Source: Haliotis rubra
Taxonomy: Eukaryota
Direction of reading: 5' to 3'
NCBI RefSeq assembly: GCF_003918875.1
Contig: NW_025767503.1
Coordinates: 248,001 to 312,000 of the forward strand
Length of the DNA stretch: 64,000 nt
In this document: in pieces, positions 1 to 64,000 of the stretch
Layout of the letters: every line of letters starts with the position of its first letter
Position numbering within the stretch: the first letter of the stretch is position 1
Made by a program: the position numbers and the translations under genes
Notes under the pieces: model-generated
Told to the model about the DNA's origin: nothing
The model's database searches: none
The model's input: only the letters and a program-made list of their open reading frames with translations

Positions 1-409
1 TCATATCAAAACCACAGATTTGATTTATTTTAAACGAAATCAACCCCATTTTGCATCTTCTATAACTCAAAAATCCACTTTGGTAAACATCTATTTACAA
101 TTAGTTACTTTAGTTCACAGTAAATGTGTATATTTATGATTTAAGCAACAGTGTTAATCAGTTGGTATCCTCAAAGTGGCAATGGCCCTTCAGTTTCTTA
201 GGCAACTAAATTTCATACAATACAAAGGGTGTTGTTGTCACCCATGATAAGCGAGATTAGTTTTACATTGCTTTTAGCAGTATTCCTGCAATATCACAGC
301 GGGGAACACCACAAATTTAAGAAATCAAATGAATCACCCATGCGAGGAATTAAACCCGCATTCAATGTTTGGAGTCCCAGGGGTGGAAATAACTTTAGAA
401 TTGCTAGTG

Positions 410-577
410 ACTGACTGACTGAGTTTGGTTTTACGCCGCTTTTAGCAATATTCCAGCAATATCACGGCGGAGGACACCAGAAATGAGCTTCACTCATTGT
501 ACCCATGTGGGGATTCAAACCCGGGTCTTCGGTGTGATGAGCCAACGCTTGAATCAATAGACTACCCCACCGCCCCT
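410..577 (-). mobile_element. tRNA-derived SINE, family A (about 170 bp, (AGTC)n tail)
   Basis: Minus strand begins GGGGCGGTGGGGTAG with A/B-box-like segments and ends in an (AGTC)n tail. 12-bp TSD GAATTGCTAGTG at 398-409 and 578-589. Many copies in the window; an older degenerate copy lies at about 250-385. Confidence 0.9.
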
Positions 578-835
578 GAATTGCTAGTGTACTCCGGTAC
601 AGTGGCATGTGTAAAATCACTTGCCCTGATAAGTTTTCCACTATACCGGCCGATTTTCTTGTTGATTTTTTAAATAAACAACATAATTAACACTGGAAAG
701 TCAACTGGACATCGCTACAGCATGATATACAAATTTGCTTGCCCGACAGAAAAACACTGAACTGGGCGTCGGGCAATGGGTTATTTCCACCCCTGAGACC
801 TGTATATACCTCCACCTGTATTGTCACACCACCAT

Positions 836-1062
836 TCACTGGATACTCAGCTAAAGAATATGTAACATGCGCAATTAGAGGTAACACCAGTCTGATTACC
901 TGACAAAGATCACTGACAAAGATCAAACCAACAGTAACTAGGACCTGTTCACTTCCATTTACTGACATTTGCTGTTGGTTCTGCTGCATATCACTGGATG
1001 CTCAGCTAAAGAATATGTAACATGCGCAATTAGAGGTAACACCAGTCTGACTACCTGACAAA
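836..1062. repeat. Two direct copies of about 72 bp (836-908 and 991-1062)
   Basis: TCACTGGAT(A/G)CTCAGCTAAAGAATATGTAACATGCGCAATTAGAGGTAACACCAGTCTGA occurs twice. Confidence 0.85.
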
Positions 1063-1805
1063 CTACCTTGTGCCTGGTTAATTTCTCAACCTTCTGAATT
1101 CAGGTCTGATGTTAATATATTACAAGACAAGACAAGACTTTTATTAGGTCAAAGACCAATACAATACAGATAAATTTATATTTGCCTGTGCACAGTTAAT
1201 ATATCACAAGTCATGTGATAATCCATGTGGAAGCGCAGTAACCATGGTAACAGAGGAAATGTCAAATGAGTAAAGCAAAAACATTGATCAATGGATCATG
1301 TTTATTGATTAATCTCTGTTGTCTTGCACAGATGACTTGTCAAATTACTGTTTATGTATGTAGGTTTCACTAGACAGTCTATCTCAGCTGATCCAACCTT
1401 AAAAATCTGAAACAAAGTCACAAGACCAGTTGAAAACCTATGATGATTTACAATGTCCAGAAGCACTCTATATATTTTACAATATTAGATTGTTAGAAGA
1501 CACATGACACGGAACACTACCTTCTCCAGCTAGCCATCACTGATGGATATATTCAAATACAAGGTACTGCCTCATTATTCATAGAACTTTTGTCGGTTTT
1601 AATTTATAATATAATATATGTTTTTCGGTTTCATCTATTTTTTTAGTACAGAACCGATTCATTCAACTACTTATCACTGAGAATTTCATCTATTCGAGAC
1701 AGACAACACTTAGTCATTATTTTCACAGCGTCTTAGGCGTCAATGTGTAAAATGTTTCACTTGGGCAATGTCTAGATATTGCAGTCATTTTACAGATTCA
1801 CTAAA

Positions 1806-2123
1806 CAGGGTTCGATTTAAGAGATGGCAACCAAGATGCACCAGGTGCAACCTAAGATAAAACCCTAGTTTCTCCAGCCAAATTTCAGTTGCACTGCTTT
1901 ATTGCAATATGTAATGAAAGAAATGTGCTATTGAAGTATTCAAAGTTGAGAAGAAAAATGAGCTGACATACTTATGCTTATAATGTTAGATTTATTGTTG
2001 ATTTATTTCTCTAAAATTTACTTGCACCTGGTGCAAGCTAGGCTAATAACTAGGTTGCACTTTGTAATTTTGGGTTGCACCCATGGAAGTAACATTACTA
2101 ACAAAGCACTAAATCGAGCCCTG
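1806..2123. mobile_element. Non-autonomous TIR element (MITE), 318 bp, CAGGG...CCCTG ends
   Basis: 14-bp TIR CAGGGTTCGATTTA / TAAATCGAGCCCTG (1 mismatch). ACTAAA duplicated on both flanks (1800-1805, 2124-2129). Confidence 0.75.
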
Positions 2124-2629
2124 ACTAAATAACAGATTAACTCATTTCTATAAAGACATCCCAAATATTAACTACACAAAAACCAAATGCAAGCTGTTCA
2201 GTGTGGAAGTGAGCATTTAAAGGAACTTCCCACACATGGAAACACCTGGCTTCTAAACATTTGATATTCAACAGAACAATGTTTTGACGTCATTGGCAGC
2301 ATGGTCAATGAAACTAATGATAGGCTTTCATTGGATAAGAGACACACCCTTACCTAAATGCCCCAATCGTAGACAATGTAACAAAACCTTATATATATAG
2401 AGAGAGATTTTGTAGATATTGAAGTACCAATCTACATACATTCCTTCTAACTTGAGTAAAGATGTTGGAGAAAGAATAAAGCTTCAGTCAACATAAGTCT
2501 ATGCATGATCAGATTGGTATAATATATGTGTATCTAACTAGTTTTTTGCCAAGTCTACGGTAAGACAACAGTTTATGCCAAGCAGGCAAATGATTGGTAG
2601 TGAAGTAGTGAGTGAGCTGGGTTTGAGGA

Positions 2630-3320
2630 CACTTTAACACTACTCCAGTCAGCAAACTCAGGTAACTGTGGCAAGAAAGCCCCAGCTGATACAGGTTGTA
2701 CACATTTAACACTTCAGTCAAACTCAGGTAACTGTGGCAAGAAAGCCCCAGCTGATGCAGGTTGTACACATTTAACACTTCAGTCAAACTCAGGTAACTG
2801 TGGCAAGAAAGCCCCAGCTGATGCAGGTTGTACACATTTAACACTTCAGTCAACACTCACTCAGGTAACTGTGGCAAGAAAGCCCCAGCTGATGCAGGTT
2901 GTACACATTTAACACTTCAGTCAAACTCAGGTAACTGTGGCAAGAAAGCCCCAGCTGATGCAGGTTGTACACATTTAACACTTCAGTCAAACTCAGGTAA
3001 CTGTGGCAAGAAAGCCTCAGCTGTGGCACATTTAAAAGCCCCAGCTCAAGAAAGCCCAAGGATTGTACGTTTAACACTTCAGTCAAACTCAGGTAACTGT
3101 GGCAAGAAAGAAAGCCCCAGCTGATGCAGGTTGTACACTGTTTAACAGCCCCAGTCACAACACAGGTAACACTTCAGTCAAACACAGGTAACTGTGGCAA
3201 GAAAGCCCCAGCTGATACAGGTTGTACACATTTAACACTTCAGTCAAACACAGGTAACTGTGGCAAGAAAGCCCCAGCTGATACAGGTTGTACACATTTA
3301 ACACTTCAGTCAAACACAGG
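2630..3320. repeat. Minisatellite, 66-bp unit, about 10 copies
   Basis: Unit AACTCAGGTAACTGTGGCAAGAAAGCCCCAGCTGATGCAGGTTGTACACATTTAACACTTCAGTCA. Confidence 0.95.
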
Positions 3321-3681
3321 GGCATGGATAGTGTGCTGACAGACCTCAAAACATAACTGGGTCAAAACAAGAGTCATACCAATGATCACAGGTGTGTTGG
3401 GGTGCAGGTCTGCCTTGTGAATTGTGGCAACGAAGCTATGTCCACACAGCATTAACACCTGAAGCTGTTTATTTGATTGGAATTTTAGAAGTTGATGAAT
3501 TACAAGAAAGGTATGATACTTTATGGATAACAACTTTTTGTGTAGTATGATGTAACATTTCGGTAAAGATTTTTATACCATTGTCAAGCACTCTTCATAT
3601 GTCCATCTTAAAGCTACTGAAGAAGGTTCTGTGCAAGATATTCTCTAGAAGTTTAAAACTGTCCAGATCATGAAAATTATG

Positions 3682-4260
3682 TCCAAGAACATTACTAACT
3701 TTAGGACAAAACATTATGACCTTTAGGGCAAGAACATTACTAACTTTAGGACAAGAACATTACTATCTTTAGGACAAAACATTACTAACCTTTAGGACAA
3801 GAACATTACTATCTTTAGGACAAAACATTATGACCTTTAGGACAAGAACATGACTACCTTTAGGGCAAGAACATTACTACCTCTAGGGCAAGAACATTAC
3901 TATCTTTAGGGCAAGGACAGTATGATCTTTAGGGTAAGAACATTACTACCTTTATGGCAAGGACATTACTACCTCTAGGGCAAGAACATTACTAACTTTA
4001 GGGCAAGAACAATACTTCCTTTAGGGCAAGAACACTACTATCTCTAGGGCAAAAACATTACTAACTTTAGGGCAAGAACATTACTAACTTTAGGGCAAAA
4101 ACATTACTAACTTTAGGGCAAGAACATTACTATATTTAGGGCAAGAACAGTATGACCTCTAGGGCCAGAACCTTACTATCTTTAGGGCAAGAACATTACT
4201 ATCTTTTGGGCAAGAACATTACTAGCTTTAGCATGTTTAGGGCAAGAACATTACTACTTT
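3682..4260. repeat. Minisatellite, about 23-bp unit, about 25 copies
   Basis: Unit CTTTAGGGCAAGAACATTACTAA with variants. Confidence 0.95.
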
Positions 4261-4383
4261 AAGTCATCTGACTTACTCCACTCAACATGCTTAAATTATC
4301 CTACATAAGCATCAGATGCCATTTAGTGCTGAACATGGCACACTAGTTGAGGCTATTGTCCCTAACAAGGACAAAGAAGGAAA

Positions 4384-4492
4384 GACTGACTGACTGAGTT
4401 TAGTTTTACGCCGCTTTTGGCAATATTCCAGCAATATCAAGGACAAGAATGGGCTTAACACATTTGCCCATGTGGGGAATCAGTTGACGAGC
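4384..4492 (-). mobile_element. SINE family A, internally deleted copy
   Basis: GACTGACTGAGTTTAGTTTTACGCCGCTTTTGGCAATATTCCAGCAATATCA matches the 410-577 element. Confidence 0.8.
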
Positions 4493-4566
4493 CAAAGAAG
4501 GAAAGAAGTTTTCCAGTTATTCAATACTTTCACATAGTGACCACACAGAGATTACAAAGAAGTGGG

Positions 4567-4690
4567 TGTTGAACATGGAAAATATTCCAACTCAATATTT
4601 GCAAACATTTTGATTTATTCACGAGCGAAAGCAAGTGAATAAATCAAAATGTTTAGAAATACTGAGTTGAAATATTTTCCATATTCAACA
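4567..4690. repeat. Long imperfect palindrome (about 57-bp arms)
   Basis: TGTTGAACATGGAAAATATT...GATTTATTCAC is inverted against GTGAATAAATC...AATATTTTCCATATTCAACA around a short GCGAAAGC loop. Confidence 0.85.
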
Positions 4691-5047
4691 TCCAAGAGTT
4701 TTGTGATCTATTTATTACACACAGGACGGGAAAGCAGTTTGATCCATGATGACAAATCAAGCAGGCAATGCTAGATGTAAACAAAACGAAATGGAGATAA
4801 CTGTTATGACTACTTTATAGATGAAAATAAACATTTACAAATATTCAAATGAAAAATAATTCTAATCCCAGGACACCAAATTGAATTTTAATCATCCAGA
4901 AACACAATGTTTCTGGTTGACATTTATGGTCAAAAACTTCTTCAATGGAGTATAATTATTGATTCAAAATTTCGAGGTGGCAACAGAAAGGTCACTTGCA
5001 CTCGAGTAGTTTGGCATTATGACATCACTATCGTTGAATAACTTAGT

Positions 5048-5232
5048 TTGGTTACACAACGTTTGTTGGATAACTTTCAACTGGTTACACAACGTTTGTT
5101 TGATAACTTTCAACTGGTTACACAACAGTTGTTGGATAACTTTCAACTGGTTACACAACAGTTGTTGGATAACTTTCAACTGGTTACACAACGTTTGTTG
5201 GATAACTTTCAACTGGTTACACAACGTTTGTT
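5048..5232. repeat. Minisatellite, 33-bp unit, about 5.5 copies
   Basis: Unit CTGGTTACACAACGTTTGTTGGATAACTTTCAA; explains the 11-aa repeat ORFs here. Confidence 0.95.
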
Positions 5233-5325
5233 TCAAACTACCAACAATATCCCATAAAGATTTTCAGAACACGTGTAAAAAATACCGATATATATGCTCT
5301 CTGTTTCAAAATTGGTGTGTTGTGA

Positions 5326-7162
5326 CAGGGAGACTCTATAAGGGGGAGTGGTCACTCCTCGGAAAGCTCCTAAGCTATGCCTCGGCTCGTCACGTGACCA
5401 GTGCAGCCAATATGGCGGAAGCATAGTTTTTAAGATTGAGCCCGGTTTATTTTCAACAGCTGATTACATACGCTGAGTGTTGTGACAACTGAAAACCTAC
5501 ATGTAGAAGATAAGTTACCTATTCTGTCACTTCATTTTAAGTCAAATACTTGTTATTAGTGTCAGTATAAGTACAGTAGCTTTGTAGTAAAGTTTCAAGT
5601 GGGCATGTTGTAGCTCACTGGCTTCAATTCTCAGTACACAGCGAAGAAAGACTAAATTATATCGCTAAAAACTTCTTTCACATATTCGTTTTAATTTTTA
5701 GAAGGGAAATATACCTTTAGTTAAAAGGTGTTTGCAAGTAATAGTGATATTTTTATAACTAAAAAATTTGTTAGGGTGTATTTGAGGTGTGTGAAAATAT
5801 GACATATCGCGATCTGCCATTGAAATACCACAGGGTTGTTTGAGTGTTTCTAGTTAGTGTTCAAAAAAACATCCTTCACATACACCTTCAATTTTTATGA
5901 GGGGAATGTACCATCAGGTGAAAGGTGTTTGCAAGTAATAGTGATAGTTTTATAATTTAAAAAATTGTTAGTGTGTATTTGAGGTGTGTAAAAAATATGA
6001 CATATCACGATCTGCCATTGAAATACTACAGGGTTGTTTGAGTGTTTCTAGTTAGTGTTCAAAACATCTTTCACATACACCTTCAATTTTTATGAGGGAA
6101 TGTACCATCAGGTGAAAGGTGTTTGCAAGTAATAGTAATAGTTTTATAATTTAAAAAAATTGTTAGTGTGTATTTGAGGTGTGTGAAAATATAACATATC
6201 GCCGATCTGCCATTGAAATACTACAGGGTTGTTTCAGTGTTTCTAGTTATTGTTCTAAAACATCTTTCACATACACCTTTGTATTTGAGGTGTGTGAAAA
6301 ATATAACATATCACGATCTGCCATTGAAATACTACAGGCGTTGTTTCCAGTGTTTCTAGTTATTGTTCTAAAACATCTTCACATACACCTTTAATTTTTA
6401 TGAGGGGAATATACCATCAGGTGAACGTTTTTTGCAAGTAATAGTGATAGTTTTAATTCTTTTTTTTTGTTAGTGTGTATTTGAGGTGTGTGAAAAATAT
6501 TACATATCGCCAATCTGTTCTGATACGCCATTGGTGCTTGTGATGCTTGAGTGTTATAGTTCTAAAACTTCTTTCTTTCTTGTTGATCTTAGTATTTGAC
6601 AAAACTGGTGTTTGCAAGGCTTTGTGATAGTTCTAAACTTTCTGTTCTTGAGGGGTCTGTGACAGTGTCAGTTAACATTCTGTCAATGCCCATATCACAC
6701 ATGCAATAAGATATCTGAATTAGTTACTAATGTAAAAAAATGTCTCAAAGTAATTTTTTTGGAAAAAGGACAGCTGATGTTAACATGTGTTCTACCGATA
6801 GTTTTCCGTTCTTTAACATGTTTGGGGAGGGATGGCCGTGGTGTATCATTTATTCTTTCATTCATTCACATATGTTCTTTTTCTTTTGTTCTTTTTCTTA
6901 ATTTCTTTCATTCATTCACATAAAATTCTTGCTCTTAATTCATTCATTCATTCATTCATTCATTCATTCATTCATTCATTCATTCATTGTAAAATTCCGA
7001 CCTATACAATACACTGGCTGAAGTACTGTTAAACGCAGCCGAAGTCGCGCTGGGACCGAACCAAGTCACTGTGTGCGTTGGAGCATGACGAGGCACACGT
7101 TAATTAGTACAAATGGTAAAGAAAGCAAGCGAGTGACCTATCCCTGTTGTAGAGTATCCCTG
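5326..7162. mobile_element. Non-autonomous TIR DNA transposon, 1,837 bp, 7-bp TSD (P-element-like by TSD length), with internal tandem repeats of about 195 bp
   Basis: Ends CAGGGAGACTCTATAA / TTGTAGAGTATCCCTG (2 mismatches in 16 bp, imperfect extension to about 33 bp). Perfect TSD GTTGTGA at 5319-5325 and 7163-7169. Internal repeats at about 5700-6520. No transposase ORF. Confidence 0.85.
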
Positions 7163-7879
7163 GTTGTGACTTTTAATCTGAGTATCATTAATATACATTT
7201 TGTATCTAATGTGATCGTATCTAGTGTTTTTTTATGTCGTTTTAATTGTTTTTCCTGTTGTTGATTTGGTGTGCGTGTGTGTTTTCCAAATCAAAGAATA
7301 ATGCCATAAATCGATTTACTTATTATTAACGTTGATTATGCCCTCGGCCTGAGGACCAAACTGTCGTCCCACTCTGGCCACAGTAAACGTGTCGACCTGG
7401 TGATAAACTGCTTCATGTAATCAGCTTGTACAATGACTGATGCCACACACAAATGATTCTACACATCCGAGACTAAGTGGCACCGTGATATCTGTAGAAA
7501 GTTCAACTCACCTTGCACCATAAGTTGTTGACAGCACACGACGCTCAGAACAGCCAGCCATGTTGGAGCCATGTTGAGATGTGGACAAAGCCGCAAGTGG
7601 ATTCTGTCCTAGCCTATCGCGGTTCTAAAGAAGCATCAATATTGAGCAATGCTTGCAGTATTGTGTAATATCACTCGCAGCTTTTCAAACCCCTTGAGTC
7701 TACAGCATGTGATCGTTAGTCATTACAGCGACAGCTGTCATCCCCAGGTAAATTTCGCAAGCAGTCAGGTGAACAGCACCAAAATACCCAATGAGGCAAA
7801 TACTAAAGAGGCGTGGTCACATAAAGCATCATTGATCGGATCTCTTATTATCTGGATAGGGTGCGCAAACCGGTTCATT

Positions 7880-7958
7880 GACTGACTGAGTTTGGTTTTA
7901 CGCCGCTTTTAGCAATATTCCAGCAATATCACGGCGGGGGACACCAGAAATCGGCTTC
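7880..7958 (-). mobile_element. SINE family A, 3' fragment
   Basis: (GACT)n tail plus TTTACGCCGCTTTTAGCAATATTCCAGCAATATCACGGCGGGGGACACCAGAAAT. Confidence 0.8.
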
Positions 7959-8659
7959 AGGATTGTCAAATACCCGGTCCGGACCAACTATGTTATTGGT
8001 CCATTGCTCCATCGTTGACAACCATATCCACATATTAATTATGAAAAATACACACGTGACAATCATGAAAAATCATAAAACACAAACATGCTGCATAAAT
8101 GACGTTGTTGCGAGTATATTGCTTTAAACTCGAATGTAGCTGAGCTAGGTTACGTGTAAAAGTGGAACCGGGAAACGAAACAGGATTTGAAATGTATAAA
8201 TACTTCATTCTAGCCTGATGCACATCTGGAAAACCCTTTTACATCTATATGCAATCAAATAATAAGATCACTGGTAATCGTATTTAAAGCATATAAACTT
8301 GTAAAAGTGCAGGGTTGTACCCTACGCTCCCACCGTCACAATTGTTTACAACAGACTTGGCCTGAGTTGTTAAAACCAAATAAAACGTCATAGATGTTTC
8401 GTCACTTATGTATCATGACATATGTTTTCATCTATAGAATAGTTTGATATCTACCCAAATACATTCATAGTGTCTCAAATCGTAGCACTTCAAGAAAACA
8501 CGTTAGTCAAAGTGAAGCCCTTTCCCTCTACATTCTCAAAATCTTTATCTAAGTGTTTGGTCTATGTTCGGTCCATCTTGGCGCGGACAATTAAAATGTG
8601 TTTAAACACCAATCCATAGTTTCAAATTGCAATAGTGAAAGCAATCACGTTCCTTAAAG

Positions 8660-8698
8660 CAGGGAGACTCTATAAGGGGGTGTTGTAGAGTATCCCTG
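8660..8698. mobile_element. 39-bp ends-only derivative of the 5326-7162 element
   Basis: CAGGGAGACTCTATAAGGGGG joined directly to TGTTGTAGAGTATCCCTG, with its own 7-bp TSD CTTAAAG (8653-8659, 8699-8705). Confidence 0.85.
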
Positions 8699-9989
8699 CT
8701 TAAAGTGAAGCCCTCTGCCCTATATTCTCAACATCGTCTCTATACCACATGTGTTTGGTCCGACTGGGCCCGGGCTATCAAAAACAACTTCAACATCACT
8801 TATCTTTCAAGAAACGAAGCGGTCGAAAAAGACCCAAACTGACCAGGGAATAGTCAAACCCTACCTCAAAGTAAGAACGAAATCAGATGTCTGTCAAAAC
8901 AAAAAAGTCTCATACAGTAGTAAATTAATCATCAAAAGTCAAAATTACTCTACTAACCTACAAAAAACCCAAACAAACAAACACAAACAGAACAATAACC
9001 TATTTACAAAAAGAACACACTAAACGTTTTGTACGTTGACAAAATATATTCTTAAATTCAACCAAACGAGCAAAAAAACCCAACCCAACACATCCAACTT
9101 CACTGCAGCACCCCATCCGTCACAGAATGGTGCTCCAAAACTGCCTGGATACCAGCACCACTACGAAACAACTCTCATCATCATCATCATCATTATCATC
9201 ATCATCCATCTATCCATCATCCATCATCAATCATAAGCAAGGGGCAGTTAAAATCCTTTTCACATCAAGACCTACGGAAACACTCGCTATGTAGTCATAG
9301 TTATCATTTTATTAATATTTAAATGCATTTTTATTCAAAATCAATAACTTACGCAAAACTATACATCGTGACATCGCACGTTTCGCTAAATATTCTCCAA
9401 TCCATTTTTAGTATTACCCGCCGGCCGGGTCTTAGTCATAACGTCTAAGGAGGTAAGGGACGCTATCTAGCTATCTGCTCGAAGCTATGCTTGTCTGATG
9501 TATTAATAAAATTAGCCACCACTTCAAGTGTACATTGGCATTAGTAGGAAAACACATACCACAAGTATGCACAAGAATAAGTTATTGCGAGACAGTCGCC
9601 AGCTGACCAGAAAGTCAAGTACACTCTGAGCAATATAATAGGATTTGACACGTATTACATATCGATTGTGTACACACACTGATAGCGAGTAAAATGGCTC
9701 TACTCTAACGCACTTGTAATCCTAGTGTACGACGAGGAAGTAATGCTATAAAGTGATAGGTAGGTAAATATAACACCTGCATGTCTATACCTATCACTCA
9801 CTGAGCGTGTTTAACTCGCCCGGGCCAATCCTGAACAAACGTCACGTCTCTTTGCAGGAACTGTATTAAAAGACTTCAGTTTAATGATCCGTGACGTTTC
9901 ACTGTGATATATTGTGGCATTATAAACTGAATATATAGCAGTGATCTGAAACGATCAACAAAGCAGGTGAACCATTTGAAGCTCTTCAG

Positions 9990-10230
9990 CCAGTGAAGAT
10001 CCGGGTTAGAATTGGTCTTCAGTAACCCATGCTGTAAGAGGCGACTAGCGGGATCGGGTGGTCAGGCTCGCGGACTTGATTGACTCTTGTCATCGTATAT
10101 CAATTTCATAAATCGATGCTCATGTTGTTGATCACTGGATTGTCTGGTCCAGACACGACCAGTTACAGACCGCCGCCACATAGCTGGAACATTGCTGAGC
10201 GAGGCGTTAAACAACAAACCAATCAACCAA
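9990..10230 (+). mobile_element. SINE family B (about 240 bp)
   Basis: GTGAAGATCCGGGTTAGAA...GATCACTGGATTGTCTGGTCCAGAC...GGCGTTAAACAACAAACC. AGCTCTTCAG duplicated on the flanks. Related copies at about 10445-10580 (-), 28075-28175 (+) and 43264-43502 (-). Confidence 0.8.
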
Positions 10231-10778
10231 TTGTAGCTCTTCAGTGAATAATGCAGTTTCTAAACCCTGTTGCACTTCAAAACAAAGTTAGGCCTTAGTT
10301 GTAATTTTCATTTCCATATTTCGTGACACAATGAAAATATGTAAGCAGTACACCGAAGACTGCTTGCAAACCAGCAGTCAGAGGGAAGATTTACTTCTGT
10401 TAGTCAATAAAACATCGCTTTTAAACCATTTTCCGTCAAGCCTTTGTTTTTATTTTGTTTGTTTAACGCCGGACTGAGCGTTATTCCAGCTATATGGCGG
10501 CGGCCTGTGAATAATCGAGTCCATGAAATCCAGTGATCAACAGCACGAGCATAGATATACGCAGCTGGGTAACGGTGGTAAACAATTGCTTGCACTCCGA
10601 AGATGGCAGGTTCCGCGAAGAATAGTTCCCTGGTGCTAGTCTGTAACGAGAAAGCGGTAGTATTTAAGACAACTGCAGCGGCTGTGAGTGGACCGCTCTA
10701 TCGACTTCAGGTACAAGAAGAGGAACTGATAATACAAGGAACTAATGCTACGATATGAGAAGCCCAGTGATGCAGTGA

Positions 10779-10948
10779 CTGACTGACTGACTGAGTTTAG
10801 TTTTACGCCGCTTTCAGCAATATTCCAGCAATATCACGGCGGGGGACACCAGAAATGGGCTTCACACATTGTGCCCATGTGGGGAATCGAACCCGGGTCT
10901 TCGGCGTGACGAACCAACGCTTTAACCACTAGGCTACCCCACCGCCCC
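10779..10948 (-). mobile_element. SINE family A, full-length copy
   Basis: Complete from head to (AGTC)n tail. TSD GATGCAGTGA at 10769-10778 and 10949-10958. Confidence 0.9.
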
Positions 10949-11408
10949 GATGCAGTGAGACGAGAAGGCTAGTGATGCAGTGAGACAAGAAGGCTAGCGA
11001 TACAGTGAGACGAAAAGGCTAGTGATGCAGTGAGACGAGAAGGCTAGTGATGCAGTGAGACAAGAAGGCTAGTGATGCAGTGAGACGAGAAGGCTAGTGA
11101 TGCAGTGAGACGAGAAGGCTAGTGATGCAGTGAGACAAGAAGGTGATGCAGTGAGACGAGAAGGCGAGAAGGTGATGCAGTGAGACGAGAAGGCCAGTGA
11201 TGCAGGAGACGAGAAGTGATGATGAGACGAGAAGGCTAGTGATGCAGTGAGACGAGAAGGCTAGTGATGCAGTGAGACGAGAAGGCTAGTGATGCAGTGA
11301 GACGAGAAGGCTAGTGATGCAGTGAGACGAGAAGGCTAGTGATGCAGTGAGACGAGAAGGCTAGTGATGCAGTGAGACGAGAAGGCTAGTGATGCAGTGA
11401 GACGAGAA
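10949..11408. repeat. Minisatellite, 25-bp unit, about 18 copies
   Basis: Unit GATGCAGTGAGACGAGAAGGCTAGT. Confidence 0.95.
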
Positions 11409-11426
11409 ATTGAAAACCGGAGACTA

Positions 11427-11600
11427 GTCTGACTGACTGACTGAGTTTGGTTTTACGCCGCTTTTAGCAATATTCCAGTGAACATCACGACGGGGACACC
11501 AGAAATGGGCTTCAGGCACATTGTGATGCAGGGACGAGAAGGCTAGTGATTCGGCGAGACGAGCCAACGCTTAGTTAACCATTAGGCTACCCCACCGCCC
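11427..11600 (-). mobile_element. SINE family A copy intermixed with fragments of the adjacent 25-bp repeat
   Basis: Tail and head match family A. GGAGACTA duplicated on the flanks. Internal GACGAGAAGGCTAGTGA matches the neighbouring minisatellite. Confidence 0.75.
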
Positions 11601-11649
11601 GGAGACTATAGTGTTCGAGTGGGGACATTATTGACTTCAATCTGAGCAG

Positions 11650-11742
11650 CAATAACACCAGAAGAGAAAGCGATAACACCAGAAGAGAAAGCGATAACAC
11701 CAGAAGAGAAAGCGATATCACCAGAAGAGAAAGCGATAACAC
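11650..11742. repeat. Minisatellite, 21-bp unit, about 4 copies
   Basis: Unit GCGATAACACCAGAAGAGAAA. Confidence 0.9.
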
Positions 11743-12136
11743 GAGACGGGAAAAGTATGTCAGAAGACGAACGAATTAGGAGCGCATGCATGGTCAAGTT
11801 CTAAAGAAAACCCTTTCTCCATTTGCAACTGTAGGAATGGACTCAATACTTGAATATCTGTTGATAACTTAAGTCATTTGAAGAAAACAGTTATGTAATT
11901 TTATGATGAAAGGCACTCATAGTTAATTAAATCTTTTGTTTCATTGTGGTAAGTCCCCTTCAGACCACCTCGGCTCACACATGTGATCTGTATTTGTTCA
12001 GTGTAGGTTGGAGTTAGTTGAGCTGACATGTTGTTTGTGTGTAGTTTATCTCGTCACTTGAGGGTATGTTTGTGTTTAGGTGCGTCTGTTGCACCGTGTT
12101 GTATGCGTGGTAACCTGAGCTTGTTTGTTCCCTTTC

Positions 12137-12304
12137 TGAGTGAGTGAGTGAGTTTGGATTTACGCCGCTTTGAGCAATATTCCAGCAATATCACGGCGGG
12201 GGACACTAGAAATGAGCTTGACACAATGTACCCATGTGGGGGGTCGAACTCGGGTCTTCGGCGTGTCGAGCGAACGCTTTAATCACTGGGCCTCCCCACC
12301 GACC
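12137..12304 (-). mobile_element. SINE family A, (ACTC)n tail variant
   Basis: Same body as 10779-10948 with a TGAG-repeat tail on the + strand. Confidence 0.85.
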
Positions 12305-12619
12305 ATTCCAGTGTCCAGCATACCAACGACGCGGCTATGCTGGACGCTGATTGTGAAGTTCAGGTGTCAAAAAGCATGCAAAAAGTGAGTAAGTCCATTG
12401 TGCACAAAGTGCAGTGACACGCGCGAGTCTGACATCAAATTTTATGCCAAGTGCTTTGCTACATGTTTATTTAGAGTTATAACTTTTATTTCTGCAATGT
12501 TATGCTAATCACGGTAGTAGGTATAAATTAAGGGTTTTATACAAAGGGTTTTGTACAAATGCAGCAATATGCCTCAATATACCTTTCCAACTCCAGCTTC
12601 CGGTCCACCAACTCTATTA

Positions 12620-12988
12620 TAAAACGAGGGTTGAGTATTGAGTAATATGTGTATATAATGCAGGCTTGTGGACAAACGAGGGGTTGAGTATGAAGTGATA
12701 TGTGTATATAATGCAGGCTTGTGGACAAACGAGGGTTGAGTATTAAGTGATATGCGTGTATAATGCGGGCTTGTGGACAACTGAGGGTTGAGGGTTATGC
12801 GTGTATAATGCAGGCTTGTGGACAAACGAGGGTTGAGTATTGAGTGATATGTGTATAGAATGCAGGCTTGTGGACAAACGCGGGTTGAGGGTTATGCGTG
12901 TATAATGCAGGCTTGTGGACAAACGAGGGTTGAGGGTTATGCGTGTATTATGCAGGCTTGTGGACAAACGAGGGTTGAGGGTTATGCG
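12620..12988. repeat. Minisatellite, variable unit of about 43-58 bp, about 7 copies
   Basis: Recurrent TATAATGCAGGCTTGTGGACAAACGAGGGTTGAG. Confidence 0.9.
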
Positions 12989-13310
12989 TCAAAGAAACTG
13001 GGCCACTCTAACCATCGCACTAATGCATAAGGGTTTCCTTTCACACGTTTCTTCTTATGAATCTTTTCCACTTGCCACTCAACATCCTCCTCTTTGTTAA
13101 CTCTCTGTAGTTCATTGGTGTAAAAGCTGCCTTCATCGTGGAAATCTTTGATTCTGTACAGTGGTGTTTCTTGTCTCTTGAAACGCTTGGCTATTTTGAA
13201 CAGTTTTTGGGTCCAACGTATATCTAGTTCTTTGCTGAAGGGTCTTCTGAGATATGGGATGCGTACAATATCGTCTACTGTATATAGATATTTCTTTATG
13301 ATAAGGTGCT
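12985..13310 (-). mobile_element. Polinton/Maverick-type integrase C-terminal fragment with chromodomain (relic)
   Basis: Translation FSKELDIRWTQKLFKI...PLYRIKDFHDEGSFYTNELQRV...WQVEKIHKKKRVKGNPYALVRWLEWPSFFD fits the Maverick integrase C-terminal pattern (WTxExFxI, YxLxD, GxFYxxELQ) followed by a chromodomain (VEKI...LVKWxGYP). No DDE core is visible upstream. Confidence 0.75.
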
Positions 13311-14758
13311 TGGCTTTTTGGGATTTCTCAATGGCTTTGCACACAAATGCTCCCACACTTTGTGTTCACTGTTTTTGTGGACTTCAGCAGGTGAGTTGAG
13401 CCATCATTCAGCAATTTCAACCAGTGGTCTATCACGTGATTATCATTAATGATACACATTGCATAACTGAAGTATCTGTCAGCTTGAACCTGTTCTGACA
13501 TATTATCACAACAGGTATGCACCTGTCCACCCTCGGAGTTAAACAAACATACATACCAGAGTTCATACGATAATCGCTTAATGGTTTTAGTGACTTGTAA
13601 GCTGAAACATAAAGTCATCCAATCAAATCGATAGAGAGGTCATGGGTTATCAAATCAACTCGTTCGAATCTCAGATCAAGTCGTTACCACACAGGTCAAC
13701 GCGACGCGACACTCGTGTGACGTGCGAGGTTACTATGCAACTACCCTTACGTTGCCCAGGTGGATAACACATGGCAGTATAAGAAGGCAGGTGTGGTTGT
13801 CGGGGAACAACGTGTTGTCACTGTGACGTCTCTAACACAAAGCAGGGGTTATCAATAAACATCGATTTCATTACATGGCTTTATGTATATCTAATAAATC
13901 AGCCAATGGTTTGTTTTTGTTTGCAACCTGATGTTCTAAGATTTCCTGTTGAAGTTACCACGTCTCAGTTGAGTAGGACAACGGGGCTGTCATGCCCCCC
14001 AGTGTTTCCGCTGTTGGCTGTACTGCTTCTATACCGTGTGAGTATAACGTCCCGGTACATCATGATGGACTTTATAAAATTTAATCCTACCTTACATTAT
14101 TTTAGTTGGTGAAATTTTCCTTGGAGCTGTTCTAATTACTCGTAGCTTGTCGACAATTGATTTATTCTGTAACCAAACAGGCTTTCATGAAAAATCGATG
14201 TTTGCCTTCCAAGCTGGCTATTTACATAGACATAGCCTTGTTAAGTTATAGATAATGGCTTTGTGATTCTGGGATAAAGTCACTCTGGAGTCACGTTGAC
14301 ATGATCCTCCTACACAGGGCAGTATCGGAGTTTGACAGCATTTTCTACAACTTAACCGAAAAAGCTGAACTTTCACATGCTTGTTTACACCACTGTTGAC
14401 AACTCAATATGTGTACGAGATCCGATTTCGATTTTCAATATGGTCGCCACAAATGATCAACCAGTGCGCTCAAAATGTAATGTCATTTGGTGTGTACGTA
14501 GACAATAGTTGGGTTCGTTCTGCCTTGTAGCGATATTTTGACCTTGATTTAACCTATGCACTTCACTCAAAATTGTTTCAGGCTATGTAAAAGCCATTTA
14601 ACAAAACATATTCCTCTCAATGAATGACACCTGAATTTGTTCACGAGGTTTGAACCGAGGTTTCAATATGGCCGCCATTTTGAAAAATCTGTTTCTGTCC
14701 AATAATCTCCCATGTCATAGCACAAGTGGGACGCAAGTCTTATGTAGCAATGTTACCT

Positions 14759-16143
14759 ACACTCTTCAAAAATAAAAATGAAACGCATAGGTGTTTTTGA
14801 GAACAGTGAACTCGTGTAGCTGCGCCAAAACAATACAAATATAATATTTCTTTCCAAAACATCATCTTTGTGTGATTGTAAAGAGCTTCAGCGCCAAAAC
14901 GCGGCAACTTTAACTTTTTCCCTTGATTGACAGTATTTGAAGAAATATTCGCCAAAACGTCACCAAGAAAACATGCAAAGCAAAATGCACGTTCCTATAA
15001 AAAGGCAAAGGTTGGGTTTGATTTTGTCATTCGTTTTTTTGCCTGGAAATGAGGAAATCATCATTGTGCCGCCAATCGGAACACCGCCACAGGCAGCACT
15101 GAAGCTGGGGAGTCGCAGTCTGCAGTTGCCTGACATTTCAACGTTCATCAGAGCACCATATCTCGCCTTTGGGATGGTTTCCTGCAGACTAATTCCGCCC
15201 AAGATCGCCAGAGAAGCGGCAGTCCAAGTGTTACCACACAAGTCAAGGACCGCTACATCCGGGTTGCTCACTTGAGTCATCGTCTTGCCACAGCGCACAA
15301 CGCATGCCTGGTTTGAGAAATATTTCCGACAAAACTGTCAGGAATCAATTGCGTGAAGTGGGGATTCGACCAAGAAGACCAGTTGTCGCCCATGTTTTGA
15401 GAGAATTCCATCGGTGCAGTCGTTTGCGGTGGTGTCGTTGAGTCCGGAACTGGAACTTTAGAAACTAGAGGCGAATCTGGTTCAGTGATGAATCACGATT
15501 TCTTCTTCACCGGCGAGATGGAAGCCAGCATGTTTTTCCGAGAAATGAAAGTTTTGCCCATAAGTTCATTCTACAGATTCGGTGGAGGCGGTGTTATGGT
15601 GTAGGGTGAGATATCCAGCACACAGAGATCTGATTTAGTGGTGGTTCAGGGGAATTTGACACCAAATCGGTACATCAACGAAGTCCCTGCACGTCACATG
15701 CTTCCGATTATGGACCGACAGAGGGAGTTGTTCCAGCATGACAACGCAACTTCACATACAGAACGCGTCAATGTCTTGCCATCATATCTTCCCGATCACC
15801 AGATGTAAACCCGATAGAACACCAACGTCAAAACACGCCGCAGACACTTCCACAACTGGCCATCGCATTGCAGGAATAGTGGCGAAGAATTCCGCAAGAG
15901 CGACTTCTCCGACGTATCCAGTCTGTGCCGAGACGGTGCCGAGCAGTAATTGCTGCCAGTGGTGGCCTGACTTTGACGCCATCTTATGGACTCAAGTGAA
16001 CAGAAACACAACAATAAAGGCTGTTGTGTTGGCGAACTCTTTGTCTATAGACGTGTGAATTTTCACCTTTGAAATTACATGAAATAACTGCTCTTAAACT
16101 AAGGCAATAAAATGGGCTTGTGCGTTTCTTTTTTTTAAGAATA
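14759..16143 (+). mobile_element. Decayed Tc1-family transposon (transposase pseudogene)
   Basis: Broken reading frames give EAGESQSAVA*HFNVHQSTISRLWD, RIWFSDESRF (about 15472), FQHDNA (about 15731) and RSPDVNPIEH (about 15793). Imperfect ends ...GAAACGCA / TGCGTTTC... next to TA. Confidence 0.85.
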
Positions 16144-16352
16144 TAATTCTTGCAGATAGTTTTGTTCTGATCCTAAAGCTCCCTTCCACATTCGTCAGAG
16201 ATTTATTTACGAGAAATATAGCTAATCCACATTAGGGTTCAACCTCGTCCATTTTGCCTTGTCATGACTCACCCCTATGATACTTTCTACAGTTCCATAC
16301 AAGATATACATGTACCTTTACATGATGTGGGAATGATGTGGTTCTGTTTCAG

Positions 16353-17534
16353 AGCCATCTGATGTGTAATCAATGCAACAAGGTGAAACGGACATTCGGA
16401 AGACTTGGAAGTGTTGATGCGAATGTGTTCGTTGTTCACGCCAATAGAGATGTAATTAAGAAGGGGAAGCACCAGGATAAGAAGACACTCCTGGATGAGA
16501 TTACAACCCCAGCCTCAGCTCTCAGAAACACAAGTGGTGGATTGCTGGTAGTACATTTAAAAGGTCAGTTTCCCGAAGACAGAAGCTTGGAATATTTTGA
16601 TGAGTTCATCAGCGGTTCTTTGAATAATCTTATTTCCAACGGAACCCTCTATGTGCATGTGTATAAACGTGCTTGGCTAAATCTGAAGACTGGATTTCAA
16701 GAATTTTCAGATTTTGTAGCAATAAGAATTGAGCAGGACAATTCAAACGTAGCCACAGTTACCTTTAATACCAAAATACGATCTGACTTTGAAACGAGGG
16801 ACCCTTCGATCTTGAATCTTGTTTCCCTTTTAACTAATAAGCCAAGAAATTCGCAGAGTGTACCACAGATTAGAGGATTACCAGTACACACTTCCAAACA
16901 ATTTGAATGTCGAAATTGTGAGTTCAAAGCCTTTCAGCCAATGCCAGAGAAGGTGAATGAAATTAACGAAGGCAAGCTTGACATTGTGGAGTATCTGTGG
17001 TCAGATCTAAAGCTGAGGGACAACATAACTTCCTTTACCAAGGTACCTGATGGAGGATCCTTGTATGTAGGGATTTCTGAAAAACTGGACACAACCACAA
17101 AGTCAAAGTATCCTGTTATTACCGGATTTCAGCTTGAAAACACTTATGAACCTGAGGCTTGGGGGGTGATCAGTGTTAGTGACCATCAGTTCAAACTGAG
17201 GATAAACAGAAGTCAGCTTGAAAGGAAAATATTTGACAAATTAAGTGAGTTAACTCTCCTGAACCTAAATGGTGAATTCATAAATCCTCCAAATGATATG
17301 ATAAAAGTCACCTTTCACAAGGTTGAAGGACGTTCAGCAGACCTGCATGTTCTTGAAGTATCTGTCTGCTACTTAGATGGGGTACTGTTTTTCGATAATG
17401 GTCCAAGGTCCCATGTTGTGGACACCAGACAGAGACCCAACAAATGCAAGCGGATGACCAATGACGAATGGTTGGACAGATTGTTTCGGCGCTGTGTAGG
17501 TTGTGGACAACAGTGGGGTTATTTCAACAAGTAG
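16353..17534 (+). CDS. Schlafen-like protein, Schlafen core (AlbA_2-related RNase) domain; about 390-aa uninterrupted frame (acceptor before 16353, first ATG 16362)
   Basis: Schlafen core motifs in order: ASALRNTSGGLLVVH (cf. CALLNSGGGVI), FECRNCEFKAF (E-x4-EFK), ITSFTKVPDGGSLYVGISE (cf. SAFANTxGGYLFIGV), GPRSHVVD...KRMTNDEWLDRL (cf. PxSWxV...LTxxEWxxxM). Confidence 0.75.
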   Translation, partial: SHLMCNQCNKVKRTFGRLGSVDANVFVVHANRDVIKKGKHQDKKTLLDEITTPASALRNTSGGLLVVHLKGQFPEDRSLEYFDEFISGSLNNLISNGTLYVHVYKRAWLNLKTGFQEFSDFVAIRIEQDNSNVATVTFNTKIRSDFETRDPSILNLVSLLTNKPRNSQSVPQIRGLPVHTSKQFECRNCEFKAFQPMPEKVNEINEGKLDIVEYLWSDLKLRDNITSFTKVPDGGSLYVGISEKLDTTTKSKYPVITGFQLENTYEPEAWGVISVSDHQFKLRINRSQLERKIFDKLSELTLLNLNGEFINPPNDMIKVTFHKVEGRSADLHVLEVSVCYLDGVLFFDNGPRSHVVDTRQRPNKCKRMTNDEWLDRLFRRCVGCGQQWGYFNK

Positions 17535-17888
17535 CAGACGACACAAACAGTATCTGTACATCAGCTACATTTAAAGACATTAAGATTCAAAAGTTGGTCT
17601 TCATTAAGGAAAGACTACTATAGTGTTGTGGTAGTTGCTGTTCACACGTAACGGCCTGTAGTGGAACGTTGTACAGTGGAAATGAAACAGTATTTATCGA
17701 TACGCATCTCAATTTTTAAATATCACGAGGGTCCAGTGACAAGGCTGCCACAATCACAATATTTTTCAACAGTGTGTTTCATGTGTACACTTTCTTAAAC
17801 TTCACGAGGATCCAGTGACTGTGGCTTTATTTCTGAGATCCCACAAAAGAGTCCATCATAGTGAAGCCAGGTACGTGTACTGTCGGCC

Positions 17889-20038
17889 ATGTCGTCGTCT
17901 GAAGATGAGGAGTCGAGTGCTTGCATCCCAGAGGAGGATATCGTCTGCTCACTGACAAGGAGCGATGACTCGGATACAGATACGGAATCTGAAACGATGG
18001 ACCACCTTGCAGGTACATACACATGAGTGCCAACATGCATAAGGCGTTGTTATTTACAGGACATATTGTGAGTTAGGCTGTAGACTNNNNNNNNNNNNNN
18101 NNNNNNNNNNNNNNNNNNNNNNNNNNNNNNNNNNNNNNNNNNNNNNNNNNNNNNNNNNNNNNNNNNNNNNNNNNNNNNNNNNNNNNNNNNNNNNNNNNNN
18201 NNNNNNNNNNNNNNNNNNNNNNNNNNNNNNNNNNNNNNNNNNNNNNNNNNNNNNNNNNNNNATGGATACTGTTATTCCAGGTGATACCTGCCATGTTGCA
18301 ACGGAATAGGTTGTGTATTGGGGAGAGGAGACTGGTATATGTTTTCTAAGTATGCCTCATTGTGATGCTTTCAGAAATGGACATGCTGCTTCCATCGTTC
18401 GATCTTCAAGATGACGAATATCACAATATCCTTTCTGCCGGTATGATTCCATCAGCCGGTAAGTGTTTGAACTGGAAAATGGAAAGTATACGTGTAATAA
18501 GAAACTCGATATTATATGAGTTGTAAACTATTTGTGTTTATGTTTAGAATCCTTCATAGTCCCAGGAGCCATGTCCCAGTATTTACAGCACCACCAGCCG
18601 GCCATATACAGCAAGGCAATACAGGTACATGGAGGTCAAGGATCCATAGTGTACATCCCTGCCGCCATCATTAACCGCCATCAGTTCCAGATTTCTCACC
18701 CCAGGCCTAACAGTGTCTTGTGTGATGCGTTTGTGTTTCATCCTTCCTGGCCAATCATGCTGCTCACCTTCTCAACACAAACCAAGTCCCGAGTGTCCCG
18801 ATACAACGCTAGTGTGGCCAGAGCTGGCATTCTGCTGCTGAGCTCACACCTTCAAGACACCTTCACTTTTGTCCATGGAGTGATTGACACCGCTACATGG
18901 CAATCTGATACTCTGTTTGCTGAAAAGATTAGGGAATTCGAAACCTCTGCAGAGAACTTTTCTGTTCCTATTTCCCTACAAATGACTGAAGTCAAATGCA
19001 GAAGTGCAATCAAGGTTTTGCTTAGAACAGACTCAGGCCAAGTGAACAGGACAAGAGGAGCAGAAGAAAATCTCTCATCAGTCTGGCGTCCAATGAGTCC
19101 GGACGAGAACTGCGACAAACACAATGGTAATACTTTACTCAATGTTACAACTCTAATAGTTTTTAATTCCAATATCTAACAATGTGTCGAAGGCATCATA
19201 CGTATGTCATGATCGTCATTATGTTTGCGTTTGGTGCAATGTCTAATACAGTGCGTTCAGAGGAGTTTTACAATGTGTAGATAGAGTCTAATGCAAATTA
19301 GAACGTTTTTCGGGTTAAATGAATTTTTTTCACCGGGGTATACATTAATAGTACAGCCCCAAAACAGCCAGTTACATACCTGCAGCTAACTAATCAGGAA
19401 ATTATGAAAAACTACAGGTATATCATACTAAAGTACGGTTTATGAACATTTTTGTGGGAGTCTTCCCTACAAAGAAACAAAACCCTTCCCAAACAGTCAT
19501 GATCCCTGCCTTTTTGTTTCATATTCGTGTCAATGAGTTCGTTATTGATAGTCATATGAACTGGTGACCTTGGCCAATCTCTGCGATTGTACGATTCTGA
19601 CACATCATGAGCATGTGTTGAATCACTATCTGTGTGTGTGTCTGACACATCATGGGCATGTGTTGAATCACTATCTGTGTGTGTGACACATCATGAGCAT
19701 GTGTTGAATCACTATCTGTGTGTGTGACACATATTTCTATCCACCACGTGACTAACAGGGGAGTTGGAAACATAAGCAGCTGATCATCCGGAAACACAGA
19801 AACATGTCACCCAAACACAACATTACGCAACTACATTACCTTTGACATATGTAATATTTCCTTTTCTTTTGAGGTTTAATATACACTGGTTTCAGCATAC
19901 AGAATTGTATGGAATGTAAAATAACTTTCATGCTTTCATTTTTCAGATGTACTAGGACTTGGATACTTAGTATTTTTCGGAAAGGCTGTCAAACGATACA
20001 TATTTGAAGAACTATTTCCATACCCGGAAGAATTGTGA
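17889..20038 (+). CDS. Predicted spliced CDS with Schlafen linker-domain-like region; exons 17889-18012, 18375-18458, 18548-19126, 19947-20038 (about 292 aa; assembly gap in first intron)
   Basis: All three introns are GT-AG, phase 1 and frame-preserving. Exon 3 has QGSIVYIP, VLCDAFVFHPSWPIMLLTF, SRYNASVAR and VPISLQMT...AIKVLL, resembling the SLFN linker (GILIFS, VICDALLI...PILYT, YxxxTA, YPxSY...LVIVLL). Acidic N-terminal exon. Confidence 0.55.
18087..18260. other. Assembly gap (174 N)
   Basis: Run of n characters. Confidence 1.
19597..19731. repeat. Three copies of a unit of about 45 bp
   Basis: Unit TGACACATCATGAGCATGTGTTGAATCACTATCTGTGTGTG. Confidence 0.9.
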
Positions 20039-21334
20039 TAGTTCTTCTTGGAACAGTATCCTGCTACCACATTTCCAGGGAGAGATTCATCTACAACTTC
20101 CCCTCTGTTCTTTAAATGGAAGTTATGTTTATTAGATTTATTGTTATGATATGTATAAGTGCTAATGATTAATGTAATGCCTTGTTGACATGATGTTAGT
20201 TATATCCCACGCTACCTGCTTCCTTCGCCTTGTGTCTTGTCTTGACGGATCCAGCTCCCAACACCACAGAAGTGTCGTAAACCCAGCGTGACACAAACAC
20301 AAATGTCAGATCACCAATCCCTGAAATATGTTACAGTCAAAGACTGGTGCTTGCTATGTTATACAAATGGAACAAATATACACAGTGACTTGCTTGATAA
20401 TTGCCTGCTATCATAAAAAGATTAAATTTCAGGATTATAAGTTATCAAAGCGACATGATATTTGTGAAGGCAGGTTTACGCTATGACTTGGTGCGTGTTC
20501 CGTCTGTGTCTCCGATGTAGCTACTTCTCCGCTCGCCTATAAACCAATAAACAGATACTCGAGATGGCTGCAGCTATATATTGAGTCATGTCCGTGTGAC
20601 ACATTCAATACAATAAGTTACGGTTCTGTTCTCTTCAAACATATTCCACAGAAAAAGTGAAAGTTCATGTTCAAGTATATATTTGATAAACTGAACAACA
20701 CTACAAGACCAGAGGAGTTGGCAACTGACTGATCGCAAAATCGAGGTTTCTGTTTTCAATGATATCTCGCCATAGCACATACCCAGAATATTATGCTAAA
20801 TAAAGTTATATCACTTCAGTGTGTTACTATTGAATTTATACAACTGAACGTCAACGACTACAATGGCCGAAACTGATATCTTTATAAAGGCACAGAAGCG
20901 GTTAATATGACCGAATGGGTCATTCAAAATCTGGCATATCACCTGGTGTTCCAGGCTTTGTTTTTAAACAAAGTTTATTGACATAAATGTTCATTGGGAT
21001 TGTAAGGTGCACAGCTTATAATTCATACATTGTATTAGGTTTCAAAATAAGACACCGATAAATAGTTATATGAAAAAGCAGACACACCTTTTGCGTAGAA
21101 TATGTGTGAAAAAATCATATAATGCATATGCTTTAAGAACAAATTCTTGTACTTACACATAAATCTATATACCAATATGCACAGAGAGAGAGAGAGAGGG
21201 GGGGGGGGGGGGCAGTCATGCACCTATGTACATATGTATGTCTGCGATGTAAGCACTTATGTCGCAATTAAGGGTCAGTGGTCACAGAGCAATATTTCAT
21301 GGTATGATATTCATATCTATTGCTGGACAATATA

Positions 21335-23367
21335 TACTCTCCCAGGAAAGAAACGCATATATGAATTTCAACTGTATTTCTATGTTTATTTTGAAACATC
21401 TTGTAGGCTTTATTAGTCAATGAAATATAGCGAAATTGCACACTGGGAATGCAGACTTATCCGTCTTTGGCACCAACTCGAGGAAAGTCAGTTTGAGTGT
21501 CACATGGAGACGTGTGGTGGCACTGAAGTCAATACCTCGTGTGACCACCGTGGGCATCCAGAACTGCACGGCATCTCGTGTTGCCCAATCGCTGCCCACT
21601 CTGCCTGTAGTGCCTGTGCGAGTTGCTGAAGTGTCTGGGGCTGAGGGTTACGGCGTCGCACCCGTCTCTCCAGGGCATCCCACCGATGTTCGATCGGGTC
21701 TAAGTCCGGTGATCTTGAGGGCCAGGGGAGCACATTGATGTTGTGGTTCTGGAGGAAGTCTCTAGTGTGACGTGCTGTGTGGGGCCTGGCATTGTCTTGT
21801 TGAAACAACTCCCTCTGGCGATCAATGATTGGAAGGAGGTGTGGGCGTAGGATTTCGTCACAGTACCGTTGAGCTGTCAGGTTGCCCTGGATCATCACCA
21901 AATCACTTCTCCTACGGCAGGTGATCTCTCCCCACATCATAACACTTCCCCGGCCGAATCTGTCCACCTGGGGAACGCAAGCGTCGGCGAAACGTTCACG
22001 TCGACGTCTGTACACCCACATTCTTCCATCGCGTCGTTCCAATAGAAATCGTCATTCATCACTGAACCAGATTCTACGCCAATTCGGTAGGTTCCAGGCC
22101 TGAACGTTGGTGCACCATTGAACTCGATGTCGACGATGTTGTTGTCGAAGCATAGGGCCAAAATAAGGTCTTCTGGCACGTAAACCAGCCTCTCTCAACC
22201 TGTTCCTGACGGTCTGTGCAGAAATCCTCCTCAATCCGGGTATTTATCGAGCGGACTGGTCGCCGTAGCTGTTCGATGACGCAGGTGATGTACCCGGATG
22301 AAGCGATCCTGCGCCGCAGTGGTCGCTCGATGTCGCCCACTACGAGGGGCATCTGCTACCGCATTCTGCCGGAGATATCTCTCCCAGAGCCGTGAAATGG
22401 TGCTTTGGTGAACATTCATGCGTCGGGCAACTGCACGTTGAGACTGGCCAGCTTCAAGCAAACCAATGGCGCGGGGGCGCGGTGGGCGAACTGGCTAAAG
22501 CGCCAGGCTAGTGATCCAGCGAGCTTGAGGTGACGGGATCGAGCCCACCTGTGACCGGGTGTAAAAACCTTGGGAGTCAACTTTGTGTGCAGACTCTTTC
22601 AGTGTTGTCACAACCCCTAGTGTACAGTACACAACCCTGTGCACTTAAAAGAACCCACGAATCCGTAGGTATATGACCAGATGGTGGCCACATGAATACG
22701 TGCAAACACCCAGTTGCGGGTACAGCAACGTGCAGTGAACTTGGACAAAGTACTGTGACTATGTGTCCCAGTGCACCCAGCTGTGAATGGGTACCTCGTA
22801 AGGATGGGAATGCCACAATAACTCGGTGCGCCTAGTGGCTGCAAGAGTTTGTATGCTCCCCAGGGAGTTGAGATTGACAATACGATGTGCCGTTGAGATT
22901 GACATCCAGTGAACGAGGGAAAAAACAAAGCGCCTTTGAGCAGCTGAGCGGAGCTGGATATCGGCGCTATACAAATGTATATATGATGATATGATGATGA
23001 TGAATGGCGATATGACGGTTGGCTTCACTTAGACGTGGCATTTTGCGTTCGTCAACAATATTCCAAATACAGTGAATAATCGACAGACAGCGATCAACCT
23101 TTTATACCTATCATTGAGACTATCTGATCCCCAACTTTCACGTGTATTGCATGTGAATTGTGTATTCTGTGACACTACACGCCGAAATTGAAAATCATGC
23201 TGTAAAATACGGGTATTTTACGGATGGTGCGTTTTGTTGTGATGTTTCAAAACATAAACACCATAGGACTCATAAACAGAGCAAACCTTTTGTAAAATGA
23301 ATCACGTTTTAATTCATTGCTACATTAAATTGCTATTTTCATGATGCTTTTCTTTTTTTGGAGGGTA
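21335..23367 (-). mobile_element. Tc1-family (DD34E) transposon, defective, interrupted by a SINE
   Basis: Transposase from ATG 23041 (MPRLSEANRHIAIGLLEAGQSQRAVARRMNVHQSTISRLW after removing the SINE), then WFSDE, FQQDNARPH and WPSRSPDLDPIEHRW with 34 residues between D and E. In-frame stop after SDE and frameshifts. Imperfect TIRs TACTCTCCCAGGAAAGAAACGCAT / ATGCTTTTCTTTTTTTGGAGGGTA flanked by TA. Confidence 0.92.
22472..23002 (+). mobile_element. SINE family C (about 530 bp) nested in the Tc1 transposase
   Basis: tRNA-like head GGGGCGCGGTGGGCGAACTGGCTAAAGCG...GGGATCGAGCCC, central CAGCTGTGAATGGGTACC, 3' GCGCTATACAAAT plus (ATG)n tail. 7-bp TSD AATGGCG (22465-22471, 23003-23009). Confidence 0.9.
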
Positions 23368-24143
23368 TATATTATATATTTGGAAGCTATCGACAATGAG
23401 AATATTGTCAGCGAGAGACAGTTCACAACAGTATTGTACATGCACTTCCAGCTAGTATAATATTAGAGAAAATATTTCTTCAGATTATATATTTGGGAAT
23501 TTAAGAAGTGTATACTGTTTCTACATGGATTTCAAGAGCAGAACACAGAATCAGATGAGTTTACTTTGAAAATATCTGTATTCAGGAAACTACAAGAGTG
23601 TCTTAGACGAGTGTGTAAGATGATCATCATTATCATCACGTATAACATGTTTTGGTAAGATCCAGTTACATTATATAACAATTAAATTCAACACCGTAAA
23701 GTAGTTAGAAGATGCACTATGCGACCAGCGTTTGGTCCCTAAATGTGGCGTGTAGTGTTATCGCTGATATGCTTGGAATGATGCCTTGAGTATCTCTAGG
23801 ACTCCGCCAGTTGCGTCAGTTTGTTTGACCACCACCACAGTTGAGAGGGGCAATGGTCAAGGGGGCTCTCCACAGCAAGCATTCAAACATCGTTAGTGCC
23901 ATCTATGCTCACAGACAACTTAATGCTCTGATATCTCGGTCTGAGAGCTCGACTCGATGTTTCAAGTGTGCAACAGACGTACAGACATGTCCCCATGTTG
24001 GGTATAAGACTACAGGGGGAACCTCGGTGTCCCAAAGCCGACACCCTGTGTTACTGTTGTCTCCTCGATGGCGTCCACAAGGATCCCCCACCATGTAAGT
24101 AGCATTCGTTCGTTCCTTGTCATTAGGCAGAATAAGGTACCAG

Positions 24144-24425
24144 GCCCCGATTTCTCGAAACAAACTTAAGTTTTTACTCAAATTTCAAACTGAGTTTGAC
24201 AATTTGAAACAGCTGAATTTTTAACTCAACTGCATTTTTTAACTAAAAAAAGCCCAAACAACTTAAGTAATCTATCCACCAAACTCAAATTGTCTGCTAA
24301 GTTTGAGTTCAATATTGATTTCAGTTTATTCTGGGAAATGCATTTTCCTGCGTTTTCTCAAATTTGAGTAAAAACTCAGACTTAAGTCAAAACTCAGACT
24401 TAAGTTTGTTTCGAGAACTCGGGGC
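24144..24425. mobile_element. PIF/Harbinger-like MITE, 282 bp
   Basis: 28-bp TIR GCCCCGATTTCTCGAAACAAACTTAAGT with 1 mismatch. 3-bp TSD CAG. Confidence 0.85.
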
Positions 24426-24689
24426 CAGATGTATCATATCTAGTGATATTTTACCTCCTTTGTTCTAACCGCCTTGTTCCACGCCGCACAACTTAACATG
24501 AACAAGGGTAGTCAGTCGTGGAGCGGACGGGCACTAGGTATTCCACTGGTGCATGTCCCCGCTTGCACTACACAAAGGTCAGTGTCTTTTTTTAACAAAG
24601 CACCCCGTCCCATTTAGACTTTTGCAATTATTTTTTAAATGGCTACATTAATCATATTGAATAATGTGAGGACAATGAATCCGGACATA

Positions 24690-24885
24690 TGAGAAAGAAT
24701 ATTTTTGGATCGGACGATGGACAAGCTCTTTGATGACGATGTCATCTCTAGGTATAGAATGCCAAGGACAGCTGTTTTTGACATTCTGAATGAAATAAGA
24801 CCACATATTGAACGCTCCACTAAGCACCTCAATGCACACACGCCATTAACACAGCTATTATTAAAGCTTCGTTTTCTGAGCCAAG
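24690..24885 (+). mobile_element. Harbinger/HARBI1-like transposase N-terminal fragment
   Basis: ERIFLDRTMDKLFDDDVISRYRMPRTAVFDILNEIRPHIERSTKHLNAHTPLTQLLLKLRFL resembles the Harbinger N-terminus (RxFxDR...RYR...T.R..A....QLL.ALRF). Truncated. Confidence 0.7.
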
Positions 24886-26297
24886 GAGTGGGGAGACTGG
24901 TGTTGTGACGGAGATTAGAGATCGAGTTTCTTATTCCATCGTATCAAAATCCTTCCACGGGATCATTGAGCAAAAATATGGAGACGAGAGAGAATCGCTT
25001 GACGGCAAGAACTAAATAACTTACATATTTCAGTACATTCTATATTTAAAGGCTGTAAGTGTATCCTCCCGCTATTTCCATGTAATGAGAGGACTCCAAA
25101 TACTAAACCTGACATCTGACTAGATAATACAATATGAGATGTTCACGATATGCAATGAAATGCATTCTCTCTAAAGAAAATTCATATCCGAAATTTGTGC
25201 AAAATAGTTTAAGCCAAACTAAATCTGCCTTAATGTCTAAGTGAGATGGCAGTCACGAAGTGAAAGAAGCCGGTGCTTATCCTGCGTGGAAATGTCGCAG
25301 TGTAGTTGATCCAAATATATGGTGTCATCAAAACTTGAATCTCAGCAAACTTTTGTGACATTTAATGGACGCTGTTGTACTGATGCCGGGAGTAGGTGAG
25401 TTCACATTTATCAGTCACAGTGTAACTGGTTGTATTATGTCCTCATCGGGCCTGTGAGAAAGCTTCGACTACCATATGTGACTATTCCACAATGGAGGTG
25501 TGAACATTCCGGGTAACAATACTAAAACAGAAAAAATATCACAAAAGTCCATAAAAACTACTATAAAACAATACATAGGAAACTACTCAGGTGAAACGAT
25601 CAAGTGTTATTTGTACAATTGGTTTTTTTTTATGTATAAACCTATATATATACATCGACATGTTACCGATTTACCGTAACATGACTGAAATTTATTTTCC
25701 CAGAATATTAAGGGCCCACAATCATTACATATGACAGTATCATATACTATGCAAGAAAGGAATACAAGAGTTGAAAGGTTGGATATATATGACGGAATTT
25801 TACTGATATTCATACAGAATGAATACCAAATATGAATTTCTCATGACTGAATGTGTCAGGAATGATTTGTGCCGGTAGAAACGCGACGCAGCCATGAACA
25901 CTAACATGAAAGGAGCGTGCACCATGGAATGTTCATTGTATGTTGTCCATTTAGTGACTACACCTTACCACACTAAGCCGACCAGTGTTTCCAGGGAAAT
26001 GTCTGTAGTTCTACTTCACTGTTAGTGACTCTCTGTCTCAAAACTAATACTGACCTACCTCCTGATTCATGAATCAAACACAACCTTCTTGCCATACATC
26101 TTACAGTAAATATACCACAGAGTAATATAGCCACCACCTAGCGCACATATAGACGCACACACGCACGCACATACATGCACGCACACACACACGCACGCAC
26201 GCGCGCACACACGCACACACACAGACTCACATACATACACACTCACGCGCACATATATACTCACACACATGCACGCACATACGTGCACACACGCACA

Positions 26298-26675
26298 TGG
26301 GGAACGGTGGGCGAGCTGGCTAAGGCGCCAGGATAGTGATCCAGCGAGGTTGAAGTGTCGGGATCGAGCCCACATGTGACTGCGTGTAAAAACCTTGGAG
26401 TCAACTTTGTGTGCAGATTCTTTCAGTGTTGTGCAAACTACTATGACTATGTGTCCCAGTCCACCCAGCTGTGAATTGGTACCTCGTTAGAATGAGCAAG
26501 CCATAATAACTCGTTGCGCCTAGTGGATGCAAGAGTTGTATATTCCCCATGGAGTTGAGATTCATAATACGATGTGCCATTGAGATTGACATCCAATGAT
26601 CGAGGGAAAAAATATCAGCGCCTTGAGCATGCACTATAGTTGCCTGGATATGTGCGCTATATAAATATCCTATAA
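26298..26675 (+). mobile_element. SINE family C, internally deleted copy
   Basis: Collinear with 22472-23002; flanked by degenerate CA-rich microsatellites (about 26140-26297 and 26690-27017). Confidence 0.85.
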
Positions 26676-27260
26676 TCCTATAATATACGCGCGTACATAT
26701 ACACGCATTCACACACACACGCACGTACATATACATGCATACACGCTCTCACACACGCACATATACATGCACTCTCACACACACTCACACACACTCACAT
26801 ATACACGCACTCACAAACACGCACACACACACGCACATATGCATGCACTCACACACACGCACGCACATATACATGCACACACGCATATATACACGCACTC
26901 ACAAACACGCACATATGCATTCACCCACACACGCATATATACATGCACACACGCACTCTCACACGCACCCACATACACACACGCACACACATATGCATGC
27001 ACTCGCACACAAACGTACATAACTGACACGGGGTTGTAGAGCGGCCCCCACTCGCTTATACTGAACTCAAAATTCACATAGTATGTCAATTTTAATGCAA
27101 CTTAGGTGTTGTGTTCAATGTGGAGGTTTTCAGTGTGCGTGCGTGCGTGTGTGTGTGTGAATTGTGTTTTGTTTTTGTTCTTTCGTTTGTTTGTTTTTGT
27201 TTGTGTTTATGTCCAGTTCAGATTTTCTTTCTTTTTAAGAAACAACAGACGGCAAAGAAG

Positions 27261-30200
27261 ATGGACATTGCCATCATTGGCGTGGGATGTCGATTTCCCG
27301 GGGCTTCCTGTCTCAGGGAATTCTGGAAAGTCTTGGTGAAGGGAGAAAACCACGTAACAGACATTCCGCCAGACAGATGGAACAAGGACAGTTTCTATGA
27401 CCCGGATGTAACAGCCATGGGCAAGTTCTACTCTAAAAAAAGCGGGATTCATAAAGAAGTAAGTCTATAGCTTGTCTGTATGATCCTTCTACGAACCAAG
27501 ATGATAGTAACTTTAAACGCGGAGCGAGTTCGTGGTTGTTGAGATATTCTCCTTGTTTTATTCGTAATCAAAATACAAATACAGAATCCAAATTTGTTAG
27601 CTTCTTTGATTAGCATTGAGTGTTTAAATTTTGTTATTCCAGTTATGCAGACTTTGACAACAAACTGTTCGGTATCAGCGAGAGCGAGGCTGCCCAGATT
27701 GACCCCCAGCAGCGCCAGGTGTTGGAGTGCACGTACATGGCGCTGGAGGACGCCGGCGTCACCAGACAACATATAGCAGGACAGAACGTCGGAGTCTACA
27801 TAGGTAAGTCATGTAGCCATCACTCTGCAGGTAGATTACTAACATCGCATATTGCAACCCAGCTAACAAAACACCAGACGGGTATTTATACTTTAAAAGA
27901 TAAGGAGCGCCACACTTTCAGGTTACATTCTGTTCTGGTAAAACATACTCCCAATATTTGTTGTTTAGTTAGACGAGATCATGAGGAATTGGAGGGAAAT
28001 CCACACATGTTTTAATGGGCAGTGGGGTAGTCTTGAAGACACCATAACAAACAGTTCGATATATATAGGGGTAAAGACCCGTGCAGATCCGGGTTACAAC
28101 TGATCTTCAGTAACACATGCTTGATGCTTGTCGTAAAAGGCGACTAACGGGATCGGGTTGTCAGGCTCACTGACTCACAACACACAGTTTAATATCCATA
28201 GGGGTAAAATGTGTGAAGCCCGTTCTATTCCCAGTTGTTGTGAGGTGCGGTCTTTTTCTAAAATGTGGAAATGTTTGAAGCCCATTTCTGGTGTCCCCCG
28301 CCGTGATGTTGCTGGAATATTACTAAAAGCGGCTTAAAACCAAACTCAGTCAGTCAGTCTAAAATGTGGAGTAAATCTAATCTCGCTCACTCTGAGAGGA
28401 CACGAGTGATGACTGGTGTCTGTCTATAAGATACTCATTTACCTACCACCAGGTGCCATGAACAGCGACTTCACCGTGAGGATGACTGCCAACTCTCACG
28501 AGATCGACCACTACTCTGTTGCTGGTCTCGCAGGAAGTGTGTTAGCCAATCGTGTGTCCTACGTGTACAACCTGTCCGGACCCTCCATGGTAGTGGACAC
28601 AGCCTGTTCCTCGTCTCTGGTGGCCATACACCAGGCAAGCCTGGCCCTCCGAGCAGGTGCGTGTACATCCCGTCTCAGTAATACTTCTGTTATATTTACA
28701 ACTGGCTACCCCATATATCTTACATTCTCTTTTAAATATACCCATATGTTGGAATGCAAATGCAACGTATCAGTACATCTAGATGTCTACCTTTTCTCTG
28801 CCATGTAAAAGGTAGCTAAACAATATCTAGACATTTCATTTGTGTCTCACGCATCACAATCCTCATGTGTTGTCCAGGGGACTGTGAGATGGCGCTCTGT
28901 GGGGGCGTGAACCTGCTGCTGCACCCCACAGTGTTTGTCCCCCTCAGCAAGGCCCGGATGCTGTCCCCCAGTGGCCAGTGCCACGCCTTCTCCTCTAACG
29001 CAGACGGGTACACGAGGGGAGAGGGGTGTGGGATCGTCCTCCTCAAACCACTAGCACAGGTGAGCAAGTTTGGTATCGCGCTGCTTTCAGTTTATCAGGG
29101 CGTGTCTGCCTGATGTTGGATCATTTCTACCGGGATGAGACACGAGCACTAACACAGGAACATAATTTGCAAATGAAATCATACGTTTCTGCCACGCCTA
29201 AGGGACGCAACTCTGTATGGCGAATTGCGGCGTGTTTGAAGACTTGAGTATTCATGCCTCCAAGCTGAGGTACCCTACTCCAGTTTGTCTGGGTATTATC
29301 AACAGTAAGAACCAGAGTCTATATTGTGAAACCGAGTCACATAGTGAGATCAAACACTGTTTCATATTATGTATGTGTTATTTGGAATCAGATTAAGTGA
29401 GTAGTGTGTGTCCATGTTGAAGGCACTTCATGATGGTGACAACATTTGGGCGACGATATCTACTGGTGTAAACCAAGATGGTCGAGCGGCCCAGCCCATC
29501 ACAGCGCCATCTGGTAGCCAGCAGCTTCAGCTGCTCCAAGACCTCTACAGGGCGCATGATGTTGACCCTTACGCCGTCGAATACATTGAGGCCCACGGTA
29601 AGTCTTTGTGTGTTTGTGTTACACTATATTCTCATGGCGTTCGTTTATCTGTCAATGATCAGTGTACAGATACAGATTAGATACATAGTATGTATTCCTG
29701 AAAATATAACAGTTGATTTAATGTTTAAGGCCACTAAATTGCAATAATTTCGGAGGTTCAAATAGTCAGCTCCGAATCAATCTGATCTGATTATGTTTCA
29801 CAGGTACTGGCACCAAACTAGGCGACCCTATCGAGGTCAACGCGTTTGGAGAATTCTTTACCTCTGATGGGAATCCAAGAACACGTTACCTGGGTTCTGT
29901 AAAGACCAACATCGGCCACCTGGAACCAGCAGCAGGGGTGGCTGGTCTTATCAAGGTCCTGCTAATGATGAAACACAACACAGTCGTACCATCTCTTCAC
30001 TTCGACAAGCCAAACGAACATATAGACTTTGAAAAGTTTCGGTTTATCATTCCACAAGAACCTTCACAATGGACATCAGTTGCGAAAGTAGCTTGCCTCA
30101 ATTCATTTGGTTTTGGCGGAACTAATAGTCATGCAGTTTTACATAGTTACAATAAACCACCACGTGCCAGCAGGCCCATCTTGGGGGCTTCACATATTGT

Positions 30201-33200
30201 ATGTTTTTCAGGCAGCACCTCAGAGTCACTGAAGAAAAGTCTTGAGAACTTTCTTTCTTGTGATGATCTCACAGACGATGACCTGCCAGCATTGTCCTAC
30301 ACATCGACAGTCAGAAGGGAACATTTCCCGCATAGAAAGGCATTTGTTGTGAAGACTATTAGTGACTTGAAACAGCAAGCACAAATAATACTGAAGAGCA
30401 GAGACGTCCTTGACATTAACGCAAGCAAGTTGAAGATCATCTTCGTCTTTTGTGGGATGGGCACTGCTTGGCCAGGTATGTGTGATGGCTTCATGAAAAA
30501 CAACAAAACTTTCAGCAAAACAATCAACATGATTAATGCGTCTTTGCAAAGATTCGTCTCCTGGTCATTGACAGAGAGGCTCAGAAACGGTTATGACGTA
30601 CAAGAACCTCATTTCGGCCCAATCGCCATATTTGCTTGTCAGGTCGCTCTTGCCAAACAGTGGGAGTCCTGGGGAGTAAGCCCAGCCGCTGTTGTCGGTC
30701 AGTCAGTAGGGGAGGTGGCTGCAGCACACGTTGCTGGTATCCTGTCACTGGATGAAGCTGTGAGGGTCATCTTTCACAGGACACGAATCCTGGCTGAAGC
30801 CACAGGAGGTAAGATGGTTCTTGTCAGAAACCTTAAGACAGAGAAGGTACAAGACATTTGTGAAGAAGTTGCAAGCGTGAATATTGCAATTCGTTACAGC
30901 CCTGTGTCGTGTACAGTTAGTGGTGACTCTGCTGCCGTGGATGAGGTGAAGTCACGTCTTCAGTTGTCTCACAGTGATCTTATGATGACTGATCTCCCTG
31001 TCAGTGCCGCATACCACAGCCACCACATGGACCGATGCAAGCTGCAGTTAGACAACATACTTGCAGACCTGAAACCCTTACCAGCGAGAATACCTATGAT
31101 GTCAACAGCTGCTTCTCACTCCACAGAGGAAGATGTCACATCATCTGAATACTGGGGTACGAATGTTCGAAATCCTGTTCAGTTTGCTTCAGGAATACAA
31201 AATTCTACCTCTGACAATCATCTCAATGCATTTATAGAAATTGGTCCAAAGCCAGTATTGAAAGCTCACATGGGTGACATTTTTCAGGAAAGTACATCAT
31301 CGTGCATATGCCTTCCTTCCTTGACAGTCAAGTTTAGAGAAAAGACGATCCTGGGGACCCTCTCCGAGCTGTACCAGATGGCCATGAACATAAACTGGCA
31401 GGAGCTGTTTAACCACACAGAACCCCCAACACCAGTCCCGAGTTATGCCTTCTTTCACAAGCACCTAATGATCTTGCCTCCTATTACAGAGGAAGAAGTG
31501 TTTGGATCTAATGGAAACTCTGGAAGTCATCTCTTTGTAAAACTGTCACCTTCCACAGCCAAGTGCATACTGAACATCAGACCATCTACCTTTGGAACTG
31601 TCTATGAACACAAGGTCAAGGACATTATTGTCGTCCCAGGAGCAACCTATGTGGAAGCGGGGTTTGGAATCGCAAGATCAATGAATATTGCTGATGTTAG
31701 ACATCTAGTGGTATCTGTCAGCTTTCTGAATCCAGTAACTCTGAAAAAAGACATGTCTGTTCAATTGGATGCTGATATTGAGGATCAAAGCCAAACTACA
31801 AATGACTGCACCAAAGAATTCACCATCCAAAGTACAGGTGATGTCATTGCAAAGGGGAGAATATGGGCGTGTCACGGTGAACTTCAAGAGGAACGGATGG
31901 ACATAGAGGCCATAGAGGAGAGATGTACCCAAACAATCACCGGCGAAGAAGTGTATCAAATTCTGCAATATTCTGGATTTACATATGGAACTAACTTTGC
32001 AACCATACAATATGCATCAAGGGGGAAATCTGAGAGTCTCACAAGCTTAGCAGTCGGACAAAAGCTGAGAGAGGAGATGACCAACACTGTTATTCATCCT
32101 GCAATACTCGATGGAATGCTGCAGTCGGCAGCTGCATTCGACATGCAAGAAAGGGAATTTCTCCCAGTCGAGCTCAAGAATGTAATCGTCAGACATTCAA
32201 TGGAAACAGAAATGTTTGTTTATACAAGAATGACAGACAGCAACGGTTCCCACACATCCTTTACCTTAACACTTCTTTCACCCAATGGAACAATCATAGC
32301 AAATGTTGAAAGATTCACAACAAAATTTATAGGGTCAGATACTTTTGATATTCACAAAGCGACATTCAAAACAAGCTTGGTTTTGTTGGATTCTTTTGAC
32401 GTCTCACAGAACAGTGTTGATACTGGAACTGTCATCTTCACCAACGTAGATCTAACCAGTTTAGAACTAGCTTGTGTCATACATGAATTGGATCACATGG
32501 GTGTTGAAGGCACAAGACACGCTCTTGACTCTGTCATACACAACATCAAGCAAATCTGTTTCGTCTTTGCGGTAACTGACCTCCAAACTGACAGAGGAAA
32601 ACCCTGCAAAAGAACTCACAAGTAGGATTATGTCCTTGAGACTCATTGCCCTTTACCTAGCCAGTAGAGGAGTGTCTATTCCTCTGGTGATAATTTCAGA
32701 AATACAAAACAGTGGAGAAAATGTTGCAAGTGGCTGTCTCAGTGAAGCTGTCAAAGGTTTCATCAGGTGTGTCTTAAGGGAGTACAGATCTCTTCACATT
32801 CAGCTTGTGGATGTTCTAGTTGACAATGACAGGAACTTCTTAGAAAGGCTTCCAGGGATATTATCACAATGCAGATCTGAAGATTTCAAAAGGTACCCTG
32901 AGATAGGTCTCCACAATGATAAAGTCTACATGCACACAATTCTGTCACACCCAAGCCTGCAACCACTGTTTCGATCAGTTACAATGGATGAACGCTCTGA
33001 GGGTATGCTCTGCACAAGATCAAAGACATCAATAGTCAGTCCGTTTTTCTACCCCAAACAAAAGACAGCTACATCCATGAAAGATATGAGTGATATAGTG
33101 GTGACTTCTGTGGTTGTGCATAGCCCCATGCTGCATGGACTTCGCAGTGGGTGCCCTGCAGGATCCACGGCCAATATACACCCAATTCTGTGTCTTGAAA

Positions 33201-36200
33201 CAAATGGTAAATTGTCAGTCGGATCCAGACGTAGCCATCCTGATGTAATAACCCTCTTTCCTTCAAATGTTTGCAAGACTATCCAGGTTCCAAAGTGCTG
33301 CACCATAGACGTAGAACAGGTGCCTGGTTATGTTCCGGGTCATCTTACTATACTGTATCTGATGTGGAGTTTGTCCATTAATACAGCAAGGAACAATGTA
33401 GTCATTTTGTACACAAACAGCACTAAGCCATTTGCAAATGCAATGTCACATTTGTTTCTTTCACAAGGGACAAAGAATGTGTCATTAGTCAAGCCAAACG
33501 ATACTGTACAGCAAAGAAGTGACTCTGTAACTTTGATTTCGACAGTTTTATTGACAGAAGTGGAAGCCAAAAGACTCTTGACATCGTTCACAAATGTACA
33601 GAAAATAATTTGCTTTGAACCTATCACTAGACGATCTGTCCTGGAGTACCTACTTGGAGCTTTGCAAAACCTGCAACTTCATGTCATACGATCATTTGAA
33701 ATATTTTCTCCAAGGGTAATGACTGCAACAGTACCCAAAATGATTAAATGGATAAAATCCCACAGTAAGACGGTGCTCAAAATATGTCACAGCTTCAGTG
33801 ACATCGTGGTATCAAAGCAACAAGAAACAACCACCCCACTTAACATTTCAGAAGTTCTTAATAGCACCGTGTTGTCCTTGTCTTCAGATAGCAACTTGGA
33901 CATGAATTCTATGATGACACCAAGTTCCCACCTGTTCCAGCAGACAGGTTCCTATCTGGTTGTGGGAGGTCTCACAGGACTGGGATGGGAATGTGTGACA
34001 TTCCTTGCAGCAAGAGGAGCTGGATGTGTGGTCATTCTGAGTAGACGTAAGCCTAATCCTGAACGACAAGCAGATATGGACCATCTATCTCAGCAACATA
34101 ACTGCTACGTAACATCCATTCAAGCTGACGTCACAGTCTACAAGGATCTGGAATCAGCTATATCAAAGGTAAAGACACATTTGAAACCTCTCAAGGGTGT
34201 ATTCTACGGTGCAGCTGTTTTACAGGATGCTTCCCTCTCTGAGATGACAAAGGAAAAACTCGTCACAGCTATGTCTCCAAAGGTAACAGGTGCTTGGAAT
34301 CTTCATATCCTGACTGCAGATCTTCCTCTTGATTTCTTTGTCCTGCATTCTTCTGGTGCAGCTGTTCTGGGGAATGCTGGTCAGTCAAACTATGGAGCTG
34401 GTAATGGATTCTTGGACGGATTGGCAGTGTACAGGAGGCAGCGTGGAAAGAGTGGCCAGAGCATCAATTGGGGACCTCTCGACCTTGGGATGCTAGAGAA
34501 CAAGGGATCTGTTCTGAGGAAGTTGGAGAGTCAAGGATACATGGTCATTGGTAGGAAGGACATAAGTCAGTGCCTGTCACACATGCTAATGCTGAACGAG
34601 CCCCAAGCCTTGATGTGTAGAATAGACAGACAGAAAATGGCAGAACAATTACAGAGGGATAAGGAAACAACCCTAATGGTACGACTTAAGACATATTTGG
34701 AACCTGCCATGAAGATCATAAATCAAAAGGCAACATCGGAAGGGGGCAAATGTTCTTTCAGTGTTGACAGACTACAGACTTGCACAGAGGAGGAGGGGCT
34801 GCAGATGTTGCGGGAATATGTAAAACAGCTTGTGTGTGATAAGGCTTTGTTGGATATAAAGAGTTTTCAGCTGGACGCCAACATGAAGGATCAAGGGGTG
34901 GACTCAATGTATGCCATGGAAATTACAGGCGGAATCTTGTCAGACATTGGAGTAAAGCTGTCCACTCACGAAATCCAGCTACAATCAACATGCAGCATTG
35001 CCAGAAGAATACTGGACTTACTGTCAGGTAAAGGGGAGGAACAGACGCAAGCCTATGACATGGAGTCCGTCATAACTAAACAAGCAATAAGCATGTCAAT
35101 TGCAAGGTCAGTTTGTGGACTGAAGACAAACTGTGATCACAACATGGGTTTTGTAATCGTCAGTACCATTTCTGTACCAGATGTGGTAAATATATCAACA
35201 TTGATAGCTGTGGCAAAAGAGTGTGTGTCGCGCCATCAGGTCACAAGAACCTCTTACATTCTTAGCCATGACAAAGTCTCCACAAACATGTTGCCTCTGG
35301 AGGATGCCTTGGACTTCCGTGTACTGTCCGGAGAAGACCTGTCCGAGGTCAGGAAACACACAGAGGAGCCAATGCATCTTCAGCACAAGAGCCCTTTACG
35401 ATTCATATTTCTTACAAGGTCCCTACAGCTCAGAATGATTTTCCACAGACTTGCATTTGATTTGAAAGCCATCACAATCTTTGTGAAGGAACTTGAAAGC
35501 ATGGCCAATGCAGCACAGCTGGGTAAACCCCTGGAAGATGTTGTAACTGATCTAGATGAGGATATTGCGAAGGAAATCCAGAAAGTTCTTGCTCCGGACT
35601 TCAAGAGAGTAAACCAGTTTTGGAAGACAAAGACAAAGTACATACCTTACAACAGTCTATCGAAAGGGTCAGTTATACACAACGTACAAACTGGTCACAT
35701 CTTCCTCACAAGACCAGTAAACAATCACCTGTACACAAAAATCATGAAATACGTAAAGGACAGAGGCCTCACTCCTTTTGATTATCTTGCTAGTATCTAC
35801 CAGCTGTTTCTTGCCTTTGTCAGCAGCAAAACAACATCAACCATCACGACCTCTGTTGACCTTCGTGGCCTGGTTCCTGCTCTGACTAGAACGCTGGGGA
35901 GATGCACGAACTTCATTCCCCTGATCTGCCAAATACCAGAGGACACCACTACAGTGGAAGAGTTCCTGAAGCTTAACAAGAAGACTATACAACACTTCAC
36001 CCAGTATGCAATATATCCGTCAGAAGAAATCAAAAAGCTGGTTCCCGAGGACCAAAACCTTGGTACAAACTACTTCATATATGAAACTGATATCATCACC
36101 AATACATCTAACCAGTTGACAATAGACATGCCAGTCATCTTTGATTCCTCCACTGAAACATTCATGTACATTTGGCAGAGGAAGGAGACGAGGCTCATGG

Positions 36201-36400
36201 AGATGAGATTTCATCTCAGGAAGGATCTGTTCACTGTCTCCAGGGCAGAGGTCCTTGTCAAGGCATTCCTAGGTCTAGTGGAAGATTCTTTGAACTTCCC
36301 TGGATCAACTGTAGGGCATCTAAGACAACAAAAGTACATGACCTTGGACGAAAGGAGTTCCAAGAAACATGTCCTATCAGCATTGTGCTCTCTGATGTAG
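27261..36400 (+). CDS. Animal type I polyketide synthase, KS-AT-DH-psiKR-degenerate ER-KR-ACP-C, about 2,504 aa; exons 27261-27458, 27643-27803, 28453-28656, 28878-29059, 29423-29597, 29804-36400; two +1 frameshifts in this assembly
   Basis: KS: [25 protein letters not shown] (Cys codon 28605), [39 protein letters not shown]: GQSVG (Ser codon 30703), AYHS. DH: [23 protein letters not shown]: [22 protein letters not shown]: GVDSM (Ser codon 34904). C-like: [17 protein letters not shown]. Five GT-AG introns; corrected length 7,515 nt is divisible by 3. Confidence 0.93.
28270..28358 (+). mobile_element. SINE family A 3' part in PKS intron 2 (a family B 5' fragment lies at about 28075-28175)
   Basis: GAAGCCCATTTCTGGTGTCCCCCGCCGTGATGTTGCTGGAATATT...AAACTCAGTCAGTCAGTC. 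Confidence 0.8.
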
Positions 36401-37375
36401 CGCTGTAACATCCACCTCTGGTGGTGCACGATTAACTTGGTCTTCCATCATTGTGCTCTCTGATGTAGCCCTATAACATCCACCTCTGGTGGTGCACGAT
36501 TAACATGGTCTTCCATCAGTGTGCTCTCTGATGTAGTGCTGTAACATCCACCTCTGGTGGTGCACGATTAACATGTCCTATCAGCATTGTGCTCTCTGAT
36601 GTAGCACTGTAACATCCAGCTCTGGTGGTGCACAATTACCGTAACATGGTTTTCCATCAGTGTGCTCTCTGATGTAGCTCTATAACATCCACCTCTGGTG
36701 GTGCACGATTAACATGGTCTTCCATCAGTGTGCTCTCTGATGTAGCCCTAAAACATCCACCTCTGGTGGTGCGAGATTAACATGGTTTTCCATCAGTGTG
36801 CTCTCTGCTGTGGTGCTGTAACATCCACCTCTGGTGGTGCACGATTAACATGGTCTTCCATCAGTGTGCTCTCTGATGTAGCACTGTAACATCCACCTCT
36901 GGTGGTGCACGATTAACATGGTCTTCCATCAGTGTGCTCTCTGATGTAGCACTATAACATCCACCTCTGGTGGTGCACGATTAACATGGTCTTCCATCAG
37001 TGTGCTCTCTGATGTAGCTCTGTAACATCCACCTCTGGTGGTGCACGATTAACATGGTCTTCCATCAGTGTGCTCTCTGATGTAGCACTGTAACATCCAC
37101 CTCTGGTGGTGCACGATTAACATGGTCTTCCATCAGTGTGCTCTCTGATGTAGCTCTGTAACATCCACCTCTGGTGGTGCACGATGGTCTTTAACATGGT
37201 CTTCCATCAGTGTGCTCTCTGATGTAGCACTATAACATCCACCTCTGGTGGTGCACGATTAACATGGTCTTCCATCAGTGTGCTCTCTCATGTAGCTCTG
37301 TAACATCCACCTCTGGTGGTGCACGATTAATTTGGTCTTCCATCAGTGTGCTCTCTGATGTAGCTCTGTAACATC
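36367..37375. repeat. Minisatellite, 68-bp unit, about 15 copies, starting inside the last PKS codons
   Basis: Unit CATCAGTGTGCTCTCTGATGTAGCACTGTAACATCCACCTCTGGTGGTGCACGATTAACATGGTCTTC. Confidence 0.95.
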
Positions 37376-38944
37376 TATGTCTGTCCACGAAAATAGTTTT
37401 TTCAGAGTACTTTTTTATATATATCTAGAAACAATATGGGGATGAATATATTACAGCAACATTTTGATACTGTCTATATCTTACTCAATTTAAGGAACTA
37501 CTCAATCCGTGGATCACATCAAAACAAATCACAATGGAACCACAAAACAAACTATACCTTTTTATATTTCGTTATGGCTCTACAATAGTTATCTTGAAAC
37601 AGTTCAAGCTGCTTGTTTCTGTTGATATCCCAATCCTTGTGTACAGGAAATGCAGTCTTAAAGCATCAACACAGTGTCTAGAGTTAGACATCATTTACTA
37701 TGGCATGGGTGAATATATTTGACATGAAAAGATTCATTGTGGTAGATGATGAAAAGTACTGTCTTCTGACAACATACCGGGACATGTGAGACAACCTGGA
37801 ACAGGTCTGTATGCGCAGACAGTAATTGTGTAGAGAAGAGAACTGAATAGAAGGTGCAGAGATGACAGCACAATACAATTGGTTGTGAATGTGGAAATGT
37901 GGGTTTAGTATTATGCCAATGTGGATATATATTGATGATGTACATGACTTGCCACTACCTATTGAACATCCAATATACACCATTTCAAACTCTGGTAAAC
38001 CGGAAACCTGTTGTCAACACCTGTACTGTTGGGACCGTCTTCGTGTAATATGGCCAATGTACCATTGATTTGTGAATCCAGGTATTCATTAATTTGGACA
38101 TTCTCTGAGAAGTAACAGCCTGAATTAAACAATAACTCGTAGTTGGTATTACCTTGTATTTACCGGCTAAACTTACGTCCGTTACACCTGCAATAGATGT
38201 TTACCTGTAATCAGTGGCTGGGTGAAAATATCCACAGCACTGTGTTTTGTTGTGTGTAACAGCAATCTAACACACACTTGACCATGATGGTCAACAATCT
38301 ATGCCTCAATAAATCAGTCATTCTGTGAGTAGTTGTTTTGTCTTGTTTAGCCCATATTCTACTTCAACTAGCCTGGGAGATCATGTGATAACCAGCAATC
38401 CCTCATGTCCCGCCATAGACTAATGCTTATGCTCTGAATATATAATTTTGATAGTAACAAATAAACCCATTTAATTGAAAAGGAGCCCCAGGGAGATCAG
38501 AGATTCAGAACCTGAGGAAATCTAGATTTGCTTCATTTAGGGCTTTAGCACTGCAGCACTAGTCCAGCCAATCAACCCTCTTATAACCAGAGTTATTCTA
38601 AAATCTAAGTAGGGGCTTGAGATGGATTTACAATATTTCAAACATTAGACTACCAATCCACACAAGGACGAGTAACAAGTAATGTATTACTGCTGCAGTC
38701 AGCAATATTTACACACACACATCTCTGCAGTCTCTGCTAAGTCTTTTAGCACAATTTGATGCACTTGTTTGTAACTGATCAACACAGCTTTATAAAATAA
38801 CAGGACACCAAGGTATGTTACTACACATGAAATCCACCCTGCTTTGCTTGTGTTATGAGTGGACACACTATCCTCTGGCCTACCTCCCAGCCTCTCACAG
38901 AACATCAACACAACATTTATTTACAAAAACATTCACTTTATTTC

Positions 38945-41900
38945 TCATTCATACATGTCTGAATACAACTCCTGCCCAATACGTATATACTCGTCCTTCT
39001 CCGCTGGGGTCATCTGTTCCACCATGTCGGGTGTCACTTCCTGGTATGGCACCTTGCGGATACCAACTGTTACCATGGGAACACTCTCTTCTTCATCATC
39101 ACTCTCCATTTCTTCAACAACTGTGTAACACAAAACATCTTCAGAAAATAATCAGAGTTATAATGTATACTTAGGTATCTTATGTACATATCTAATGTAG
39201 GTAAAAATAAAAGAACATTTACTTCTCAAGTAATTACCGTAAGTTGGCATTGATTTCAGTGTGGTATCACAGTTTGTAGAGTCAAGGTTAAATAAGGGAG
39301 TGTGACAAGTGGAGAAACAATGTTACCAAGCAAGGAAACAAGTTACCACACCAAGGTGATCGATGAAGGGTTGTCCTGTTTTTCACACCATATAAGGTGC
39401 ACACCTATCGTAATGAAGGAGTGCCCTGAGTTATATCTCCCCTGTTTATCACCATATAAGGTGCACCTATCCCGTAATGAAGGAGATGTATATCTCCCCT
39501 GTTTATCACACCATATAAGGTGCACCTATCGTAATGAAGGAGATGTATATCTCCCCTGTTTATCACACCATATAAGGTGCACCTATCGTAATGAAGGAGG
39601 TGTATGTATATCTCCCCTGTTTATCACACCATATAAGGTGCACCTATCGTAATGAAGGAGTTGTATATCTCCCTGTTTATCACACCATATAAGGTGCACC
39701 TATCGTAATGAAGGAGATGTATATCTCCCCTGTTTATCACACCATATAAGGTGCACCTATCGTAATGAAGGAGTTGTATATCTCCCCTGTTTATCACACC
39801 ATATAAGGTGCACCTATCTGTTTATCACACCATATAAGGTGCACCTAAATGAAGGAGTTGTATATCTCCCCTGTTTATCACACCCTTTATCGTAATGAAG
39901 GAGTTGTATATCTCCCACCATATAAGGTGCACCTATCGTAATGAAGGAGTTGTATATCTCCCCCCTGTTTATCACCTACCATATAAGGTGCACCTATCGT
40001 AATGAGAAGGAGTTGTATATCTCCCCTGTTTATCACACCATATAAGGTGCACCTATCGTAATCGTAATGAAGGAGTTGTATATCTCCCTGTTTATCACAC
40101 CATATAAGGTGCACCTATCATAATGAAGGAGTTGTATATCTCCCTGTTTATCACACCATATAAGGTGCACCTATCGTAATGAGGGAGTTGTATATATCCC
40201 CTGTTTATCACACCATATAAGGTGCACCTATCATAATGAAGGAGTTGTATATCTCCCCTGTTTATCACACCATATAAGGTGCACCTATCGTAATGAAGGA
40301 GTTGTATATCTCCCCTGTTTATCACACCCACACCATATAAGGTGCACCCTATCGTAATGAAGGAGTTGTATATCTCCCTGTTTATCACACCATATAAGGT
40401 GCACCTATCGTAATGAAGGAGTTGTATATCTCCCCTGTTTATCACACCATATAAGGTGCACCTATCGTAATGAAGGAGTTGTATATCTCCCTGTTTATCA
40501 CACCATATAAGGTGCACCTATCGTAATGAAGGAGTTGTATATCTCCCCTGTTTATCTGTTTATCACACCATATAAGGTGCACCTATCGTAATGAAGGAGT
40601 TGTATATCTCCCGTTTATCACACCATATAAGGTGCACCTATCGTAATGAAGGAGTTGTATATCTCCCCTGTTTATCACACCATATAAGGTGCACCTATCG
40701 TAATGAAGGAGTTGTATATCTCCCCTGTTTATCACACCATATAAGGTGCACCTATCGTAATGAAGGAGTTGTATATCTCCCCTGTTTATCACACCATATA
40801 AGGTGCACCTATCGTAATGAACACCTGTTTATCACACCATATAAGGTGCACCTATCGTAATGAAGGAGTTGTATATCTCCCCTGTTTATCACACCATATA
40901 AGGTGCACCTATCGTAATGAAGGAGTTGTATATCTCCCGTTTATCACACCATATAAGGTGCACCTATCGTAATGAAGGAGTTGTATATCTCCCCTGTTTA
41001 TCACACCATATAAGGTGCACCTATCGTAATGAAGGAGTTGTATATCTCCCCTGTTTATCACACCATATAAGGTGCACCTATCGTAATGAAGGAGTTGTAT
41101 ATCTCCCCTGTTATCACACCATATAAGGTATCACACCATATAAGGTATCACACCATATAAGGTATCACACCAACTTCTAAATGGCAATTAAAGAAGTCAT
41201 CAAATTTTCAGTTCAAGTAGAACTAAGAATTCAACTGAGATAATTATGGGGATGCTAAGACGAAACAATTAACAGGGCACAGCTAGATTGTTTACCCTAT
41301 AAAGACATAACATTGTGATTTGGAATAGGAAATAATCAGCTCCTCTAGTTTTTAGGCCTGAAACAATTCAGTTCAATCGAAAATCGAATCTGACACCTTA
41401 GTTTCGATTTTTGCTAACCATTATCACTATTTCGATTCGATATTTGAGTGCTGTTCTGTGTTCGATATTTGAGTGCTGTTCTGTGTTCGATATTTGAGTG
41501 CTGTTCTGTGTTTAAACATCATGTTTGAAAAAGGTTACGTCATTTACATTCCTGATTTCCTAGTCAAATCTTGGAAAAAGTTTTCAGTGTGATGATTTGT
41601 TTAATAAACTCTGAGAGTTAAATGAAATCTGATGATTTTACTTGTATGAAGAATCGAATCGAAAATGATCGAATCGATGGTCCAATATCAAAAATCGAAT
41701 CGAGGTCTGGGTGAATCATTGCAACCCTACTAGTTTGGGATCTTGTACTTTCTCAATGCATCACATGTTTGACATTACTTTATTCCTCCTTGATGAATAT
41801 GTTGAAAATTATTTCACAATTATGATTATCATTACTTTTCCAAAAATGTTTCTTTAACATACTGCACAAGACATCCTACTTGAAAGACGCTCCACAAACA

Positions 41901-44900
41901 AGCTTTGTTTGTAAGGAGCTATCCTTTAAACAGAAACAGGAGTTACCAGTTTATTAACAGCTGTAAGACTTAGATATATGAGAAAAGAATATCTTTCCTG
42001 CACCAGAGACATTACAACATTACTCCAGCATGAGGTAAATGCTGGAAAGCTTTCTTGATGCAGTGGCAGATAACAGAAACACAGCAACAAACCTCCATGT
42101 GATGGACCAGGTTTGGGGGCTTCATCTTCTGATGAACTGCTGGAGTTTTCTTCCGCTCTGTCTGTGGGGATCCGAAGTCTGGCACCAGGCTTGGATTGCT
42201 CGTGAACCAGCAGGGCGTTCATCACCTCGTCATTGGCGTTCACCTGAGACAAGTCCTGAGATGGTCCAGCCTCGTAAGCACTCTCCATCTAAAGAATGGA
42301 AAAAGTTGACATTACCATGTTGAGATTGTACTGCTTTCAGTAATATTGCAGGAAAAAGATGACAGCCTGTCAGTAATCTGGTCAGGGCAGCCATTGATGT
42401 TAGTCCATGTGATCTGGGTATTCTGACATTTAGTCACATCTTATGATCAACATTAGTTACTAGGGACCTTTCATTACTTACTGCACTGTATGGTGAAACC
42501 ACAACCACAGGTACAGTGAAACCACAGCCATGGGTACAGTGAAACCACTACTACAGGTACAGTGAAACCACAACCATGGGTACAGTGAAACCACTACTAT
42601 AGGTACAGTGAAACCACAACCATGGGAATGGTATAACCACAACCACAGGTACAGTGAAACCACTACTATAGGTACAGTGAAACCACAACCATGGGAATGG
42701 TATAAGCACAACCACGGGTACAGTGAAACCACAACCATGGGAATGGTATAAGCACAACCACGGGTACAGTGAAACCACTACTATAGGTACAGTGAAACCA
42801 CAACCACAGGTACAGTGAAACCACAACCATGGGTACAGTGAAACCACAACCACAGGTACAGTGAAACCACAACCACAGGTACAGTGAAACCACTACTATA
42901 GGTACAGTGAAACCACAACCACAGGTACAGTGAAACCACAACCACAGGTACAGTGAAACCACTACCATGGATGCAATATGAAGGAACAATATCAAGGCAA
43001 CGTTCAGTACTGCCGATAGGCACACCTGATGAAACCAGGTTGAGTCACACTGAGGCAGTCTCACACTCTAGCCACTGGAATGAAGCCTGTGTCCAGCAAA
43101 ATACAGATCAGTCTGGCAAGCTCATCAATACAAGACCATATATTACCACTAAATCATAAAAAGGATATATGCAGGGAGACACAGAGGTTTTGGGTGCACA
43201 CTGCTAAGGTACTAAATGGCAGGAAAACAATCAAACAAGCAAAATGTTTACATTTCAGGAAAGTGAGTGAGTTGAGTTTTATGCCGCACTCAGCAATAGT
43301 TCAGCTATAAGGCGGGGATCAGTAAAGAATCGAGTCTGGACCAGACAATTCAGTGATCAACAGCATGAGCATTGGTCTGCGCAATTGGGAACCGATGAAA
43401 TATGTCAACCAAGTCAGCGAGCCTGACCACCCGATCCCGACAGTTGCCTCTGACGACAAGCATTGGTTACTGAAGGCACATTCTAACCCGGACCTTTACG
43501 GGTACATTTCAGGAAAGGGACTCTAAACAATTGACTGCAAAATGTTTGGTGAATAAATAACAATTGCTTGTTTATTACCCTTCACAGCACAAGCTTCCCA
43601 GAACCAGTAATTCATTACTTGTTTATTACCCTTCACAGCAATACAAACTTCCCAGAACCAGTAATTCATTTCATGAGAAAAGGTAAGGAATGCAAATTCA
43701 ACATGTTGAACGACTACATCAAGGGTTCAGTGATAAATATCTAGTGATGATGTTACCTGTGAGTCGATGACTGTGGCGCCCTCTACAGTGCTCTTGGACA
43801 TCCATTCAGGCACCTCTTTCTTCTGTACTGTCGCATTCTTTTCATCCTCGTCCATGCTGATGGTGATGCTGTTGTCTGTGTAGCCAAAGCGGTTGTTCCG
43901 AGACAGTTCCCCACTCCAGACCATTTTTTCCGCATCTACGTTGGTCCTGTTCTTGTCACTTGGTGCCCTGCGGATCATGCACAGAAATAACATGAGCCTT
44001 ACAGTACCTCACAGAACTATGTTAGACACTTTCCTCAACAACTTGAAATCGTTCTAAACTAAGCTCAATACAACATGATGACCAATAATAACACTCCCAA
44101 ACTACTCACTAATAGTCTCCATGTCCCACACCATGCTCACTGTTTACCACTACTGCTACTGATCTTCCAGGTTGCTAATGCAGAGCACGATTCGTATTGG
44201 CTTCAAACATTTGGTTAATCTTTAGATACATGAAAAAGATTGTTACATAACAAATACTTGTTGTTTTTTTCTCAACATGCTCAATTCATTAATATTAACA
44301 TAAAGGAAGGAATATTGTGTATCCGTGGCATGTGAAGACATCTGATTTACACTGTATTCCACACTCATTGTTATCCTTCAGCAGCAGGAGTCATAGTTTA
44401 TCATGTTCACACACAAAACCATTGCTGCAAACAAAGTGATGATATATTGACTTCAGTCTTTAATCATTATCAACAGTATGACCAAACATCAACAAGGAAT
44501 GATTGACACACAACATACCTTGGTAATAATTTCTTGATGTCAATAGGTTCCCGGTTCTAAGATTTCAGGAGCAAGTTTGATATCCTCACAATCCCGTAAT
44601 AAGTCATAAATAACCTGAATCTGTTCATTAAATTTGGCCATGGTTGTGCGAGCATCCTTCTTTGGCATGGAGCTCTCATCCTCCTCCACTTCAGTGTGGC
44701 AGTAGGTGCACTGTAAGGAGCCTGTCATTGGGTCTACAAGCTGCCCAACCTCCAGATCCGTGTATGACTTCAAACAGTTTGGACATTTAAATGAGGCACG
44801 ACTTGTGTTATCCCGTTCCTCAAGCTCAATCTTTCTCCTCATGTGATCAAGCTTATATTTCACCACATTCACAAAAACATTATAGTTGATGAAATAATAA

Positions 44901-45166
44901 TTGTGTCTTGTTGTCTTTCCTTCTGTATCAGTCTCTACCCTCATTCTCACTTTCAGTATCTTGTCTACTTTCAAGGAGTTGATGATTGCTCGAAGTTGTT
45001 TCCTCTCAAATTTGAGCAACTCTAACATATCATCCTCCTTGATACAGGGATTCCGGACGAGCATGTCAATAACTATGGCTGTTTCAACAGTGTAGAACCC
45101 TCGCACAATCAGCCGGATCAGTCGCTTGAGGGAGTCAGGAACTTCAGTTGCTACGTCAGTTTCCAT
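38945..45166 (-). CDS. GTF2E1: General transcription factor IIE subunit 1 (TFIIE-alpha), about 409 aa; exons 45166-44519, 43967-43757, 42288-42093, 39120-38945; one +1 frameshift at 44550-44552
   Basis: [43 protein letters not shown], zinc ribbon CPNC...[16 protein letters not shown], acidic C-terminus [26 protein letters not shown] introns in compatible phases; corrected length 1,230 nt. Confidence 0.96.
39375..41170. repeat. Minisatellite, 57-bp unit, about 31 copies, in the last GTF2E1 intron
   Basis: Unit CACCATATAAGGTGCACCTATCGTAATGAAGGAGTTGTATATCTCCCCTGTTTATCA. Confidence 0.97.
41353..41729. mobile_element. hAT-like MITE in a GTF2E1 intron
   Basis: TAGG...CCCTA ends, subterminal AATCG/CGATT repeats, near-perfect 8-bp TSD CTAGTTTT / CTAGTTTG. 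Contains three copies of a 24-bp unit. Confidence 0.7.
42494..42968. repeat. Minisatellite, 23-bp unit, about 20 copies
   Basis: Unit GGTACAGTGAAACCACAACCACA and variants. Confidence 0.95.
43264..43502 (-). mobile_element. SINE family B, full-length, in a GTF2E1 intron
   Basis: Reverse complement of the 9990-10230 element. 15-bp TSD TACATTTCAGGAAAG (43249-43263, 43503-43517). Confidence 0.9.
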
Positions 45167-45811
45167 TGTGGAGCGCTTTGTACTCTATAAAAGACATTAA
45201 AATTACTCATTCAATGACTATGAACAACTGACAAACAAATTATTGGTTAGACAGACAAGTGTTTCAGACATAACACTTGATGTTTACCGTTTTGTTTCAC
45301 ATTTAACATTTTCTTTGCTGAAAGTTGGGTGATCTATGTCAATTTGGGGAATTTTATTGTGTTATTATGTTGGAATTTAATAGCTTACAAGTGTTTCCAT
45401 TGAAGATTAATTTGCATTGTATATATTCACAAACATGATAATCTAACATATTTGTCATATATATATTCCATTTTGTTTCAGGTGGTTTTGTTTGACTGGG
45501 CAGTGCCTGCGTTTCCACCACAGCTTGTGTCGACAGATTAGAGTTAGTTGCTGAGATTGGATGCAATGCTTTATTATTTGTATCAAGAATATTATAACAC
45601 ATTTTATTGGATAACAACTTCATTTTCTTCTTTGAAAATATGTTTAGAGATACCTCTTACCCCTTCATCAGAAATACACTGAGGAAGTTGCAAATAGTAA
45701 TTTAATACATTGTACCTGTGTGTGGAATCGAATCTGCCGTATGATGAGTAAACACTTTAACCACTGAGCTACCTCACTGCCCCAAGTTGCAAATCACGGA
45801 AGAGGCCTTAT

Positions 45812-46870
45812 TATAGGGAAGACCACAGTGACATCAGTGTTTTGATCACGTGATGCGTCCGAGTACTTCCGGTAGGCAGAAGGTAAACATAAACAGGAGA
45901 GAACCACACAAGCTGCACTCATTTGATTGTCGACTTTACATACGTAACAACTCTTCCCGGTCTGTTTTTTTGGCTTGACACTCAGTGCATCTTCAATCAC
46001 CAGAATTGTCCTTGTGACGGGATTTTACGGGATTTTGAATCAACTTAGAAAATGTATCAATGGTCGTTTTCCAACTCGTGCCTATTTTACCTCCATGAGT
46101 GCCATGCCCTACGTGCTTTCCTGCAAGTTTGGGCACACCCTTACGCGTCACCCACGGCTGTCAACAATGTCAGTGTGGGAAGGTTTATCCAACAAAATCA
46201 TTATAAACTCGATAAATATGATAATTTTGTTACAAAGACAATAACATTTACCTGATCAGACCAACGAAAACAGTTGGATCTATCAAAAGGATGGCACATT
46301 TTTTCCGGTATCACGATGCATGTGGAGTTGTTTGCTTACCACCGTTGCCATGATCGTTCGTAACATTGAGATTGTTTTTGTTTATAAATAATTAAACCGA
46401 AAGTTACTAAGTTTTAGGAAATGGGAAACTTCAGTGTTTTCTCTTGACCAAAGAACAAAAATACTGATCAAATTATTAAAAAAAATATTTCATTATGACG
46501 AAAATATTAGACAGGGTACCACTCGACGTGATGTGCCGACCTTTCGTTTTAAGGTACATAAACTAATTGAAGATTATATATTTAGAAACCTGAGAATTAA
46601 TTCATTCCATACATGATTCAAATGACATGTAAATCCGACTTGTTGAATAATTATTGCAAGTTTTATTTGGGGATGTCATTATGCTGCTCTCCTGTCGAAT
46701 GGGTTCGACAGTAGCATTGAGAGGATTAAGTACATAATCCGATCATTGTTTGCTTTTTACGCTACACCGGTTCTCATTGTTATCGTCAGCCATTGTTGCT
46801 TTCTGCCTACCGGAACACGAGTGAGCGTAGTTTGTGAGGTCACTTCCGTAAACATATGGACTTTCCTATA
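45812..46870. mobile_element. Probable non-autonomous TIR element (about 1.06 kb) upstream of the first GTF2E1 coding exon
   Basis: Ends TATAGGGAAGACCA / TGGACTTTCCTATA (2 mismatches) and a perfect 15-bp subterminal inverted repeat TTCCGGTAGGCAGAA (45867-45881 vs 46801-46815). Confidence 0.65.
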
Positions 46871-49789
46871 CAATTTGAGAAACAGGAACTAGGAAAGATT
46901 ATATAAGCTTCCTGAACTCATAAATAGTGCTCAAATGGCAATCCTGGGGAAAATAATAAATCGGCCACAAAATCTTACACAAATAGTTCTACAACGTTCG
47001 TTGGGAACAGCCAACATAAGTGTTCAGTGACAAGAGGTTTTTTTCCCTAACATAGATGTTATGGTGACCCGACACGAGTTGATGGTACCAAACATTGTCA
47101 AATTTCTATCAGTATCAGTTCCAGCTCATCCTCGATAATCTCCAAGTTATAAGTTACGATCACTCTCCACTATACCCTGGATGCATCTATGGCTTGGGGC
47201 GATGATTTTATTACCTCCCTTTGCTGGCGTTTTATCCAGTCAGGTGCCTACGCTGGGAAGTTGAGCATACCAATCACTACTCACTTTCATGTCTTAAATT
47301 ATCTAACCGTTTAGACTTGGCAACACAATTGATGCAGAGGTACTCTGAAAGAAGTAGAAGGAGTTCTTTCATATATTCTTTTTAAAGTTTCAGATCTGTG
47401 ATTTTGTCTTTATTATTTCCCCAAAAATCTGAGTGGCACTGCGAACAAACCTTTGCAACTGCGACCGCAATCTTTGTTGACACTGGCAAGCTTGGTTGTA
47501 ACGGCGGCTTAGCTGATTGGTTACTGTGAAAATGCGGAGCCAGCCAAGGGAGGTAATAAAATCATGCATCCAGGGTATAGTGCATTCGTCACCACTCGCC
47601 TCTTTCCATAACCTCCAAGAAGACTCGTCCCCCTCTCGATGCTTGTTATGTGCGAAAATACGACAAACCAAACAGAACGCGTGTAAATGACTGCGGTGCT
47701 TTGGTAAAAATAATCCTGAGTACTTACATCGTTTATGGCATTATGTCATTGTTTAAATAATCAGGAAAAATATATATCGTCATATTGAAAGTACAAAGAA
47801 CTGAGCTAACAGGATTTTGCTGCCTATAATGAAGTTTTTGATAAGAATCATGCCATTGACGGTGACAGATTCAAATACACGCACGTGTGTGTGTTGACAA
47901 AACGGGTCTCATGGGTCCAACTGAGGGTATTTCTGACGATCTTGCGGGCTTGCTATGGAGATTGTACGTGCGCTTCCAACATTTTGGGAAATGTAATTAT
48001 AAATCGCTTCGAGTTTCAAAACAATAATATTAAACATATATCTGCATGTAACTGATCAACTTTAATCTTTAACATTGGGCATAGATTCTATATTTCACAT
48101 CTCTGGGAATATTTTAGTCTGACATTTTTTTTGGTCATTCATATATTTTCAGCGAATTCATTTAAAATTCCACTTGGGGTATGACAGCAAGGTTACACGA
48201 ATATTCAGTTTGAGAAATATTTTAAAGTCATTTTTGAGTTTTTGCTTTAGGATTTAATGTACCTTTATAAATTTTATTTACATAATTAATAAAACAAATC
48301 CCTATGGTGATTATCAAATCCTATTTAGAAATATATTTGGAAATATTAGGTGAACATCTGATAATAATTACGTGAGAATAAGTCTGTAACAAATAAGTTT
48401 CCCCTTCTTTTAGTTGTATCAAAAAGGTTTAATTCTTAAAAAAACACAAACAGCAATACAATGTATGATTACTTCGGTGATATTAAGTACCATTGGAATC
48501 AAACAATAATTGAGTTATCGTTCCTGTTTAAAGTAGTTCTGATGTTCATGCGCCAATATGAAATCCTCCCAGAGGGGCACGAGTCGCTATTCGGCTTGTC
48601 CCGGAATAACACGAGTTGGTCACCAATGGGTATAGTGGAGAGTGATCGTAACGTATACCCTGGAGATTATCGAGGATGGTTCCAGCTTTGCTTGGAGAGA
48701 TTTAAGTGAGAATATGACAGACCTTAAACATGTTAAAAGTTACTTTGGCAATCAGTAGCTCTGATACTCTGATACAAAGAATACAAGAAGACGCTATCCA
48801 TAAAAAGTGCCATGTTTTCGATGTTCTTACAACTTCTAAATGTTCTTGAAAGACTTTATTTGTATCATGCAGACTTACTTTATTTGTTGTCGAAACTCCG
48901 GGTCTTGATGAAAACGTTTTCTACTTTCAAGGCCTTTGAACTGGCAATTCGTAACACCTTAGTTCAAAACAGTTATACTGGATGTTTAGTGAGAAGGATC
49001 ACAAGAACAAACCTTAACTTTTCAAAAGACGTTCCCGCAAAATTATTTTCGACGCCATTTTGAAATAAGTGTTACCTCCCTTTCCGGGTTACCAAAAACC
49101 CATCACCCAGTTTTGCTTTGGGTTGATAACATGTATTTGAGCCTTTGCTGCCTCAGCCTAGTGATGACACTGTATCCACATTACACAAGCCTTACAAAGA
49201 TCATTTAAAAGTATGGCTGAGTTGTTCTTTTCAAGACAAAATGAAATAATAATTTTACCGGCATTTGGGTTTTTAGATTCACCATCAGTCGGATTTCCCC
49301 ACGAACCTTTGAATATGTATCTTGAGTCAGCACTATGACCAAAATGATAAATAGAATAATACCTTTTCACGACATCTTTGGCGAAAAATGGGACATTTGA
49401 CAAATAAATATCGTGGCATCCTTTTTCTACACCATGCGTTTGGTTAAATATGCTATGTCATATTTTTTTAAACTTCCAACAGACAGATTTTGGGAAGAAA
49501 AATCCAATATACTTTTAAATGTGTGCTACATTTCAGCTGATCAAATTTTTAAACATGCGTACCTATTTTTGTTCTACAAATCTATGCCAATGATATGATC
49601 TATTTTTAGATGCCTATATACCATTCACTTTCTCAAGTAACAGATTCATGCTATAACATATCGAAATTGTGCCGTTTTAATCAACCAAAGTGATGTCAGT
49701 TTGATACGGTGCCGATTTAGGCTATAGCACAAACTATTTTACGAGACTTTCCGAATGGTACAGCAATAGCTCCTCGCACCGCGGGTACC

Positions 49790-49830
49790 AACCGAAGCCA
49801 GGAAACGGGAAGTAAGCAAGATGGCAGCGA
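49790..49830 (+). promoter_or_regulatory. RABL3 proximal promoter motifs (ETS-like GGAAGT; YY1-like CAAGATGGC overlapping the ATG)
   Basis: GGAAACGGGAAGTAAGCAAGATGGCAG with local CpG enrichment; motif match only. Confidence 0.4.
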
Positions 49831-52800
49831 TAGACAAAGTTAAAGTTGTGGTAGTCGGCGATTCCGGTAAGTCCACAATGACGAACATGATGGTAGATAC
49901 TCCCGATATTCTACTCAATGTATTAACCAGGCAATATCAAAAACCTTAAAGGTTGCAGGTGAGCAGAATATTACTGCCACGTCATCAAGAATTACGAATT
50001 GTTATAATGTTGAGGGTTATTTCCCTTGGGCTGTCTGCTATTTGATCAAGTGGCCGATCAAGTGAGTTAATGTAGTCCTTTATGTTTGAACAGTATTGTA
50101 CAATGTTCCCACACAGCTGACATCGATCATAGCTGTTCTTTATTGCAGGTGTGGGTAAAACATCACTTGTCCATTTGATCTGTCACAATGAACCACAATC
50201 AAATCCTGCTGCAACAATTGGCTGCTCAGTGGAAGTGAAGGTAACTCTGATTTTTGTTAAGAAAGTGATTAGTTGATCCTGTACCAAAGGTAGTGAGTTG
50301 AGGATTGAACACTCTATGGAAATATGTTCCCTTCTCAATATTCCTACTACACATTGAAATGAGGTGAGGTGAGGTGAAATTGGGTTTAACGTCATGCTTG
50401 AGAATATTTCGCTCATATGACGACGTGCATGCGTGTGTATGTGTATGTGCGGCTGCTTGTACTAGCCCAGACTTAAGCTGGTTTTATAGTGCTAGCCCAA
50501 TGAGATACCATGCCGCAGTGAAGCATGAATACCCCACTCAGACACATTATACTGACTCCGAGCCGACCAGTCCTTGATGTACCCATTAATGCCAAGCGCC
50601 AGGCAGGGACCAACAAGTACCATATTTTAACGTCTTTTGGTATGACGCGGTCGGGGATCGAACCCGCGGCCTTCCGCTCTCCGGGGCGGACGCTCTAACC
50701 ACTACACCACGGAGGCGGTCTCACATTGAAATGAGTTGCATGACAAATATTACTCTTGATGATTGATAACACTTGTTGTGATCAGACTAACATGCAGTGA
50801 TCAGTCTGCAGGAAAAGAGAAAGCAAAGATCTGGAACATGTGTTTTTTGTATGGATACTGCACTGATTCATTTGCATACACAGTGGGAAGTGTGCCATAT
50901 CTACTCATAGAGTTGGTTAGGTGTGTCTTTTATACCTTAAGTGTATCAAGAAGACTACCATAATTACTTTGATCTGTAGTTGCCCATAACTTCTGAAAGG
51001 TATTGACATATCACCATGAATGAAAAGAAGCAAGTGTTTGTTTGCATAGTTATATTCGTTTAAATCATTCTTTCAATGCAGAGTAATATGATGGGAGAAA
51101 ACGCCATTACATGTACAGACTTATGTTGTTTAATCTTCAGCTTCATGAATACAGAGCAGGACTACCCAATGAGAAAACATACTTTGTTGAACTGTGGGAC
51201 ATCGGGGGGTCAGCTAGTCATCAGAACAGCCGCTCCATCTTCTATAACTCAGTAAACGGTAGGTTACCTAGGTGATGACTTTGTACAGAGTACAAAGTTG
51301 TTATTCCCAAACTAATCCTGTTACAGTTTCAGTGGCCTTCCTTGAACCAAGGCTAACTGGTTTAATGTTGTATCATATGGAGACAATTGTTCAGTAATTC
51401 TTGCATTGATCAGGGTCTATAGTATGAAGAGAGTGAGTGAGTGAGTTTAGTTTTGCGCTGCTTTTAGCAATATTGCAGCAATATCACAGTGGGGGACACC
51501 AGAAATGGGTTTCACACATTGTACCCATGTGGGGAATCAAACCCGGGTTCTCTGCATGACGAGCGAACGGTTAACCACTAGGCTACCCCACCGCCCCTAG
51601 CATGAACAGAAGTAACTCAGATAATGGTATTGGAAATACAAGGAATGGTCCCTGATCATCGTCCTTGTTAAGGAAAGTATGCTGCAACTTAGGGGTGCTC
51701 TTAATGAATGTGTATATTTACAGGTAAGATGAATAAGGATATGTGATAGTCAACTGTGTTTAACATGGGGTATGAATGTACATGTATACCATGAATAAAC
51801 TTGGAAAACAGAGCACCTCACACATGACACATCATGAAGTAAATGAAATAATGTTCACAGCATGCAGTAACATGACACTATCTCGATGTTGGCACAGGTA
51901 TTATTCTAGTCCATGACTTGACAAACAGGAAGTCCCATCAGAATATCAGGAAGTGGCTGTCCGAGGTCCTCAACCGAGACTCCACACAGAAAGGCAACGG
52001 GTGAGACATTTGAATCCCTGCCTGCCTGGTGTGGTCTCATAGCATGGATGTCTGCAGATATCTGTAACTGGAACATACCTGGTGTGGTCTCATAGCATGG
52101 ATGTCTGCAGATATCTGTAACTGGAGCATACCTGGTGTGGTCTCATAGCATGGATGTCTGCAGATATCTGTAACTGGAGCCTGCCTGGTGTGGTCTCATA
52201 GCATGGATGTCTGCAGATATCTGTAATTGGAGCATACCTGGTGTGGTCTCATAGCATGGATGTCTGCAGATATCTGTAATTGGAGCATACCTGGTGTGGT
52301 CTCATAGCATGGATGTCTGCAGATATCTGTAATTGGAGCCTGCCTGGTGTGGTCTCATAGCATGGATGTCTGCAGATATCTGTAATTGGAGCCTGCCTGG
52401 TGTGGTCTCATAGCATGGATGTCTGCAGATATCTGTAACTGGAGCCTGCCTGGTGTGGTCTCATAGCATGGATGTCTGCAGATATCTGTAATTGGAGCAT
52501 ACCTGGTGTGGTCTCATAGCATGGATGTCTGCAGATATCTGTAATTGGAGCAGATATCTGTAACTGGAGCCTGGTGTGGTCTCATAGCATGGATGTCTGC
52601 AGATATCTGTAATTGGAGCCTGGTACCTAGCATGGGTGTGGTCTCATAGCATGGATGTCTGCAGATATCTGTAACTGGAGCATACCTGGTGTGGTCTCAT
52701 GGATGTCTGCAGATATCTGTAACTGGATGGATGTCTGCAGATATCATGGATGTCTGCAGAATCTGTAATAGCATACCTGGTGTGGTCTCATAGCATGGAT

Positions 52801-55800
52801 GTCTGCAGATATCTGTAATGGATGCCTGGTAATTGGAGCATATGTCCAGATATCTGTAATTGGAGCCTGCCTGGTGTGGTCTCATAGCATGGATGTCTGC
52901 AGATATCTGTAACTGGAGCACTACCTGGTGTGGTCTCATAGCATGGATGTCTGCAGATATCTGTAACTGGAGCATACCTGGTGTGGTCTCATAGCATGGA
53001 TGTCTGCAGATATCTGTAATTGGAGCATACCTGGTGTGGTCTCATAGCATGGATGTCTGCAGATATCTGTATGTCTGCAGATATCTGTAACTGGAGCCTG
53101 CCTGGTGTGGTCTCATAGCATGGATGTCTGCAGATATGCCTGTGGTCTCATAGCATGGATGTCTGCAGATATCTGCAACTGTGAGCATACCTGGTGTGGT
53201 CTCATAGCATGGATGTCTGCAGATATCTGTAACTGGAGCATACCTGGTGTGGTCTCATAGCATGGATGTCTGCAGATATCTGTAACCTGGTGTGGAGCAT
53301 GGATGTCTGCCTGGTGTGGTCTCATAGCATGGATGTCTGCAGATATCTGTAACTGGAGCATACCTGGTGTGGTCTCATAGCATGGATGTCTGCAGATATC
53401 TGTAACTGGAGCATACCTGGTGTGGTCTCATAGCATGGATGTCTGCAGATATTTGTAACTGGAGCCTGCCTGGTGTGGTCTCATAGCATGGATGTCTGCA
53501 GATATCTGTGGAAGCATGGATGTCTGCATACCTGGTGTGGTCTCATAGCATGGATGTCTGCAGATATCTGTAACTGGAGCCTGCCTGGTGTGGTCTCATA
53601 GCATGGATGTCTGCAGATATCTGTAACTGGAGCATACCTGGTGTGGTCTCATAGCATGGATGTCTGCAGATATCTGTAACTGGAGCATACCTGGTGTGGT
53701 CTCATAGCATGGATGTCTGCAGATATCTGTAATTGGAGCCTGCCTGGTGTGGTCTCATAGCATGGATGTCTGCAGATATCTGTAACTGGAGCATACCTGG
53801 TGTGGTCTCATAGCATGGATGTCTGCAGATATCTGTAACTGGAGCACACCTGGATGTGTGGTCTCTAGATAGCATGGATGTCTGCAGATATCTGTCTCAT
53901 AGCATGGAGCCTGCCTGGTGTGTGGTCTCATAGCATGGATGTCTGCAGATATCTGTAATGTAATTGGAGCATACCTGGTGTGGTCTCATAGCATGGATGT
54001 CTGCAGATATCTGTAATTGGAGCATGCCTGGTGTGGTCTCATAGCATGGATGTCTCTGGAGCATACCTATCATAGCATGGATGTCTGCAGATATTTAGAC
54101 TGGAGCCTGCCTGGTGTGGTCTCATAGCATGGATGATATCTGCAGATACCTGGTGTGGTCTCATAGCATGGATGTCTGCAGATAGCATACCTGGTGTGGT
54201 CTCATAGCATGGATGTCTGCAGATATCTGTAATTGGAGCATACCTGGTGTGGTCTCATAGCATGGATGTCTGCAGATATCTGTAATTGGAGCCTGCCTGG
54301 TGTGGTCTCATAGCATGGATGTCTGCAGATATCTGTAATTGGAGCATACCTGGTGTGGGCATGGATGTCTGCAGATATCTGTAATTGGAGCATACCTGGA
54401 TGTCTCATAGCATGGATGTCTGCAGATATCTGTAATTGGAGCATACCTGGTGTGGTCTCATAGCATGGATGTCTGCAGATATCTGTAACTGGAGCATACC
54501 TGGTGTGGTCTCATAGCATGGATGTCTGCAGATATCTGTAATTGGAGCATACCTGGTGTGGTCTCATAGCATGGATGTCTGCAGCCTGCCTGGTGTGGTC
54601 TCATAGCATGGATGTCTGCAGATATCTGTAATTGGAGCATACCTGGTGTGGTCTCATAGCATGGATGTCTGCAGATATCTGATATCTGTGGAGCATACCT
54701 GGTGTGGTCTCATGGATGTCTGCAGATATCTGTAGTGGAGCATACCTGGTGTGGTCTCATGGATGTCTGCAGATATCTGTAATTGGAGCATACCTGGTGT
54801 GGTCTCATAGCATGGATGTCTGCAGATATTTGTAACTGGAGCATACCTGGTGTGGTCTCATAGCATGGATGTCTGCAGATATCTGTAATTGTACCTGGTG
54901 TGGTCTCTGATGTCTGCAGATATCCTGGTGTGTGGTCTCATAGCATGGATGTCTGCAGATATCTGTAACTGGAGCATACCTGGTGTGGTCTCATAGCATG
55001 GATGTCTGCAGATATTTGTCTGGAGCCTGCCTGGTGTGGTCTCACCATGGATGTGGTCTCATAGCATGGATGTCTCATAGCAGATATCTGCAGAATCTGT
55101 AACTGGAGCATACCTGGTGTGGTCTCATAGCATGGATGTCTGCAGATATCTGTAATTGTCTGCAGAGCCTGCCTGGTGTGGTCTCATAGCATGGATGTTC
55201 GCAGATATCTGTAATTGGAGCACATACCTGGTGTGGTCTCATAGCATGGATGTCTGCAGATATCTGTAACTGGAGCATACCTGGTGTGGTCTCCTGGTGT
55301 GGTCTCATAGCATGGATGTCTGCAGATATCTGTAATTGGAGCATACCTGGTGTGGTCTCATAGCATGGATGTCTGCAGATATCTGTAATTGGAGCCTGCC
55401 TGGTGTGGTCTCATAGCATGGATGTCTGCAGATATCTGTAATTGGAGCCTGCCTGGTGTGGTCTCATAGCATGGATGTCTGCAGATATCTGTAATTGGAG
55501 CATACCTGGTGTGGTCTCATAGCATGGATGTCTGCAGATATCTGTAACTGGAGCACCTGGTGTGGTCTCATGGATGCAGATGTCTGGAGCAGATATCTGT
55601 AATTGGAGCCTGCCTGGTGTGGTCTCATAGCATGGATGTCTGCAGATATCTGTAATTTGAGCCTACCTGGTGTGGTCTCATAGCATGGATGTCTGCAGAT
55701 ATCTGTACTGGAGCCTGCCTGGTGTGGTCTCATAGCATGGATGTCTGCAGATATCTGTAACTGGAGCATACCTGTGTGGTCTCATAGCATGGATGTCTGC

Positions 55801-58800
55801 TTGGAGCATAGCATGGATGTCTGCAGATATCTGTAACTGGAGCATACCTGGTGTGGTCTCATAGCATGGATGTCTGCAGATATCTGTAATTAGAGCATAC
55901 CTGGTGTGGTCTCATAGCATGGATGTCTGCAGATATCTGCCTGGAGTGTGGTCTCATAGCATGGATGTCTGCAGATATCTGTAATTGGAGCATACCTGGT
56001 GTGGTCTCATAGCATGGATGTCTGCAGATATCTGTAACTGGAGCATGCCTGGTGTGGTCTCATAGCATGGATGTCTGCAGATATCTGTAATTGGAGCATA
56101 CCTGGTGTGGTCTCATAGCATGGATGTCTGCAGATATCTGTAATTGGAGCATACCTGGTGTGGTCTCATAGCATGGATGTCTGCAGATATCTGTAACTGG
56201 AGCATACCTGGTGTGGTCTCATAGCATGGATGTCTGCAGATATCTGTAATTGGAGCATACCTGGTGTGGTCTCATAGCATGGATGTCTGCAGATATCTGT
56301 AATTGGAGCCTGCCTGGTGTGGTCTCATAGCATGGATGTCTGCAGATATCTGTAATTGGAGCATACCTGGTGTGGTCTCATAGCATGGATGCCTGCCTGG
56401 TGCAGATATCTGTAACTGGAGCCTGCCTGGTGTGGTCTCATAGCATGGATGTCTGCAGATATCTGTAACTGGAGCATACCTGGTGTGGTCTCATAGCATG
56501 GATGTCTGCAGATATCTGTAACTGGAGCATACCTGGTGTGGTCTCATAGCATGGATGTCTGCAGATATCTGTAATTGGAGCATACCTGGTGTGGTCTCAT
56601 AGCATGGATGTCTGCAGATATCTGTAACTGGAGCCTGCCTGGTGTGGTCTCATAGCATGGATGTCTGCAGATATCTGTAATTGGAGATATCTGTAATTGG
56701 AGCCTGCCTGGTGTGGTCTCATAGCATGGATGTCTGCAGATATCTGTAATTAGAGCATACCCAGCATGGATGTGGTCTCATAGCATGGATGTCTGCAGAT
56801 ATCTGTAATTGGAGCATACCTGGTGTGGTCTCATAGCATGGATGTCTGCAGATATCTGTAATTGGAGCATGCCTGGTGTGGTCTCATAGCATGGATGTCT
56901 GCAGATATCTGTAACTGGAGCATACCTGGTGTGGTCTCATAGCATGGATGTCTGCAGATATCTGTAATTGGAGCATGCCTGGTGTGGTCTCATAGCATGG
57001 ATGTCTGCAGATATCTGTAACTGGAGCATACCTGGTGTGGTCTCATAGCATGGATGTCTGCAGATATCTGTAATTGGAGCATGCCTGGTGTGGTCTCATA
57101 GCATGGATGTCTGCAGATATCTGTAATGGAGCCTGCCTGGTGTGGTCTCATAGCATGGATGCATGCAGATGTGGAGCTACCTGGTGTGGTCTCAGCATGG
57201 ATGTCTGCAGATATCTGTGGAGCCTACCTGGTGTGGTCTCATAGCATGGATGTCTGCAGATATCTGTAATTGGAGCATACCTGGTGTGGTCTCATAGCAT
57301 GGATGTCTGCAGATATCTGTAACTGGAGCATACCTGGTGTGGTCTCATAGCATGGATGTCTGCAGATATCTGTAATTGAGCCTGCCTGGAGCCATGCCTG
57401 GTGTGGTCTCATAGCATGGATGTCTGCAGATATAATTGGAGCCTGCCTGGTGTGGTCTCATAGCATGGATGTCTGCAGATATCTGTAACTGGAGCATACC
57501 TGGTGTGGTCTCATAGCATGGATGTCTGCAGATATCTGTAATTGGAGCCTGCCTGGTGTGGTCTCATAGCATGGATGTCTGCAGATATCTGTAATTGGAG
57601 CATACCTGGTGTGGTCTCATAGCATGGATGTCTGCAGATATCTGTAATTGGAGCCTGCCTGGTGTGGTCTCATAGCATGGATGTCTGCAGATATCTGTAA
57701 TTGGAGCCTGCCTGGTGTGGTCTCATAGCATGGATGTCTGCAGATATCTGTAATTGGAGCATACCTGGTGTGGTCTCATAGCATGGATGTCTGCAGATAT
57801 CTGTAATTGGAGCCTGCCTGGTGTGGTCTCATAGCATGGATGTCTGCAGATATCTGTAACTGGAGCATACCTGGTGTGGTCTCTTAACATGGATACCTGG
57901 TGTGGTCTCATAGCATGGATGTCTGCAGATATCTGTAACTGGAGCATACCTGGTGTGGTCTCATAGCATGGATGTCTGCAGATATTTGTAATTGGAGCCT
58001 GCCTGGTGTGGTCTCATAGCATGGATGTCTGCAGATATTTGTAACTGGAGCCTGCCTGGTGTGGTCTCATAGCATGGATGGCCGGGTGTTTGAACTCCCA
58101 ACAACACAGGAGTGGTCACAGGATCACAGGATGTTCAAAGTGTAGCACCTTGATCAACTTTTAGATCAATCTGTAGGGAATCTTTGTAGATGGCTCCTAC
58201 TATAACCAAAAGTTTAGTTGACAGTTGGGATGTTAAGTAACTGATGATAGAACTATTTTTGTTCACTATTGCTTAATTTCTAAAATATTTGAACTTGATT
58301 TGTATGGTTTTGATAAGCACCTGCCATACAGTCTTTGTCAATCTTCTTAGGGCCCAGGACTCTTGTTACAGTGACTATGGTACTTACATCAGCTGAACAT
58401 CACATTTCAGGTATGAGTTTGACCCTGAGCAGTTTGCTGGGAACCAGATCCCAATACTGGTGGTAGGCAGCAAGGCCGACCTCGCCCAGAGTCTCCGCGA
58501 GGACACACGCACCTATGATAAATACTCGTCTATAGCCGAGGAATGTGGAGCCGATGAGCTGAACCTGGTAGGTGGCGCTGCATGCTTGAGGCAAAAGATA
58601 CATGTCTTATTTCTATAGGACGTGACAGTTGTACCAGGTGTAATTGACAGAAGAATCATTATCATAAACTTATGGCACAACCAGATTATTATGTGATCAA
58701 GAATATTTGTGGGTTTCAGGATTGTATGCAAGTAAAGTATTTAGCCCCAGGCACAACAAATGCAGTGAAGCTGACCAAATTTTTTGATAGGGTAAGTTGA

Positions 58801-59230
58801 AATTAAAAAATTATGATATACACTATATATGTGTATTTCTCACGAAACGTTAAAGTGCATTGTATAAAAGATTAGTAGTAGTGTTATCTTTTATAAGTTT
58901 GGATGGATCCATGTGCCAGTACTAATTCCACGTTCAGGGTTTGGTGTACAGAGATGAACTTGGTCAGTTTACCCCCAGGAAATATGAAGTGGAAAGTTGC
59001 AGAGGGAGGCTGCAAATAATTGATAATTCATCCGTTGACCTTTTGTCATTAATTATCAGTCTAAAATCATTGTTTATACTTTTACGTTTTTTGGTATAAT
59101 TGCCGCTATCCATGTAGTTTGTTATGATTTGTGTTTCCAGACGATCGAGCGGCGTGCGGCAATCAGGTCAGTGGTAACCGAGCAGCCTATGACTTTGCTG
59201 AGTGATAGATTCTGTCTCATTAACCAGTAA
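49821..59230 (+). CDS. RABL3: Rab-like protein 3, about 225 aa; exons 49821-49866, 50149-50240, 51141-51258, 51898-52000, 58411-58567, 58720-58791, 59141-59230 (last exon end less certain)
   Basis: [106 protein letters not shown]. All introns GT-AG and in frame (678 nt). Confidence 0.95.
50364..50721 (-). mobile_element. tRNA-derived SINE, family D (about 360 bp), in RABL3 intron 2
   Basis: Minus-strand head GACCGCCTCCGTGGTGTAGTGGTTAGAGCGTCCG...GGGTTCGATCCCCG, (CACCT)n tail. 14-bp TSD CACATTGAAATGAG (50350-50363, 50722-50735). Confidence 0.9.
51433..51597 (-). mobile_element. SINE family A in RABL3 intron 3
   Basis: Full body match; degenerate TSD TAG(T/C)ATGAA(G/C)AGA. Confidence 0.88.
52017..58080. 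repeat. Large tandem array, 53-bp unit, about 110 copies (about 6 kb), filling RABL3 intron 4
   Basis: Unit CCTGGTGTGGTCTCATAGCATGGATGTCTGCAGATATCTGTAA(T/C)TGGAGC(ATA/CTG). Confidence 0.98.
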
Positions 59231-59334
59231 CAGTAAGACAGCTATTGGAATATTGGCTCCCGGTGCTGGGCCCCTAGAACCTTTCTCACCTGTCCCCCTC
59301 CCTGGAGAAATGATTGACAGCTCTCTATTGTTGT

Positions 59335-61300
59335 AGTGGTAGATGTACAGGTGTCTCTACTGTGGTAGATGTACAGGTGTCTCTACTGTGGTAGATGTAC
59401 AGGTGTCTCTACTGTGGTAGATGTACAGGTGTCTCTACTGTGATAGATGTACAGGTGTCTCTACTGTGGTAGATGTACAGGTGTCTCTACTGTGGTAGAT
59501 GTACAGGTGTCTCTACTGTGGTAGATGTACAGGTGTCTCTACTGTGGTAGATGTACAGGTGTCTCTCTACTGTGGTAGATGTACAGGTGTCTCTACTGTG
59601 GTAGATGTACAGGTGTCTCTACTGTGGTAGATGTACAGGTGTCTCTACTGTGGTAGATGTACAGGTGTCTCTACTGTGGTAGATGTACAGGTGTCTCTCT
59701 ACTGTGGTAGATGTACAGGTGTCTCTACTGTGGTAGATGTACAGGTGTCTCTACTGTGGTAGATGTACAGGTGTCTCTCTACTGTGGTAGATGTACAGGT
59801 GTCTCTACTGTGGTAGATGTACAGGTGTCTCTACTGTGGTAGATGTACAGGTGTCTCTACTGTGGTAGATGTACAGGTGTCTCTACTGTGGTAGATGTAC
59901 AGGTGTCTCTACTGTGGTAGATGTACAGGTGTCTCTACTGTGGTAGATGTACAGGTGTCTCTACTGTGGTAGATGTACAGGTGTCTCTACTGTGGTAGAT
60001 GTACAGGTGTCTCTGTGGTAGATGTACACAGGTGTACTGGTAGATGTACAGGTGTCTCTACTGTGGTAGATGTACAGGTGTCTCTACTGTGGTAGATGTA
60101 CAGGTGTCTCTACTGTGGTAGATGTACAGGTGTCTCTACTGTGGTAGATGTACAGGTGTCTCTACTGTGGTAGATGTACAGGTGTCTCTACTGTGGTAGA
60201 TGTACAGGTGTCTCTACTGTGGTAGATGTACAGGTGTCTCTCACTGTAGATAGATGTACAGGTGTCTCTACTGTGGTAGATGTACTGTGGTAGATGTACA
60301 GGTGTCTCTACTGTGGTAGATGTACAGGTGTCTCTACTGTGGTAGATGTACAGGTGTCTCTCTACTGTGGTAGATGTACAGGTGTCTCTACTGTGGTAGA
60401 TGTACAGGTGTCTCTACTGTGGTAGATGTACAGGTGTCTCTACTGTGGTAGATGTACAGGTGTCTCTACTGTGATAGATGTACAGGTGTCTCTACTGTGG
60501 TAGATGTACAGGTGTCTCTACTGTGGTAGATGTACAGGTGTCTCTACTGTGGTAGATGTACAGGTGTCTCTACTGTGGTAGATGTACAGGTGTCTCTACT
60601 GTGGTAGATGTACAGGTGTCTCTACTGTGGTGCACAGGTGTCTCTACTGTGGTAGATGTACAGGTGTCTCTACTGTGGTAGATGTACAGGTGTCTCTACT
60701 GTGGTAGATGTACAGGTGTCTCTACTGTGGTAGATGTACAGGTGTCTCTACTGTGGTAGATGTACAGGTGTCTCTACTGTGGTAGATGTACAGGTGTCTC
60801 TACTGTGGTAGATGTACAGGTGTCTCTACTGTGGTAGAGGTACAGGTGTCTCTACTGTGGTAGATGTACAGGTGTCTCTACTGTGGTAGATGTACAGGTG
60901 TCTCTACTGTGGTAGATGTACAGGTGTCTCTACTGTGGTAGATGTACAGGTGTCTCTACTGTGGTAGATGTACAGGTGTCTCTACTGTGGTAGATGTACA
61001 GGTGTCTCTACTGTGGTAGATGTACAGGTGTCTCTACTGTGATAGATGTGGTAGATGTACAGGTGTCTCTACTGTGGTAGATGTACAGGTGTCTCTACTG
61101 TGGTAGATGTACAGGTGTCTCTACTGTGATAGATGTACAGGTGTCTCTACTGTGGTAGATGTACAGGTGTCTCTACTGTGGTAGATGTACAGGTGTCTCT
61201 ACTGTGGTAGATGTACAGGTGTCTCTACTGTGATAGAGGTACAGGTATCTCTTTGTGGTAGATGTACAGTTGTATCTGTAGTGGTATTGGTAGATGTACA
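59335..61300. repeat. Tandem array, 26-bp unit, about 75 copies
   Basis: Unit GTAGATGTACAGGTGTCTCTACTGTG. Confidence 0.98.
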
Positions 61301-61329
61301 GTTGTCCCCACTTTGGTAATGGTAGATAA

Positions 61330-61598
61330 TCTGGTATTGGAAACCACAGCCTGATATTTGAATCCACAGCCTGGTGTTTGAAACCACAGCCTGGTACTTG
61401 AAATCAGTCTGATATTTGAAACCACAGCCTGATATTTGAAACCACAGCCCTGATATTTGAAACCACAGCCTGATATTTGAAACCACAGCCTGATATTTGA
61501 AACCACAGCCTGATATTTGAAACCACAGCTTGGTATTTGAAACCACAGCCTGGTGTTGAAACCACAGCCTGGTGTTTGAAACCACGCACTGGTATTTG
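61330..61598. repeat. Minisatellite, 20-bp unit, about 13 copies
   Basis: Unit GAAACCACAGCCTGATATTT. Confidence 0.95.
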
Positions 61599-61872
61599 AG
61601 ACCGGCTGAAAATACTGAAAAACGATTTGCTGTGTTGTTGCTAAAGTTTCAAATAACAATGGACACAGTAGGAACTGAACGTAGAAATCCCATTGAAATG
61701 TACATTGTCATTAATGTTTGAATCTGTACATATATATTGGAGACATGTAATTGCATATGGATTAAGGATGTTGCAACTCATTGAGGCATTAACACATTTA
61801 GTCCTGCCAAGTGATGCGCGACACACACACCAATATACCAATTTATGTTTACTGATCTGTTTTGAAGCTGTA

Positions 61873-62372
61873 CAGTGAAACCTGTGTAAACCGGCACCCC
61901 AAGGGACCCAAATAAAATGCCGGTTTAGACAGGGTGCCGGATTAGACAGTGACGATCATTTTCGAACATGGCTGCCATTTACCCTCACTAATCACTTTAT
62001 TCCTGATTATCTAGCGTGCCGAGAGGAGTGTATTGGATTAAGGGACCTTGATTGGACTGCTCATACCCGTGCTTGCTAAGAGCGTTTTATTCAATGCGCA
62101 ATCACATGCGTGACAAGAGGATTAATTAGTGTATTGGATTATGGGCCCTTGATTGGACTGATCATAATCATGCCGGTTTAGACAAATGTTAATTACAGTT
62201 AAAATTGCTTGTTGGGACCGGAAAGTCGTGCCGGAATACGGAATACACAGGTGCCCGATTAGACAATGTTTTAATAATCATAATATCTTTGTAAAATGGC
62301 AGGACCAAAATTTTATGCTAGTTTTGACAGTGTGCCGGATTAGACAGGTGCTGGTGTTGGCAGGTTTCACTG
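61873..62372. mobile_element. Tc1/mariner superfamily (pogo/Tigger-like) MITE, 500 bp
   Basis: TA|CAGTGAAACCTG ... CAGGTTTCACTG|TA, with internal repeats of GCCGG(T/A)TTAGACA. Confidence 0.85.
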
Positions 62373-63259
62373 TATTTGTTTTTAGTAAGTGATATTTAGG
62401 TTTTGTGATGTCACTCACTGATGGCTAGACGGGGCTAGTATTACTTGACCTCCAAATATTCTTATTCTGACAGCATGATATGAGGACACGACTAATTTTA
62501 GTACAACTAAGACTGGTTGGTTTCCATGGCAAGATGGAACAGGTTATGTTTGTGCAATGCAGCAAAAGTCTGCTATCGTGATTAGGATCGTAACACGAAT
62601 CAAGTATTGTGATGCATGTCATGACTCTGAATAAAGATATACATTGTATATGTGTAAATGTCCAAACTGAGAACAATGAACTGATTGTGAACGGTAACAG
62701 ATGGTGTAAAGTGTTTTATTAATGATGTAAAGTATATAATCAATGATGTAAAGTGCAAGAGGGCACTGAGATGAGTAACTGTGTCTGTGCAGGAGGTGGG
62801 CGAGGAGGACCTCGAGGTAATTACCTGAGCGTTGTGTGAGCACCTTGACATTTTCTCACCCTGGGTTCTGGCATGTTGTCATTGGTCTTGCATCCTTATA
62901 TCCGTGTGTTACATATCTGGGGAAGGGTTCACCGTCACAATGAGCAGCCATGACAGTGGTGCTACAGAAACAGTGTATGCAACTAGTTGTAGGACAATAT
63001 TATCATAGACTGGAACAGTTTGCAATTTATTAAAATAATGTAAAAAATGTTTCATGTGTCCCTTTAAACAAATAAATAAAATGCAGCAGTAATATTTTTT
63101 TTAGATATTTGAGCATAGACAAGTTTCAAATGTTGATGTTTCACTGAGGTGTGTTTGGAATATACTTGGATTGTACTTTCTATATGTTCATGCCGAAGAC
63201 AGGGACAGCTCACAGTGATAAGATGTTTATATGTTTGAGTCAGGTGTAATCACTGATGC

Positions 63260-64000
63260 TGTGTCATGTGTCAGTGTGTGTCATTTTAGTATGTGTCTGT
63301 GTCATTTTAGTATGTGTCATGTGTCAGTGTGTTGTATGTTCATGTGTCAAGTGTGTGTCAGTGTAAGTCATGTTAGTATGTGTCAGTGTGTCATATGTTG
63401 GTATGTGTCATTGTGTCGTATGTTCAGTATGTGTCAGTGTGTCATGTTAGTATGTGTCAGTGTGTCATGTTAGTATGTGTCAGTGTGTCATATGTCAGTG
63501 TGTGTCATGTTAGTATGTGTCATTGTCATATGTTAGTATGTGTCAGCGTGTGTCATGTGATATTTTGTATCAGTGTGTCGTATGTGAGTGGGTGTTTTAC
63601 GTCAGTGTGTTGTATGTCAGTGGGTGTTTAACGTCAGTGTGTTGTACGTCAGTGTGTTTTACGTCAGTGTGTCGTATGTCAGTGGGTGTTTAACGTCAGT
63701 GTGTTGTATGTCAGTGGGTGTTTAACGTCAGTGTGTCGTATGTCAGTGGGTGTTTTACGTCAGTGTGTTGTATGTCAGTGGGTGTTTTATGTCAGTGTGT
63801 TGTATGTCAGTGGGTGTTTTACGTCAGTGTGTTGTATGCAGTGGGTGTTTAACGTCAGTGTGTTGTATGTCAGTGGGTGTTTTACGTCAGTGTGTTGTAT
63901 GTCAGTGAGTGTTTTACGTCAGTGTGTTGTATGTCAGTGTGTGTTTTACGTCAGTGTGTTGTATGTCAGTGAGTGTTTTACGTCAGTGTGTCGTATGTCA
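63260..64000. repeat. GT-rich degenerate repeat grading into a unit of about 32 bp that runs off the window end
   Basis: GTCAGTGTGTTGTATGTCAGTGGGTGTTTTAC repeated from about 63580. Confidence 0.9.

What the first reader, a model, noticed from the sequence alone, without database searches (positions are those of the whole stretch)
16353..17534. Invertebrate Schlafen with a full two-lobed RNase core and an intact E-x4-EFK motif
Seen: N-lobe, active-site, GGxLxVG and terminal PxSxxV...EW motifs in mammalian SLFN order and similar spacing. The zinc-binding CC pair is not evident and GVDD reads GISE. Established: mammalian SLFN11/13/14 cores are tRNA/rRNA endonucleases in antiviral and DNA-damage responses, and related domains occur in prokaryotic defence. 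Inference: a little-studied invertebrate innate-immune RNase.
Basis: partly seen in the sequence, partly recalled or inferred. Interest (0 to 1): 0.7.

Follow-up and report, generated by a model that had tools for sequence, protein, structure and literature searches.

The report
Abalone stand-alone Schlafen-core gene
This stretch is the main exon of an intact blacklip-abalone gene for a short protein with the complete two-lobed fold and acidic active-site residues of the mammalian antiviral Schlafen RNases. It lacks their zinc finger and belongs to a large snail-specific family that standard annotation leaves as "uncharacterized".

Summary
Window 16353-17534 (+) is the second coding exon of Haliotis rubra LOC124260918 isoform X1. 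It encodes a ~390-residue, core-only Schlafen.

- **Homology:** Pfam does not see this protein directly. A profile of its relatives matches only Schlafens among solved structures (SLFN11 N-domain E 2.9e-25; abalone-only profile 2.4e-13).
- **Fold:** an AlphaFold model (pLDDT 91) superposes on the SLFN13, SLFN11 and SLFN14 cores at Z about 22 over about 300 residues.
- **Active site:** E182, E187, K189 and E240 occupy the positions of rat SLFN13 E205, E210, the EFK lysine and D248.
- **Zinc finger:** the mammalian CCCH finger is absent. An invariant Gly replaces one Cys of the CC pair. An N-terminal CxxC plus two His is conserved instead.
- **Family:** 145 representatives at 50% identity. All 22 that carried a species name are gastropods.
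- **Evolution:** the syntenic copies in two Californian abalones share a premature stop, yet dN/dS against them is about 0.34.

RNase activity, an immune role and transcription were not shown here. The most likely function is a metal-dependent tRNA/rRNA endonuclease. This scan has already noted other Schlafen-like genes elsewhere in this genome (s1-344896, s1-322290 and others). I rate it a new variant of a known kind, of moderate interest.

The parts
13906..14037 (+). Exon 1 of NCBI model X1: 44 codons, ATG at 13906, donor CGT|GTGAGT. It is not conserved in paralogues or in the syntenic loci, so it is probably 5' UTR or a prediction artefact.
   Evidence: There is no blastn match in L002 or L003.
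14038..16352 (+). Intron 1. It contains a Tc1/mariner transposase remnant and very high-copy repeats at about 14729-16198.
   Evidence: depth table.
16353..17534 (+). Main coding exon: the complete Schlafen core, with TAG stop at 17532-17534.
16362..16376 (+). Probable true start Met, followed by the conserved N-terminal CxxC (C2, C5). This is a candidate replacement zinc site together with H26 (16437-16439) and H65 (16554-16556).
   Evidence: Paralogues start here. The zinc role is an inference.
16518..16556 (+). N-lobe motif ALRNTSGGLLVVH. N56, G59, G60 and H65 are invariant in the abalone clade.
16563..16565 (+). Internal phase-1 donor (AAAG|GTCAGT) used by NCBI isoform X2. X2 joins the first 67 core residues to the downstream gene.
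16905..16928 (+). Active-site motif E182-x4-E187-F-K189, equivalent to rat SLFN13 E205, E210 and the EFK lysine.
17052..17081 (+). GGSLYVGISE. E240 sits at the position of the catalytic Asp, the second D of GVDD (D248 of rat SLFN13).
17136..17213 (+). Gene-specific insertion of about 26 residues with low model confidence. It is absent from paralogues but present in the syntenic orthologues.
17376..17381 (+). D339-G340, the two columns where mammalian Schlafens carry the zinc-binding CC pair. G340 is invariant in the family.
17400..17471 (+). C-terminal bridging-domain motif GPRS...DEW.
17889..20038 (+). Neighbouring four-exon gene (NCBI isoform X3, 292 aa) that NCBI files under the same locus. 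It is conserved next to the core in three abalone species. I detected no Schlafen homology. It is not part of the core protein.

Best explanation
The region is the main exon of an intact, selectively maintained Haliotis rubra gene. It encodes a stand-alone Schlafen core of about 390 residues: N-lobe, bridging domain and C-lobe, with no SWADL linker and no helicase. This is the architecture of mouse group I Schlafens.

Shown here:
- It is homologous to, and predicted to fold like, the mammalian Schlafen N-terminal RNase domain.
- It keeps a carboxylate at all three catalytic positions (E182, E187, E240) and the motif lysine (K189).
- It has been under purifying selection.
- It belongs to a large, rapidly turning-over gastropod family.

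Inferred:
- Like SLFN11, SLFN13 and SLFN14 and the bacterial Schlafens, it clamps a structured RNA in the valley between the lobes, most likely the tRNA acceptor stem or rRNA.
- It cuts that RNA with a divalent metal held by the three carboxylates, lowering translation in infected or stressed cells.
- The fold is stabilised not by the mammalian CCCH zinc finger, which is absent, but possibly by a clade-specific N-lobe site made of C2, C5, H26 and H65.
For: - **Sequence homology.** The family profile (103 sequences) hits only Schlafens in the PDB. SLFN11 N-domain scores E 2.9e-25 across both lobes. The abalone-only profile still gives 2.4e-13, and all 14 hits are Schlafens.
- **Fold.** The AF2 model has pLDDT 91.3 and pTM 0.89. 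The top 25 Foldseek hits are all Schlafen cores. VIA-align gives Z 22.6 for SLFN13 (308 residues aligned), 22.0 for SLFN11 and 21.8 for SLFN14. The next tier falls to Z 9.5 for single-lobe AlbA_2 domains that cover only residues 169-345.
- **Independent lead.** The language-model neighbours are mollusc SLFN_AlbA_2, Schlafen 1 and SLFN12-like clusters.
- **Active site.** Residue mapping to E205, E210 and D248 comes. E182, K189 and E240 are invariant in 29 abalone paralogues and are the residue in 92, 93 and 95 of the 103 aligned sequences.
- **Selection.** dN/dS is 0.33-0.35 at dS about 0.48 against the syntenic copies, with Fisher p 2.7e-12. Among the indels listed, the only one inside the CDS in another individual's DNA is +3 nt, while the flanking indels are 1, 5 or 8 nt.
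- **Immune flavour, circumstantial.** Paralogues are fused to AIG1/GIMAP and ApoL domains. The gene shows lineage-specific loss. A mussel study listed transcripts it annotated as Schlafen among the most upregulated after Vibrio infection (PMC7772429). Bacterial Schlafens cleave tRNA in phage defence through Ex4(E/D)xK (PMC13056530).
Against: - There is no direct Pfam hit, even at E 10.
- No RNA evidence was obtained. Runs X1-X3 are DNA, and X4 is undetermined.
- The third acidic residue is Glu, not Asp.
- The CCCH zinc finger is absent. Yang et al. found it essential for SLFN13 solubility, and a review calls it conserved in all Schlafens.
- About two thirds of the family have Gln at position 187, so catalysis may not be the family's common function.
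- Mammalian SLFN5 and mouse Slfn2 show that a Schlafen core need not be a tRNase (my own knowledge).
- The orthologues in H. rufescens and H. cracherodii share a TAA at codon 66, so the gene is dispensable in those species.
- I could not measure the active-site geometry because the model coordinates are not exposed.
Confidence: 0.55

Rival explanations
1. It is a non-catalytic RNA-binding Schlafen. The core binds tRNA or rRNA, or another nucleic acid, and protects, sequesters or senses it rather than cutting it, as reported for mouse Slfn2 and for SLFN5.
For: - It has the core-only group I architecture. The nearest named Atlas clusters are Schlafen 1 and SLFN12-like.
- 66 of the 91 family members that carry E or Q at position 187 have Gln, with no compensating acidic residue at 239.
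- The zinc finger needed for the mammalian fold is missing.
Against: - This particular protein keeps all three carboxylates and the Lys.
- E182, K189 and E240 are nearly invariant even in the Gln-type paralogues, which argues that the site is used.
Confidence: 0.25
2. It is a gene on its way out. The ORF is still open but is no longer expressed or needed, and H. rubra has simply not yet acquired a stop.
For: - The syntenic copies in H. rufescens and H. cracherodii share a premature TAA at codon 66.
- H. rufescens adds a TGA at codon 5, and H. cracherodii adds E182K and N56D. Neither copy is annotated.
- No RNA evidence was found here.
- Exon 1 is unconserved.
Against: - The 390-codon ORF is intact, with every family-invariant residue present.
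- dN/dS is 0.34 over dS about 0.48.
- The only listed indel polymorphism inside the CDS is in frame.
- NCBI models the gene.
Confidence: 0.1
3. It is half of a split group II-like Schlafen. The core and the adjacent 292-aa gene (17889-20038) would then be two pieces of one ancestral Schlafen (core plus linker) that still work together, or are joined by splicing.
For: - The adjacency, about 300-360 bp apart on the same strand, is conserved in three species.
- NCBI files both under one locus and predicts a chimeric isoform X2.
- There is no AATAAA or ATTAAA between them.
- The only Pfam hit for the downstream protein, and a weak one, is SLFN_GTPase-like at E 0.13.
Against: - E 0.13 is not significant, and the SW of the supposed SWADL motif reads SK in the orthologues.
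- The PDB profile search, hhalign against a Schlafen middle region and the Atlas all gave nothing.
- X2 would truncate the core after residue 67.
- The downstream gene stays intact and annotated where the core is a pseudogene.
Confidence: 0.07

Closest known systems
N-terminal RNase core of mammalian SLFN13, SLFN11, SLFN14, SLFN12 and SLFN5 (PDB 5yd0, 7fex, 7zel, 9nyy, 7lrc, 6rr9)
   Same: - The same two-lobed horseshoe with a bridging domain (Z 16-23 over 280-308 residues).
- Colinear motifs.
- Carboxylates at the positions of E205, E210 and D248, and the EFK lysine.
   Different: - Only 13-18% identity.
- No CCCH zinc finger.
- The third acidic residue is Glu.
- No SWADL linker or helicase.
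- A conserved N-terminal CxxC and an invariant His65 that mammals lack.
- Not detected by Pfam PF04326.
Mouse group I Schlafens (Slfn1, Slfn2)
   Same: - Core-only architecture of similar length.
- These are the nearest named clusters in the Atlas search.
   Different: - They keep the zinc finger.
- Slfn2 is described as a tRNA protector rather than a nuclease (my own knowledge).
- They are restricted to rodents.
Prokaryotic Schlafen / AlbA_2 nucleases (pSlfn, Cash) and the SAMD9 tRNase domain
   Same: - The Ex4(E/D)xK active-site motif and the C-lobe fold (Z 7-9.5 over residues 165-347).
- A tRNA-cleaving defence role in bacteria.
   Different: - In the solved structures matched here (SAMD9, RecG-related, DIP2311), only the single AlbA_2 lobe aligns.
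- The abalone protein has the duplicated two-lobe core so far described in vertebrate Schlafens.
Orthopoxvirus v-Slfn (Poxin-Schlafen)
   Same: A short Schlafen core without a helicase. The Atlas feature score is 0.91.
   Different: - It is viral, fused to poxin, and derived from rodent group I genes according to the literature.
- I did not test the relationship further.

Membership tests
Schlafen core (SLFN N-terminal two-lobed domain) | Significant sequence-profile similarity across both lobes | tested here: met
   Family profile against the PDB: only Schlafens, SLFN11 N-domain E 2.9e-25 over positions 27-338. The abalone-only profile gives 2.4e-13.
Schlafen core (SLFN N-terminal two-lobed domain) | Horseshoe fold: N-lobe, bridging domain and pseudo-symmetric C-lobe | tested here: met
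   AF2 model with pLDDT 91. VIA-align Z 22.6, 22.0 and 21.8 to SLFN13, SLFN11 and SLFN14 over model residues 1-378. The top 25 Foldseek hits are all Schlafens. This rests on a predicted structure, not a solved one.
Schlafen core (SLFN N-terminal two-lobed domain) | Pfam PF04326 (SLFN_AlbA_2) hit above the gathering score | tested here: not met
   No hit for this protein at E up to 10. The closest annotated paralogues P0002 and P0003 are sub-threshold at 17.6-19.3 bits against a cut-off of 25.3. 35 of 103 relatives match at E below 1e-3.
Schlafen core (SLFN N-terminal two-lobed domain) | Catalytic triad E-x4-E ... D (rat SLFN13 E205, E210, D248) | tested here: met
   E182 and E187 are identical to the mammalian residues. 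The third position is E240, a conservative Glu for Asp that is nearly invariant in the family. The geometry was not measured.
Schlafen core (SLFN N-terminal two-lobed domain) | CCCH zinc finger tying the C-lobe loop to the bridging domain | tested here: not met
   The CC columns are D339 and an invariant G340, and there is no HxC in the aligned loop. It is called essential or universal in PMC5862951 and PMC8875196.
Schlafen groups II and III | SWADL linker domain and (group III) a C-terminal SF1 helicase | tested here: not met
   The ORF stops at 17534, right after the core. The downstream gene shows no significant linker homology. tblastn with the long family members finds nothing else in the window.
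Schlafen RNases | Metal-dependent endonucleolytic cleavage of tRNA or rRNA | not testable with these tools
   This needs recombinant protein and a cleavage assay.
Innate-immune effector genes | Expression, and induction by infection | tested here: inconclusive
   No RNA run held the locus. X1-X3 are DNA, since their contigs cross both intron boundaries. X4 is undetermined.

The most novel reading that the evidence does not exclude
Gastropods carry their own large radiation of complete two-lobed Schlafen cores that do without the CCCH zinc finger and instead use an N-lobe Cys2-His2-type site. If so, the duplicated Schlafen core would predate the protostome-deuterostome split, or would have been transferred between phyla, rather than being a vertebrate invention. 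The Glu/Gln split at the second catalytic position would then divide the family into active nucleases, such as this gene, and non-catalytic regulators or decoys.
Probability: 0.3. Interest if true: 0.6.

Novelty: new variant of a known kind. Interest (0 to 1): 0.45.

Why it matters
A 2022 review still states that Schlafens occur only in mammals, Xenopus and one cartilaginous fish, and that their zinc finger is universal (PMC8875196). Work from 2026 has extended only the single-lobe nuclease domain to prokaryotes.

- **Wider origin.** A selectively maintained, complete two-lobed core in a mollusc, one of well over a hundred divergent gastropod relatives, shows that the vertebrate-type architecture exists far outside vertebrates.
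- **Natural experiments.** The family offers a fold without the zinc finger, Glu in place of the catalytic Asp, and Glu/Gln variants. These can be tested directly by biochemistry.
- **Aquaculture.** Abalone suffer from herpesvirus ganglioneuritis, so a translation-shutoff nuclease family is a plausible and untested resistance factor.
- **Annotation.** These genes are labelled "uncharacterized" because PF04326 misses them.

Tried and rejected
- **Single-sequence searches fail.** Direct Pfam and PDB searches of the protein gave no meaningful hit. Single-sequence methods are blind to this protein.
- **First model unusable.** The first AF2 run, with a 3-sequence alignment, gave pLDDT 36.7 and I discarded it.
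- **Word-index searches added little.** They found only 3 proteins, then 2, so they added no taxonomy.
- **No local paralogues.** tblastn of all family members against the window found no second copy and no extra Schlafen-like exons.
- **No proof of expression.** Only DNA runs held the locus, so transcription stays open.
- **Downstream gene as Schlafen linker.** I tested the 292-aa protein with Pfam (E 0.13), a PDB profile search, hhalign and the Atlas. None supported the idea.
- **No compensating acid.** I looked for an acidic residue at position 239 in the Gln-187 paralogues and found no association (p 0.57).
- **Transposon or viral cargo.** I considered this because mariner remnants lie nearby. 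I rejected it because synteny with the downstream gene holds in three species.

Full report
**Gene and coordinates.**
- The window is Haliotis rubra (blacklip abalone). The ORF at 16338-17534 (+) is 99% identical to NCBI "uncharacterized protein LOC124260918 isoform X1", 437 aa.
- That model has two coding exons.
  - Exon 1 is 13906-14037: 44 codons with donor CGT|GTGAGT.
- Exon 2 is 16353-17534: acceptor tttcag|AGC and TAG stop.
- The intron carries a Tc1/mariner remnant and extremely high-copy repeats.
- Exon 1 has no counterpart in any paralogue or in the syntenic loci of two other abalones.
- All full-length paralogues begin just before a CxxC. The conserved protein therefore most likely starts at the Met at 16362 and is 390 residues long. 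I number residues from there.

**Observation.**
  - ALRNTSGGLLVVH: residues 53-65.
  - ECRNCEFK: residues 182-189.
  - GGSLYVGISE: residues 231-240.
  - GPRS...DEW: residues 347-370.
  - The zinc-binding CC pair is replaced by D339 and G340.
  - GVDD reads GISE.

**Is it a Schlafen?**
- Single-sequence methods fail.
  - Pfam gives no AlbA_2 hit even at E 10.
  - phmmer against the PDB finds nothing relevant.
  - The two nearest annotated paralogues, about 40% identical, reach only sub-threshold PF04326 scores.
- A full HMMER scan of 1.84 billion representatives with a 3-sequence profile found 145 representatives at E below 1e-3, 34 of them below 1e-30.
- 35 of 103 length-matched members hit PF04326 individually.
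- The 103-sequence profile matches only Schlafens among solved structures.
  - The hits are SLFN11, SLFN12, SLFN14, SLFN5 and rat SLFN13.
  - E-values run from 2.9e-25 to 2.5e-11, and most matches cover both lobes.
- I guarded against circularity from possible vertebrate members by rebuilding the profile from the 29 top-scoring sequences. All of those whose source I looked up are Haliotis. The profile still gives 2.4e-13 to SLFN11, and all 14 hits are Schlafens.
- With the deep alignment, AlphaFold2 gives pLDDT 91.3 and pTM 0.89.
- The 25 best Foldseek matches are all Schlafen cores.
- VIA-align gives Z 22.6 (rat SLFN13, 308 residues, rmsd 4.3 Å), 22.0 (pig SLFN11) and 21.8 (SLFN14).
  - There is then a clear drop to Z 9.5 or less for single-lobe AlbA_2 domains (SAMD9 tRNase, RecG-related).
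  - Those domains cover only residues 165-347.
- The protein therefore has the duplicated N-lobe, bridging domain and C-lobe architecture, not just one AlbA_2 domain.
- A language-model search gave an independent lead to mollusc SLFN_AlbA_2, Schlafen 1 and SLFN12-like clusters.

**Active site and zinc finger.**
- In rat SLFN13 the catalytic residues are E205, E210 and D248, and a CCCH zinc finger is needed for solubility (PMC5862951).
- The paper's Glu47, Asn54, Glu229 and Asn236 fix the 5yd0 chain offset at 13.
  - E210 is then the Glu of EFK.
  - D248 is the second Asp of GVDD.
- The profile alignments place window E182, E187, K189 and E240 on E205, E210, the EFK Lys and D248.
- Conservation across the family is as follows.
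  - E182, K189 and E240 are invariant in the 29 abalone paralogues.
  - The same three residues occur in 92, 93 and 95 of the 103 aligned sequences.
  - Position 187 is dimorphic: Glu 16 and Gln 13 in the close clade, and Glu 25 and Gln 66 in the wider set.
- There is no compensating acidic residue at 239. This gene belongs to the Glu minority.
- G340 is invariant at one of the two CC-pair columns, and the loop that carries HxC in mammals has no such pair. The CCCH finger is therefore absent from the whole family.
- Conversely, C2 and C5 are present in almost every member whose N-terminus is modelled.
  - H65 is invariant in the close clade and present in 87 of 94 residues in the wider set.
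  - H26 is His in 21 and Asp in 4 of the 25 close-clade members aligned at that column.
- In the model these residues sit on the first helix and two N-lobe strands, at pLDDT about 95.
- A replacement zinc site is an attractive inference. I could not test it, because the coordinates are not exposed.

**Evolution.**
- All 20 of the 27 looked-up representatives that carry a species name, plus P0002 and P0003, are gastropods: Haliotis rubra, H. rufescens, H. cracherodii, H. asinina, Littorina saxatilis and Batillaria attramentaria.
- Nearly all are labelled "uncharacterized". One UniRef name says "Schlafen AlbA-2 domain-containing protein".
- No annotated protein elsewhere is more than about 42% identical to this one.
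- Unannotated syntenic copies nevertheless lie just upstream of the orthologues of the downstream gene in H. rufescens and H. cracherodii. They are 80.6% identical in nucleotides and 71-72% in amino acids, without frameshifts.
- Both copies carry TAA at codon 66, where H. rubra has TTA.
  - H. rufescens also has TGA at codon 5.
  - H. cracherodii has E182K and N56D.
- Pairwise Nei-Gojobori dN/dS values are as follows.
  - H. rubra against either species: 0.33-0.35 at dS about 0.48, with Fisher p 2.7e-12.
  - Between the two stop-bearing copies: 0.5.
- The gene is therefore old within Haliotis, was constrained for most of that time, was lost in the Californian lineage and is intact in H. rubra.
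- In another individual's DNA, the only listed indel inside the CDS is +3 nt, in a variable loop. The flanking indels are 1, 5 or 8 nt.
- Family members are fused to AIG1/GIMAP and ApoL domains. Together with this birth-and-death pattern, that fits a conflict or immune gene family, but the evidence is circumstantial.

**Expression.**
- X1-X3 are genomic DNA, because their contigs cross both intron boundaries. X4 has one 804-nt contig over 16951-17754 and is of unknown type.
- Transcription is therefore not shown here. NCBI's Gnomon models are the only hint.

**Locus architecture.**
- NCBI files three isoforms under LOC124260918.
  - X1 is the core.
  - X3 is 292 aa, starts at the ATG at 17889 and ends at 20038.
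  - X2 is a chimera that leaves the core exon at an internal donor after residue 67 (AAAG|GTCAGT) and joins X3's second exon.
- X3 has 63-66% identical orthologues in two other abalones. It stays intact there although the core is broken.
  - I found only a non-significant PF21026 hit at E 0.13.
  - Its "SW" is not conserved.
  - The PDB profile search, hhalign and the Atlas gave nothing.
- I treat X3 as a separate, tightly linked orphan gene. No AATAAA or ATTAAA lies between the two, so co-transcription remains possible.

**Comparison with the literature.**
- A 2022 review says Schlafen-like sequences were found outside mammals only in Xenopus and Callorhinchus, and that the zinc finger is conserved in all members (PMC8875196).
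- Papers from 2026 show that prokaryotic single-domain Schlafens cleave tRNA in phage defence, with an Ex4(E/D)xK motif (PMC13056530).
- One mussel transcriptome paper lists "Schlafen proteins" among genes upregulated by Vibrio (PMC7772429).
- My searches of the held library returned no paper that describes gastropod two-lobed Schlafens or a Schlafen core without the zinc finger.
- Other windows of this same genome were already flagged by this scan for Schlafen-like genes, so this gene is one instance of a family-wide phenomenon.

**Verdict.**
- The protein is a genuine, divergent Schlafen-core homologue: group I-like, without the zinc finger, and with Glu in place of the catalytic Asp.
- An active tRNA/rRNA endonuclease in defence is the best-supported mechanism, at about 0.55. 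A non-catalytic RNA binder is the main rival.
- It is a new variant of a known kind, of moderate interest.

Noticed in passing
window 17889-20038 (+): A four-exon orphan gene (NCBI isoform X3, 292 aa) with an acidic Ser/Asp/Glu-rich N-terminus and no detectable family. It has been conserved about 300-360 bp downstream of the Schlafen core in three Haliotis species. NCBI also predicts a chimeric isoform X2 that joins the first 67 core residues to it.
   Followed up: partly
L002:8520-9686 (H. rufescens) and L003:8549-9709 (H. cracherodii): Unannotated syntenic orthologues of the core. They have no frameshifts but share a TAA at codon 66. H. rufescens also has a TGA at codon 5, and H. cracherodii has E182K and N56D. 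This is a lineage-specific pseudogenisation.
   Followed up: yes
window 27111-36400 (+): A large, nearly intronless type I polyketide synthase (KS, AT, DH, KR, ACP) ending in an NRPS-type condensation domain. This scan had already noted it (s1-347347).
   Followed up: partly
protein P0033 (H. rufescens, 798 aa) and one member of alignment A3: Family members in which the Schlafen core is fused to an Apolipoprotein L-like domain (P0033) or to an AIG1/GIMAP GTPase. Both domain families are associated with immunity.
   Followed up: no
window 14729-16198 and 21500-22461 (-): Tc1/mariner transposase remnants (DDE_3 plus an HTH). The first lies inside intron 1 of the Schlafen gene, and contigs from thousands of genomic copies pile up on it.
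   Followed up: partly
window 52025-57894, 59336-61277 and 63570-64000: Long tandem satellite arrays with 53-bp (about 110 copies), 26-bp and 32-bp units. They explain the strong positive GC skew in the last 12 kb of the window.
   Followed up: partly
window 44540-45166 (-): An exon encoding TFIIE alpha with its zinc ribbon (Pfam E 4e-26).
   Followed up: no
alignment A3, residue 187 of the window protein: A Glu/Gln dimorphism at the second catalytic position across the gastropod family (Gln in 66 sequences, Glu in 25). E182, K189 and E240 stay nearly invariant in both types. I have no explanation.
   Followed up: partly

What the first reader, a model, noticed from the sequence alone, without database searches (positions are those of the whole stretch)
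27261..36400. Animal-encoded PKS ending in a condensation-like domain and lacking a functional ER: candidate polyene-conjugate pathway
Seen: an intron-containing host gene with intact catalytic motifs for KS (Cys-His-His), AT (Ser), DH (His/Asp), KR (Rossmann motif and Tyr) and ACP (Ser). There is no methyltransferase motif, the ER-position segment has no glycine-rich NADPH-binding motif, and a C-like domain of about 400 aa replaces the thioesterase. Established: iterative KS-AT-DH-KR without an active ER yields conjugated polyenes (as in budgerigar MuPKS, psittacofulvins); many mollusc shell pigments are unmethylated polyenes; other animal PKSs act in pigmentation or biomineralisation (sea urchin Pks1/Pks2, fish otolith PKS). 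Inference: this enzyme makes a polyene and offloads it through the C domain onto an amine or alcohol, possibly for shell or mantle pigment or mineralisation. No tailoring genes are adjacent.
Basis: partly seen in the sequence, partly recalled or inferred. Interest (0 to 1): 0.88.

Follow-up and report, generated by a model that had tools for sequence, protein, structure and literature searches.

The report
Abalone polyketide synthase ending in condensation domain
This is a real abalone gene for a large polyketide-making enzyme of a mollusc family already described in the literature; it has a dead reductase domain and an unusual end domain, its product is unknown, and the copy in this assembly carries two small frame breaks that are probably sequencing errors.

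Summary
Window 27261-36400 (+) is a six-exon Haliotis gene encoding about 2,500 aa: KS-AT-DH-psiKR-ER-like-KR-ACP-C. All catalytic motifs are intact, and there is no MT or TE. The "ER-position segment" folds as an enoylreductase (AlphaFold pLDDT 86; 566-580 residues align to MAS psiKR-ER-KR), but it has no glycine-rich NADPH loop. That loss is shared by the whole animal PKS clade. The end domain is a complete NRPS-type condensation fold (profile E 1e-29, TM about 0.77). Its motif is HRLAFDL: the second, catalytic His is Arg, as in fungal LovB-like CON domains and glycopeptide X domains, which do not form amide bonds.

The gene is not new in kind. Lin et al. 2024 already described mollusc PKSs with and without C domains and with introns only at the N-terminus.

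The assembly copy has two frame breaks relative to the intact, syntenic H. rufescens ortholog: +1 nt in an A7 run and -2 nt at 32593-32610. dN/dS is 0.23-0.25 on both sides, and 0.16 for the C domain.

A polyene-like product is plausible by analogy with MuPKS. C-mediated amide or ester offloading is doubtful. There is no evidence for a shell-pigment role.

The parts
27261..27458 (+). Exon 1 (KS N-terminus, start ATG). It contains a frame break: one surplus base in the A7 run at 27435-27441 relative to the H. rufescens ortholog.
   Evidence: tblastn of P0001. Comparison with L001 exon 1 and its conserved GTAAGT donor. Pfam ketoacyl-synt.
27643..27803 (+). Exon 2 (KS). The acceptor is homologous to the H. 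rufescens model.
28453..28656 (+). Exon 3 (KS), with the active-site Cys motif DTACSSS at 28596-28616.
28878..29059 (+). Exon 4 (KS).
29423..29597 (+). Exon 5 (KS C-terminal half). HGTGT spans the exon 5/6 junction.
29804..36400 (+). Giant exon 6: end of KS, AT, DH, psiKR, ER-like, KR, ACP, C and the stop codon. It is one uninterrupted 2,201-codon ORF in H. rufescens (L001:13412-20014).
30439..31323 (+). AT domain. Active-site GQSVGE at 30697-30714; AAYHS at 31006-31020.
   Evidence: Pfam Acyl_transf_1 E 8e-53
31600..32331 (+). DH domain. His motif at 31609-31638; Asp motif DGMLQ at 32110-32124.
   Evidence: Pfam PKS_DH_N and PS-DH
32593..32610 (+). Second frame break (frame 1 to frame 2): 16 nt here against 18 nt in H. 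rufescens, in the DH-psiKR linker and next to A4/C3/A4 runs. As assembled, frame 1 stops at 32623-32625.
32594..32878 (+). N-terminal part of the KR structural subdomain (psiKR).
   Evidence: AlphaFold model residues 1-95 align with the psiKR of KR structures.
32879..33808 (+). ER-fold pseudo-domain (ER0). At the position of the Gly-rich NADPH loop the sequence is [16 protein letters not shown] (33398-33445). The H. rufescens Gnomon model P0001 splices out 32888-33763.
   Evidence: dN/dS 0.32
33947..34480 (+). KR catalytic domain. GGLTGLG at 33965-33985; LQD at 34217-34237; Ser/Tyr/Asn at 34349-34405.
   Evidence: Pfam KR E 1.3e-58
34814..34990 (+). ACP. The phosphopantetheine Ser lies in GVDSM at 34895-34909.
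   Evidence: Pfam PP-binding
35138..36397 (+). Terminal condensation-fold domain. The motif FHRLAFDL at 35441-35464 replaces HHxxxDG.
   Evidence: dN/dS 0.16

Best explanation
This is the abalone (Haliotis sp.) ortholog of H. rufescens 'mycolipanoate synthase-like' (P0001). It belongs to the canonical animal type I PKS clade, in the mollusc subgroup that ends in a condensation domain.

Shown:
- The domain order is KS-AT-DH-psiKR-ER0-KR-ACP-C, with intact KS, AT, DH, KR and ACP motifs.
- The ER-fold domain has lost its NADPH loop.
- The end domain is a complete NRPS-type C fold whose second motif His is Arg.
- Purifying selection acts on every domain.

Inferred:
- The enzyme works iteratively on acetyl and malonyl units. 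The related duck ApPKS AT prefers malonyl-CoA 64-fold.
- It reduces and dehydrates each beta-keto group (the B-type LQD KR plus DH would give trans double bonds).
- It cannot reduce the enoyl bond in cis, so the ACP-bound chain is an unmethylated, unsaturated polyketide.
- The terminal C-like domain then acts on that chain in a non-canonical way: release, or chain processing or cyclisation as in LovB-like CON domains, rather than ordinary His-catalysed amide formation.

The two frame breaks in this assembly are most likely homopolymer-type assembly errors, or at most very recent lesions.
For: Identity and orthology:
- 84% nt identity over 7.1 kb, with flanking synteny to L001.
- 81% aa identity over the full length.

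Domains and motifs.

ER0:
- AlphaFold model pLDDT 85.8, pTM 0.78.
- Foldseek E about 1e-31 to MAS-like DH-ER-KR.
- VIA aligns 566-580 of 634 residues to psiKR-ER-KR chains, against about 300 for KR-only chains.
- No Gly-rich loop in any of the 34 or 21 clade members aligned.

C domain:
- Family profile against PDB: E 2e-29 to bacitracin, gramicidin and surfactin C domains. The family His aligns to the first His of HHxxxDG and Lys/Arg to the second.
- AlphaFold model pLDDT 86.1; TM 0.75-0.78 to NRPS C domains.

Selection: dN/dS 0.25 before and 0.23 after the break; C domain 0.16; ER0 0.32.

Clade: vertebrate PKSs are sister to a mollusc clade in which 31 of 38 rows carry a C domain.

Literature:
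- PMC10764717: mollusc PKSs with and without C, and N-terminal introns.
- PMC6334511: metazoan PKSs are KS-AT-DH-ER-KR-ACP with an inactive ER; MuPKS makes polyunsaturated C14-C18 chains.
- PMC13492342 and PMC6260248: the LovB-like HRxxxDG CON domain is essential but does not form amides.
Against: - No product, expression or activity data exist for this gene or for any mollusc PKS-C.
- As assembled the gene is broken twice, so it could be a young pseudogene in this species.
- A trans-acting ER, as LovC is for LovB, cannot be excluded and would change the product.
- Some C domains keep activity without the second His. The review PMC11546977 cites VibH-type cases and ORF18, which has HQxxxDM. 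Ordinary acyl transfer therefore remains possible.
- Other mollusc members keep that His (NHxxxD or SHxxxD in Patella, Mytilus, Pinctada and Pecten), so the ancestral role may have been catalytic condensation.
Confidence: 0.6

Rival explanations
1. One reading: the enzyme makes a conjugated polyene, and the terminal C domain offloads it by amide or ester formation onto a free amine or alcohol, for shell or mantle pigment or mineralisation.
For: - ER0 plus active KR and DH, with the MuPKS precedent (PMC6334511).
- The C domain is complete, sits directly after the ACP and is the most constrained domain (dN/dS 0.16).
- Precedents exist for release by C-superfamily enzymes. PapA5 offloads MAS products (cited in PMC6334511). 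A truncated fungal PKS-NRPS makes N-acyl amides (Hai & Tang 2018, listed in the references of PMC13492342; not read here). ORF18, with HQxxxDM, forms intermolecular amides (PMC11546977).
Against: - The second His of HHxxxDG is Arg, as in CON and X domains, which do not form amides (PMC6260248, PMC11546977).
- No acceptor-supplying or tailoring gene lies nearby.
- No expression or pigment link was found in the literature searches.
Confidence: 0.2
2. The copy in this genome is a pseudogene: both frame breaks are real, and only KS-AT-DH fragments, or nothing, are made.
For: There are two independent frame-breaking indels relative to the intact ortholog. As assembled, frame 1 ends at a TAG at 32623.
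Against: - There is no other stop or indel in about 7.5 kb of CDS.
- dN/dS is 0.23 over the 1,262 codons downstream of the second break, the same as upstream.
- Both breaks sit in or beside homopolymer runs (A7; A4/C3/A4), the typical site of long-read indel errors.
- Other first-stage notes on this genome list frameshifts in conserved genes, including CRLS1 (unchecked).
Confidence: 0.25
3. LovB-like mode: a separate trans-acting enoylreductase works with the dead cis-ER. The product is then partly saturated rather than a full polyene, and the C-like domain assists cyclisation or chain-length control.
For: - The end of the architecture is the same as in LovB-like iPKSs (ER0-KR-ACP-C with HRxxxD), where a trans-ER is required and CON is essential (PMC13492342, PMC7870829 abstract).
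- The authors of PMC6334511 also say they cannot exclude a trans-ER for duck ApPKS.
Against: - No ER-like gene lies in the 64-kb window.
- No CMeT domain is present.
- The mollusc C profile matches bacterial LCL C domains far better (E 1e-29) than LovB or MokA CON (E 3e-9 and 2e-11), so any likeness is convergent.
- MuPKS alone gave polyunsaturated products (PMC6334511).
Confidence: 0.12

Closest known systems
Mollusc canonical PKS clade, C-domain subtype (Lin, Li, Krug & Schmidt 2024, Nat Commun 15:236; PMC10764717)
   Same: - KS-AT-DH-...-KR-ACP followed by a Condensation_LCL domain.
- The few introns are all at the N-terminus, followed by a giant 3' exon.
- Haliotis is listed there as having a canonical PKS.
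- Relatives carrying a C domain were found here in Haliotis, Patella, Liolophura, Pomacea, Bradybaena, Pecten, Argopecten, Mya, Mytilus, Sinanodonta, Potamilus and Pinctada.
   Different: Nothing in kind. Added here: the ER-fold pseudo-domain, the His-to-Arg motif state in both Haliotis C-bearing paralogs, and per-domain selection values.
Vertebrate animal PKSs (budgerigar MuPKS, duck ApPKS, fish otolith PKS)
   Same: - Sister clade.
- Same KS-AT-DH-psiKR-ER0-KR-ACP core, collinear over the whole DH-to-KR region.
- ER without an NADPH loop.
- No MT.
- AAYHS AT motif.
   Different: - Vertebrate proteins stop after the ACP, with no C domain.
- Their AT has GHS where molluscs have GQS.
- Only MuPKS has a known product.
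Fungal LovB-like highly reducing iPKSs with a C-terminal CON domain (LovB, MokA, ClaE)
   Same: - They end in ER0-KR-ACP-C.
- The C motif has Arg in place of the second His (HRxxxDG against HRLAFDL here).
- No A-T module follows.
   Different: - Fungal enzymes carry a CMeT domain and need a trans-ER.
- The mollusc C profile is much closer to bacterial LCL C domains than to CON, so the shared motif is probably convergent.
- The motif Gly is Leu here.
Mycobacterial MAS plus PapA5
   Same: - Closest solved structures for the psiKR-ER-KR region.
- An iterative PKS without a TE, whose product is offloaded by a C-superfamily acyltransferase (PMC6334511).
   Different: - The MAS ER is active.
- PapA5 is a separate protein with a canonical motif (from general knowledge, not tested here).
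Glycopeptide NRPS X domain
   Same: C fold with HRxxxDD in place of HHxxxDG (PMC11546977). X-domain structures appear among the fold matches (ranks 20 and 29-30).
   Different: It is a bacterial, non-catalytic P450-recruiting domain inside an NRPS. No P450 partner is indicated here.

Membership tests
Canonical animal type I PKS clade (mollusc subgroup with C domain) | KS and the core are closer to PKSs than to animal FAS or AFPK. | tested here: met
   - The ortholog's KS scores CurL 378, MAS 339 and LovB 315 bits against human and pig FAS 273-283. EcPKS1/2 are not among the 60 best.
- Nearest named proteins are mollusc and then vertebrate PKSs.
- The tree groups it with mollusc PKSs, SH-aLRT 99.
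- No FAS or AFPK sequence could be put in the tree.
Canonical animal type I PKS clade (mollusc subgroup with C domain) | Domain order KS-AT-DH-(ER-like)-KR-ACP-C, with no MT and no TE. | tested here: met
Canonical animal type I PKS clade (mollusc subgroup with C domain) | Few introns, all near the N-terminus, with the rest in one giant exon. | tested here: met
   Five GT-AG introns lie within the KS; exon 6 is 6.6 kb. This is the pattern stated in PMC10764717.
Canonical animal type I PKS clade (mollusc subgroup with C domain) | Encoded in the animal genome, not a symbiont or contaminant. | tested here: met
   Introns; synteny with the H. rufescens chromosome-scale contig, including TFIIE-alpha.
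MuPKS-type polyene synthase | ER domain lacks the NADPH-binding motif. | tested here: met
MuPKS-type polyene synthase | Product is a conjugated polyene. | not testable with these tools
   Needs expression and LC-MS/UV-Vis.
MuPKS-type polyene synthase | Protein ends at the ACP and lies in the vertebrate clade. | tested here: not met
   A C domain follows the ACP. The gene lies in the mollusc sister clade.
LovB-like fungal iPKS | C-terminal condensation domain with an HRxxxDG motif. | tested here: met
   The motif is FHRLAFDL: His, Arg and Asp are in register with HHxxxDG. The Gly is Leu.
LovB-like fungal iPKS | CMeT domain between DH and psiKR. | tested here: not met
   No MT hit, and only about 80 aa lie between DH and psiKR.
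LovB-like fungal iPKS | C domain shares descent with CON. | tested here: inconclusive
   The profile hits LovB and MokA CON at E 3e-9 and 2e-11, but bacterial LCL C domains at 1e-29. No C-domain tree with fungal CON sequences was made.
LovB-like fungal iPKS | Dedicated trans-acting enoylreductase partner. | not tested
   None lies in the window. The rest of the genome was not searched.
Canonical NRPS condensation domain (LCL) | Two-lobed CAT-like V-shaped fold, full length. | tested here: met
   pLDDT 86; TM 0.75-0.78 over about 430 columns.
Canonical NRPS condensation domain (LCL) | HHxxxDG with the second, catalytic His. | tested here: not met
   The second His is Arg and the Gly is Leu.
Canonical NRPS condensation domain (LCL) | A downstream A-T module supplies the acceptor. 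| tested here: not met
   The stop codon comes 29 codons after the end of the Pfam Condensation match (36310). The stop is conserved in H. rufescens.

The most novel reading that the evidence does not exclude
The Haliotis terminal C-like domain has independently reached the same His-to-Arg state as fungal LovB-like CON domains. Like them, it would be an essential chain-processing domain that does not form amides (cyclisation, chain-length gating or an unusual release). Animal PKS-C enzymes would then be a convergent counterpart of LovB-type synthases, making cyclised or otherwise processed polyenes rather than amine or alcohol conjugates.
Probability: 0.2. Interest if true: 0.65.

Novelty: new member of a known kind. 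Interest (0 to 1): 0.38.

Why it matters
No mollusc PKS of the canonical animal clade has a known product, and how the related vertebrate enzymes release their chains is also unknown. This locus, and above all its intact H. rufescens ortholog, gives a clean full-length template of about 2,500 aa. That template includes 292 codons that the public gene model wrongly removes.

It could be used to express a PKS-C enzyme and ask two questions: whether an ER-dead animal PKS makes polyenes in molluscs, and what a C domain without its catalytic His does. The result would bear on mollusc polyene pigments and defensive chemistry. It would also bear on the unexplained CON domain of the statin-type synthases. 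As a finding in this window, though, it is an additional member of a family already on record.

Tried and rejected
- A short intron to explain the frame change at 32.6 kb. The candidate GT...AG pairs around 32572-32640 give lengths of 51, 54 and 69 nt, all multiples of three. The ortholog reads straight through. Rejected.
- A frame-preserving alternative splice for exon 1/2 (donor 27462, acceptor 27651). Rejected after comparison with L001. The strong homologous sites are conserved, and the alternative removes the conserved GFIxNYAxFD stretch.
- Sequence searches for the ER-position segment: Pfam at E up to 10, and a family profile against PDB. Nothing relevant came up. Only the fold prediction identified it.
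- A tblastx comparison of the downstream TFIIE region with L001 to gauge assembly indel errors. Uninformative.
- Literature searches for abalone PKS expression or shell-colour links. These gave only an unassignable 'PpsB' gene in a gonad study, and nothing in the H. iris mantle paper.
- Hai & Tang 2018 could not be read.
- FAS and AFPK reference sequences could not be fetched as ids, so the tree lacks them.
- The species of the window was not identified. It is a Haliotis other than rufescens, with dS about 0.44.
Full report
**What is there.** On the + strand, Pfam finds a ketosynthase split over several short open frames between 27.1 and 29.7 kb. Two long open frames follow, 29791-32622 in frame 1 and 32576-36397 in frame 2. 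Together they carry the end of the KS, then AT, PS-DH, KR, PP-binding and a Condensation domain (E 9.7e-16, covering profile positions 23-440 of 456).

The best database relative is H. rufescens 'mycolipanoate synthase-like' (P0001, 84% identity). Its genomic locus, L001, aligns to the window at 84% nucleotide identity over 7.1 kb. Flanking matches exist on both sides, and the same TFIIE-alpha neighbour lies downstream. The window is therefore the orthologous locus in another Haliotis species (dS about 0.44).

**Gene model.** Using P0001 as a guide, the exons are:
- 27261-27458
- 27643-27803
- 28453-28656
- 28878-29059
- 29423-29597
- 29804-36400

All introns are GT-AG. This gives about 2,504 codons and 81% amino-acid identity to the full H. 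rufescens reading. In H. rufescens the last exon is one uninterrupted 2,201-codon ORF (L001:13412-20014).

The public Gnomon model P0001 splices out the equivalent of window 32888-33763 (292 codons) and swaps the last residues for a downstream exon. That segment is open in both species and evolves at dN/dS 0.33. It aligns without a gap to the paralogs P0056 and P0002 and to vertebrate PKSs. It is therefore coding, and the public model is too short.

**Frame breaks.** The assembly differs from the intact ortholog at two places.
- In exon 1 an A7 run (27435-27441) stands where H. rufescens has AAAAAG. This gives 198 nt against 197 nt before a conserved GAA|GTAAGT donor. Read as assembled, the conserved GFIxNYAxFD stretch is lost.
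- In the DH-psiKR linker, 16 nt (32593-32610) stand where H. rufescens has 18. This shifts frame 1 to frame 2, and frame 1 then stops at 32623.

Short-intron explanations fail, because the candidate lengths are multiples of three. There are no other stops or frame-changing indels. dN/dS is 0.25 upstream and 0.23 downstream of the second break. Both sites are in or beside homopolymer runs. Other first-stage notes on this genome list frameshifts in conserved genes such as CRLS1 (unchecked). I judge assembly error more likely (about 0.7) than a real, very young pseudogene.

**Catalytic motifs.** In a 21-sequence alignment of mollusc and vertebrate relatives the window has:
- KS: DTACSSS, HGTGT, GGTNSH
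- AT: GQSVGE with AAYHS
- DH: [10 protein letters not shown] and DGMLQ
- KR: GGLTGLG, the Ser/Tyr/Asn triad, and an LQD motif, which by established KR typing indicates a B-type KR
- ACP: GVDSM

The Gln in the AT motif is shared by all mollusc members, whereas vertebrates have His, so it is a lineage trait and not a defect. No methyltransferase is detected, and the DH-to-psiKR spacing (about 80 aa) leaves no room for one.

**The ER-position segment.** The roughly 310 residues encoded by 32879-33808 hit no Pfam family, even at E 10. A 34-member family profile finds no ER in the PDB either. An AlphaFold model of 32594-34495, built on that alignment, is confident (pLDDT 85.8, pTM 0.78). It shows an alpha/beta psiKR piece, a beta-rich lobe, a Rossmann-like lobe and then the KR.

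Foldseek's best matches are the DH-ER-KR regions of the MAS-like PKS, MAS, human FAS, a modular PKS and LovB (E down to 3e-31). VIA-align matches 566-580 of 634 residues to psiKR-ER-KR chains, but only about 300 to KR-only chains. The segment is therefore an ER-fold domain.

At the strand-loop position where active ERs carry the Gly-rich NADPH loop, the window reads [16 protein letters not shown]. No clade member aligned, mollusc or vertebrate, has glycines there. This agrees with published statements that the ER of metazoan PKSs lacks the NADPH motif, and that the MuPKS product is polyunsaturated for that reason (PMC6334511). The domain is still constrained (dN/dS 0.32), presumably for structural reasons.

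**The terminal domain.** A 34-member family profile matches bacterial LCL-type C domains (bacitracin, gramicidin and surfactin synthetases) at E about 1e-29 over essentially the full length. It matches MokA and LovB CON only at 2e-11 and 3e-9. The AlphaFold model (pLDDT 86.1, pTM 0.86) superposes on NRPS C domains at TM 0.75-0.78.

In the profile alignment the family's conserved His aligns with the first His of HHxxxDG. The second, catalytic His is Arg in the window (FHRLAFDL), in H. rufescens and in the H. cracherodii paralog. It is Lys, Ala or Pro in many others. Patella, Mytilus, Pinctada and Pecten have N/S-H-x-x-x-D and so keep that His. The motif Asp is invariant. The C domain is the most constrained part of the protein (dN/dS 0.16), so it has a function.

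**What is known about that motif state.** Fungal LovB-like iPKSs end in a CON domain with HRxxxDG. In ClaE the domain is essential and works in trans. The Arg is dispensable, the Asp is required, and the role is unresolved (PMC13492342). The MokA CON crystal structure shows a blocked acceptor entry and is read as unable to form amides (PMC6260248). Glycopeptide X domains have HRxxxDD and are recruitment scaffolds (PMC11546977).

The same review notes C domains that work without the canonical His, including ORF18, which has HQxxxDM and forms intermolecular amides. PapA5 offloads MAS products in trans (PMC6334511). Release by acyl transfer is therefore possible but not favoured. A non-canonical processing or release role is at least as likely.

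**Placement.** In a quick ML tree of the KS-end/AT/DH region (57 rows, bacterial outgroup), the vertebrate PKSs (no C domain) are sister to a mollusc clade (SH-aLRT 99). Within that clade the window pairs with P0001, inside a Haliotis group that also holds a C-bearing paralog (P0056) and a C-less one (P0002). In the mollusc clade, 31 of 38 rows carry a C domain, and the C-less ones are nested, with a minimum of three changes.

The similarity ranking of the C domains follows the same order as the core, which fits vertical inheritance. Named C-bearing relatives come from chitons, limpets, abalone, caenogastropods, land snails and many bivalves. Many unnamed 2,200-2,350-aa ENA and Logan proteins start inside the KS. 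They look like the giant last exon called as a single ORF. The tree has no FAS or AFPK sequences, because none could be fetched. The PDB score ranking and the literature stand in for that test.

**Novelty.** Lin et al. 2024 (PMC10764717) state that the mollusc PKS clade has two architectures, with and without C domains, and that its few introns are concentrated at the N-terminus. Their supplement shows PKS_PP followed by Condensation_LCL, and lists Haliotis as having a canonical PKS. ER inactivity in metazoan PKSs is also published. The finding is thus a correct reading of a member of a known but biochemically uncharacterised family.

Added here:
- fold-level identification of ER0;
- the His-to-Arg state of the Haliotis C domains and its parallel with LovB-like CON domains;
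- per-domain selection values;
- correction of the public ortholog model;
- the two frame breaks.

**Function.** The best-supported mechanism is iterative extension with malonyl units. The related ApPKS AT prefers malonyl-CoA 64-fold (PMC6334511). Each cycle would include full KR and DH processing but no cis enoyl reduction, giving an unmethylated unsaturated chain. The terminal C-like domain would then handle that chain in a way that does not rely on the canonical His. [quoted passage not shown] Nothing here links the gene to shell, mantle or mineralisation, and no tailoring genes lie in the window.

Noticed in passing
window 36384-37375: A 68-bp tandem array (14.4 copies, 91% matches) starts inside the last codons of the PKS gene. 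Its unit contains the ...CSLM-stop sequence, so the 3' UTR is a minisatellite seeded from the gene's end. It does not align to the H. rufescens locus.
   Followed up: partly
L001:10001-21524 (H. rufescens model P0001): The public Gnomon model removes 876 nt of constrained coding sequence (most of the ER-like domain) as an 'intron' and replaces the conserved C-terminus with a downstream exon. The genomic ORF L001:13412-20014 is uninterrupted.
   Followed up: yes
AT motif, window 30697-30714: All mollusc members of the clade have GQSxGE instead of the usual GHSxG around the AT active-site Ser. Vertebrate members keep GHS.
   Followed up: partly
P0203 (Branchiostoma floridae, 3113 aa): An amphioxus PKS carries a C domain with a canonical HHxxxD motif. 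In the tree it branches just outside the vertebrate + mollusc PKS clade. Its C domain is only weakly similar to the mollusc ones (44 bits). PKS-C architectures are therefore not confined to molluscs, but common origin is unclear.
   Followed up: partly
window 52025-57894, 59336-61277, 39432-41129, 42493-42967: Large satellite arrays (53-bp unit with about 110 copies; 26-bp unit with about 75 copies in all; 57-bp unit with about 30 copies; 23-bp unit with about 21 copies). They explain the strong GC and AT skew of the last 12 kb.
   Followed up: no
window 26131-27036: A CA-rich low-complexity or microsatellite tract lies directly upstream of the PKS start codon. It reads as long open 'THTHT' frames in all three + strand frames.
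   Followed up: no
window 21500-22042 (-) and 44540-45166 (-): A DDE_3 transposase remnant lies upstream. Downstream is a TFIIE-alpha exon (TFIIE_alpha plus Zn ribbon), syntenic with H. rufescens.
   Followed up: partly
proteins P0057, P0061, P0062, P0064, P0066, P0076, P0081, P0142 and others: Many unnamed ENA and Logan proteins of 2,200-2,350 aa begin inside the KS and end with the C domain. They look like the single giant last exon of mollusc PKS-C genes called as one ORF by prokaryote-style gene finders.
   Followed up: partly
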